The notes below the pieces were generated by a model. That model was not told where the DNA came from, made no database searches, and saw only the letters and a list, made by a program, of their open reading frames with translations. A stretch of DNA of 64,000 nt from assembly GCA_013152945.1 (NCBI GenBank), contig JAADFL010000205.1, forward strand, positions 23,301 through 87,300. Direction: 5' to 3'. Below are positions 1-64,000 of this stretch, one piece after another. Source of the DNA: Deltaproteobacteria bacterium. GTDB lineage: Bacteria; Myxococcota_A; JAADFL01. Position 1 is the stretch's first letter; each line of letters starts with the position of its first letter. A program made the translations under genes and the position numbers.

Positions 1-25117: not shown

Positions 25118-27181
25118 CTATTTCCTTGAAAGGCCTTGCTTCAGGGCGGCGTACAACCGGTAGAGCGGGTCCTGTTTCAAGGAATTCAATTCGCGTTCCA
25201 GGCTCGACATTTGGTGGCGGGCCGAATCCAGGCGCCTCCGTTCCGCGTCGAGCAGGGATTCCACTTCCGCAAGCCTGGCCATGGTCCTGTCCCTCTCCTT
25301 CGATATCTTGTCTGTTTCCGAATGAAGCCTGTTTATTTCAGCGTCACGAAGGTTGATTTCTTCCTGCCTCAACCGTTCTTGGTTTTGTGCCTTGTTTCTC
25401 AATTTACTGCTTTCGATCATCAAGAGCTTTAATTCTTGCTCGATTCTTGCCTTTTCCCGTATCAGTACAGCGATATTCTCCTCATCCTGCGCGTATAATT
25501 TTTTTATTTCTTCAATTCGTTCATTGAGCTTGTTTGCACGCATGTCGTTCCTGTCAGCCCGGGTAGTCTCGGCCTGTCTAGCAGCCTGCTGTCTTTCAAT
25601 TTCGAGGTGGGCCTGCTCGAGTTTGATGCTTAGACTTCTCAAATCCTCTTTCAACCTGTCTTTTGCCCTCTGTTGCTCCTGCTCCAGTTGTTCAAGTTCT
25701 CTTGCCCTGTTGGAAAGCTTTTCGAATTCAGCGGCCCTTGGCTCGATTTCGGCAATCCTGGATTTAAGCCGTAGGATTTCGTTTTTCAATTGGTCGATTT
25801 CCTGGGCAAGCCGGGCGGTCTTCATCTTTTCGGCTTCTTTTTCCCTGCGCGCCTCTGCAAGTAAATCTTGATTCCGCCCGAGTTCCTGCCTTGTATGGGC
25901 CAGTTCCTCCATGCTCCTTTCATGCGCCATCTGTGAACTCTTCAGTTTGCCGGAAAGCTTTTCCAACTCGGACAGTGTGTACTTATGGGCCTCCCTTTCC
26001 TTGAAGCCCTGCTCTGCGGCCCTGGCAAGTGTTGCGAAAATGTCCGGATTCTTCTTCAGGCTATTTGGCGAGCCCTTGATAAGAGCGGCCAGTTGAGCAA
26101 CCGCCTTTTGGGGGGTGAATCGTTCTTCACCCATTTTCCTTGCATTGCGGCCCCTGCGGTTTACTTCCTTGATGTCGTCCAGGATCGTTGCCACTACTGC
26201 GGTGATGTCTTTGGGATCATTGGGATCCACTGTCCATCCGGCCTCCCTGTTTTCCACCACGTGGGCCAGCAAGGAGCCCTTGCTTACGATTAAAGGGATG
26301 CCACAGGCCATATAGTCCATGGTGCGAAAAGACATGGCCAGTTCCCGCTCTTCGTTCAGTAGGGCTGCATCAAGGGCTGCAGAGGCCCGGCAATATGTGT
26401 CGATCATGGAGCCGTATGGCAAAAGGCCGGATAGTTCCAGCCTGGATGAAGAGATTTCAAGATGCCCTGGTTGATCCATAAGGGCTTCTTTTACCGGGTA
26501 GTCCCCCTGGAAAAAGATCAATTTCCCTTGTTGTCTTTGTTCGAAAACATTAACAATTGCCCGCACCGCGGGTTCGAGATCTATCCACGGCCATGAGACT
26601 CCCCCTGCAACCATGATTGGCTCTGCCGGCGGTTCAAGGCGTGGCTTTATACTCTCGTCTATACATAAAGGCACGGTAAGCAACGGCCTCATACTGATAT
26701 CCACGCCTGCCATCAACAGCCAGCCCATATAGTAGTAGCGTTGCCTCGAGTTGGTGCAAAGAAAAGCATCGGCCCTTGAAATGGCGGCAATCCTTTGTGC
26801 AGGGACACGTGAGGCAAGGTTCGACTGGAACCTGCTTTCCATCTCTCTTGGAGCAAAGAGATCGGCAATGGTGAAAACGCCCAAGTCCGGCAGGTCCGGC
26901 AATTCTTCCGGCTGCAAGTGTACGAGGACGGCCGGTTCGACCCGATCGATTAGTTGTTGGAGGTCTCGCGGACTATTATAAACATGATAATTGTCGCTTG
27001 TGTTTTCTCTTGTTTTTTCAAACTCTCTTTTTGCGACAATAGGACGGACAGCAAGGTGTACTTCAAATCCTGCCTGTTCGAGCCCCTGCGCAAGACCTTT
27101 TGCCCGCAACACGTTTCCCAAGAGCGGCAGATCGGCCCTTGGAAACATTCCGTGGAAGGCTATCATAACTTTTGTACACAT
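25118..27181 (-). CDS. GT4-type (GT-B) glycosyltransferase fused to a long C-terminal coiled-coil
   Basis: The N-terminal ~350 aa has a GT4-like E(x7)E region (MDYMACGIPLIVSKGSLLAHVVENREAGW). The C-terminal ~330 aa is heptad-like and rich in E/K/R/Q/L (ELEQLEQEQQRAKDRLKEDLRSL...). Confidence 0.8.
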   Translation of the reverse strand: MCTKVMIAFHGMFPRADLPLLGNVLRAKGLAQGLEQAGFEVHLAVRPIVAKREFEKTRENTSDNYHVYNSPRDLQQLIDRVEPAVLVHLQPEELPDLPDLGVFTIADLFAPREMESRFQSNLASRVPAQRIAAISRADAFLCTNSRQRYYYMGWLLMAGVDISMRPLLTVPLCIDESIKPRLEPPAEPIMVAGGVSWPWIDLEPAVRAIVNVFEQRQQGKLIFFQGDYPVKEALMDQPGHLEISSSRLELSGLLPYGSMIDTYCRASAALDAALLNEERELAMSFRTMDYMACGIPLIVSKGSLLAHVVENREAGWTVDPNDPKDITAVVATILDDIKEVNRRGRNARKMGEERFTPQKAVAQLAALIKGSPNSLKKNPDIFATLARAAEQGFKEREAHKYTLSELEKLSGKLKSSQMAHERSMEELAHTRQELGRNQDLLAEARREKEAEKMKTARLAQEIDQLKNEILRLKSRIAEIEPRAAEFEKLSNRARELEQLEQEQQRAKDRLKEDLRSLSIKLEQAHLEIERQQAARQAETTRADRNDMRANKLNERIEEIKKLYAQDEENIAVLIREKARIEQELKLLMIESSKLRNKAQNQERLRQEEINLRDAEINRLHSETDKISKERDRTMARLAEVESLLDAERRRLDSARHQMSSLERELNSLKQDPLYRLYAALKQGLSRK

Positions 27182-27495
27182 GATCTTCCGGATTCCTCTG
27201 TTATTGTTTCTCTTTTATCAATTATCCGTTATCACGCAACTTTATGGATTGTCAAACCGCGGGCCGTATTCGGCGCAAAGGGCATCGTTCACGGTATTCA
27301 GTATTGAAATAAAAGAGCAGGGAACACTGCAGCCAGGCGCTTTAAAAGCCGCCGGGATGCATATAAAACCATGGGCAATGGCATTTAAGCACCTTTTTGC
27401 CTTCCAAGTTCTTTATCCAGCCTAATGACCCGGTTACATCAAGCGTGGCCATGTAATCGCCCTCTTCGCTGTACACCGGGGAGACCCGTGAAAAA

Positions 27496-27948
27496 TCAAT
27501 CGGCTGCAGTATCGGTATCTGAAGATACGCTGCTCTTTTTTACCGAAGCCGAAACAAGGCCCAGTGCAAGGTCGAGCAACATGAAGAATATGACTGTTCC
27601 CTGGGCTGCGGCCAACGGAATGATTATCGGCTGAATACCTGGAAAGGCCCAGGCCATGGCCGATGGCGCGTCTTTTGAAAATATGAGCGCCATGGTGCAG
27701 TCTGCCAGGAGATAGAAAAAGGCCGCCAGGGCTTCCAATGCGCCCATTACCCAGTATTCTTGGGTCCCGAGCCGTATCCTTCCGCCAATCATGAAGAAAA
27801 ACGCAAGGCCCAGACCAAGTTCCAGGCCCTTGAAAAATTCTCCATCAATGGGCCCGGCAATGTACGCCAACCCGGCGAACACGAGTATTCCAAGTCCTGA
27901 AACGATTGACAGGAGATTCAAAATCAACTTTGCTCTCAAAAGACTCAA
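27496..27948 (-). CDS. Hypothetical integral membrane protein (about 4 transmembrane segments)
   Basis: ORF of 150 aa with four hydrophobic helices. Same strand as, and upstream of, the GT4 gene. Confidence 0.5.
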   Translation of the reverse strand: MSLLRAKLILNLLSIVSGLGILVFAGLAYIAGPIDGEFFKGLELGLGLAFFFMIGGRIRLGTQEYWVMGALEALAAFFYLLADCTMALIFSKDAPSAMAWAFPGIQPIIIPLAAAQGTVIFFMLLDLALGLVSASVKKSSVSSDTDTAAD

Positions 27949-28074
27949 TGTGTTGTTTCTCCTTGTACAACTTGTCCATATACACGCAAATCATGGCCCA
28001 AGGCAACTTTTTAGCCATGGTAAGATAGATAAGCAAAGGATGGAACCGGCAACAACTTGGGTGTAGAACCGACT

Positions 28075-29790
28075 TCAGTCATTGGACAATGCCTTGCCTA
28101 TGGCCTTGCCTATGGCCTGTCTGAATGCCTCTGCGCAGGGAAGACATTTTTTCTTTCTGTACTCTATCGCCTTTTTGCCGAGTTCCTTGGCCTGCGCCAA
28201 CCTGCCAAGGCCCGCGCTCGCAAGTGCAGCAATCTTGAGCAGGCCGGGAGCACTCGGCGACGATTCAAGACCCTTTTTCGCAAGATCGAGGGCAGCCTGA
28301 TTATCAAGGCCAAGGTATATGCGTGCAGCTTCCTTGTACCCGACAGCCCCCGGCAAGGCCGAAAGCAACCCGGCCTTCGCCTTTTCTTCAATTTGTCTTG
28401 TCCGTTCAATATCTTTTTCAGTCAAGTGCAATTTGGTTTTACAAAGACGAAGCACAAGGGCCGCCTCCAGTCCTGCCTGTGGCTGCAACCTTGAAAGACC
28501 GGGAGAAAGTTCTTTTTCAGCCTGCGGGATGGATTTTTTATAGTCTTTTTTCAGATAGTATATCCTTGCCAGCAATGCATGTATGCCCGAGGGCTTGGGC
28601 CACTGCATGGACTCGTCGAGGCGCGGCTGTTTGCCTTCCTTTTGCAGGGCCGTGATGCAGAGTTCCATGGCTTGGTCCAACCTGCCGATCTCGACGGAAA
28701 ACCTGGCAGCGGCAAAGTACAGCCAGGAAACGCCGGGATGCTCTTCAATGGCTTTTTCCATCAGCTTTGCGGAATCCCTGGTCCGGTTGGCTTCTATGTA
28801 CAGCTTGGCAAGCGCGAGATACGGTGTCCTCGATGGATCTATTCTCGAGGCCGACTCGCAATGCTTAATTGCTTTGAGGGTATCTCCTGCCAGATCATTC
28901 AGTTCGCAGAGCTTGAGTTCGGGCCAAGCCGTTTTTTCTTTGTTCGCAAGTGATTGTGCCTCTTTCAATGCTTTATTTAGGTCCTGGATCCGTCCCATGT
29001 GGAGGTACTTCCAGGTATGAGCCATGATCTCCAGGGCCCGGGCCGGTGCGAGTTCGGGATCGAGGGAAAGACTTTTTTCAAGCAAACCGGATATCATATC
29101 GATGTTGCTCTTTTGGAATCCCTTTGACTTGTTGTACAGGTCCTGGGCTCTTGCAAAGGCCCTGGCCGCATCCTTGTCGGAAGCGAGTATCCTCGCCTCG
29201 AAAAGGGGCTCCCTGGTCGAAGAAACTCTTGAAAGCATGCTTGCAAGGGATAGAGCCATGTTTTGAGCCATGCCCTTTGTGTCGGCCATGTCGCCTGTAA
29301 AGGTATCTCCATCTACGATACGTGCCTGGTCGGAAGACACGATGCTGAGCACCGCCACCAGGTTGGTTCCCCTGGCCCCCAAATCGCAGGTAACCACCCA
29401 GGGCACAGCCAGCTTCCTTCCTACCTCGGCAGGTCCGCTTTTTCCTGTTTTTCGATCTTTCATACTTGCCAGGACCTTTTCGATCTCGGCCCTTCCAATG
29501 GGTTCAAGTCCGGCCCTGGCCTGGATACGCACTGCCTTTTCCAGTCTTTCGTTCACAAGATCCAGTATCCATGGCTCCACTCTGGATCCCTTGGAACTTT
29601 TACACGGAAGTAATGCCACTCTTCCCAAGCGCCAATCTTCGGGATTCGGCGATTCAGATGTACAAGGACCGAACCTGGTGAATGTGAGCACAATAAATGC
29701 GAGGATAAACGCAATAAAAATACCGAAAATCAGATTTCGCAGCAATGTCCTGGAACCGGGCCTGTCTTGGTGCACCGATAAAAAACTCAC
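28075..29790 (-). CDS. TPR-repeat protein with N-terminal membrane anchor
   Basis: N-terminal transmembrane helix, then multiple 34-aa TPR-like helical repeats (A..Y..A..Y...G....A). Ends with a CxxC. 4-nt overlap with the upstream PEGA gene. Confidence 0.75.
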   Translation of the reverse strand: MSFLSVHQDRPGSRTLLRNLIFGIFIAFILAFIVLTFTRFGPCTSESPNPEDWRLGRVALLPCKSSKGSRVEPWILDLVNERLEKAVRIQARAGLEPIGRAEIEKVLASMKDRKTGKSGPAEVGRKLAVPWVVTCDLGARGTNLVAVLSIVSSDQARIVDGDTFTGDMADTKGMAQNMALSLASMLSRVSSTREPLFEARILASDKDAARAFARAQDLYNKSKGFQKSNIDMISGLLEKSLSLDPELAPARALEIMAHTWKYLHMGRIQDLNKALKEAQSLANKEKTAWPELKLCELNDLAGDTLKAIKHCESASRIDPSRTPYLALAKLYIEANRTRDSAKLMEKAIEEHPGVSWLYFAAARFSVEIGRLDQAMELCITALQKEGKQPRLDESMQWPKPSGIHALLARIYYLKKDYKKSIPQAEKELSPGLSRLQPQAGLEAALVLRLCKTKLHLTEKDIERTRQIEEKAKAGLLSALPGAVGYKEAARIYLGLDNQAALDLAKKGLESSPSAPGLLKIAALASAGLGRLAQAKELGKKAIEYRKKKCLPCAEAFRQAIGKAIGKALSND

Positions 29791-31094
29791 CAGTCTTCCG
29801 TGCCATCCATTGTATCCAGCGGATCCCCGGAATCTTCGCTCTCCTCTTTCTTTTTCTTCTTTTTATTCGTTACCGTCTTGTTTTTCCGGGTTCTTGTTTT
29901 CCTGGTAACCGGATTGTTGTGGGGACGCACGGTATTCCGGGTTCGAGGCCTTTTCATAGGTACCACGACATTAGTCCTGGCAGGCCTTGGCTTTGGGGTC
30001 CTGGCTTGAATAATCTCCGGGTCAGGCTTTCCCTCTTGAATGCCTTTGAAGAATGCGGCGGCAAAGCCTCTCAATGCATCCAGGTAATCATTGTTGAGCG
30101 GAATGGCAACCCGCTTACGCCGCAGCTTGTCTCCGCACCGCATGGAATAGAGATGAAAGTCCAAGTTCACAGTGTTTGTAGCCCGTTTTACCATACCGAC
30201 AACCAGCCATCCCACGTCTAGTCTTTCAGCCAGGGCCATGGCCGACTCGGTCATCCTGGGTTCATCGAGGTCGGCCAAAACAGCGCCCAGGGCTGCCTGT
30301 ATCTCCCTGGTGGCAGGTGACGGCTCCAGTTTGATCCTGTGTAAAATCATCCCGTCTGAACAGGAGAATACTGCAGGCCCTCCAAAAGGTTTATAACCTG
30401 CCATTACAGCGCCTATTATGTGAAGACCTTCCCTGACCTTCCGTACCTTGAGAGGCGCGAAACCCTTGTTCGAACCGTCGAGAAAGATCTTTGCACCCGG
30501 AGGAGAAGTTGTGACCTTCAAGGTGCAGGACTGGATTCTGGCTGCCCGTTTCCTGGCAACATTAAAGGCTTTTTTCAACTGTTTTTCGCCATCCAGAACT
30601 GATGGTACGGGGAAGGTCCTGTCCAGCATGGCCAGCCTTGTCAATACTTCCATCCCGAGTTTGGTCTGCCCCGCAAATATTCTGCTTGTTCCCAGGATGG
30701 ACAGAGTTTCCAGGTATGGACTGATATCATTGGTGATGCCTATGGCCCGTTCCAAGATTGCCGCCGCCTTTTCCGCATCCGGTATGGCATCTTCGTACAT
30801 TTGTTCGCTGAAAGATTCCTTGGCCTCTTCCAAGAGGCTCTTTGCCTGCAACACAGCCCTTTTCCCCAAGGTCATGATCTCTTTTGCAGCATTGCCGTCT
30901 AATCCTACGAGTTCGAATCCATCTGATTTTTTAAGCAGATTTCTGAAAATATTGTCTATCTGTACCTTTGCAGGTACGGCTGCATCGTCTTCCGGAACAG
31001 TAAAAACAGCAACACGCAGCTTGCCTGCCTGTACTTGTAGTGATGAAACGAAAATAGCACCAAAAATGAGTTGTGATACAATAGAATGGCTCAT
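29787..31094 (-). CDS. PEGA-domain secreted protein with Lys-rich C-terminal tail
   Basis: Signal peptide. PEGA-like motif 'VTTSPPGAKIFLDGSNKGFAPLKV'. C-terminal KKKKKKEESED tail. Confidence 0.65.
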   Translation of the reverse strand: MSHSIVSQLIFGAIFVSSLQVQAGKLRVAVFTVPEDDAAVPAKVQIDNIFRNLLKKSDGFELVGLDGNAAKEIMTLGKRAVLQAKSLLEEAKESFSEQMYEDAIPDAEKAAAILERAIGITNDISPYLETLSILGTSRIFAGQTKLGMEVLTRLAMLDRTFPVPSVLDGEKQLKKAFNVARKRAARIQSCTLKVTTSPPGAKIFLDGSNKGFAPLKVRKVREGLHIIGAVMAGYKPFGGPAVFSCSDGMILHRIKLEPSPATREIQAALGAVLADLDEPRMTESAMALAERLDVGWLVVGMVKRATNTVNLDFHLYSMRCGDKLRRKRVAIPLNNDYLDALRGFAAAFFKGIQEGKPDPEIIQARTPKPRPARTNVVVPMKRPRTRNTVRPHNNPVTRKTRTRKNKTVTNKKKKKKEESEDSGDPLDTMDGTEDW

Positions 31095-31274
31095 TTAATG
31101 TACCTCTTCCAAGTCTCTTCCAACCCTTATTAGGTTAACGGCCAAATGATGTTCAAGTCAAGGTCGCCTGTACCCGATGCCGATACACCCCGGGAAATTC
31201 TTTTACTCCGTGTTTTGACTGAGGATAATCCAGCGAAGTATCATACTGCTCGAAATCACACCTGGAGGTATTTC

Positions 31275-33191
31275 ATGAGTAAATACATGTTGCTGGAAGG
31301 ACTGTTGGGATTATTCTTACTCTTTGCCAATGCATGCGTATCCAATAACCAGGATGAATGCTCTACCGATAATGATTGCGATTACTGGCAGTCTTGTGAC
31401 AGCGGCAAGTGCATGGCCATTCAGTGCGATATGTACCTGGATTGCCCGGACGATACAAAGTGCGTAAACGGGACTTGCACACCCTCGGGTGACGTGGATA
31501 CCGATACTGATACTGATACCGACACTGATGCTGATACTGATATCGACACTGACACAGACACTGACATAGACACCGACACCGACACCGACACAGACATAGA
31601 CACCGACACTGATACTGATACCGATACTGACACTGACACTGATACTGACACTGATGCTGATACCGACACTGATACCGACACTGATACTGACACTGACACT
31701 GATACCGATACTGATACCGACACTGATACCGACACTGATACCGACACTGATACTGACACTGATACTGACACTGACACTGACACTGGTACTGATACTGATA
31801 CTGACACTGGTACTGATACGTCAATCTACTGCCAGGAGTTGGACAGCCCCAACCAGTTGATTGCCGACCGGCGATTTCAGCGCGGCTTTACTGTACTGGA
31901 CCAGGTCACGCACCAACCCGGGGGCAAAATACTTACCGGATTTTGTCCTGGTGATCCCATCTGGGACATTGCCCAGTGGGACAGCCTTGGCGACCTGGGC
32001 AAGACCACACGCCAGACGCTCACGTCAGGAGCAGTACGCTGGGCCAATCAATACGGCCGCGTGACAGTCGGACCTTTGGGAAGCAAGGATTCCGACCTGG
32101 CTCTTGCAGTCTGGGCGTATGAGGAATATGGCGGCCAGTACCATACTCCTACTCCCGAACGAAAATGGGTACACATGCTGGCTGAGCAGCGAATCAGCCC
32201 GCCGGGAACAAACCGGCCGGGTTGTCCGCCCATCTCTTCACTTTCATCCCTTGATTTCAATCTCGTGGCCAGGCTCCTGCAGGACGATCCCCACTACCAG
32301 GAAGGATACGATAAGAGCAAGCACGCCGCACAGTTCCTGATTTACTTCACGGTGCAGAACCTGAATACCAACAACCCAGGGTTCGGTGACTATTTGTGGT
32401 TCGGGATCACACCGTACGACGACCGTTACGACATAGTGCCCGTTTACGTACAAGGAGACCTGGGAGGCAATATGGGTACTGGTAAACTCATCTACAACCT
32501 GGGTGGAGAGCCGTTCCTCGATAAAGGACTGAAACCGGGAGGTCCCGAACAAGTCTTTTCAAAGGACGTCCTTCCCGATGTCCGCAACGCCCTCCTCACT
32601 GCGTGGGACCGTGGTTTCATTCCTGACTCAAAGGTTCTTTCCGATTACAAGATCGGCGGCATGAACATAGGCTGGGAGGTACCTGGTTTGAACAACGTGG
32701 AAATGCAGGTTCGAGACCTGTCCCTTACGTACCGGAAGAAAGCCGTGACACCGGTGGTCTTCGACTTCAACAAGGACGGTGATACAGAAGGCTGGACCGC
32801 AAACAATCTCGAGGATCTTGGGTCGAAACCAGGGCCGGAGGAAGGCCTCTGGATTCTGCGGGCACCCGGCGCCGACCCCTCGATAACCAGTCCAGAGTTG
32901 AGTCTTGAGGCCGCCACACATCCAACCTTGCACCTGGTAGTAGCCAATGACCATAACCCGGCTGAAACCTCCACCCTCCAGGTATACTGGGACAGGTTCG
33001 GCGAACCAGGCTTTCGGGAGGCTTGGAGCGTATCTCGCCCAATCAGCAACGGCGGCGGTTGGCAGACCCTGGACATCGATCTCGGGGCCCAACCAGGATG
33101 GCGCGGCGAGATTTCACATATCAGGATCGATCCGGTAACAAGCGGGGACGGTCATGCCATTGGCATTGATCAGATAGCATTGCTGCCTTGA
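31275..33191 (+). CDS. Secreted TD-repeat protein with N-terminal Cys-rich knot and C-terminal globular domain
   Basis: GGAGGT RBS before ATG 31275; the ORF track starts at an upstream in-frame ATG 31146. Signal peptide, a Cys-rich ~50-aa module, about 108 aa of DTDTDT, then a ~450-aa domain. Confidence 0.7.
   Translation: MSKYMLLEGLLGLFLLFANACVSNNQDECSTDNDCDYWQSCDSGKCMAIQCDMYLDCPDDTKCVNGTCTPSGDVDTDTDTDTDTDADTDIDTDTDTDIDTDTDTDTDIDTDTDTDTDTDTDTDTDTDADTDTDTDTDTDTDTDTDTDTDTDTDTDTDTDTDTDTDTDTDTGTDTDTDTGTDTSIYCQELDSPNQLIADRRFQRGFTVLDQVTHQPGGKILTGFCPGDPIWDIAQWDSLGDLGKTTRQTLTSGAVRWANQYGRVTVGPLGSKDSDLALAVWAYEEYGGQYHTPTPERKWVHMLAEQRISPPGTNRPGCPPISSLSSLDFNLVARLLQDDPHYQEGYDKSKHAAQFLIYFTVQNLNTNNPGFGDYLWFGITPYDDRYDIVPVYVQGDLGGNMGTGKLIYNLGGEPFLDKGLKPGGPEQVFSKDVLPDVRNALLTAWDRGFIPDSKVLSDYKIGGMNIGWEVPGLNNVEMQVRDLSLTYRKKAVTPVVFDFNKDGDTEGWTANNLEDLGSKPGPEEGLWILRAPGADPSITSPELSLEAATHPTLHLVVANDHNPAETSTLQVYWDRFGEPGFREAWSVSRPISNGGGWQTLDIDLGAQPGWRGEISHIRIDPVTSGDGHAIGIDQIALLP
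31492..31818 (+). repeat. (GAYACN)n hexanucleotide tract encoding (Thr-Asp)n
   Basis: gataccgatactgatactgataccgacact and similar units, period 6, in frame. Confidence 0.85.
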
Positions 33192-33392
33192 ACACCACAT
33201 GCGAGTTCGACATTATTCAAACAGGTCATGAGGCCGAATGAGGCCTGAAGATTGAAAAGGCAATCCCGGTGCCTTGGAATAGTTATCCCATATTGTGAAT
33301 TTGGAGCTTCATGCCGGGGCCCGGTGAGTCAGGCCCTATGTGCTTGACTAATAGGTGCAAAGACCATTACACAAGCAACAAGGAGGCTTGAG

Positions 33393-34082
33393 ATGCTGGC
33401 TAGAGATATTGAAAAAGATGGTGGCGCAAGGAGTCTTTCCGAAGCGGAATCAATGGCGATCCTGGAAGAGTTCGGTATACCCCTGGTAGGCCAGAGAAAA
33501 GTCCGCGATTTGGATGATGCATTGAAAGCAGCCTCTGACTTGGGCTATCCGGTTGTGTTGAAGGCATGTGCAGAAGGCCTGGCCCACAAGACGGACAAAG
33601 GGCTGGTCAGACTTCACCTGAATGATGAATCAGACCTGTCAGCGGCATTCGATGATTTGGTGGGAAAGCACCATGGTGAATTCATTATCCAGGAGCAACT
33701 CGAAGGCGCAAGGGAGATCATGGTTGGAGGAATCAGGGATCCACAGTTCGGTCCATGCGTTTCTTTCGGCATCGGCGGTGTCATGACAGAACTGTTGGAT
33801 GATGTCGTGTTCAGGGTCGCGCCTGTAAGCCGGGTGGAAGCGGGAGAGATGCTCGAAGATATAAGGGGTAATCGGATTCTCGATACTTTCAGGGGTGAGA
33901 GTGCGATAGATCGGGATATTCTCGTGGGAACAATTATCGGCCTGTCAGACCTGATGGTGCAAAGAGGTGATATAAGAGAGGTGGATATCAACCCCATGAT
34001 CGTGAGAAGAGATGGAAGACCCGTGGCTGTCGATGCACTTATAATAGTAGCAACACAAGCAGAGCAGGCAAAACACGTTTAA
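33393..34082 (+). CDS. ATP-grasp domain protein related to NDP-forming acyl-CoA synthetase beta-type domain (ATP-grasp_5)
   Basis: 'GYPVVLKA ... LAHKTDKGLVRLHL' and 'EIMVGGIRDPQFGPCVSFGIGGV' resemble the ATP-grasp domain of ADP-forming acetyl-CoA synthetase and Pat N-domains. Confidence 0.65.
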   Translation: MLARDIEKDGGARSLSEAESMAILEEFGIPLVGQRKVRDLDDALKAASDLGYPVVLKACAEGLAHKTDKGLVRLHLNDESDLSAAFDDLVGKHHGEFIIQEQLEGAREIMVGGIRDPQFGPCVSFGIGGVMTELLDDVVFRVAPVSRVEAGEMLEDIRGNRILDTFRGESAIDRDILVGTIIGLSDLMVQRGDIREVDINPMIVRRDGRPVAVDALIIVATQAEQAKHV

Positions 34083-34106
34083 CCGGAATAAGACCAAAGG
34101 AAAACG

Positions 34107-35849
34107 TTGGCAATGAGTTTTGAAGACAACCTGAAACAGTTGCCCCAGGAGCATCATGGTCCTTTGGTGAAACTGGGAAAGGGTGAACTCGGGGGAAAGG
34201 CAAGGGGTTTGTCCTTCCTGGAATCCCTCCTCGACATGTATGACTTGAGGCACGAATTCTCCCCGCACCTGGTGTCTGTGCCCGAGACCACGGTTCTTGC
34301 GACTGCCGAGTACGAGCGATTCCTTGACAGGAATTCTCTCTGGAATTTCGCGGGTAGAGATGACAAGGAAATTCAAGGGGCCTTTCTCAAAGGCTCTTTC
34401 GCCCCTGAAACCGAGAGGGCGCTCGAAAGATATTTACGCACACACAAGAAGCCGCTGGCCGTGCGTTCCTCGTCATTGAACGAGGATGCATACAATCACC
34501 CTGCTGCCGGCCTGTACAAGACCTACATGCTTCCGAATTCATCCCCAGACCCTGAAAAAAGGAAGAAGCAGTTGCTGGATGCGGTAAAACTCGTATATGC
34601 AAGCACGCTCTGCGAAGCACCGACAATGTACATGAGGAATCACAGCCTTCCGGTAGATGAAGAAAGGATGGCCGTGGTGCTCCAGGAAGTGGTGGGCGCG
34701 GCCAAACAGGATGTCTATTACCCCTTGTGCGCCGGAACGGCCCAGTCGATCAATTATTTTCCTGTAGGCAGAATGAAACCCAAGGACGGTGTGGTTGCCC
34801 TGGTATTCGGCCTGGGAAAAAGGGTGGTTGATGGTATTGATGCATTGAGATTTTCCCCTCGTCACCCGACGATAATCCCGCAGTTTGCTACTTCCGCGGA
34901 TATGCTTAAGAATTCCCAAAAGGCATTCTATGCCGTAAATTTGTCTGCAAAGGATCGTGACCTCACCGGCAATGAGATGGATACACTCGTCGAATTGCCC
35001 GTATCCGGTGCTGAAGGACATGATACCCTGGAAATGGTTGCATCAACATTTGTGCAGGAAGAGGGCATGATGTATCCCGGTACTGCGCGACAGGGCCGCC
35101 GGATTGTCACTTTCGACGCTCTTTTAAAGGGAGGAAGGTTTCCAATGGCCAGAATCATTTCAAGGGTCCTGGCCCTTGCCGAGGATGGCTTCGGATCCCC
35201 TGTGGAGCTGGAGTTTGCAGGGACAATGGATGAGTCCGGCCCTCCCCGGGGAATAGTGCACCTGTTGCAGGCCCGCCCAATGGCAGGTGTACTCGACAGG
35301 GACAGGATTAAGATGCCCGAGATATCTCAAGAGCAGCTCGTGCTGCGCACGAACAAGGTCTTGGGACGTGGAAGCAAGGACGACATTAAAGACATTTTAT
35401 GGGTGGATCCCAAACATTTCGATCTTTCCAAGACGCACGAAACAGCGCGGGCCCTGGCCAGGATGAACAGGTCTTTTGAAGAGCAGTCCAAAAAATATAT
35501 CCTGATGGCTCCGGGCAGGCTTGGAAGCACCAATCCAAGGCTCGGATTGCCGGTGAAGTATCCCCAGGTCTCTGCCGCAGTATTGCTGGCCGAATTGAGT
35601 ACAGAAGAATTTTCAATTGAACCTTCGCAGGGTACCCACTTTTTCCATAATGTGCTTGCCGGCGGAGTACTCTATATTTTCCTGGACACTACAAGAGGGG
35701 ATTACCTGGACCTGGAATGGTTGAGGGGCCTGCCAAGAAAGGCAAAGGATTCAGACTTGGTCCACAGCGTGTCCGATGAGCCCCTGCATATCAGGGGTGA
35801 TGCTTCGATACCCAGGATCATGGTTTTCAGGCATGGGGCTCCCGAATAA
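34107..35849 (+). CDS. PEP/pyruvate-binding (PPDK_N / PEP-synthase N-terminal-like) domain protein with uncharacterised C-terminal half
   Basis: 'GGKARGLSFLESLL' and 'LAVRSSSLNEDAYNHPAAGLYKTYM' parallel the PpsA/PPDK N-domain (GGKAANLGEL; VAVRSSATAEDLP.ASFAGQ). No obvious phosphohistidine swivel domain seen. Confidence 0.6.
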   Translation: MAMSFEDNLKQLPQEHHGPLVKLGKGELGGKARGLSFLESLLDMYDLRHEFSPHLVSVPETTVLATAEYERFLDRNSLWNFAGRDDKEIQGAFLKGSFAPETERALERYLRTHKKPLAVRSSSLNEDAYNHPAAGLYKTYMLPNSSPDPEKRKKQLLDAVKLVYASTLCEAPTMYMRNHSLPVDEERMAVVLQEVVGAAKQDVYYPLCAGTAQSINYFPVGRMKPKDGVVALVFGLGKRVVDGIDALRFSPRHPTIIPQFATSADMLKNSQKAFYAVNLSAKDRDLTGNEMDTLVELPVSGAEGHDTLEMVASTFVQEEGMMYPGTARQGRRIVTFDALLKGGRFPMARIISRVLALAEDGFGSPVELEFAGTMDESGPPRGIVHLLQARPMAGVLDRDRIKMPEISQEQLVLRTNKVLGRGSKDDIKDILWVDPKHFDLSKTHETARALARMNRSFEEQSKKYILMAPGRLGSTNPRLGLPVKYPQVSAAVLLAELSTEEFSIEPSQGTHFFHNVLAGGVLYIFLDTTRGDYLDLEWLRGLPRKAKDSDLVHSVSDEPLHIRGDASIPRIMVFRHGAPE

Positions 35850-35974
35850 GATCATCGGCGACAGCTTGATTTTTCGGCAAGGTCTCAATATGCACTAATT
35901 TTGACTCTTGGGGTTACCTGTCACCCGGGCGGCGGCTCTTTATTGTTTCCGGGAAAGATCACTCGCTTATAAAA

Positions 35975-36742
35975 TCATACGGTTGCAGGATCTTTGAACG
36001 GCCGGGCAGAGCCGTCCAAGTAATCTACTATGGCGGACAGCTCGTTGCGCACACGAGGTGAACCTATACTCTTGAGAGTTTTTCTCAACTCCGGCACGAT
36101 ATCAGGACCGGCTTTCAGAAGAATTGCAGCAATGTTTTCGTCTGCATTGTTGTTTTTTCCCAATTCTTGGACCAGGTTTTCCAGGCAGGCTTCACGTGAG
36201 GAATTCAGTATATTGGATACTGCAACAATATCGGGCTTGGTGCCTGACTCTATCAAATACCTGACAGCGGGTGGGCCCACCAACTCCAGTATTCTCCTTC
36301 CGCTGGCCTGCATTCCGCGATCATAAGGATGTTGTAATAATGTTCTGGCATAAGGAACAGCTTGGCTTCCAAAAGCTGCAATGAGTTCTTCAAGCATTCG
36401 GCGGGAGCGTTCACCGCTGGGCCATCCCGCTCTGAAGTCTGCATGGCCAAGGGCCATGAACAATCTCTCGAGGACATCCGGTCCCATTGCAACCAGGTGA
36501 TCCGTCACCTTTTTTGCCCTTGCCTTGTCTGAACGAGCGAGGTCATGAAGCAGTTGGCTTATCCTGTCCCTGGGATGTTCGCTCACATCATCCGGGTCGC
36601 CTTCATGATGTTTTCGCGAGAGTAACCTGGTGACAAACGGGATACCCAGAAAAACAAGGATTACTATGACTGCAACCATTGAAAAGAGTTCGTTCGAATC
36701 AGACATGGAGTATCCTTTCTCCTGGATTGATAATGTTAGCAC
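35975..36742 (-). CDS. HEAT/PBS-lyase-like repeat protein with N-terminal transmembrane helix
   Basis: N-terminal hydrophobic helix, then repeated helical ~30-aa units with LL..L...D..VR..A..AL pattern. Confidence 0.5.
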   Translation of the reverse strand: MLTLSIQEKGYSMSDSNELFSMVAVIVILVFLGIPFVTRLLSRKHHEGDPDDVSEHPRDRISQLLHDLARSDKARAKKVTDHLVAMGPDVLERLFMALGHADFRAGWPSGERSRRMLEELIAAFGSQAVPYARTLLQHPYDRGMQASGRRILELVGPPAVRYLIESGTKPDIVAVSNILNSSREACLENLVQELGKNNNADENIAAILLKAGPDIVPELRKTLKSIGSPRVRNELSAIVDYLDGSARPFKDPATV

Positions 36743-37235
36743 CCACCGATGCCAAAGTCCAACATACCGGTTGGGCTTGTGACAGCCGAGTGAAAATGTC
36801 AGTGCCAGGGTACCTGGAGAAAAGCTCGAAAATACCGGGCTTGGGATAGATACCGTCTTGTAGTCGTTAAAGATACCAAGGACACTTATATGAAGGAACT
36901 CATCAAAGCCAAATACATTATAGAATTACCTGGTCAGGGGTCCCTGGTTGGCCCCTGGCAGGCGATGGACAAGTAACGGGCGGGAACGGAATTACAATCC
37001 TGCTCTATGGGCGGTTTGAGATAACATAATGAAATGGCGTTGGTTTTTGGCGACTAAAAGCCGCTGCGGGAGCAGCCTCCGTCCCCTGCCTGCCGATGAG
37101 GCGCCTGCGTTTGGTTGGGGAGGATCTGGCGGAGCCCCTGGTGGGTTGCGCCAATCGCAGCGCCATAATATGATATTACTTACAAAAAAAGTAGGATACC
37201 TTGCTTCTTGTACATGGGTATCCGGGAGTGATGCG

Positions 37236-37871
37236 ATGTCACGTATATCAAGGACAATTTCACAGGTGCTTTCAATTGCCGTGGTGTCTGCGCTTGCCCT
37301 GGTTATTGGCTGCAATGTCCAGGGCGACTCGTCCGGCAGCGACAACTGCGGCTGCCCGGAGCACGGCGAGCAGGAGCTCCGGCAGGAGCGAGCCTACGAG
37401 TTGCCGGGAGACGCCGAGAACTCCACAGAGCCCGATTCGGACAGCAATCTCGAGGCCGACCTGGTACAAGAGCCGGAGACCGAGGTGCATGCAGACGAGA
37501 GCGAGGCACAGGAATCGTCCCTGCCTTGCCCTCCACAAGAGGCTCACCTGGTACACGACGTGTCGGTCCACGAGTTGCACGCCGAGATCCAGGGAGGAAC
37601 CAGCCTCGCGGTGGTGGACGTGCGGGAACCCACGGAAACCGCATCCGGAATAATCGAGGGAGCACTCCTGTACCCGTGGATAAGCGGCGTGCTACGCCGG
37701 GAGCACGAGAGCCTTCCCGAGGGTGTACCGTTGTATGTAATCTGTGCATCCGGAGGACGTAGCTCGCCTGCTGCCTCCTTCCTGGCAGGCGCCGGCCACA
37801 CCTGCGTGCACAACGTGCTGGGAGGCATGAACGCCTGGAAAGCGGCTGGATATCCCACGACCGGGCCGTGA
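37236..37871 (+). CDS. Rhodanese-domain lipoprotein (sulfurtransferase-like)
   Basis: Signal peptide with an LVIGC lipobox. Acidic Glu/Asp-rich linker. Rhodanese fold with active-site 'CASGGRS'. Confidence 0.75.
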   Translation: MSRISRTISQVLSIAVVSALALVIGCNVQGDSSGSDNCGCPEHGEQELRQERAYELPGDAENSTEPDSDSNLEADLVQEPETEVHADESEAQESSLPCPPQEAHLVHDVSVHELHAEIQGGTSLAVVDVREPTETASGIIEGALLYPWISGVLRREHESLPEGVPLYVICASGGRSSPAASFLAGAGHTCVHNVLGGMNAWKAAGYPTTGP

Positions 37872-38291
37872 ACAAGCCTTGATTACAGTGATACTGCCGG
37901 GTCCCTGTTGCATAATATAAAAATTGACAAGCATTAGAGGAGATATAAGCCGCCAACTGTACATGCTGCCGCCCTCTGGCGATCACTTCGTCAGAGTTCA
38001 CTCCAGGTGTGCTATCTCTCTTTCCGATATGCAAGAGTGCACATCGTCTTTGCCTGGATCATGGTTGTACATCCTTGCTCTACGTTTCATCCGTGCCCAA
38101 GGGACAACGTATGTCTGTCAGGCATATGCATTCCCGGTGACTGCTGTTTTGGCATTTCAGACAGGAACTCGACGGCGGCCCTCCTTGCAAATAAATATAA
38201 AACATGGGATCAGCCGGGCCGGTTTAGTCGACGCTGTGGACAACTTGTCGAGGCTGTTATAAAAGATTGAGATTGCATGGAGGATACGGAC

Positions 38292-39233
38292 ATGGGAAAA
38301 AAAGAAAAAATATTTACCGGCAGTACAATTTCATTGCTGTGTACGTTGATCTTTACACTGTCGTACTCTGTCTCCTCTCTCGCATGGGAACCCGATCCTC
38401 GCAGGAACCTGGTTCCCGATGCCAGGCCATTGGCAATGGGTGAGGCTTTCAGGGCCATATCGGTCGGCAATTCAGCCCTGTATTACAATCCGGCCGGCCT
38501 GGCCTTTTTCCCTACCTATTCGATCGAAGCCAACTATACTTATCAATCATGGGTAAGCGGCCACGTGGCTCAAGTGTCCATAGCCGACACAAAATCAAAC
38601 CCGTACGTCGGCGCAGTAGTGGGTTATTCGTACGGCCATTTCGACGGTAATCCCCTGGGCAAAGGCGACAAGTTCTCTTATCATTCAACAAGGCTCGGCC
38701 TTTGTTTCCCCCTGGTGAAGGACACCCTGGCCCTGGGGCTCGGTTCTCACTACATGAATTCCAAGAAGGATGATCACCAGGCTGACAACTTCCTATCCCT
38801 GGACGTATCGCTCCTGGCCAAGATCGGGCACGTAGTATCTCTTGCAGTCGTAGGACACAACCTGACCAATCCTGCCTCACAAAGCGCGCCCATGAGCATT
38901 GGTTCAGGTGTTGCGTTCCAACCCTTCGGCTCGTTGCTCCTGGCCTTTGACGTGGTGGCCGACTTTCAAAGTGCAAAGGGAACGGCAATGGAATATCACA
39001 CAGGGGCGGAGTATCAGATTCTTTTCGGTCAAGGCAAAGGAGGCGGGCAGGTCATTGCCTTGAGGGGCGGGTATATATACGACGATGTGAGGGACAGACA
39101 GTTCGTGTCCGGCGGACTGGCCTATGTCAACCCGGGCGGCGCCCTGGAATTTTCCTTTAGACAGGGAGTGGCCGGAAGCGGCACATCGGACAAGGACAGC
39201 ATCTTCTCGTTTTCCCTCAAGCTTTTTTTGTAG
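38292..39233 (+). CDS. Outer-membrane beta-barrel protein (FadL/PorV-like N-terminal motif)
   Basis: GGAGGA RBS before ATG 38292. Signal peptide. 'ARPLAMGEAFRAISVGNSALYYNPAGLA' motif common to FadL-like beta-barrels. Alternating amphipathic beta strands. Confidence 0.5.
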   Translation: MGKKEKIFTGSTISLLCTLIFTLSYSVSSLAWEPDPRRNLVPDARPLAMGEAFRAISVGNSALYYNPAGLAFFPTYSIEANYTYQSWVSGHVAQVSIADTKSNPYVGAVVGYSYGHFDGNPLGKGDKFSYHSTRLGLCFPLVKDTLALGLGSHYMNSKKDDHQADNFLSLDVSLLAKIGHVVSLAVVGHNLTNPASQSAPMSIGSGVAFQPFGSLLLAFDVVADFQSAKGTAMEYHTGAEYQILFGQGKGGGQVIALRGGYIYDDVRDRQFVSGGLAYVNPGGALEFSFRQGVAGSGTSDKDSIFSFSLKLFL

Positions 39234-39302
39234 GGTGGGATTCAATAATGCAAATTTCGATGACAGATGGGAACAGATAGCAGGGCACGATGATTGACCA
39301 TG

Positions 39303-42300
39303 TTATTTTTTTTCATCCGCACCAATGTCCGGGTGACCGTCCTCCGCTCTTGAGTCCCCTTCGAAGTCTTTTTTTACATCCAATATTTCCGGATTACCGT
39401 CTATAGTTTCCGGTGCACCTGAATCAATACACGCTGATCTATTGTCCAGGTGCCAATCTCCATTGACAATGTTGCTCCAGTCCGGATTCACGAAATCAGG
39501 ATTGTCATCAATATTCCTGGCCGGTCGCACTGCGGACCCAAAGTGATTGTTTATCCAGGTAAGGTTTCTGTCCTGGTCACCCTGGCTCGTACTGTCATTG
39601 TACAGGCTGTCCAAACTCGTGCTGTCGAAGTCATTATTCCAGACTATGGACGGCTCCAACCTGGGAGCAAACTCGTAAATGCCGTAAGCTCCATGGGTCA
39701 GCACATTGGAAATAAGTTGTAGCCTTCCTATCGGCTCATCGCTGTTGCTGTCCGACCAGAGACAAATCGATGAAGAGAATGCACTCGCAGACCCGGCCAG
39801 GATGACATTGTGAAACACTACGGGATCCAGGCTTTCATTTGACTCGGGCAGGAAGAAGCCAAGTCCGCAGGTGTCTTCCGAATCGCCTCCATGTATAATA
39901 TTGTTTATTACGATTGCAGTGGAGCTGTCCAGGCCGAGGCCTGTGCAAGGCATTCCGCACGTATCACCGCCTGTGATTTGGTTGGAATCTATTATGACCG
40001 GGTTGTTGTCCTGTGCCACTGTCACTCCCTTTATAAGAATTCCATCACAATGAATGTTCTGCCTCCACCGGCCGCCGTTGTCACAACTTGGTCCGACTAT
40101 ATGGTTATGCCTTATAACAGGAGTCGCACCGTTTTCTACCAGTACGGCCTGACCATTTTCATCATCATAGAATCTCCTGTCCCTGACATTACCCCCAATG
40201 ATGGTGTTCCATTCCACCAGGGGCGAGGCAGCGCCGCCGGAAATAAAGAGCCCCCTCAAGTAGGAAGCCTGACCGGTAATTATCCCGTTTCCTGCAAAAG
40301 TCGGACTGGCACTGTCCATCCTAACTGTGTAAGCAGTGGTATTTCCGCCTCCTGCATCATTGCCGTGGAAAATACAACCCCTGACCTCTACGTCTCTCGT
40401 GACACCGGGAGCAAAGGTGAAGCCGTTGTTTTGGTCGGTATATACATTGGTTGGAAAGTTATTGGGATCCAAGAGCCATGAACCCGGATTGTAACCGCAA
40501 AACAGGCTGGCGTCTGCCGGAATCTGAAATGTTTCGTTGTATTCACCCCCGGCCGTCAGTACACCGGTTATGAACCCATTAACCCCTGTCAACTCGGATG
40601 CCCTGGCAAGCCCCCTTGTGATGGTAAGGCATGGTTGTGTCCTGGTGCATGGATTGGAATCGTCGCTGCCCGACGACTGGGATACATAGGCTGCTGATTG
40701 GCCGGCGCCGTTTTCCGAAATATCAATCTTTACCGTATCCTGGTCCGTGCCGCCGTCTCCGTCGTCGACGGTAAGGGTTATGTCCCAAGTGCCAACAGGC
40801 AACCTGATAGTGGGATTGGCGCCGTCCGCTACATGAACCCCGCTGATGGACCACGAGTATGAAAGCTGGTCGCCATCCTGGTCCGTGGATCCGGTGCCGT
40901 CCAGATGCACCGGGGTCAACGTGGCATTAGCGATGAGATTTTGATTGTTTCCAGCATCCGCAATAGGTGGATTGTTCATGGAATTGACGGAAACAGCGTC
41001 ATGTGCCACGCCGTTGCAGCCGTCTCTAACTTCCAGATCAAGTGTAAAGACTCCTTTTACATCAGGTGTGAACCTTGGAATCAACGTATCGCGACCATTG
41101 ATATCCGTGTTGGAAAGACTGCTTCCTTGCGGTCTTGCCGCAAAACTCCAGATGTAGGCCAATGGATTGCCGTCGGGATCGGAGGCAGAGCCGGAAAGAG
41201 CAATTTCGTGAAGGTTGAGCACCGAAGTATCCTGCCCTGCATTGGCTAAAGGATCCCTGTTTGAAAGGATGGTGATTTGCAGGTCTTTTTGTACCGTATC
41301 CGGTTGTTGGTCGGTGACCGAAGCAGTGAAGGCAAGTGCCCCTGCAGTAGCCTTGTACGGAATACCGTGCAATACACCGGATGAATCCAGCATGAGCCCG
41401 GCCGGTGCAAGGTTGTTTCCCGCCTCTGTCCAGGAGTACGGAGATACGCCCCCGGTTGCCTGTAAGCTGTAACTCCCGTAGTCCACGCATTCCCTGGCCT
41501 GTGGCAGGTCCGTGCTGTTCGTGACTATTTGCAGGGCTGGAGGTGTTACAACGATGTCCACGTTCTGCGAGTCTGTTCCGCCGTCGTTATCATTTACGGT
41601 CAGCCGCAATGTAAATGTCCCGGCCACATCAGGTATAAACCATGCCCGGCTCGCATTCGCTCCGTTGATATCGGAACCGTCCAGAATGCTGTCTGTCGGT
41701 TTTGCAGCAAACTCCCAAGCATAGCCGATTGTATCACCGTCAGGATCACTCGATCCCGTGCCATCCAGATCGACCCTGTTGCCTGTTTCAGCCGATGCCG
41801 GGGCAACTACCAAAGCTTTCGGAGCATTATTCAATGCCGTGGCAGTGACTTGTGCGCTGCTTGAACCACCGCAACCATCAGTGAGGGCTAGCTCCAAGAC
41901 GTAGTCACCCTTCTTGTCGGGGAAGAAGGAACAATGTGTCGAGTCGGAGCCGACAAGATTCGAGTCCGTGATGGTGCTGCCTGTTGGTTTCGAAACCAGG
42001 CTCCACGAGTAGGTGAGAGGATTGGCATCAGGGTCGCTGCTGCCGCTTCCATCCAGGACGAGCTGTGACAGGTTGGGCCCCGAAACATTGTTCCCGGCAT
42101 CTGCCGTTGGATCGCGGTTGGGCAGAACAATTAAATCCAGGCTGCGGTCGGCCGTTGCATTATCATGATCCGTGACCCTGGCCGTGAACGTATAGGTGTT
42201 TGCAGTGCCGGGATCAGGCCTGCCTTGAATTATGCCGTTGGAGAGCAACTGTAATTGCAACGGCAGGTCGCCGCTTACCTTTGAAAATGCGTAAGGAGAG

Positions 42301-44240
42301 GTTCCGCCTACAGCCTGTAACCCGTCAAAGGTATAATCAATACATTCCCTGGCCGGTTTCAGGTCGGAACTGGAGGTGGTAATGGCCAGGTCCTGGATTA
42401 CCTGCACAATGATTTGTTTCGAATCGGATGCATTGTCCGGGTCCTGGACAAGGAGTTCCAGTGTGTATGATCCTTCAACGTCCGGAGTAAACGATGCGTG
42501 GGCCTCGAACCTGCCCTGGATGTCCCTGTCACCAAGAAGGCTCGATAGGGGCAAATCCTTGAAGGACCAGGAATACGTCAGTGTATCATTGTCGGGATCA
42601 CTCGAACCCGAGCCGTCCAGATCCACCTTATCTCCGGGAGACGCGGTATCCGGGCCGCTTATATCGGCAACAGGCGGGTTGTTGAGAGATTCGACTTGGG
42701 CCGTATCGGATGCAGACGCCGCATCCCAATCGGTCGCAGTCAACAACAAGAGATAGGTTCCCTTTTTGTCGGGAGTAAACCTTGCAGTCGACTTGTTATT
42801 ATCCTGGATGTCCGAATCATCAAGTGAAGAGCCTTGCGGCAAGCTACTGAAACTCCAATGGTAGGTAATGGGATCTCCTTCCGGGTCAGTGGCCGAACCA
42901 TTGAGTTCTATTTCGTGGAAATTAAGTACGCTGTAAGGTCCGCCTGCATCCGCCTGTGGTGGATTGTTTTTTGCCGTGACATTCACTTGGTCAAAGGATG
43001 TGCCACCTTTTTGGTCATCTACCATCAGTCCTACAATGTAAACTCCTCCACGGTCCGGGATAAAAGAAGCAGTGGATGCGCCGGTACTATTGTTGGGGAT
43101 AATAGAAGATGTTGTAATATTGCTGGCCTGTGGTTTTGAAACTATCGTCCAGTTGTATACCAGCACATCACTGTCAGGATCGTACGAGGCCGTGCCGTCC
43201 AGTTTTGCCTCCTGGCCCTTATGGACCTCAATGTCCACTCCAGCATCTGCGGTTGGAGTCCTGTTGTTTCCGGCCGGCACAGCGGTTACTGTTACTTCGT
43301 CCTGATCGCCGTCCTTGCCGTCGTTCACTGTGAGCGAGAGGATGTAATCCCCTGGGTTATCAGGTTTGAATGAAGCAAGCGGAGATGTACGGGACTGAAT
43401 GTTCGTGTCCAGGAGCAGGGAGCCGGCTGGAACCTTTGAGAATGACCATACATACGTGAGGGTATCGCCATCCGGATCATACGAGGCGCTTCCATCCAGG
43501 TCGGCTGTCTTGTCAACGGTCACCGAGAAATCGACCCCGGCATCTGCAATGGGCGGATTGTTTGCGGCGGAAGAGACGGTAACCGTAACCGAGTCCGTAT
43601 CCGATCCGCCCCTGTTGTCGTTTACCTCGAGGGTGATTACATATTCGCCTTCAGCATCCGGGATGAAGCTTGGTTTTGCAGCGGATTCGCTGTTATTGGG
43701 CTGTATGTCGGTGTCCTTGAGATTACTGGTCGCAGGCTTTGAATCAAAGCTCCAACTATAGGTTAATGTATCGCCGTCCGCGTCGCTTGAACCCGAGCCG
43801 TCCAATAAAACCAGTGAACCGGGCTTGGCAGACTTGTCGGCCCCGGCATCTGCAATGGGTGGATTGTTTTCACCAGGCAACACGGTAACATTTACAAAGT
43901 CCGGGACAGACTTGCTGGAGCCATCTCCTACAACCAGCCGCAGCACATAAAGGCCTGGAGTCCCGGATTGGAACGATGCCACGGGTTTTGTATGATTTGA
44001 CAAAGAGAACTGCGCGCCTTTAGGAGTACTGTCCACGGCCCAGTTGTACGTCAAGCTATCACCGTCCGGATCGAAACTGGCCTCACCGTCAAGGTCCACC
44101 TGTATGTTGGTCCGTGTATGCTGGTCATAACCTGCAAACGAGATAGGTTGGCGATTACCTGGCAGAAATGATGTGCAACCTGTTTGAAAGACAAGCAGTA
44201 CCGCCGCGGCGTTTAAAAGCGGGTTTGTATGAATCTTCAT
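39303..44240 (-). CDS. Giant cell-surface protein: ~12 tandem PKD-like domains plus C-terminal right-handed beta-helix region
   Basis: GGAGGA RBS before ATG 44240; the ORF track extends to 44312. About 95-aa repeats with a conserved 'NNPPIADAG ... LDGSGSSDPDGDTLTYSWSF ... FxPD..G.Y...L.V.D' signature. The C-terminal part has NN..GG / parallel beta-helix-like repeats. Confidence 0.8.
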   Translation of the reverse strand: MKIHTNPLLNAAAVLLVFQTGCTSFLPGNRQPISFAGYDQHTRTNIQVDLDGEASFDPDGDSLTYNWAVDSTPKGAQFSLSNHTKPVASFQSGTPGLYVLRLVVGDGSSKSVPDFVNVTVLPGENNPPIADAGADKSAKPGSLVLLDGSGSSDADGDTLTYSWSFDSKPATSNLKDTDIQPNNSESAAKPSFIPDAEGEYVITLEVNDNRGGSDTDSVTVTVSSAANNPPIADAGVDFSVTVDKTADLDGSASYDPDGDTLTYVWSFSKVPAGSLLLDTNIQSRTSPLASFKPDNPGDYILSLTVNDGKDGDQDEVTVTAVPAGNNRTPTADAGVDIEVHKGQEAKLDGTASYDPDSDVLVYNWTIVSKPQASNITTSSIIPNNSTGASTASFIPDRGGVYIVGLMVDDQKGGTSFDQVNVTAKNNPPQADAGGPYSVLNFHEIELNGSATDPEGDPITYHWSFSSLPQGSSLDDSDIQDNNKSTARFTPDKKGTYLLLLTATDWDAASASDTAQVESLNNPPVADISGPDTASPGDKVDLDGSGSSDPDNDTLTYSWSFKDLPLSSLLGDRDIQGRFEAHASFTPDVEGSYTLELLVQDPDNASDSKQIIVQVIQDLAITTSSSDLKPARECIDYTFDGLQAVGGTSPYAFSKVSGDLPLQLQLLSNGIIQGRPDPGTANTYTFTARVTDHDNATADRSLDLIVLPNRDPTADAGNNVSGPNLSQLVLDGSGSSDPDANPLTYSWSLVSKPTGSTITDSNLVGSDSTHCSFFPDKKGDYVLELALTDGCGGSSSAQVTATALNNAPKALVVAPASAETGNRVDLDGTGSSDPDGDTIGYAWEFAAKPTDSILDGSDINGANASRAWFIPDVAGTFTLRLTVNDNDGGTDSQNVDIVVTPPALQIVTNSTDLPQARECVDYGSYSLQATGGVSPYSWTEAGNNLAPAGLMLDSSGVLHGIPYKATAGALAFTASVTDQQPDTVQKDLQITILSNRDPLANAGQDTSVLNLHEIALSGSASDPDGNPLAYIWSFAARPQGSSLSNTDINGRDTLIPRFTPDVKGVFTLDLEVRDGCNGVAHDAVSVNSMNNPPIADAGNNQNLIANATLTPVHLDGTGSTDQDGDQLSYSWSISGVHVADGANPTIRLPVGTWDITLTVDDGDGGTDQDTVKIDISENGAGQSAAYVSQSSGSDDSNPCTRTQPCLTITRGLARASELTGVNGFITGVLTAGGEYNETFQIPADASLFCGYNPGSWLLDPNNFPTNVYTDQNNGFTFAPGVTRDVEVRGCIFHGNDAGGGNTTAYTVRMDSASPTFAGNGIITGQASYLRGLFISGGAASPLVEWNTIIGGNVRDRRFYDDENGQAVLVENGATPVIRHNHIVGPSCDNGGRWRQNIHCDGILIKGVTVAQDNNPVIIDSNQITGGDTCGMPCTGLGLDSSTAIVINNIIHGGDSEDTCGLGFFLPESNESLDPVVFHNVILAGSASAFSSSICLWSDSNSDEPIGRLQLISNVLTHGAYGIYEFAPRLEPSIVWNNDFDSTSLDSLYNDSTSQGDQDRNLTWINNHFGSAVRPARNIDDNPDFVNPDWSNIVNGDWHLDNRSACIDSGAPETIDGNPEILDVKKDFEGDSRAEDGHPDIGADEKK

Positions 44241-44357
44241 GTCTTCCTCCAGAATCATGCTGCTCGAACATTGAAACAAGTCAATCATATCATAATTTTT
44301 GGAAGTTGACACAAGGCGCGTGCGCCCGTAGTTTGTCTGATGGATAGGAGTATTAAC

Positions 44358-44816
44358 ATGGGCAAATCGAGTGTTCTTCCAGTTGTTTTTTTAGTACTGT
44401 TCACGTGTGGAATATCATCATGTTCCAAACCAATGAGGAGCGGGGACGAGCAGTACCCCTATAGTTCAATGACAAAGTACTTGGATGCATTAAGGTGGAA
44501 GAACTATCAGGGCGCTTCACAATATTGGTTGCCCACCAGGAGAGACAAGTGGCTTGAAGACCGGGAGGCGGAAGAAGATCTGGTGAATTACCAGAATTAC
44601 AGTATCCATGGGATCAAACCTCTTGGAAAGGAAGGCAAGGTACAGGCCAGGGCAAGAGTGGCGGTATACAGAAATGACAGGTTGGTTTTGGAGAAGAAGA
44701 CCCTGCTTTTGACCTGGGAAAAGGTGGCAGGCACCTGGTTCATTGTTAAAGAAGAATGGATTGCTTCGCCGCAAAACCGTAAAAGCGACAATTACAAGGT
44801 AGAGCCGAGCCATTAA
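44358..44816 (+). CDS. Hypothetical lipoprotein
   Basis: Signal peptide ending in an ISSC lipobox. 152 aa. Confidence 0.5.
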   Translation: MGKSSVLPVVFLVLFTCGISSCSKPMRSGDEQYPYSSMTKYLDALRWKNYQGASQYWLPTRRDKWLEDREAEEDLVNYQNYSIHGIKPLGKEGKVQARARVAVYRNDRLVLEKKTLLLTWEKVAGTWFIVKEEWIASPQNRKSDNYKVEPSH

Positions 44817-45001
44817 AATTGTTTGACCCGTGAGATAGTGACAGTAAACGGGCCGAGGTCGATTTTTTAAAGCTTTGTTTGGCTGGGGAAATCATGACCT
44901 GTCACATTTCTGATTCAGCCGCGGATGGCTATTGACTGTTTCCAGCATTTTAATTTATCATTTTCCAGTAATATGTTGTACTTCTTTTATAAGGAGAAGG
45001 C

Positions 45002-46744
45002 TTGAAGGTACACCATCTAGACAAGCTCATCAAGAGATGCGCAAAGGAGTTGGCTTTTAGAAAAGCTCTGCAGGCCTTGAAGCTTTCATTGCCTTGGTCA
45101 TTGGTGTCCTTTGCCGTTTCCCTCTTGCTTTTGCCTCTTGGTCCTGCATGGCTCGCAGCAATATACTTATTGGTACCGATACTCATCCCCATTCTGTGGG
45201 CGGCCATGGCTTATCGAAAAGGATTGGACCTTGAATCAGCCGCATCAGCCCTTGACAAGGCGGCAGGTGAATCCGACCTGTTTTCCTCTGCCTTCGAGTT
45301 CCAGAAAGAGGCACGAGACACAGTAGATGTTTCAAAGGGCGCACCAGCGGCCCCGGAACAATTGGCCGCGTATGCGGTCCCCGACCGATTGGCCGCGTAT
45401 GCGGTCCCCGACCGAATGGCCGCGTCTGCGGCCTCTATAATGAAGCAATTGACCATTGCAAGGGCAGAAGAAAGAGCGGCCGAAGTTTGGAAAAGTCCGA
45501 TGCCCAGGCCGGAACCGAGGTCCATGTCATGTACTCCTGCAATAATCGGACTAACCCTGTTCCTGTCCGTATTCCTGGCAGGTGAGACAGGCAACCCATT
45601 ACTCGTTCATAACAACATGAAACCCGGGACATCCAGATATGTAACAGAAAGCACATCTCCTTTACCGGCAATGACCCCGCAAAGGAGAACCATGAAAAAG
45701 GCGCTTCATGTTCTGGCTGACTTGCTTACCAAAAAAGAAAAGGACCATACCTCCCTGCTCGAAAAGCCGAAAGAACAGCCTCCAAAGGATCAAAAACAGG
45801 GCGCGCCTGAAAAACATGGCCGTATGATCCAAAAACCCATCTCTGAAAGAATAATGGCAGCCAAGTCCGAACACTATTTCAGGGTCGCGGAAATAATGAA
45901 CGACCTGTCCACAAAAAAGACCTTCAAGGCCAAGGGAAAGTTCGACCATGGGGTCGATGACATGGTGAGATATCTCGATTCCAAGGTATTGAGGGGAAAG
46001 AACCTTTCCGGCAAGAAACTCGAAGACATGGCCGAAAAGGTGGATGACTTGTCACAACGCATGTCCGAGCTGGCTGCATCCAGGGAAGGCAGGCAGGCAA
46101 TGGACCCAATAGGCATGACCCATACCGGAGGCTTCAGCAACGAGATACAGGGACTGCTGCGTAGATCCCTTGCGGAATTCCTGCGCCACTATGCATCCAC
46201 ACTCCGGGCCAGGGCGGAACAAATCTCCAGGGAACAAAGCAGGTACAAGAAAGCCTTGGCAATGGCGCGCATGGGCAGACCAAAAAAAACAAGGCGAACG
46301 GGACTTCACAGCGATGCACCTGCAGATGGCCCCATGGCCATGGACAAAAATCCTTCACCGGATGTTTCTATTGCGCCCATGAAGCCTCCAGAGAACATCG
46401 AACCAAACAACATGAAGGGAAACGGCACTACACCCGGGGCCAAGGGCGCGGGAGCAGGCAAGGGGCCGAGAGCCAAACCACAGGAAATAGGCAAGGCGGG
46501 CGAGTACGATTACTTGAAGGTGAAGGCCAGGGTGGGACAGGGTAAATCATGTTTCGAGCTTCTAAAGGGAACCGCTCCGGGAGATGCCGAAGAAATAGAT
46601 TCAGAGGCGTTCAAAGGGCTTGTACAGACAAGTTCGTCCAAGGCTGAAAAGACCATGGAGCAAGAGCCCATACCAGAGGATCTCAAGGAGATAATAAAAG
46701 GTTACTTCAAGGCCCTGAGTCCTCAGGACAGGCCGGATGGATGA
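45002..46744 (+). CDS. Hypothetical membrane-anchored protein (N-terminal 2 transmembrane segments, Lys-rich cytoplasmic region)
   Basis: TTG start with an AAGGAG RBS. Two hydrophobic helices near the N-terminus. Contains an in-frame 27-bp tandem repeat. Stop overlaps the DUF58 start. Confidence 0.5.
   Translation: MKVHHLDKLIKRCAKELAFRKALQALKLSLPWSLVSFAVSLLLLPLGPAWLAAIYLLVPILIPILWAAMAYRKGLDLESAASALDKAAGESDLFSSAFEFQKEARDTVDVSKGAPAAPEQLAAYAVPDRLAAYAVPDRMAASAASIMKQLTIARAEERAAEVWKSPMPRPEPRSMSCTPAIIGLTLFLSVFLAGETGNPLLVHNNMKPGTSRYVTESTSPLPAMTPQRRTMKKALHVLADLLTKKEKDHTSLLEKPKEQPPKDQKQGAPEKHGRMIQKPISERIMAAKSEHYFRVAEIMNDLSTKKTFKAKGKFDHGVDDMVRYLDSKVLRGKNLSGKKLEDMAEKVDDLSQRMSELAASREGRQAMDPIGMTHTGGFSNEIQGLLRRSLAEFLRHYASTLRARAEQISREQSRYKKALAMARMGRPKKTRRTGLHSDAPADGPMAMDKNPSPDVSIAPMKPPENIEPNNMKGNGTTPGAKGAGAGKGPRAKPQEIGKAGEYDYLKVKARVGQGKSCFELLKGTAPGDAEEIDSEAFKGLVQTSSSKAEKTMEQEPIPEDLKEIIKGYFKALSPQDRPDG
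45362..45433 (+). repeat. 27-bp direct tandem repeat (2.6 copies) inside CDS
   Basis: ttggccgcgtatgcggtccccgaccga occurs twice in tandem, followed by the partial copy atggccgcgtctgcggcc. It encodes LAAYAVPDR twice, then MAASAAS. Confidence 0.85.
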
Positions 46745-47624
46745 CCTGAGTTCCTTTTTCACGCCTGAATTCCTGGCCCGGATATCACGTGTAAGCTTGT
46801 TTGCAGGTAAGCTCGTTGGAGGAGGAAGACCTTCTGACAGGACGTCCAAGAGAACAGGAACCGGGACAGAGTTCGCGGATCACCGCGAATATATACACGG
46901 TGACGATCCAAAGCAGATAGACTGGCGCCTGTATGGAAGAACAGGCAAGTTCTTCACCAAGCTGTACCACTCCGAGGAAGATCGCATAGTTACCATTGCC
47001 CTGGATTGCAGCAGTTCCATGTCCGCAGGCCGGGACAAGTTCGACCTTGCACGCAGGCTTGCCGGGGCACTGGTTTTCCTTGCAACAAAGGACAGGGACA
47101 CTGCTGTAATCGCTCCTTTTGACGAAAAGGTTCGTAATCCCTTGCATGGCCTGCGTGGAGAACCTGGCTTCAGGCGCTCCCTCGGGTGGCTCAGTGGGCT
47201 CGATGCAAAAGGGCATACCGACTTGCCGGGCGTGGCAGGGAATCTGCTCGGCCTTGTAAAATCCAGGGGACCGATAATATTGATCTCGGATCTCATGGAT
47301 TCTAGGACACAGTCCGCCGGATTCCTGTCGTCACTGACCGGGAAGCATGGAGAGGCGGTAATCATACACGTATTCGCCCCGACAGACCGGGAGCCGCAAA
47401 TAAGAGGGTATGTGAGAATAATGGATGTAGAAGATAATAACAGCATACCTGTTCTGCTGGACTCCAGGCTTGCAAAGCGATACACAGAGACGTTCGACAT
47501 GTTCCGCAAATCCATGAAAGCAAGGTGCCGGTCGCTCGGCATCAGGTATGTAAGCATATCGAGCGACAAGGATCTCGCAGAGGTATTTCTCAAGGAATTC
47601 AGGGAGGCAGGAATAACCTGTTGA
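46737..47624 (+). CDS. DUF58-family protein (MoxR-associated vWA-like)
   Basis: 'GTEFADHREYIHGDDPKQIDWRLYGRTGKFFTKLYHSEEDRIVTIALDCSSSM' matches the DUF58 signature (G.EF...R.Y..GDD.R.IDW ... D.S.SM). Confidence 0.75.
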   Translation: MDDLSSFFTPEFLARISRVSLFAGKLVGGGRPSDRTSKRTGTGTEFADHREYIHGDDPKQIDWRLYGRTGKFFTKLYHSEEDRIVTIALDCSSSMSAGRDKFDLARRLAGALVFLATKDRDTAVIAPFDEKVRNPLHGLRGEPGFRRSLGWLSGLDAKGHTDLPGVAGNLLGLVKSRGPIILISDLMDSRTQSAGFLSSLTGKHGEAVIIHVFAPTDREPQIRGYVRIMDVEDNNSIPVLLDSRLAKRYTETFDMFRKSMKARCRSLGIRYVSISSDKDLAEVFLKEFREAGITC

Positions 47625-47636
47625 TTGTTGTTTGGC

Positions 47637-49532
47637 ATGAAGTTCACCGGAATATCTGAAATTCAGGCTGCCGCACTTTTATCAGGCTCTCTCTTGCTCC
47701 TGGCCTTGCTCTTTTTATTAAGGGGCAGACGCCGGAAACTGGTGGTCGGCACCTTTCCTGTATGGACCATGTTGCTCGGACGTTCAAGAGTGGATTTCAG
47801 GGCCCTTTTCGCATTATTCTTTGAAATGCTTGCTGCAGCAATGCTCTGTCTTGCCCTTACAGGCCCCACGCTTCGCGGGACAACCGATCGCAGGCAGGCC
47901 CTGGCGATCCTGGTGGATCAGGGTGTTACTTCGAGCGTGATCACGCCAAGAGGGACCAGGCTCCTTGTCTGGTCCAGGTTTGCAGACAAGGTACTGAAAA
48001 AAATACCCGAAGACGTACCGGTCTTGGTCGCGGGCGCTGCCGATCACCTGGATATACTTGCCGGTCCATGGGCAAGCAAGGGTGAGGCAAGAGCGGCTCT
48101 GGCCAAGTTGGAGACAAAACCGGTTATGAGCATGCCCATGCAGGCCGTGGAGACGGCATGCCGTGCGCTCTCTGCGTGGACTTCATCGAGGGAGCCGGCC
48201 GTGCTCTATATAGGCGGTGAAGATGAATTACCCGAGGCCCAGCTCGAAAACGGTTGCAGGCTCTATCCGGTAGGGCTTCGCGCCAAGGTCGACAACCTGG
48301 CAATAACAGGTTTCATGGCGCGAAGGACATCCGGCTTCGGCCGGGGATATCGTCTTTTTGTCAAGGCAAGGAATTTTGCCAGTAGAACGCGCAAAACCAG
48401 GCTTTCGGTATACTCGCCTTCAACCGTATTCGGCTCCGAAGAAGTGAGCATCCCGGGACGCGGATCAATCGAGCGATCCTACAAACTGGATGAAGAAGGA
48501 GGGACCGAGGGCAGACTCGCGGCCGGATTGCAGGGGATTAATGGCAGACCGGCCGATGGCTTTGCATTGGACGACACGAGGTACGCAGTAGTGCCCAAGG
48601 GTAGACGTATCAAAGTCTTACTGGTTACGCAGGGCAATCTGTTTTTTTCAAAAGGCCTGGCTGTAAATCCTGCTGTTTCCCTTGAAACCATGGCCCCGGT
48701 GGAGTTGAAAAAGCTTTCCACAGGAACCAAACCCGACGTGGTTGTGCTGGATGATACAGCCATGCCTAAAAAATACTCCGGCAACATGCTCCTGTTCGGG
48801 CCGAATGCCGCAGGTTCGAGGTTCAAACTGGGAAAGGAAATCAAGAACCCTGTCGTGTATTCATGGAACATCGAGCATCCGCTGCTTCGCAATGTTCGCT
48901 TGTCCAGTCTTGAGATAGAAAAGGCTAAACCGATACAGGCCGAACCCGGTGACAAGGTCATCGCCAGTGATTCAAATAATAACAACTTGATGGTAGTAAG
49001 GGATGATGGAAAAGAAAAAATTCTTGCAATCGCCTTCAAACTCACTGACTCTGACCTGCCTTTAAAGATAGCCTTTCCTGTCATGCTGGCCAACTTCACG
49101 GATTGGTGCGTCAAGGCGGAAACAAGTTTGAACGGACGCGAGGTAGGGCTGGGGACCTTTCAAGTCGTGGACAATGGCACCGGTTCCGGGCCTGTCACGG
49201 TCAGGGGTCCCGGTGGTTTGAATGTCGATGTCGTGCAACGTGCAGGAGGGCCGTCCATATTCATTCGGGAACCTGGTTTCTACACAATAACTCAGGGGAA
49301 AAACAGTTATACCCTTGCAGCCAACTTCACAGACAAATCTGTGTCAGCAAGATTGGCAAGGCCGTTACGTAGATCCGACGGAACAGGCGAGCATATATTC
49401 AACATCATTTCCGAACGTTACGGCAGCAGGAAGGGAAAGCCGGACCGTCCTCTTACAAAAATATTGCTCCTGGCTGCCTTGAGTCTCGTTGGAATGCTAT
49501 GGATTGGACATGGTACAGGACTTTTTCATTGA
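47637..49532 (+). CDS. BatA_N (aerotolerance-regulator N-terminal) domain membrane protein
   Basis: N-terminal pattern ALLSGSLLLLALLFLLRGRRRKLVVGTFPVW is typical of BatA_N. The large extracytoplasmic region has no recognisable motif. Confidence 0.6.
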   Translation: MKFTGISEIQAAALLSGSLLLLALLFLLRGRRRKLVVGTFPVWTMLLGRSRVDFRALFALFFEMLAAAMLCLALTGPTLRGTTDRRQALAILVDQGVTSSVITPRGTRLLVWSRFADKVLKKIPEDVPVLVAGAADHLDILAGPWASKGEARAALAKLETKPVMSMPMQAVETACRALSAWTSSREPAVLYIGGEDELPEAQLENGCRLYPVGLRAKVDNLAITGFMARRTSGFGRGYRLFVKARNFASRTRKTRLSVYSPSTVFGSEEVSIPGRGSIERSYKLDEEGGTEGRLAAGLQGINGRPADGFALDDTRYAVVPKGRRIKVLLVTQGNLFFSKGLAVNPAVSLETMAPVELKKLSTGTKPDVVVLDDTAMPKKYSGNMLLFGPNAAGSRFKLGKEIKNPVVYSWNIEHPLLRNVRLSSLEIEKAKPIQAEPGDKVIASDSNNNNLMVVRDDGKEKILAIAFKLTDSDLPLKIAFPVMLANFTDWCVKAETSLNGREVGLGTFQVVDNGTGSGPVTVRGPGGLNVDVVQRAGGPSIFIREPGFYTITQGKNSYTLAANFTDKSVSARLARPLRRSDGTGEHIFNIISERYGSRKGKPDRPLTKILLLAALSLVGMLWIGHGTGLFH

Positions 49533-52113
49533 AATAGTTTCCAGGCTGTACCCTGGCCCGGGACAGGTGCTGTTTGCATCCAAGGCTATGCTGTGGCTCT
49601 CGGTCTTGGCTGTAATTCCCGCTGTCTTGGCATTGGTGAAACATGCCGAACTCGGCTGGGCCAGGGTCATTCCAATCGCCCTTTCAAGGGTGCTTTTCGT
49701 GGTGGCCGTTGTCTTGCTGCTGGCCGGGCCGAAAAGAGTAGAGAAAAAGGAATCCCTCGACATGGTCGTGGCAATCGATGCAAGTATGAGCATTTCCAAT
49801 TCCAGGCTCAAGGCTGAAAAAGAAGCGGCGTCAAAGTTGGTCGATGAGGCATTAAGCCAAGGCGCAGGCAAGGCTAATGTAATATTGTTTTCAGACACTG
49901 CCGCGATTTTGCCACTGCCGGCCGGACAAAAGGATATCAAGGCTTTGATAACTGGTGCAAAAAGGCCTCCCGGGAGAGGCACGGACATAGCCGGCGCCTT
50001 GAGGAGATCGTACCCGATGCTCGGCGCGAATGCAGCCAGGGTGGTTGTGCTCTTTTCTGATGGAAACCAGACGAGCGGCGACATAAAACAGGAAGCCCTG
50101 AGGGCGGCATCCCTTGGAATAAAACTTTACGCCTTCAACCCCAAGGCTCCAGTTGGAGGCATCCGGTTACTCTCAATCAGTGCGCCTAAAGAGGTTCGCG
50201 CATCCAAGGAAGTAAGGATAACGGCCAAGGTGCATTCGGATAGGGCTGTAATGTCGCATGTCTCGCTGTGGAAGGCCAAGGAGAAGATTGCCGAAAAGAA
50301 AGTACGTCTTAAAAAGGGTAAAAATGAAATTGATTTCAAAATCAATGCTCCCGGCGAGCCCGGACTTCTTGACTACAAGGTGGTTGCCAGGGCATGGCCT
50401 CCTGACGTGCAGAGGATGAACGATGTGCTGGCAACCAGGATACAGGTGGAACCAAGACCAAAGATCTTGATCCTAAGGCCCAAGAACCGGCCGGGATCGA
50501 ACATGACCGGTCTACTCAAGAGCCTTGATGCGGACATAGATGAAAAACCGATTGACGATTTTCCTCCCGATATGTACGGACTCGTCCAGTATGATCTCGT
50601 TGTGCTGGATGAGCCCTCGGCAAAAGACCTTGACGGCCCGGCCGTGAAAAGGCTTGGGAAATACCTCCAGGATATGGCTGGAGGCCTGTTGTTCATCGGC
50701 GGGAAAAGATCAAAGGATATTTCAGCCAAGCAGGAAGCGCCGATAGAGCACCTGTTGCCCCTCAGGTTGAAGCGAAGGAAAAAAAGGGAAAAACTGTCCC
50801 TTGCCATGGTTCTCGTAATCGATCGTTCAGGCAGCATGGCCAGAGACGACAAGTTTGTGGCGGCATTGCGGGCTGCCCATGCAGCCATAGACGAACTCAA
50901 GGACGAGGTCAGAGTGGCATTGGTGCTCTTTGCAGATGAGCCGGAAGTCGTGCTGCCGTTGACCTTGGCAAAGAAAAGGAAGGAGATTGACGCGGCCCTG
51001 GAAGGCCTTGAGGTGGGCGGAGGAACCTCGATATATCCGGCTCTTGAAAAGGCTTACGAAATTTTGAAAGGCGTGGATGCAAAGGTCAAGCATATATTGT
51101 TATTGACTGACGGCGAGTCGGTTTCCAGGTTCGAACAGCATACAGACCTGGTCGAGGAAATGACATCCAAGAAGATGACCATTTCGACCGTGGCCCTGGG
51201 CCCTGACGCAGAGCGCAGGCACTTGCGACGATTGGCGGCGGCCGGGGGAGGAAGGTACTACTACGCACCCACCCCTGACAAGGTGCCCAAGATCTTCACC
51301 AGGGAAACAAGAACCGTGTCTGAAACAGGTGCGGTGGAAAGAAAATCGGAAATTGCCGCAGCCAAGAGGAGCGACATACTGAAAGGCCTTGCCATCGAGA
51401 ACGCTCCTCCCTTTTCAGGACTGCTCTACGGAGAGATCAAGCCTGCTGCCGAATTGATCTTGGAGACAAAAAAACACGAGCCTTTATTGGCAAGGTGGAG
51501 GTACGGTCTCGGCCAGGTCGTGATGTTCACTTCCGATTGTTTCGGCCCGTGGACAAGTACATGGAACAACTTCAGCAAGGCCGCCGAGCTGTTCAGGCGC
51601 ATGGCAGGTGCAGGGATCCGGAGAAACAGGATTTCCTCTCTTTCAATCAATGCCAGACCTGTCAGAGACCACGTCGAGATCACCGTATCCGGCCGGGAAG
51701 GAGCATCCGGGTTGCCGGCTCCGGATGCACTCGATCTCGTGGTGGTGGACCCCCTGCTTAAAACTGAAAAACTCAAGATGAAAAGGTTAGGGACAGCCAC
51801 GTATTCTGCACGATATGTGCCCAAAAGACCAGGTCCCTACCTGTACAGGATTGAACACGTTGTGCACGGCAAGGTCATCGAATCGGCTACTGCAAGACTG
51901 GTCGAGGCATACCCGGAAGAATTCGCATCAGAGCATGATGCAGTCGACGTATTGAAAAAGGCATGCCAACTGACCGGTGGAAAACTAAATCCAAGTCCTA
52001 TGGAAATATTCCAAGACAAGGTAACCAACAAAAAAACTATTTCCCTTGGAAACTCTCTGATATATTTTGCATTGGGTTTATTGTTGTTTGAAACAGCTAT
52101 TAGAAGAGTATAG
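49510..52113 (+). CDS. Membrane protein with two von Willebrand factor A domains (BatA/BatB-like)
   Basis: N-terminal transmembrane helices, then 'LDMVVAIDASMSIS' and 'LAMVLVIDRSGSMARD ... GGGTSIYPALEKA ... LLLTDGES' vWA/MIDAS motifs. The start codon is uncertain (49489 or 49510). Confidence 0.7.
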   Translation: MVQDFFIEIVSRLYPGPGQVLFASKAMLWLSVLAVIPAVLALVKHAELGWARVIPIALSRVLFVVAVVLLLAGPKRVEKKESLDMVVAIDASMSISNSRLKAEKEAASKLVDEALSQGAGKANVILFSDTAAILPLPAGQKDIKALITGAKRPPGRGTDIAGALRRSYPMLGANAARVVVLFSDGNQTSGDIKQEALRAASLGIKLYAFNPKAPVGGIRLLSISAPKEVRASKEVRITAKVHSDRAVMSHVSLWKAKEKIAEKKVRLKKGKNEIDFKINAPGEPGLLDYKVVARAWPPDVQRMNDVLATRIQVEPRPKILILRPKNRPGSNMTGLLKSLDADIDEKPIDDFPPDMYGLVQYDLVVLDEPSAKDLDGPAVKRLGKYLQDMAGGLLFIGGKRSKDISAKQEAPIEHLLPLRLKRRKKREKLSLAMVLVIDRSGSMARDDKFVAALRAAHAAIDELKDEVRVALVLFADEPEVVLPLTLAKKRKEIDAALEGLEVGGGTSIYPALEKAYEILKGVDAKVKHILLLTDGESVSRFEQHTDLVEEMTSKKMTISTVALGPDAERRHLRRLAAAGGGRYYYAPTPDKVPKIFTRETRTVSETGAVERKSEIAAAKRSDILKGLAIENAPPFSGLLYGEIKPAAELILETKKHEPLLARWRYGLGQVVMFTSDCFGPWTSTWNNFSKAAELFRRMAGAGIRRNRISSLSINARPVRDHVEITVSGREGASGLPAPDALDLVVVDPLLKTEKLKMKRLGTATYSARYVPKRPGPYLYRIEHVVHGKVIESATARLVEAYPEEFASEHDAVDVLKKACQLTGGKLNPSPMEIFQDKVTNKKTISLGNSLIYFALGLLLFETAIRRV

Positions 52114-52195
52114 AAAGAAACCAAATACTTGGATAACTGGATTTCTTATCGTGGTAAATGCCAGTCCTGGTTTTGGAAGGAAAAAGGAGCTTGAG

Positions 52196-52897
52196 ATGCA
52201 AAAAAATCATTTGAGCGTAGCCTGTTCGATGGCAATTTTGATTTTGGCTTTGCCATCTCTTTCCCTGGCCCAAGATGAGCAAAGTGTGGAAATTACTCAA
52301 AGTACGCCCAAGGTCGAGGCTCCCAAAAAACAGGAACGGAAAATCCAAAAAAAAATCGAAACCGCGATCGAAAGAGTAAACGGCAGAGTGGGCTTCGGAT
52401 TTTTCACCGGGAACGCCCCGCTCGGAGCACGCTATTGGCTTAACACCATTGTTGGCCTGGATGCAGGTTTCGGCATGAACGTGCACGAGGTCAGGGATGT
52501 CGAATCTTCGGATCCAAAGGATACCACTCCTGTCTTTGATTTTGCAATGGAGCTGGGAGTGCCCCTGGCGGTTTACAGCGCCAGGAACCTGATAATTTAT
52601 GCCCGGCCGGGAATGACCTTGATTAGAAAGTATAGAACCGGCACGGACAAAAACAACCAGGAAAAATATGATGACGATGTCACCCTGGAATTCAATGGAA
52701 TGCTGGGGGCCGAATTGTTCTTGTCGGCTCTCGGTCTGCCAAGTGTAAGTCTCCAGGGGGGCATAGGGTTGGCCCTGGGATGGCTGTTTCCCGCAGACCA
52801 GGGCGGCAGTTCCCATTCACAATTCTCCATGGGCACGATAAAGACCGACCTGGGAGTCCTCATCAATGCCCAACTCGGATTCCATGTATATTTCTAG
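52196..52897 (+). CDS. Small outer-membrane beta-barrel protein
   Basis: Signal peptide (AILILALPSLSLA), alternating hydrophobic beta strands, C-terminal '...GFHVYF' with terminal Phe. Confidence 0.5.
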   Translation: MQKNHLSVACSMAILILALPSLSLAQDEQSVEITQSTPKVEAPKKQERKIQKKIETAIERVNGRVGFGFFTGNAPLGARYWLNTIVGLDAGFGMNVHEVRDVESSDPKDTTPVFDFAMELGVPLAVYSARNLIIYARPGMTLIRKYRTGTDKNNQEKYDDDVTLEFNGMLGAELFLSALGLPSVSLQGGIGLALGWLFPADQGGSSHSQFSMGTIKTDLGVLINAQLGFHVYF

Positions 52898-53032
52898 ATA
52901 GCCATATCGAAAAATCAGAGGCAAAGAATGTATTTAATATGTTGATATTACGTACCGGCGATGACGGCAACTCAAATGCCACCCGAATATTCTGGATAAT
53001 CGAATCAATCACATCTGTTTTTTTACTCAATC

Positions 53033-53380
53033 CTAATTTACCGGGCTCACGACCTTGTCCACCATGTCCTTGAGCTGCTCCTTTGGAGCTGCACCTATCA
53101 CGCCTGTAACCGGCTCTCCGCCGTGGAAAACCGCCAGGGTCGGTATGCTCCTGATGCCATAACGCATTGCTATTTGCGGGTTCTCATCAACATTCAGCTT
53201 TACGAGCTTTATTCTTCCGGTGTAATCCCTGGCCAGGTCCTCGACTACCGGACCCACAATCCTGCAAGGAGCACACCATGGTGCCCAGAAGTCGACCAGA
53301 ACCGGCACATCGTTTTCAAGAACTTCCTTGTCGAAATTCGAATCAGTCCCTTCTACATAAACTTTCTCTGTGTCATTCAT
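53033..53380 (-). CDS. trxA: Thioredoxin
   Basis: '[14 protein letters not shown]' active site and the classic thioredoxin fold sequence. GGAGGT RBS 7 nt before ATG 53380; the track starts at an upstream GTG. Confidence 0.9.
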
Positions 53381-53653
53381 CTCTTTTACCTCCACAGGTT
53401 TTTTTCAACCTTCCGTCATTTAAGAACAGCAAAGGCCATACCACAATCAAAAAATATTTTTCTTACTTGATATCATTGTGAAATCCATGCTTGGTAAAAA
53501 GACATCCATGTAACTCCGGCTGCCGGTGTAACGTTGCAATAACCACCATGAAACATTTCGCAACATAGTGCAGCACCCATGTTCACCTATTGGTATAGGC
53601 TGATTGACTAAATAATTTTACTTTTTCAAGTTACATGCATTATCTTTGTCCTC

Positions 53654-55867
53654 ATGTCGGGAATCATGCGTATAGGCACAATTATCTCTTGCCTGCTGTT
53701 ACAAGGCGCAGCCGCCTTTGCAGGGCTTCACCCCCTTGAAAAAGGCGAGGCGCTTCTGATCGACGAAAAGGCGGATATATTCCTTGTTGTCCAGGTCAGC
53801 GAAGATGCGCATGAAACTCCGGAATCGATAGTCAGAAGATACACCTCTGATTTGCCCAGAGACCGTCTTGCAGTAATCTTGGAAGATCGCCAACCCGCAG
53901 ATCCGATTAATATACCATGGACAAATCTCGTCTCAAAGGTAAAGGCCCGGATATTGCTGGATCTTTTCCCAAAAGATCGGCCACTGCAAAACAAAGGATG
54001 GGTCCACGTCGTGGTATATTCCGACGAGAGCTTCAACTTGTTGTCCAGGTTGTTTCACGGAGATGACGATCTCATTCTTGACCTGTTCACGAGGCTGGGA
54101 AGAGATATACACACCGGTGATACATTAGTGCTTGAAAAACAGGACATGACATCCGGTTTGGCTGATAATCTTTTCAAACAAGCCGAGGCAAGGGCAATTC
54201 CCATTTACGAGAAAAGCAAGCCGGCCGGGAAACAAGTTCAAGGTGAGATTTCCGAAGATGATGAAATACTCGACCAGGATATTGGTGCAAACAAGATGAC
54301 CGAGGTTCATTCGACCCTGTACAAGGCCAGGGAAAAAGCAATCTTCCTCCCGCGGCCAAAAGATGGGCTTTTGTACAAAAAAGATAAAAATGGTGAACTA
54401 TTCACCGAGTACAAGGTAAGAAAAGGCAATTCCCTCTATTCGATAGCAAAAAGGTTTACCGGCAGGAAAAAGCCAAGCCGCATCAATGCTGCTGTCAGGG
54501 TCATACAAAGAGCCAGTGGTTTCAGGAAAGCGGCAAGTATAAGACCGGGAGACATCGTGGTGATTCCGGTGTCACTACTGGGACAGGATTACAAACCACC
54601 TGCATCGCCACCTGCATCAAGCACCTGTCATGGAAAATTTCCAAAGAAAAAAGGACCGCTTACCTATTACCGATTGAAAGACGGACGGGTCGAGGCCAGA
54701 TATACCTTGAAAAAAGGAGAAGCACTTTACAGCGCAGTGGTCATACGGTTTACAGGCAGGCTTAGGGCAAAGGAAGTAAACGGACTGGCCATGCTGATTG
54801 CCAGGTACAGCGGCATCAAGGATGTAACCAAGATCCCTGCAGGGGCGACCGTAAGAATTCCCATCGACTACCTGGATGACCCGTGGCATCCATGTCCGGC
54901 CCAGCCCGGGGCTGAAGTTGCAGAAGAGCCGGCAGAGCCCGAGCCGGTTCCACCCGCAGCAAAAGGAGAGGCATCCGGCTTTCATTTTATATTGGATCCG
55001 GGACACGGCGGTATTGATACCGGCGCACTGGTGGCCGGTATGCCGGAGGATGAATATGCTTATGACATTGCTACAAGGTTGAAGAGGCACCTCGAATCCG
55101 CCGGCGGCATCGTCCACATGCTGCTCTATGATAAAAAACAGAAATACGTTCCAAGGAACGTGGCATACCTTAGGATGGACAGAAACGAAGTCTTGCTTAC
55201 CAGGCCGAGGTGGTTCCCCAACAACCCCAGGCGCGCGGTCATGGTCAGGGTGGCCATGGTGAACCAAATATTGAGAAAACTAATAAGGGAAAAAAGAATA
55301 TCCCCTGAAAAGATCGCTTTTCTGTCTGTACACCTGGATAACCTTCATCCATCTGTTAAAGGTTCCTTTGTATATTATCCCAATAAGGTGATGCGTCGCC
55401 GTAGATTGAGCCTTGGTAGCGGCCTGTTGAGAAGACTGTTCAAGGCCGTGGATCGCAGATTGGAATTCAACGCCCGGTTCCTGGCAAGGTCCCAAAAAGA
55501 ATCCAGGTCCATGGCGTACCGGATGGTAAGGGCGCTGAAGGCTGCGGGATTTCCAATGACACGCAGGCCGGTCAGGTACAAGATATACCGGGGAAGAAGA
55601 GTGTTTTCACCCGCCGTCGTCAGGTATTCTCCCGTGGTCAGAGCCTTGTTGCTGGAGACCTTCAATCTTGCAAACAAGAAAGAGAGGACGATTCTGGCAA
55701 GCCCGGGACAGCGGGAGTTGTACGCAAGGACTGTCGGGGATGCATTGATAGCCGAGCTTAAAAGTAAAAAAGGACTCAGCCTTCCGCCCATGGAAAAGGA
55801 CCGGGGAAGCCCAAGATTCCCCAAAAGACGCAGCAGACGAAAAAAAAGACACCTTAAAAAAAGATAA
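53654..55867 (+). CDS. N-acetylmuramoyl-L-alanine amidase (Amidase_3) with two LysM domains and basic C-terminal tail
   Basis: LysM-like 'YKVRKGNSLYSIAKRF' and 'YTLKKGEALYSAVVIRF'. Amidase_3 'FILDPGHGGIDTGAL'. Signal peptide. C-terminal RRSRRKKRHLKKR. Confidence 0.8.
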   Translation: MSGIMRIGTIISCLLLQGAAAFAGLHPLEKGEALLIDEKADIFLVVQVSEDAHETPESIVRRYTSDLPRDRLAVILEDRQPADPINIPWTNLVSKVKARILLDLFPKDRPLQNKGWVHVVVYSDESFNLLSRLFHGDDDLILDLFTRLGRDIHTGDTLVLEKQDMTSGLADNLFKQAEARAIPIYEKSKPAGKQVQGEISEDDEILDQDIGANKMTEVHSTLYKAREKAIFLPRPKDGLLYKKDKNGELFTEYKVRKGNSLYSIAKRFTGRKKPSRINAAVRVIQRASGFRKAASIRPGDIVVIPVSLLGQDYKPPASPPASSTCHGKFPKKKGPLTYYRLKDGRVEARYTLKKGEALYSAVVIRFTGRLRAKEVNGLAMLIARYSGIKDVTKIPAGATVRIPIDYLDDPWHPCPAQPGAEVAEEPAEPEPVPPAAKGEASGFHFILDPGHGGIDTGALVAGMPEDEYAYDIATRLKRHLESAGGIVHMLLYDKKQKYVPRNVAYLRMDRNEVLLTRPRWFPNNPRRAVMVRVAMVNQILRKLIREKRISPEKIAFLSVHLDNLHPSVKGSFVYYPNKVMRRRRLSLGSGLLRRLFKAVDRRLEFNARFLARSQKESRSMAYRMVRALKAAGFPMTRRPVRYKIYRGRRVFSPAVVRYSPVVRALLLETFNLANKKERTILASPGQRELYARTVGDALIAELKSKKGLSLPPMEKDRGSPRFPKRRSRRKKRHLKKR

Positions 55868-55877
55868 TCCGATTACC

Positions 55878-56597
55878 CTATTTTTTTGGAATCGCCCTTA
55901 TCCTGGCCTTCCCGTCCTGGACAACTACTTTCAGTTCCACGTCCCTGCACTTGTGTTTCTTCATGAACTCCGGCAGCTTGTGTTCGAATTGCTTCATGAC
56001 CTTGTCATACGAAAGCCCCTTGGAGGCCTGTCCAGTTTTCTGCCGGGCAAGCATGAGTTCATTGTAGGCCTTATGAAGCTTGGCCTTGTCCACCTGCGGC
56101 ACACGCGGAGTTGAAGGCATCGTGGAACGGGCGGTTTCCACTTCCTGCTCTGCAGATTGTGCTTTGGCCGGCACCGGTTTGCCCTCACCCCGGACTTGTG
56201 CTTCGTCTCGCCCTGGTCCCGGTTTCAATGCTCCGGGGGAATATGTGTTCAGCATGTCCTTGTTGACCTTGCTTTTTACGGATTTGTACCTGTCTCTGGA
56301 CATCCGCCCTTCTTCCATCTCCCTCAAGATCCTGTCCCAGTACCTGCTGTACGAAGCGAACTTTGAAATTATGGAGTTCAACTTGAATCTCAAGGCAGTG
56401 TTCCGTGGCGGGTTTTTGGCCCGGTGCTTTCTGACTGCAGCTTTGAGTTCATCGTATTTCTTTAACGGGGGAACTCGATCGAGTCCCAAAAAATATCTTT
56501 CAAAGGATATCTTCAACTGGTCGACTTGTATTCTGAGTTTTTCCAGCTCAATGGCGAAATCGGATTGAGTGACCATTTCCAACACTCCGTGCAGCAA
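55878..56597 (-). CDS. Hypothetical protein (basic, helical)
   Basis: ORF of 239 aa directly downstream of the PilZ genes on the same strand. No recognisable motif. Confidence 0.45.
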   Translation of the reverse strand: MLHGVLEMVTQSDFAIELEKLRIQVDQLKISFERYFLGLDRVPPLKKYDELKAAVRKHRAKNPPRNTALRFKLNSIISKFASYSRYWDRILREMEEGRMSRDRYKSVKSKVNKDMLNTYSPGALKPGPGRDEAQVRGEGKPVPAKAQSAEQEVETARSTMPSTPRVPQVDKAKLHKAYNELMLARQKTGQASKGLSYDKVMKQFEHKLPEFMKKHKCRDVELKVVVQDGKARIRAIPKK

Positions 56598-56784
56598 GAA
56601 TCAATCCGGATCTTACTGCAACCAAAACAAACTCTTCAGTTGCACAAATATCCCGAATATCCCATTACGTTTTTTATCATAACCCGGCAACCATGGTTTT
56701 ACAAATTGGCAAATAATATCCATTCCCCGCGCTGATCGAAAAACAAGGACACAACTCGAGACATTACTCTTATAAAACCCGGCG

Positions 56785-57153
56785 CTAACCGTTCAATATC
56801 CTGGTATCCTCTCCAAGGAAGGCCAGCAGCCTCTTTTTCCCATCGCCTTCGAATTCAAGGAACTTCAACCCAATACCTGTTCCAGGCAATCTGTGTATCA
56901 CCTGGGCAGCCACAGCTACCCGTTTTGAGTCATCGGGCAGCTTGATTTTTAACCGGAGTCGCGTTCCAAGAGGCAACTTAATATCTTCTTCGAGAAAGAG
57001 CCCGACCATGGAAAGATTGATGGTCTTGTATTTTCTGGTCATTTTTGGTGAAGAAAGGTCAACGTCCAGGGATAATTCTTTCCTGATATAGGTCCTTCGT
57101 TCCAAATCGGCCATCCAATCACCTCTCGGGCGCCAGGTATTCCCGCCGGACAA
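56785..57153 (-). CDS. PilZ-domain protein
   Basis: 'RRTYIRKELSLDVDLS ... INLSMVGLFLE' resembles the PilZ RxxxR ... DxSxxG c-di-GMP binding motifs. Confidence 0.6.
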   Translation of the reverse strand: MSGGNTWRPRGDWMADLERRTYIRKELSLDVDLSSPKMTRKYKTINLSMVGLFLEEDIKLPLGTRLRLKIKLPDDSKRVAVAAQVIHRLPGTGIGLKFLEFEGDGKKRLLAFLGEDTRILNG

Positions 57154-57301
57154 ACCTCTTGTTTAACATGATCCGACAAATGTATCCCTTTGGTCAAGAG
57201 TTGACAGCCCGTATCCTGTCAAAGATCTCCAAACCGGAAAAACTTTTTTTCGCCGGTATAATGTGGTCCTACAGGCATTAAAGGAGATGCTGTAACAACT
57301 A

Positions 57302-60300
57302 TCAGTCTCGTCCGAAAATCCGGGAAAAAAGCCCTCTGACCTTACCTGAGCCGGAAAGTTCTTCGGCATCCAACTCAACACTGGCTCCTCTGGTCTTCAA
57401 CTTGACGCCCAATCTTTCGATAACGTCATCAGGCGTGTACTTTGTGGACAGCCTAACCACGGCTCTCCTGCCGGTCCGTTCATCCTTTACGGTTACCGTC
57501 AGCAGGGCTTCCCTGTTGAGACCCACTGCTATTTCGAACTTTCTCGTTCCTCTGGGCCCCTTTGGGATGTTGGCGATAATCATGCTCCCGATAAACTCGT
57601 TTTCCTGGATTTTGTCACTTTCACCTTGGAAAAAATGTACTTCCAGAGTTTTTTGATTGTCCTTGGTCGTACCCAGTTTATACCTGGCAAGGTGAGGCAA
57701 CCTGGTTTGGGCAGGGATTATTGGCATGAACCGCCCTCCCGGAAGTCCCACGCCGATACTCTGGGGCAATACATCGACCAGCGCTACCTTTCTTTCCTCG
57801 TCTTGACTGTTGGCCAACAAAGCTGCGCCCACTGCCACGGCCTCGTCCGGATGCACGCCTTTGGACGGTGCCCTGCCGAAATGTTCCTCTATCATTCGGT
57901 GAATCAACGGCATGCGGGATTGGCCCCCTGTGAGCAGCACTGCATCCACATCCGCCACTGAAATGTCGGCGGATGCAAGTACCCTGTCGCTGACCTGCAA
58001 GGTCTTTTCAACAAGGTCTATAACTATCTCTTCGAATTCATTTCTACTAATCTCCACCGACAGATCTCTTGGCTTACGATCTATGACAGCAATATACGGC
58101 AACTCCACTTTTACCGATTCCTGACCGGACAATGTACGCTTTGCCTCTTCTGCCGCCTCGATTATCCTCTGGAGAACCATGGGATCATCAGGCAAATCAA
58201 CTCCCTCCGCTTCCTTGAACTTGTCCCAGATGAGAGTCACCAGCCGGTAGTCGAAATCCATTCCCCCCAGAAAAGTCTCTCCGCCCGTTGCCGCAACTTC
58301 GAACACATTTCCCTTGATACTTACAACCGAGGCATCGAATGTTCCTCCACCAAGGTCATACACCAGAACCCGTTTGTTCTTTTCTTTGTTGAACCCATAA
58401 GCCATTGCAGCAGCCGTGGGTTCGTTCACTATCCTCGTTATTTCCAAGCCGGCAAGCTCTCCGGCCTTTCTTACCGCGGATCGCTGATTCTCGTTATAGT
58501 ATGCAGGAACGGTAACCAGTGCCTTTTTCACATTGGCTTCCAGGTACATGGAGGCCAACTTTTTTACTTCTTTCAAGACAAGGGCGCTTATCTCCTGCAA
58601 TGTATACTCTTTGTCCCCCAGCTTGACCGCAGTATCATGGTGCGCTCCGGGCACGATTTTATAACTCATATGTCTTTTTACTTCCTCCACAAGTGGAGAG
58701 CCGTATTTCCTGCCGATGAGCCTCTTGAAACCATAAACCGTAAACTTGGGATTCGTTATCCTTTGCCTGGCCGCGGGTTCACCCACTGCAAACCTGCCGT
58801 CCTCCCATGCTACAATCGAAGGGATGGTATTCTTTCCTTGCGGTGTGGGTATTATTAATACCTTGCCGTCCTTGACCACGCTGGCGCAGCTATATGTTGT
58901 TCCAAGATCAACACCTATCGGAGACGCGTCGCTTTCGTACACAACCTCCCCGTTGCCTGTAGAAACAACATCTTCTGCGGCTTCATTCCCGGATTCAAGC
59001 GTTTTGGCCGGTTCTCTTGCTTCATCTTTTTCCCCGGTCTCATCCGTCTCTTTTGCCTTGGCTTTAATCTCTTGTTCAGCGCTATCCTTTGCCTGCGGTT
59101 TTTCTCGCAAGCCGGGTCCCTCATCATCTCCGAATAGCAAACTGTCATCTATCGCCAGGTCCAGGTCATCCTGGTCTACTTGACTGGAATCCCTTTCTTC
59201 TTCAATGTCCTCATTGCCGATCTCGAACTCTCCGGTGTTTCCTTCTGACGAGCCAAGTTCGTCCAGATCTTCGACCTCAAGATCGGCAGGAACAGCATGA
59301 ATCGGCTCGCTGTTTTCTTCATCCTGTCCCTCGAACTCTTGCAATTCCCTTTCATTGTCGAGAGCCGTTTGTGAAGACTCTTGTAATTCCACCGGCACCT
59401 CGAAAGAAACTTCTTCCTCCTCGCCCGTATCCTGGATGCCGGATTCAACAGGTGCTTTCTCCTCACCTTTTCCTTCCTGTTTTTCCCGGGTTGAAACAGG
59501 GACCTCGGGCCAATTCTCACCTGTTTCGGCCTTGACGGCAACTTCTTCACTATCAATATCTTCTGTTTCAATTGCCTTTACATCCTGTGGACCGGATGCG
59601 CCTGCTCCTTGCTCTTTTTCTTGTTCTTCATCGGCCGGGAAAGCATCTTCTTCTATCTCGATATCGATGTCTGTATCTCCTAATTCATCGATTTCTTTAT
59701 CCCCGGTCTCCTGTTGTTCCTCCCCGCTTTTCTTTTTTCCCTCTTCCGTTTCTTCTCTTTCTTTTGATACTTCTTTCTTAAGCTCCGGCTCGACTCGCTG
59801 TTCAGCCGAAGTCAATGTAGATGCCGCCTTTGTTTCATCCCGCGACATTGACTGCACACTATCCCCGTCCTCCAGGGGATCCAACACCTCGACAGCCACA
59901 TCATCCTCATCAAGATCCTTGTTTTTCTCCACAAGGTTCTTCAGCCAGTCTCGATCCATTGGATGAACATCCAAAAATTCTATTCCCATACCTGCCGGTT
60001 CACCCTCAAAAGACTGTTCTTTTGTCCTGATCCATCTAACAATCCCGCTTGCCATCAACAAGTGTACACCGCTCTTAAACTCCATGGTGATGCCTATTAT
60101 TGTGCCGACCGGTTGGGGCGTTGAAGTTCGAATAAAGATGCCTGATTCACTTATATTTGCAGAATACCTTTCCAAAAGCTGGTTTTCATCCTTGAACCTC
60201 AATGTGATTTTCTTGAAAAAAGGGGCTCGTTCCGCACTCCTGTTCTCGTTGTCAATATTGTCTTTTGTCATTATTTCCTCCATGAAGCCGGGATCAGCCG

Positions 60301-60304
60301 GCAA
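57302..60304 (-). CDS. PilZ-domain / acidic linker / Hsp70 (DnaK-family, lid-less) fusion protein
   Basis: The N-terminal ~110 aa is PilZ-like ([16 protein letters not shown] ... [11 protein letters not shown]), paralogous to the 60400..60798 product. About 300 aa of Glu/Asp-rich disorder follow. The C-terminus has Hsp70 hallmarks '[14 protein letters not shown]', '[14 protein letters not shown]' and '[11 protein letters not shown]', plus an SBD-beta, with no helical lid. Confidence 0.85.
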
Positions 60305-60399
60305 ACATGCAATATCGAGGGATCATTCCAAATCAAGCACCTCTGTAAAAAAACCGGGCATGACCTTGCCGGGCACAACGCAGTTGATGCCCGGCTCCT

Positions 60400-60798
60400 T
60401 CAAGCCAGGGGATCGGTGACCTCTACCTCGACGTCGTCTTCGGCATCACTGGCCTTGGCAAGGACAGAATCGAGCCACTCCTTGTCCTTGGGATGTATGT
60501 CCAGGAACTTCAGGCCCATGCCGGGTTGGAGGCCCTTGTATTCTTCGCCTGATTCGCGAATCCACTTGACAACCGACGTGGCCGAAAAGAGATGTTCTCC
60601 ATTCTTCAACATCGCTTTCAAGGTAACAATAGTGCCCGCAGGCCGTGGGCTCCTTGTTTTCACGAACATACCCGACTCACTCAAGTTACCCGAATATTTC
60701 TCAATAAACTGCTCCTCGTCTTTGACCCTGACGGTTACGCGGCTATAGAAGGGCACCCTTTCGGCAGCCCTTTTCTCATCTCCATTTCCTTCAGTCAT
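60400..60798 (-). CDS. PilZ-domain protein
   Basis: 'AAERVPFYSRVTVRVKDEEQFIEKYSGNLSESGMFVKT' is PilZ-like and closely paralogous to the N-terminus of the downstream Hsp70 fusion. Confidence 0.7.
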   Translation of the reverse strand: MTEGNGDEKRAAERVPFYSRVTVRVKDEEQFIEKYSGNLSESGMFVKTRSPRPAGTIVTLKAMLKNGEHLFSATSVVKWIRESGEEYKGLQPGMGLKFLDIHPKDKEWLDSVLAKASDAEDDVEVEVTDPLA

Positions 60799-61008
60799 TT
60801 CTTACTCCTTATCAAACATTAGCAAATACAAATCAAAATTATTCTACATTAAGCTGTAACCAATCGTCCAGCATCTGTTTATGGGCCGGAACTCTTTTCT
60901 TGGTCCCGGTAATAATTCTTGTAATAACCATCACCAAGAAAGATATTTTGCAATCATCCTTGTATTCAATGTTAATTATTTGTAAACTATGGTCTATAAA
61001 TAGAGGTC

Positions 61009-63597
61009 ATGATGTATAAGTGTAAAAGAAAAACTGTTTCTCTTTTTTATCTACTTGCAATAATGTTCCTGCCCTGTTTCGGTGCATCGTCCCAGGTTTT
61101 TCCCGGAGCATCGTGGCAAGAAAAAAGCCCTGAAGATGTGGGCCTGGACAATTCTGTTGTAAATACATTCGTATCCGCGCTTGGCGGTGACGGTGTAATC
61201 ATCAGAAACGGTTACCTGGTAAAGAAATGGGGGAATTGGACCGGCAGAGCGGACTGGGCATCGGCGATGAAGCCTGTAATGGCTACGATGCTCTTCTTTG
61301 CCATAGAAGAAAAACGAATCGATTCGATCGATTCACTCGTAAGACCCGTGGTTCAAAGCCACCTTGGAAAAGACCTGGCAACCAAAGACCTTACCATGTC
61401 ATGGCGCCACCTGGCGGACATGACCAGCGGGTACGCCAGGGGGGAAGCGCCCGGCCGGGCATGGGCATACAACGACTATGCGATTCAACTGTACAGCGTA
61501 TTGCTTTTTGACGGTGTGTATAAAGATACGCCCGACCATGTATCGACCACACACCTGTCTCAATTGGGATTCGAGGACGGCGGCCTCTTTGGTTCAAGGG
61601 GAGGAAGGGGCCTGAATGCATCACCAAGGGACTTCGCAAGAATCGGATGGTTCTGGCTCAACAAGGGTAACTGGAACGGGACCCAGCTTTTACCCAAGAG
61701 CTACTTCGACAAGTACATGAAACCGGACGTGCCCATTGATCTGCCAAGGACGAAAAACAGCGGTTCGGACTATCTCGGGGTAGGCAGCATAGGGGGAGGC
61801 TCGGATCAGACTGAATATGGTCCGGGTATTTATGGCTTCAATTGGTGGTTCAATGCAATAACGCCGAATGGTCACATGACATGGCCGGATGCACCGGCGG
61901 ATACGTTACAGGCCAATGGTCATTGGAACAAGGAAGTCATTACAATAATTCCAAGCCTCGGCTTGGTAATCGCCTGCCGGGGAAACTGGGGAGACTTCAG
62001 GCCGGGTGATTCAAGCGCCTCCATGAACCAGAGACTCGCATCCATTGCGAATGCCGTCACCAATATGCCGCCCAGCGCGGAATCCGCTGATTACTGGGTG
62101 GAACAACCGGACTCCCTGGAAATAACGTTGAAATACACCGATCCGGACGGGCCCGGACCATATTCATTTTCTATTCTATCCGGCCCCCGACATGGTGAAT
62201 TACAAGGCTCGGGAGCAAACAGAAAATATGTTCCTGCCACAGGTTTCCATGGAGATGATTCGTTCACCTGGAACGTATACGACGGCATATCATATTCAAC
62301 AGCGGCATCTGTCAACATCACAGTGGACCAGGAGGGCAACCAGGCGCCGAAAGCGGAAGACAGCGCAGTAAAGGGGTTCATCGACCAGCCGATTCCAATA
62401 GACCTTAAATATAGCGACCCTGATGGACCCGAACCGTACAATTTCACCATTGTCTCCGGGCCTTCACACGGAACGCTCGACGGCACCAAAGACAAGCGAA
62501 CTTACACACCAGGTTCCGGCTTCGTTGGTTTGGATTCTTTTACCTGGAAGGTCCTTGATGGAGAGGGGGGCGAATCCAACCAGGCGGAATGCGATATCTC
62601 GATAAGTCGCGAACTTGAAATAGCCAACACCACGGTAGCAACAGGCAGTGCGTACAAGTGGGACAAACTGGCCCCTGGAAAAAAACAATATATAGACAGA
62701 GCATATACCTTTACAACCGTTCCGGCTCAAATGACGGGCATGGCATATCTCATGACTGCAAATGATGATAAAAAAGCAAATAACGATCCCATGGTAATCT
62801 TTGATGTCAATCAAAAAGTCAGGGTGTTCGTTGCACATGACGACAGGGCCCGGCCCAGGCCTTCCTGGTTGGATACCTGGAGTGATACAGGGGAAGATTT
62901 AGGTAACGGCGACACCAATTTCAGCCTTCTTTCCAAAGAACTTGGTGCCGGCCGGATTTCACTCGGCCCAAACAGCTGTCCAAGCGATGGATGCAGTATG
63001 TATACTGTTGTAGTCCAAGCACTTGGTTCATCCGGTGATACCGATACAGATACCGACACCGACACGGATACTGATACCGACACCGACACGGACACGGATA
63101 CTGACACCGATACTGACACGGATACTGACACCGATACTGATACCGATACCGACACCGACACGGATACTGATACCGACACCGACATGGACACGGACGCTGA
63201 CACGGATACTGACACCGATACCGATACCGACACCGACATGGACACGGACGCTGACACGGATACCGACACCGACACCGATACCGATACCGACATGGACACG
63301 GATGTAGATACGGACACTGACACTAATACAGATACTGATACGCAAACAGGATCGAATTGCGGGCAAGACGGCCGGTTCTGTTACACCAGCAATGACTGCT
63401 GCGAGGATCTGTACTGTAAATTCCTGGATCCGATGGTGCCTGAAGATGGTGGAACGTGTAAGCCCAAGGATAGCGGGGAAATATCACCTGCCTCGGGATG
63501 CGGTTGCAGTCATTCGGCTTCAACAGGCTTCCCGTCTTTTTTGTTGATGTTATTCGGTATATCTATTTTCATAGGACACAAGCATTTCAATGGATGA
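61009..63597 (+). CDS. Mosaic surface protein: beta-lactamase-fold serine hydrolase domain + cadherin-like domains + TD-repeat linker + Cys-knot + Cys-motif C-terminal sorting signal
   Basis: Signal peptide. 'WASAMKPV' SxxK motif in a beta-lactamase/PBP-like N-domain. Two 'YTDPDGPGPYSFSILSGPRHG' cadherin-like modules. About 100 aa of DTDTDT. 'CGQDGRFCYTSNDCCEDLYC' module. The C-terminus is 'GCGCS' + transmembrane helix + 'GHKHFNG'. Confidence 0.75.
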   Translation: MMYKCKRKTVSLFYLLAIMFLPCFGASSQVFPGASWQEKSPEDVGLDNSVVNTFVSALGGDGVIIRNGYLVKKWGNWTGRADWASAMKPVMATMLFFAIEEKRIDSIDSLVRPVVQSHLGKDLATKDLTMSWRHLADMTSGYARGEAPGRAWAYNDYAIQLYSVLLFDGVYKDTPDHVSTTHLSQLGFEDGGLFGSRGGRGLNASPRDFARIGWFWLNKGNWNGTQLLPKSYFDKYMKPDVPIDLPRTKNSGSDYLGVGSIGGGSDQTEYGPGIYGFNWWFNAITPNGHMTWPDAPADTLQANGHWNKEVITIIPSLGLVIACRGNWGDFRPGDSSASMNQRLASIANAVTNMPPSAESADYWVEQPDSLEITLKYTDPDGPGPYSFSILSGPRHGELQGSGANRKYVPATGFHGDDSFTWNVYDGISYSTAASVNITVDQEGNQAPKAEDSAVKGFIDQPIPIDLKYSDPDGPEPYNFTIVSGPSHGTLDGTKDKRTYTPGSGFVGLDSFTWKVLDGEGGESNQAECDISISRELEIANTTVATGSAYKWDKLAPGKKQYIDRAYTFTTVPAQMTGMAYLMTANDDKKANNDPMVIFDVNQKVRVFVAHDDRARPRPSWLDTWSDTGEDLGNGDTNFSLLSKELGAGRISLGPNSCPSDGCSMYTVVVQALGSSGDTDTDTDTDTDTDTDTDTDTDTDTDTDTDTDTDTDTDTDTDTDTDTDTDMDTDADTDTDTDTDTDTDMDTDADTDTDTDTDTDTDMDTDVDTDTDTNTDTDTQTGSNCGQDGRFCYTSNDCCEDLYCKFLDPMVPEDGGTCKPKDSGEISPASGCGCSHSASTGFPSFLLMLFGISIFIGHKHFNG
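63037..63345 (+). repeat. (GAYACN)n hexanucleotide tract encoding (Thr-Asp)n
   Basis: gataccgatacagataccgacaccgacacggatact and similar units, period 6, in frame. Confidence 0.85.
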
Positions 63598-63690
63598 ATT
63601 TCAGTTGACATTTTTTCCTGCACCCGGCTTCCATACCCGGCTCAAAAACTCCGGCAGTATCCTTTACTGCCTGCATGACAGGAGGCGGCC

Positions 63691-64000: not shown

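Follow-up and report, generated by a model that had tools for sequence, protein, structure and literature searches.

In the analyzed 64 kb stretch of DNA (hereafter, the window), we identified a trio of genes that we interpret, with a probability of roughly 60%, as a module centered on a CsdK-like (PilZ-DnaK) chaperone, an Hsp70 that naturally has no lid, in which the PilZ proteins encoded on both sides of the fusion serve as its clients or partners. An earlier note on this DNA could not place the combination in a characterized system; it is placeable as the CsdK1/CsdK2 type of Myxococcus xanthus, whose PilZ-DnaK fusions were catalogued by Kuzmich et al. 2021 (PMC8316039). In that bacterium, the PilZ-DnaK chaperones CsdK1 (MXAN_3778) and CsdK2 (MXAN_6605) have as their client CdbS (MXAN_4328), a PilZ protein that stands alone and is stabilized by both; it is bound by the DnaK part of CsdK2, and its levels are raised post-transcriptionally by CsdK1/CsdK2 (Seidel et al. 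2023, PMC10313047). The partnership between a PilZ-DnaK fusion and a stand-alone PilZ protein has thus been known from M. xanthus since 2023, while the stand-alone PilZ genes flanking the fusion as a conserved trio, the 323-aa linker with a net charge of −80, and the MinD-like tail of the family are new.

Organization and conservation of the locus

On the minus strand, the gene order is PilZ-a, the PilZ-linker-Hsp70 fusion, PilZ-c, and a basic 232-aa protein (Table 1), and all four open reading frames (ORFs) noted earlier are present on that strand at the same coordinates. The earlier length of PilZ-a (132 aa) stands, whereas those of the other three products (1000, 122, and 239 aa) are shortened by the likeliest starts to 989, 109, and 232 aa. 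The likeliest start of the fusion has GGAGG upstream, while that of PilZ-c is associated with a GAGGTG ribosome-binding site and lies at the place equivalent to the start of its ortholog on a second contig (L001, see below); for the 232-aa gene, the ATG at 56576 is the likeliest. The ORF finder had set the fusion start at a TTG at 60304, giving 1000 aa, and an alternative TTG at 57153 gives a PilZ-c of 122 aa. The PilZ-a and 989-aa fusion products are identical to NCBI NOZ88060.1 and NOZ88059.1, respectively, and the 232-aa product to P0128.

Table 1. Coordinates of the trio, its parts, and neighboring features in the window
Feature	Position	Strand	Details
Promoter candidate, sigma-70-like	60841..60870	-	TGGACG, 18 nt spacer, TAGAAT; 5' of PilZ-a
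PilZ-a	60400..60798	-	132 aa, TIGR02266-type, pI 5.1
Terminator-like hairpin	60347..60395	-	GCCGGGCA...UGCCCGG then U7, directly 3' of PilZ-a stop
PilZ-linker-Hsp70 fusion gene	57302..60271	-	989 aa, ATG at 60271
Fusion PilZ domain	59909..60241	-	residues 11-121
Polyacidic disordered linker (predicted)	58940..59908	-	residues 122-444
DD[VI]EVEVxDPL motif	59873..59905	-	residues 123-133, linker start
Hsp70 nucleotide-binding domain (NBD)	57788..58939	-	residues 445-828
Interdomain linker VALVD	57773..57787	-	equivalent of VLLLD, E. coli DnaK residues 389-393
Substrate-binding domain beta (SBD-beta)	57434..57772	-	residues 834-946
C-terminal tail replacing lid	57305..57433	-	residues 947-989
PilZ-c	56785..57114	-	109 aa, ATG at 57114, pI 9.8
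Basic 232-aa protein	55878..56576	-	MXAN_5187 C-terminal domain (NCBIfam); pI 10.1; 208 nt downstream of PilZ-c

The genes of the trio are separated by 128 and 187 nt. The sigma-70-like promoter matches at 9 of 12 hexamer positions and is a candidate only, because such sites are no commoner in the region than in shuffled sequence. The hairpin that follows PilZ-a (−27.5 kcal/mol, with a z-score of merely −1.6) could reduce the transcription that continues into the fusion gene; it is not conserved on L001, where only a 30-nt gap is found. Owing to the large intergenic gaps and this hairpin, co-transcription of the trio is not assured. No gene for a J-protein, GrpE, diguanylate cyclase, or phosphodiesterase was found in the window.

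The three PilZ domains and the one Hsp70 are the sole matches of either type in the window, and the trio recurs in the independent assembly of one other metagenome contig (L001/L006) with its order and orientation kept, so the grouping reflects more than chance. Between the two contigs, the orthologs correspond one-to-one (66% identity for PilZ-a, 73% for the fusion, and 51% for PilZ-c), and apart from the trio no gene is in common within 8 kb on either side. The trio arrangement is known from these two genomes only, and a stand-alone PilZ neighbor of the fusion is absent at 9/9 other family loci. These solitary relatives, together with the long intergenic gaps, would suit a locus without any functional link, in which adjacency arose by local tandem duplication in a PilZ-rich lineage and the fusion works alone. 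We regard this as quite improbable, as the order and orientation are kept at 51-73% protein identity between flanks that are otherwise unshared, purifying selection seems to act on all motifs, PilZ-c, with its 28% identity to PilZ-a, is not a recent duplicate, and M. xanthus provides an experimental precedent of a stand-alone PilZ partnering a PilZ-DnaK.

The earlier impression that the basic 239-aa ORF looks conserved did not hold for membership in the module, since in the sister metagenome the trio and the ortholog of this ORF are on separate contigs and none was found at any other PilZ-Hsp70 locus. The 232-aa gene is outside the conserved module.

The lid-less Hsp70 and its C-terminal tail

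Domain searches and alignment bore out the anatomy described earlier, namely three PilZ domains, an acidic linker, a complete NBD and SBD-beta, and no lid. The Pfam HSP70 model covers fusion residues 463-965 with its positions 2-510 of 599 (E 2e-155), and each of the residues checked for ATPase activity, the J-protein site, and the interdomain linker is conserved in the fusion. In 55/55 family members, D8, K70, E171, D194, T199, D201, R167, N170, and T173 of the catalytic and J-domain sites (numbered as in E. coli DnaK) show no variation, nor do the interdomain-linker residues checked or the derived residue Pro404. The SBD-beta (AlphaFold2 pLDDT >90) carries family-specific changes at its arch (E402G, T403L, M404P, V407R, A429T, and T437E), and its pocket stays hydrophobic. 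The alignment to E. coli DnaK ends at approximately residue 515, after which just 35-45 residues remain; because no homology was detected past this point, we assign the fusion Hsp70 as lacking the lid. AlphaFold2 modeled the Hsp70 part with confidence, and the best match of this model is the ATP-bound, domain-docked DnaK (7krt, 4b9q) with an rmsd of ~3.9 Å over ~515 columns.

The fusion scores 500-600 bits against family members vs ~430 against canonical DnaK. The family, which includes cultured Anaeromyxobacter species, has the PilZ-Hsp70 fusion in ~150 members, and the window and L001 proteins branch deep inside it in a neighbor-joining tree without bootstrap. An artefactual joining of separate PilZ and Hsp70 genes through an assembly or frame error is thereby effectively refuted: compositionally biased sequence such as the linker can be error-prone in metagenome-assembled genomes, but the ORF runs uninterrupted through 989 codons behind a good ribosome-binding site, the linker DNA contains no tandem repeats, and the independent L001 assembly has a like architecture, with an acidic linker longer still than the 323 aa of the window.

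In the tail that replaces the lid, a remnant helix of 7 residues is followed by a flexible spacer and then by a terminal motif (57305..57349). In the family, a variable Gly/Pro/Ala spacer is followed by the consensus G-[FL]-[LF]-x-[RK]-R-[LI]-F-G, which was found in 51/56 and 87/95 members vs 1/64 canonical Hsp70s. The membrane-targeting sequence of E. coli MinD is KGFLKRLFGG (PMC5471200). In the AlphaFold2 model, the tail (pLDDT ~50) ends in a short helix that is neither packed on the protein nor docked in the cleft. Both the near match of the family-conserved motif to MinD and this unpacked helix would fit a membrane-anchored chaperone, and many PilZ proteins work at membrane machines. Here, a MinD-like amphipathic helix would hold the chaperone at the inner membrane for an envelope process, with c-di-GMP acting via PilZ to recruit or release secretion, polysaccharide, or pilus clients and with the stand-alone PilZ proteins as adaptors. 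We consider this reading possible but rather doubtful, given that the window version of the motif (GLFSRIFGR) is less MinD-like than that of most family members, that its Arg-flanked hydrophobic core also fits a DnaK-type substrate that could bind the cleft in cis, and that the M. xanthus client CdbS acts on the chromosome and not on the envelope. Judged by its sequence, the tail could instead serve as a cis pseudo-substrate of the cleft.

The PilZ proteins and a proposed mechanism

The PilZ domains are of the NCBIfam TIGR02266 type, and Pfam PilZ matches were obtained for 60400..60798 (E 6e-13), the N-terminus of 57302..60304 (E 2e-10), and 56785..57153 (E 2e-12). The two c-di-GMP motifs, which the earlier note had singled out for checking, are intact in all three domains: RxxxR reads RAAER in PilZ-a, RSAER in the fusion, and RTYIR in PilZ-c, while NxSxxG reads NLSESG, NISESG, and NLSMVG, respectively. 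With the L001 orthologs included, both are kept in 6/6 domains. In the AlphaFold2 model of the fusion, the PilZ domain forms a beta-barrel (strands within residues 18-102) followed by a C-terminal helix (104-121), with block-mean pLDDT values of 83-96 for residues 21-120. The linker (33% Asp+Glu) is predicted to be disordered, with pLDDT <50 at 123-439 except for a small island at 374-378, and differs from the 40-115-aa, Pro/Ala-rich, and roughly neutral linkers of its relatives.

PilZ-a was also correctly recognized earlier as a paralog of the fusion N-terminus (46-53% identity; tblastn E 9e-38); its identity is ≤39% to any other PilZ recovered and 28% to PilZ-c. The duplicated stretch further takes in 11 residues at the start of the linker. 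These residues carry the motif DD[VI]EVEVxDPL, which lies where disorder is predicted and is common to the fusion, the PilZ-a C-terminal end (DDVEVEVTDPLA), and both L001 orthologs. Among further family members, none of the aligned sequences that were examined has it, and a metagenome scan with the motif pattern recovered the L001/L006 contig as the only close relative. The closer resemblance of the two PilZ domains to each other than to other PilZ domains recovered, and the retention of the duplicated motif in both copies and both genomes, lend some weight to a decoy or titration pair, in which PilZ-a, as a free sensor copy, would compete with the fused domain for c-di-GMP or a shared docking site and in this way buffer the chaperone response, as a regulator rather than a client. 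The hairpin after PilZ-a would permit an excess of PilZ-a over the fusion; however, it is missing in L001, and PilZ-c, which is basic, only 28% identical, and equally conserved in position, is left unexplained. We consider this reading possible but not probable, and it is compatible with the client model and not exclusive of it.

In the client or partner model that we prefer, the fused Hsp70 would be served by PilZ-a and/or PilZ-c as dedicated regulatory partners or would have them as dedicated clients in their native state, and ATP- and J-protein-driven chaperone cycles would set their stability or availability. The lid-less cleft would bind and release fast and might accept folded domains; for lid-less DnaK, faster peptide on- and off-rates are attributed to Buczynski et al. 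2001 as cited in PMC4595643. The tethered PilZ could be a cis sensor of c-di-GMP and perhaps a competitor of PilZ-a at one site, such that the choice of the PilZ protein that is kept or let go would change with c-di-GMP, and the tail may either place the chaperone at the membrane or act as the cis pseudo-substrate. The broad notion put forward earlier, that the chaperone is linked to c-di-GMP, is reasonable. Gating by c-di-GMP is nevertheless the weakest step, because in M. xanthus the CdbS-CsdK2 two-hybrid interaction was unchanged by the c-di-GMP-motif mutations CdbS R9A or CsdK2 R38A, and c-di-GMP binding by CdbS was not important for CdbS toxicity (PMC10313047).

Comparison with known systems

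By published description, CsdK1 and CsdK2 share with the fusion an N-terminal PilZ domain followed by an Hsp70 NBD, a conserved linker, and an SBD, and CsdK2 also has the full bipartite c-di-GMP motif. CdbS, like the stand-alone, putative partner proteins of the window, is a small PilZ protein with its motif at the extreme N-terminus, and the M. xanthus family is likewise found in other Myxococcota, e.g. Anaeromyxobacter. Unlike in M. xanthus, where the genes are explicitly unlinked, the stand-alone PilZ genes of the window adjoin the fusion, one per side, and PilZ-a is a recent paralog of the fused PilZ domain.

In M. xanthus, a four-fold rise of CdbS, enabled by CsdK1/CsdK2, disrupts chromosome organization and kills the cells (PMC10313047). 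In a toxin-plus-chaperone (regulated cell death) cassette, a stand-alone PilZ would inhibit growth upon accumulation like CdbS and the PilZ-Hsp70 would control this accumulation. For M. xanthus, a toxin-antitoxin or defence interpretation was disfavored by the authors of that study, partly since the genes are not neighbors. In the window they are, the linked genes move together from one unrelated context to another, and the basic PilZ-c (pI 9.8) might suit nucleic-acid binding. Such a cassette nonetheless appears unlikely, since none of the four proteins matched a PADLOC defence model, no genes of mobile elements were recognized in the flanks, and no cdbA-like gene was recognized near the trio among ORFs of at least 100 aa.

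Canonical E. coli DnaK is 38-42% identical to the fusion over residues 5-515, with the ATPase and J-domain-binding residues and the interdomain linker conserved and the predicted fold corresponding to the ATP state. In contrast to DnaK, the fusion is without the alpha-helical lid and the C-terminal disordered region, has an extra N-terminal PilZ and linker as well as the MinD-like tail, carries Pro and Thr in place of the arch residues Met404 and Ala429, and scores below both DnaK equivalog cut-offs (NCBIfam NF001413 and TIGR02350; 538 vs 648 and 515 vs 823). As for the tail, most members resemble the MinD targeting sequence in their extreme C-terminal position, flexible spacer, and near-identical consensus (e.g. 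GGFLGWLKRLFGG and KKGLFKRIFGRK), although in MinD the motif sits on a ParA/MinD ATPase and here, likened by sequence, on an Hsp70. No mention of such a tail in PilZ-DnaK proteins is made in Seidel et al. 2023 (PMC10313047). The top target-normalized TM-scores against the fusion model (~0.9) belong to lid-truncated BiP (PDB 7a4u, 7a4v), which, similar to DnaK lid deletions and the Mycoplasma DnaK without SBD-alpha (PDB 5obu), consists of the NBD and SBD-beta only. Whereas engineered lid-less Hsp70s are laboratory truncations, the fusion type is natural, conserved family-wide, and equipped with a new C-terminal motif.

Gene arrangement and the PilZ domains

The four minus-strand open reading frames that the earlier note had described are all present in the window, and encode a stand-alone PilZ protein (PilZ-a), a PilZ–acidic linker–Hsp70 protein (the fusion), a second stand-alone PilZ protein (PilZ-c) and a basic 232-aa protein. 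Ribosome-binding sites and database identities led us to shift three of the start codons. Translation most likely begins at 60271 (ATG) for the fusion, whose 989 aa equal NCBI NOZ88059.1 ('Hsp70 family protein [Deltaproteobacteria bacterium]', from a MAG), at 57114 (ATG) for PilZ-c, which then has 109 aa, and at 56576 (ATG) for the last gene, whose product equals the database protein P0128. Within the 64 kb, the matches to PilZ and Hsp70 were confined to the first three genes (the trio).

Features of the window, with coordinates, strand and defining matches
Feature	Coordinates	Strand	Description
PilZ-a	60400..60798	-	Pfam PilZ match
Hairpin after the PilZ-a stop	60347..60395	-	GC-rich, followed by U7
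Fusion ORF	57302..60304	-	Pfam PilZ at N-terminus, Pfam HSP70
Linker island, fusion residues 369-379	59135..59167		
C-terminal tail, fusion residues 975-989	57305..57349	-	variant GLFSRIFGR
PilZ-c ORF	56785..57153	-	Pfam PilZ match
232-aa basic protein	55878..56576	-	NCBIfam MXAN_5187 C-terminal domain at C-terminus
862-aa secreted protein	61009..63597	+	beta-lactamase-like N-terminus, two Big_9 Ig domains
1863-aa RHS/YD-repeat protein	5484..11075	+	teneurin-like NHL and YD-shell domains
SelA, L-seryl-tRNA(Sec) selenium transferase	14333..15766	-	Pfam E 5e-131
Same-strand run	45002..52113	+	includes a DUF58 protein and an 874-aa double-VWA protein

Each PilZ domain exceeds the Pfam PilZ (PF07238) cut-off of 22.5 bits, with 49.5 for PilZ-a, 41.5 for the fused domain and 47.6 for PilZ-c. 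Their NCBIfam type is TIGR02266 ('Myxococcus paralogous'), a narrower model for which PilZ-a (79.5) lies above the 68.7 cut-off and the fused PilZ (61.9) and PilZ-c (34.6) lie below it. The c-di-GMP motif RxxxR/NxSxxG proved intact in each domain (RAAER/NLSESG in PilZ-a, RSAER/NISESG in the fused PilZ and RTYIR/NLSMVG in PilZ-c), and both halves are kept in all six PilZ domains of the window and of L001, a sister metagenome contig that carries the same trio. Judged by this motif, the three domains would be competent for c-di-GMP. In both stand-alone proteins the motif sits at the extreme N-terminus (RxxxR at residues 10-14 and NxSxxG at 38-43 in PilZ-a; 7-11 and 33-38 in PilZ-c).

PilZ-a is 46% identical to the fused PilZ, whereas PilZ-c and PilZ-a share 28%. 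In the two genomes, PilZ-a and the fused PilZ of the same lineage are 46-53% identical, compared with at most 39% for PilZ-a and any other PilZ recovered. The similarity extends 11 residues beyond the domain into DD[VI]EVEV[STL]DPL, a motif that forms both the end of PilZ-a and the start of the linker in both genomes. The suggestion that the upstream PilZ is a paralogue of the fusion's N-terminus is thus borne out, and the shared region and motif indicate that the 5' end of the fusion was partly duplicated in tandem before the two genomes diverged. A metagenome scan with the PilZ-a/fused-PilZ alignment returned 80 loci, among which the sole close relative was L006, the same contig as L001, while the others, with no more than 39% identity, were PilZ genes of the generic TIGR02266 type. 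The alignment of PilZ-a to the fused PilZ continues through the helix predicted there at residues 104-121, so that PilZ-a is probably canonical and not an xPilZ, the type without a C-terminal helix.

The lid-less Hsp70, its family and its C-terminal tail

Pfam HSP70 matches fusion residues 463-965 (E 2e-155) but spans only model positions 2-510 of 599. To place this region, 55 family members were aligned to E. coli DnaK, whose sequence, as used, agreed at 18/18 well-known positions. In E. coli numbering, the ATPase residues D8, K70, E171, D194, T199 and D201 are invariant (55/55), as are R167, N170 and T173, which contact the J-domain, and, within an interdomain linker that reads VALVD in the window and VLLLD in DnaK, D393. 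The substrate cleft remains hydrophobic (401 I/V, 426 L/I, 436 F/L and 438 L/V) and carries a family signature of E402G, T403L, M404P (invariant), V407R, A429T/S, T437E and D481E. Homology to DnaK ends at about residue 515, after which follow a 7-residue helix remnant and a 36-residue tail. The alpha-helical lid (SBD-alpha) is missing both from the alignment and from an AlphaFold2 model built with a 58-sequence alignment, in which lid helix A survives as that 7-residue remnant. The earlier description of a lid-less Hsp70 with a full NBD and SBD-beta therefore holds.

In the model, the Hsp70 part (445-955), SBD-beta included, has pLDDT above 90, and block means for the PilZ domain (21-120) are 83-96. 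The Hsp70 model superposes best on ATP-bound, domain-docked DnaK (7krt, 4b9q; rmsd ~3.9 A) and also fits lid-truncated BiP. Scores for the DnaK and HscA equivalog models fall below their cut-offs (NF001413, 537.7 versus 648; TIGR02350, 514.9 versus 822.55; HscA, 406 versus 708.55). The Hsp70 part is probably an active, J-protein-responsive ATPase. An open Hsp70 cleft is able to accept folded clients. Engineered lid-less DnaK has faster peptide on- and off-rates, according to the title of Buczynski 2001 as cited in PMC4595643.

About 55 metagenomic or MAG proteins scored 500-600 bits to the fusion, compared with ~430 for canonical DnaKs. Each has an N-terminal extension of 100-330 residues, with a recognisable PilZ in most, and because all of them end 40-80 residues past DnaK position ~495-510, the loss of the lid characterises the family and does not reflect truncation. 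In one subgroup (proteins P0003-P0009 and related members, such as those at loci L002 and L003), the N-terminal domain is PilZ-like but degenerate, without RxxxR and NxSxxG. A search seeded with an Anaeromyxobacteraceae member added 120 proteins, some of them from cultured species (Anaeromyxobacter dehalogenans, A. oryzae and A. soli); Anaeromyxobacter is rich in members of the family, and no M. xanthus entry surfaced from that search. A GTDB genome scan with the fusion returned one archaeal DnaK and nothing else. In a neighbour-joining tree of the Hsp70 core, calculated with no bootstrap, the window and L001 form a deep sister branch within the family, away from canonical DnaK. Bit scores, the tail motif described below, this tree and the derived residues common to fusion and family (G402, P404, R407, E437 and H366) place the fusion, by sequence, in the same clade as the Myxococcota PilZ-Hsp70 proteins, whose named members are from Anaeromyxobacter. 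At L002, L003 and L090 (A. dehalogenans 2CP-1, CP001359.1), a solitary PilZ-Hsp70 gene lies divergently beside guaB (IMP dehydrogenase), with guaA (GMP synthase) nearby in L002 and L090 and with VTT-domain, cNMP-binding, hexapeptide-repeat and VWA_CoxE genes downstream in all three. The placement of a c-di-GMP receptor next to guanine-nucleotide synthesis genes may be meaningful.

Within their last 25 residues, behind a variable Gly/Pro/Ala spacer, family members carry the motif G-[FL]-[LF]-x-[RK]-R-[LI]-F-G-[GKR], exemplified by GGFLGWLKRLFGG, KKGLFKRIFGRK and, in A. dehalogenans, GLGGLLRRLLGR. It was seen at the C-termini of the proteins P0002-P0055 and P0135-P0229, in 51/56 and 87/95 members, versus 1/64 canonical Hsp70s. 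The membrane-targeting sequence of E. coli MinD, KGFLKRLFGG (PMC5471200), is nearly identical and likewise lies at the extreme C-terminus. In the AlphaFold2 model, the fusion ends in an undocked helix (979-986, pLDDT ~50). The tail may serve as an amphipathic anchor in the membrane; alternatively, it may act as a hydrophobic, basic pseudo-substrate and fill the lid-less cleft in cis. The first of these would suit a rival reading of the fusion as a membrane-anchored envelope chaperone, for which the likeness to MinD speaks; by a crude hydrophobic moment the tail was no better than shuffled sequence, and the same was true of MinD's own motif. A missing lid and a MinD-like tail, both family-wide, yield predictions on where and how these chaperones act.

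The acidic linker and the surrounding genes

The fusion linker comprises 323 aa, is 33% Asp+Glu and has a net charge of -80, with pLDDT below 50 across residues 123-439. The linkers of relatives are 40-115 residues long, Pro/Ala-rich and roughly neutral, that of P0053 being mildly acidic, and giant polyacidic linkers were found only in the window and in L001 (427 aa, net charge -129). Such an acidic tether might extend the reach and solubility of the protein, or might attract the basic PilZ-c. The linker island (table) is kept in L001 (DLDLMIDASLL) and loosely in P0053 (DLDISVDDL). It is also the sole linker stretch with raised pLDDT (~51) and a predicted helix, and it may be a short docking motif. 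No tandem repeats were found in the linker DNA. An assembly artefact is rejected, given an uninterrupted fusion ORF, repeat-free linker DNA and the same architecture in the independently assembled L001.

Gaps of 128 nt and 187 nt separate the genes of the trio, and 208 nt precede the 232-aa gene. Ribosome-binding sites are good for PilZ-a and the fusion. The hairpin right after the PilZ-a stop (-27.5 kcal/mol, z-score -1.6) could raise the abundance of PilZ-a over the fusion; it is not conserved, as L001 has only 30 nt after PilZ-a. The 232-aa protein (pI 10.1), which the earlier note had given as 239 aa and counted within the module, has only 6 database homologues. None of these lies in a PilZ-Hsp70 locus, and in the sister metagenome the orthologue lies among unrelated genes of a separate 134-kb contig, so we exclude the gene from the module. 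In the window it is convergent with a LysM-amidase_3 gene, and of the homologues at loci L086 and L088, that at L088 follows PBP and SpoIID genes, which hints at a cell-wall-related role apart from the PilZ module.

No co-chaperone or c-di-GMP enzyme genes were found in the window. Elsewhere in it, the 862-aa secreted protein has ~100 residues of near-pure Thr-Asp dipeptide repeats (TDTDTD...), behind which come a C-terminus rich in Cys and a hydrophobic tail. The RHS segment has a G+C of 0.60-0.63, well above the window average of ~0.51, and may therefore be a horizontally acquired polymorphic-toxin locus. The presence of SelA makes the source organism probably a selenoprotein maker. The same-strand run that includes the DUF58 gene is similar to BatA/BatB-MoxR-type 'aerotolerance' operons, and in L001 a gene for a bpMoxR AAA protein follows the trio ~4.5 kb downstream.

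A linked trio and the Myxococcus xanthus precedent

The closest relative is P0002, encoded in L001, a 205-kb contig that was assembled independently as ENA ERZ27252234 and JGI Ga0272442. There, in the same order and orientation as in the window, lie a PilZ of 132 aa, a PilZ-acidic linker-Hsp70 protein of 1090 aa and a PilZ of 106 aa, which are one-to-one orthologues of the window's genes (PilZ-a, 66%; fused PilZ, 54%; Hsp70 part, 73%; PilZ-c, 51%). Fortuitous adjacency is a rival explanation that would suit nine other family loci, as no stand-alone PilZ was found beside the fusion gene in L002, L003, L004, L009, L010, L011, L070 or the A. dehalogenans loci L090 and L091 (for L009-L011 and L070, judged by BLAST at E <= 1e-4 only). 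Against it, no other gene is common to the window and L001 in the 8 kb on either side of the trio. A deep-branching relative whose partner genes adjoin one another, as they do again in a second genome, supports a putatively ancient and specific partnership.

The earlier note could not place the combination in a characterised system. This was mistaken, since M. xanthus PilZ proteins with DnaK domains were listed in 2021 (Kuzmich et al. 2021, PMC8316039) and CsdK1 (MXAN_3778) and CsdK2 (MXAN_6605), which are PilZ-NBD-linker-SBD proteins, were published in 2023 with their partner CdbS (Seidel et al. 2023, PMC10313047). CdbS (MXAN_4328), a stand-alone PilZ, pulls down a DnaJ, a GrpE and an Hsp20 as well as both CsdKs, and in two-hybrid assays it bound the DnaK part of CsdK2 (PMC10313047). 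The post-transcriptional rise of CdbS, which requires both CsdKs, disrupts the chromosome and hastens death at 37 °C (PMC10313047). CdbS binds c-di-GMP, and mutation of a c-di-GMP motif had no effect on the CdbS-CsdK2 two-hybrid interaction or on CdbS toxicity (PMC10313047). A text search of the 2023 paper returned no discussion of lid absence or of a MinD-like tail (PMC10313047). The earlier interpretation accordingly stands in its anatomy and paralogy, and fails in missing the published system and in including the 232-aa gene.

The reading we favour, with a probability of about 0.6, takes the trio for a dedicated module of chaperone and partners, of the CsdK/CdbS kind. Beyond domain competence, its steps are ones we infer. 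PilZ-a and PilZ-c would be the best candidates for clients or adaptors of the fused Hsp70, a role consistent with gene adjacency in two genomes, and a lid-less, fast and open cleft would suit native PilZ domains as clients. The tethered PilZ is a paralogue of PilZ-a, with which it might compete, and it might detect c-di-GMP in cis. A decoy pair is a rival reading that this paralogy would suit. Gating by c-di-GMP is the weakest step of the proposed module, in view of the motif-mutant results from M. xanthus.

A toxin-like cassette is a further rival. The harmful rise of CdbS speaks for it, and the M. xanthus authors argued against a toxin-antitoxin, defence or cell-death nature, partly because their four genes are not neighbours (PMC10313047). 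A defence system is unsupported here, as none of the four proteins matched a PADLOC defence model at E <= 0.01. An extended form of the favoured reading, which we regard as improbable, is a self-contained, linked CdbS/CsdK circuit, in which the MinD-like tail would tether the lid-less Hsp70 to the membrane, the PilZ sensor and its 323-residue polyacidic arm would control, in response to c-di-GMP, how far two dedicated PilZ clients build up, and the basic PilZ-c would be harmful if accumulated. If true, this would make the trio a chaperone-gated cassette for regulated growth arrest or cell death, movable between genomic contexts.

By description, which is how the M. xanthus proteins were compared, the fusion resembles CsdK in having an N-terminal PilZ, NBD, linker and SBD in one polypeptide, and PilZ-a and PilZ-c resemble CdbS as single PilZ domains with the motif at the extreme N-terminus. 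Since this architecture and partnership were already published, the gain is incremental rather than categorical; the novelty lies in the linkage of the trio, the duplication of its sensor, the polyacidic tether and the position as a deep branch of the family. Questions left by the studies in M. xanthus are how general the partnership of a PilZ-DnaK with a stand-alone PilZ is, what follows when the PilZ of the chaperone binds c-di-GMP and whether the system acts as a module for cell death. The trio is a compact three-gene system for reconstitution, and the main value of the finding lies in corroboration, in a test system for what c-di-GMP does to these chaperones and in the family-wide observations on tail and lid; the partners that are unlinked in M. 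xanthus stand side by side in the window and in L001.

Follow-up and report, generated by a model that had tools for sequence, protein, structure and literature searches.

A beta-lactamase-fold protein with a Thr-Asp stalk and a divergent MYXO-CTERM-type tag, encoded beside a GH140/DUF4038-like gene in a Deltaproteobacteria bacterium

Module layout of the 862-residue protein

The window analyzed here, a 64,000-nucleotide stretch from a Deltaproteobacteria bacterium (GCA_013152945.1, JAADFL010000205.1:23301-87300), carries near its end a single ORF of 862 amino acids on the plus strand (61009 to 63597, by ORF calling on the window). The encoded protein consists of a signal peptide and at least six modules (Table 1). 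Exact-sequence look-ups of the protein, from either of two start codons, and of another protein of the window matched no record. All five modules named in the original prediction, which had described a mosaic of hydrolase domain, cadherin-like pair, TD stalk, Cys knot, and sorting tag, were present in this one ORF, and a sixth, at aa 534 to 674, had been overlooked. The signal peptide, read off the translation, has a basic n-region followed by a hydrophobic core. In the family alignment, which comprises 32 sequences drawn from 968 matches to the catalytic head, the conserved core of the homologues starts at VFPG, right after variable hydrophobic N termini.

Table 1. Coordinates of the modules of the 862-aa protein and of related genes in the window
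Feature	Position	Strand	Description and evidence
Signal peptide	61009..61092	+	aa 1-28; MMYKCKRK, hydrophobic core, GAS/SQ; putative cleavage site, from the translation
Catalytic head	61093..62058	+	aa 29-350; beta-lactamase/PBP-like serine hydrolase; homologues, AF2, Foldseek, profile
Ig/cadherin-like module 1	62065..62328	+	aa 353-440; Pfam Big_9, NCBIfam tandem-95 repeat
Ig/cadherin-like module 2	62329..62607	+	aa 441-533; Pfam Big_9
Beta-sandwich module	62608..63030	+	aa 534-674; YIDRAYTF...TANDDK...SMYTVVV; AF2, Foldseek, profile
Thr-Asp dipeptide stalk	63031..63354	+	aa 675-782; TRF, composition
Six-cysteine module	63358..63459	+	aa 784-817; Cys spacing in sequence
C-terminal tripartite sorting tag	63493..63594	+	aa 829-862; divergent MYXO-CTERM
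Next gene, start	63691..64000, runs off window	+	First ~103 residues identical to 826-aa NOZ88062.1 / P0197
C25 (gingipain-family) protease	15816..19088	-	Peptidase_C25, 4e-55; TD stalk, GCEC + TM + RKR tag
S8 subtilase	20157..22712	+	Peptidase_S8, 5e-32; GGCGC + TM + Arg-rich tag; ahead of it an acidic linker rich in E/D

The predicted pair of cadherin-like or Ig modules with a repeated signature was recovered: Pfam Big_9 matched two stretches (63.4 bits against a cutoff of 23.6; E = 3.7e-17), the better one at aa 444 to 525, and the signature was found in the first module as YTDPDGPGPYSF (aa 376 to 387) and in the second as YSDPDGPEPYNF (aa 468 to 479). The NCBIfam tandem-95 repeat matched aa 375 to 452, and orthologues additionally matched Cadherin_5 and Cadherin_4. 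The following beta-sandwich was covered by no Pfam model. Its homologues numbered 2,801 representatives at an E value of ≤1e-3, frequently with two to six copies per protein, and its AF2 model (pLDDT 94.5) was all-beta. Foldseek matched this model to the GH2 beta-glucuronidase 6hpd (TM 0.80, rmsd 2.1) and also to a GH138 enzyme (6hze/6hzf), while the profile matched residues 862 to 988 of 6hpd (E = 8e-20), indicating homology to the C-terminal accessory domain of that enzyme at 25% identity. The domain belongs to a glycoside hydrolase in 6hpd, whereas the copy studied here sits in a protein that is not one. A literature search on 6HPD retrieved no description of its C-terminal domain; on the basis of the homology, the beta-sandwich is probably carbohydrate-binding.

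The stalk was indeed encoded by hexamers, as predicted: TRF found a period-6 array of about 42 copies at nt 63037 to 63341, with hexamers of the form GAYACN and a higher-order repeat of 54 nt (18 aa; 5.4 copies). Thr and Asp made up 46 and 51, respectively, of the 115 residues counted. The only family matches of the stalk were low-complexity ones to staphylococcal SD-repeat regions in NCBIfam. Like the staphylococcal Sdr/Clf proteins, the protein has an X-Asp dipeptide repeat that links its functional head to a sorting signal at the C terminus, but this resemblance is driven by low complexity rather than homology, and the repeat is Ser-Asp in Sdr/Clf and Thr-Asp here. Moreover, Sdr/Clf proteins are attached covalently to the cell wall by an LPXTG sortase, while the present protein would follow a Gram-negative lipid/outer-membrane anchor route. 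The six cysteines behind the stalk are spaced C-x6-C-x5-CC-x4-C-x13-C. The knottin-like spacing of the proposed Cys knot was thus found, while family membership was not: the best match, Pfam Toxin_12 (12.9 bits, E = 0.19), was not significant, and the 82-aa region spanning knot and tag had no homologues among 5.8e9 proteins. The spacing is compatible with a knottin/ICK arrangement, as a predicted fold only. The TD stalk and the Cys module are peculiar to this lineage.

Considering that the sequence comes from a metagenome-assembled genome (MAG) and that TD arrays occur in five genes of the window (counting P0197, which runs off its end), the mosaic could have arisen by an assembly error joining unrelated gene halves through TD-encoding repeats, a possibility that the original prediction had itself raised. 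Yet exact DNA identity between this array and the other TD arrays of the window extended over 18 nt at most, and exact repeats inside the array reached at most 41 nt. Moreover, what precedes the array (beta-lactamase fold, Ig modules, and sandwich) and what follows it downstream (tag, then the GH-like gene) had an identical order or were fused at the orthologous loci L007, L008, and L010, which are independent assemblies. Mis-assembly through the repeat is unlikely, and the idea of an artefactual mosaic, to which we give very little credence, was rejected on account of the low repeat identity and the conserved gene order.

The catalytic head and the adjacent GH-like gene

The head contains the motif WASAMKPV in the translation (aa 83 to 90), and its three motifs read S85-A-M-K88, Y154-N155-D156, and N303-G304-H305. 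At least 968 homologues were found (the best 59% identical), annotated as serine hydrolases or as members of the CubicO/class C family; most of them carry PF00144, and the clade spans Planctomycetota, Hydrogenedentota, Myxococcota, Acidobacteriota, and Kiritimatiellia. S85, K88, Y154, N155, and G304 were invariant in the 32-sequence alignment, which also revealed invariants of the clade's own, namely, DW preceding the Ser, PRDFAR, and NWWFN. Because Pfam Beta-lactamase (PF00144) barely passed on the protein itself (27.8 bits against a cutoff of 27, as a partial match to aa 80 to 161 only), the fold assignment rests on the homologues and the structure model. The AF2 model of the head (pLDDT 92.6, pTM 0.91) was matched by Foldseek to Lsa45, EstG, NylB, and family VIII esterases, with E values down to 3e-15 and TM scores of 0.6 to 0.69. 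A total of 395 PDB entries matched at an E value of ≤1e-3, and the best 50 of the 395 all had the beta-lactamase/PBP-like fold. In addition, the family profile matched Lsa45 (E = 2.7e-15), aligning S85-A-M-K88 to S-V-T-K and Tyr154 to the Tyr of Y-S-N. These results bear out the original assignment of the N-terminal domain to SxxK serine hydrolases of the beta-lactamase/PBP-like type; the Pfam scan it had proposed returned the partial Beta-lactamase match and Big_9 twice, and the catalytic Ser and Lys were retained on alignment.

The head shares its fold and the aligned SxxK and motif 2 Tyr with PBP-like esterases and amidases (Lsa45, 8dc1; EstG, 7uda/7u1c; 6-aminohexanoate-dimer hydrolase, 4gb7 and 1wyb; family VIII carboxylesterases, 1ci8 and 4ivi), while identity to solved PBPs, beta-lactamases, and PBP-like esterases was 12 to 18%. 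Unlike the PBP-like esterases and amidases, the head has Y-N-D as its second motif instead of Y-x-N (Tyr154 aligned, Asn one position off, and Asp at the Asn position) and no conserved KTG or HxG Lys/His, and its clade is habitually paired with a GH140-like domain. The third motif of the head reads A-N-G-H, in which Gly304 alone is invariant and no Lys occurs. On account of the missing KTG Lys, the reading as a class C beta-lactamase was rejected, and the protein was not filed as one. Taken together with Y-N-D in place of Y-x-N, the absence of this Lys means that the head resembles an esterase or amidase more closely than a beta-lactamase, as far as its motifs can tell.

The gene downstream, P0197, encodes a GH140/DUF4038-like head followed by two Big_9 modules, a copy of the beta-sandwich, a TD/SD stalk, and a GCGC tag, and its cassette is 50% identical to aa 348 to 674 of the present protein. 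The 93 nt between the two genes contained no terminator-like site on the plus strand. Among the 80 genome loci found with the N-terminal domain, at least 22 encoded a GH-like domain on the same strand, and at least 14 had both in the same ORF; the link between GH-like and serine hydrolase domains was also seen in Planctomycetota and Phycisphaerae neighborhoods. The GH-like profile matched the putative glycoside hydrolase 4n0r (E = 1.8e-5), and Pfam found Apiosidase in 4 and Collagen_bind_2 in 3 of 10 GH-like members, the GH140-like assignment being subthreshold for most single sequences. A PDB search with the P0197 head as a single sequence likewise returned only noise, so that the profile was needed to reach 4n0r. 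A literature search joining GH140 or DUF4038 with beta-lactamase-fold hydrolases yielded nothing relevant. P0197 is likely the functional partner of the protein.

Fusion and adjacency, as read from these genomes, point to glycan breakdown over predation. The head might instead be a peptidoglycan-directed enzyme (a DD-peptidase, D-aminopeptidase, or PBP-like protein) or a true beta-lactamase, acting against prey walls or antibiotics, considering that its fold and SxxK/Tyr motifs are common to PBPs and class C enzymes and that its top structural match, Lsa45, has been described as a penicillin-binding protein that also acts as an esterase. Moreover, a protease linked to predation is among the clients of the MYXO-CTERM system in M. 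xanthus, and the tag of the present protein is also found on the C25 and S8 proteases of the window. We regard such an activity as improbable, since the motif deviations and low identity described above separate the head from any solved PBP or beta-lactamase, and since a GH-like domain recurs as its fusion partner or neighbor. The head also co-occurs with BACON, dockerin, and the GH2-type sandwich and not with peptidoglycan-binding modules; BACON, dockerin, and PEP-CTERM or T9SS tails were found on other members of the head family. The suggestion that such proteins may serve as predatory exoenzymes found no specific support for the present one; the fusion and neighborhood evidence favors glycan degradation with a GH140-like partner.

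The C-terminal tag and surface sorting

The tag lies at the extreme C terminus of a protein that bears a signal peptide, as in MYXO-CTERM proteins. It starts with S-G-C-G-C (aa 829 to 833; GCGC at 830 to 833), the Cys pair that the published MYXO-CTERM logo explicitly contains (Haft), and continues through an uncharged stretch at aa 841 to 856 to the tail HKHFNG. The uncharged segment preceding this tail is FPSFLLMLFGISIFIG, and the hydrophobic segment STGFPSFLLMLFGISIFIG has no charged residue and a single Pro near its start; the TM segment of MYXO-CTERM tags is defined as free of both charged residues and Pro. The Arg-rich cluster of MYXO-CTERM is lacking, as the tail contains one Lys and no Arg. 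TIGR03901.2 (MYXO-CTERM) was the best and almost the only match to the tag, at 13.7 bits and below its cutoff of 20. The tags of orthologues that are 61 to 70% identical, from MAGs labelled Myxococcales or Deltaproteobacteria, scored above the curated cutoffs (L010, 31.3 against 20; L007, 26.3 against 20; L008, 26.3 against 15.85 with TIGR03382). MYXO-CTERM-type tags were confined to myxobacterial-type loci among the 86 loci examined. Judging from these sequences, the tag is a divergent MYXO-CTERM.

The same arrangement recurred elsewhere in the window. Four proteins at the locus share the layout of G-C-x-C, hydrophobic stretch, and basic end, and an Arg-rich cluster is present in the tails of the S8 subtilase, the C25 protease, P0197, and the orthologues. 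The S8 tag scored 14.4 bits with TIGR03901.2, also below the cutoff of 20. The C25 protease and the S8 subtilase had been predicted to share both the TD stalk and the tag: this holds for the C25 protease, with GCEC in its tag, while the S8 subtilase bears the GCGC tag and lacks a TD repeat. The C25 protease is a second and the S8 subtilase a third client of the same display system. TD repeats adjoin the anchored end in five proteins. In three of them, the present protein, the C25 protease, and P0197, they are C-terminal; in the other two, encoded at 120..1580 and 31146..33191, they lie right behind a lipobox-like Cys.

A general display system for hydrolases had been proposed from these common features. 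The C-terminal Cys tag is indeed common to several hydrolases of the window, but the system is not new: as the GCGC tag is a divergent MYXO-CTERM, it would be the known myxosortase/T2SS system, in which adhesins and hydrolases make up most of the clients, and these require MrtX and the T2SS. As in the MYXO-CTERM/myxosortase proteins (MrtX, MrtC, and MrtP; clients TraA and MepA), a signal peptide, a passenger, a stalk, and a tripartite tag whose Cys is invariant, often within GCGC, follow one another, while a subthreshold score and the lack of an Arg-rich cluster set this tag apart from typical ones; the stalk comprises a Thr-Asp repeat and one six-Cys module, whereas TraA has Cys-rich repeats. 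PEP-CTERM/exosortase, GlyGly-CTERM/rhombosortase, and T9SS proteins have a tripartite C-terminal logic in common with the protein, and members of its N-domain family in other phyla bear PEP-CTERM or Por-secretion tails, but it has no PEP or GG motif, and the signature motifs and sorting enzymes of those systems differ.

No CPBP/Rce1-family (myxosortase) or T2SS gene was found among the ORFs of the 64-kb window by Pfam and NCBIfam scans, and a CPBP-motif regular expression run over the multi-TM ORFs of the 86 loci and the window returned nothing. The fetched loci contained no T2SS gene either. With no sorting protease in the window or the fetched loci, a subthreshold HMM score, a single Lys and no Arg in the tail, and a Pro in the hydrophobic stretch, the C-terminal segment might remain unprocessed, leaving a tail-anchored inner-membrane protein that faces the periplasm, or it might be a decaying tag from which the protein is released or mis-sorted. 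We consider either outcome unlikely. The four proteins of the locus share the tag layout, the orthologues bear canonical tags above the cutoffs, and a long stalk would be of little use to a protein that stays in the periplasm; moreover, lineage-specific divergence of such tags is expected, with single HMMs under-calling and lineage-specific models needed (Haft).

Proposed function and affiliation

Considering these lines of evidence, the protein is probably a Sec-exported esterase or amidase that is anchored at the cell surface through MYXO-CTERM-type sorting and acts, jointly with the downstream glycosidase, on a decorated glycan. By analogy with M. xanthus, it would cross the inner membrane by means of its N-terminal signal peptide and be held there by the C-terminal hydrophobic segment; the Cys of GCGC would then be lipidated, a CPBP-type intramembrane protease (myxosortase) would cut off the TM tail, and the protein, anchored by its lipid, would reach the outer surface through the type II secretion system. 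The acidic Thr-Asp repeat of ~108 residues may serve as an extended spacer and the six-Cys module as a compact, disulfide-braced base beside the anchor, while the Ig/cadherin-like pair and the beta-sandwich may position or bind a polymeric substrate. In the head, whose fold and residues are established above, Ser85 would act as the nucleophile and Lys88 as the general base, with Tyr154 as the third residue of the putative site. The likeliest role of the head would be that of an esterase or amidase for a decorated glycan, alongside the GH140/DUF4038-like glycosidase, which is borne by an identical cassette. Relatives have both catalytic domains in one polypeptide; here, these may have been divided between two proteins with separate anchors.

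More tentatively, the clade of at least 968 members could form a new family, with esterase or amidase activity on glycans, whose obligate partner would be a new GH140/DUF4038-related glycosidase family. The pair would attack a decorated polysaccharide and, in this lineage, be displayed by a divergent MYXO-CTERM route on Thr-Asp stalks that may be O-glycosylated. The most informative feature is the Rosetta-stone link between an uncharacterized clade of serine hydrolases and a GH140-like glycosidase. From this link, a testable hypothesis can be drawn on the function of roughly a thousand proteins annotated as "serine hydrolase" in phyla that degrade polysaccharides. Such "serine hydrolases" should not be taken as beta-lactamases in resistome surveys.

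To a display system that was already described, the protein adds a client type with a beta-lactamase-fold head and a lineage-specific stalk composed of a TD repeat and a Cys module, and it illustrates the extent to which a MYXO-CTERM tag of uncultured relatives can diverge and score beneath the curated model. The hosts of MYXO-CTERM are Myxococcota and Bradymonadales. The host in this case is an uncultured MAG labelled Deltaproteobacteria, and the closest orthologues come from MAGs labelled Myxococcales. A protein with an MXAN_5187-family C-domain was also present in the window, which fits a Myxococcota affiliation.

Module layout and integrity of the target gene

Translation yielded a single ORF for the target, and all of the features that the original prediction had listed were found where it placed them, together with one additional independently folding module. 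Two Big_9 Ig/cadherin-like modules were recognized in the target by Pfam (E 3.7e-17), and its orthologues also matched Cadherin_4 and Cadherin_5. The additional module, for which Pfam has no model, occurs in 2801 cluster representatives, often in several copies per protein, and its predicted structure is a high-confidence beta-sandwich (pLDDT 94.5). Its homologues include the C-terminal domain of the GH2 beta-glucuronidase 6hpd (profile E 8e-20, TM 0.80) and, at a weaker level, a GH138 enzyme domain; we infer that the module is a carbohydrate-associated accessory one. Mis-assembly of separate genes was not supported: chimerism is unlikely, because the TD arrays have different DNA sequences (shared exact identity ≤18 nt, internal exact repeat ≤41 nt) and independent assemblies show the same arrangement of parts on either side of the array.

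Features of the target, of TD-array and tagged proteins, and of other genes in the window
Feature	Residues	DNA (strand)	Remarks
Target		61009-63597 (+)	862 aa; C-terminal TD array
SxxK motif WASAMKPV	aa 83-90		target
DPDGP(G/E)PY signatures, two	aa 376-387, aa 468-479		target
Additional module	aa 534-674		target; absent from original prediction
Thr-Asp run	aa 675-782	63037-63341	target; period-6 array, 54-nt higher-order period
Six-Cys block	aa 784-817		target
C-terminal tail	GCGC at aa 830-833		target; then uncharged stretch
NOZ88062.1 (P0197)		63691-64000 (+), past window end	C-terminal TD array; most of the gene beyond window end
C25 protease		15816-19088 (-)	C-terminal TD array
S8 protease		20157-22712 (+)	tag behind E/D-rich linker
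TD-stalk lipoprotein		120-1580 (+)	TD array directly after lipobox-like Cys at signal-peptide end
TD-array protein		31146-33191 (+)	TD array after lipobox-like Cys at signal-peptide end, Cys-rich block between anchor and array
PMT_2 membrane protein		2610-4277 (+)	protein O-mannosyltransferase/ArnT-like, GT-C
RHS/YD-repeat protein		5484-11075 (+)	1863 aa
SelA		14333-15766 (-)	selenocysteine synthase
PorV/PorQ-family-like protein		38277-39233 (+)	sub-threshold match
PKD-repeat protein		39303-44312 (-)	1669 aa
DUF58 gene run		46737-52113 (+)	DUF58, membrane protein, VWA/DUF58
PilZ-Hsp70 fusion		57302-60304 (-)	
Stand-alone PilZ		60400-60798 (-)	

Catalytic head and its glycosidase-like partner

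The head (aa 29-350) passed the Pfam Beta-lactamase cut-off marginally (27.8 against 27 bits) and had 968 database relatives, the best at 59% identity, nearly all of which carried PF00144 and were named "serine hydrolase" or "CubicO group peptidase (class C family)." In an alignment of 32 head-family sequences, S85, K88, Y154, N155, and G304 were invariant, and the AlphaFold model derived from it was confident (pLDDT 92.6), matching Lsa45, EstG, 6-aminohexanoate-dimer hydrolase, PIB-1, and family VIII carboxylesterases at 12-18% identity (E down to 3e-15, TM 0.6-0.69). Against Lsa45, the family profile placed S-A-x-K on S-V-T-K and Y-N-D on Y-S-N. Since Ser and Lys were kept in both alignment and profile, neither has been lost, and the predicted assignment as a serine hydrolase stands. 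Even so, the enzyme does not qualify strictly as a class C beta-lactamase: it lacks the KTG lysine, and its motif 2 is altered.

Directly downstream, an ORF running past the window end contributes 310 nt, whose ~103 residues agree residue for residue with the N terminus of NOZ88062.1 (P0197; GXP49_17740). This protein has a GH140/DUF4038-like head, after which comes a cassette like that of the target, with two Big_9 modules, the same sandwich, a TD/SD stalk, and a GCGC tag; the two cassettes are 50% identical. In the related loci L007 (protein P0176), L008, L010, and L011, the two heads are fused in one tagged polypeptide with a shuffled order of accessory modules. Overall, a P0197-like domain was encoded on the same strand in 22 of 80 genome loci carrying the N-domain, and in the same ORF in at least 14 of the 80. 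The same pairing was observed in Planctomycetota and Phycisphaerae neighborhoods, with a GH10 gene, a sulfatase, and XylR-type regulators nearby. The partner-domain profile matched 4n0r, a putative glycoside hydrolase (E 1.8e-5), and gave a marginal match to 3kzs/5msy, the DUF4038/GH140 apiosidase entry; Pfam Apiosidase and Collagen_bind_2 recurred among members of the partner domain. Other N-domain family members carried BACON, dockerin, PEP-CTERM, or T9SS tails. Considering this linkage, the neighborhoods, the glycosidase-like profile, and the modules of other family members, the best-supported role for the target is that of a putative extracellular esterase or amidase that attacks a decorated glycan together with a glycosidase; action on peptidoglycan or antibiotics is less likely. 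What merits follow-up is the linkage between head and partner.

In one orthologous fused gene (GCA_964431605.1, CAYSLH010000027; L001 13004-13006, equivalent to L007 12920-12922), an in-frame TAA takes the place of the Tyr codon of relatives (EGA*DLKWLD versus EGVYDFTWLD). The ORF that follows in the same frame encodes an acidic linker and a MYXO-CTERM tag above cut-off; the gene is a pseudogene, or else the stop reflects a sequencing error.

Sorting tag, stalk, and six-Cys module

Among NCBIfam families, the last 42 residues of the target touched only MYXO-CTERM itself and the tail end of one family of MYXO-CTERM-anchored proteins, with MYXO-CTERM scoring 13.7 bits against a cut-off of 20; the tail lacks the Arg cluster and has a Pro at the helix edge. 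According to Haft, Cys is always present in MYXO-CTERM, GCGC is frequent, and divergent lineages are under-called by one HMM. A scan of species-representative genomes revealed orthologues across head, Ig, and sandwich (61-70% identity) in MAGs titled Myxococcales or Deltaproteobacteria, whose C termini, where on the contig, bore a GCGC tag and an Arg-rich tail above curated cut-offs (31.3 versus 20; 26.3 versus 20; TIGR03382, 26.3 versus 15.85). Among 86 fetched loci, convincing tags were confined to these myxobacterial-type contigs and the window. Judged by position and orthology, the target's tail is a degenerate MYXO-CTERM. No CPBP protease was detected in the 64-kb window or the fetched loci. 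Guo, Haft and Wall reported that the tag is cleaved by MrtX, that its Cys residues are required, that the T2SS is involved in surface localization, and that adhesins or hydrolases make up the majority of the 35 clients in M. xanthus. The reading as a general display system for hydrolases was right in outline, but the system is already known; the target is a predicted MYXO-CTERM-anchored hydrolase with a lineage-specific stalk. In addition, a head-family member from a JGI metagenome (P0054, 499 aa) ended in GCSC, a TM segment, and an Arg-rich end (TIGR03901.2, 18.3 bits); an unrelated ORF on a Myxococcales MAG contig (L013, 19888-20973, -) carried GGCSC, TM, and RRRRRR; and other head-family members had PEP-CTERM tails instead.

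The TD stalk and tag had been regarded as common to the C25 and S8 proteases; the former has both, but the latter has the tag without the TD repeat. The TD repeat and six-Cys module were specific to this MAG, the linkers of target orthologues being acidic and Asp/Gly-rich. Because the arrays in the window and downstream gene always adjoin the presumed anchor, the TD repeat probably acts as a spacer. The protein at 31146-33191 is a mirror image of the stalk-knot-anchor order of the target, and neither its passenger domain nor that of the 120-1580 lipoprotein matched Pfam. The six-Cys module had no significant family match (Toxin_12, E 0.19) and is knottin-like in cysteine spacing only. Two genes downstream of the TD-stalk lipoprotein gene, the PMT_2 protein is, speculatively, a candidate glycosylator of Thr-rich stalks.

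Other genes in the window

Around the gene for the RHS/YD-repeat protein, which also has NHL/teneurin-like repeats, G+C rises markedly (0.60-0.63 versus about 0.51 elsewhere), suggesting an acquired polymorphic-toxin locus. The presence of SelA indicates that the organism uses selenocysteine, and the low identity of its best non-self homologue (55-61%) points to a deep-branching lineage. A PilZ domain, a highly acidic linker of ~300 aa, and a full Hsp70/DnaK are joined in one fusion, preceded by a stand-alone PilZ gene closely paralleling the fused sequence. The PorV/PorQ-like outer-membrane protein gene adjoins one encoding about ten PKD/K319L-like, Big_9, and He_PIG repeats. Moreover, the DUF58 gene run resembles Bat/aerotolerance-type operons.
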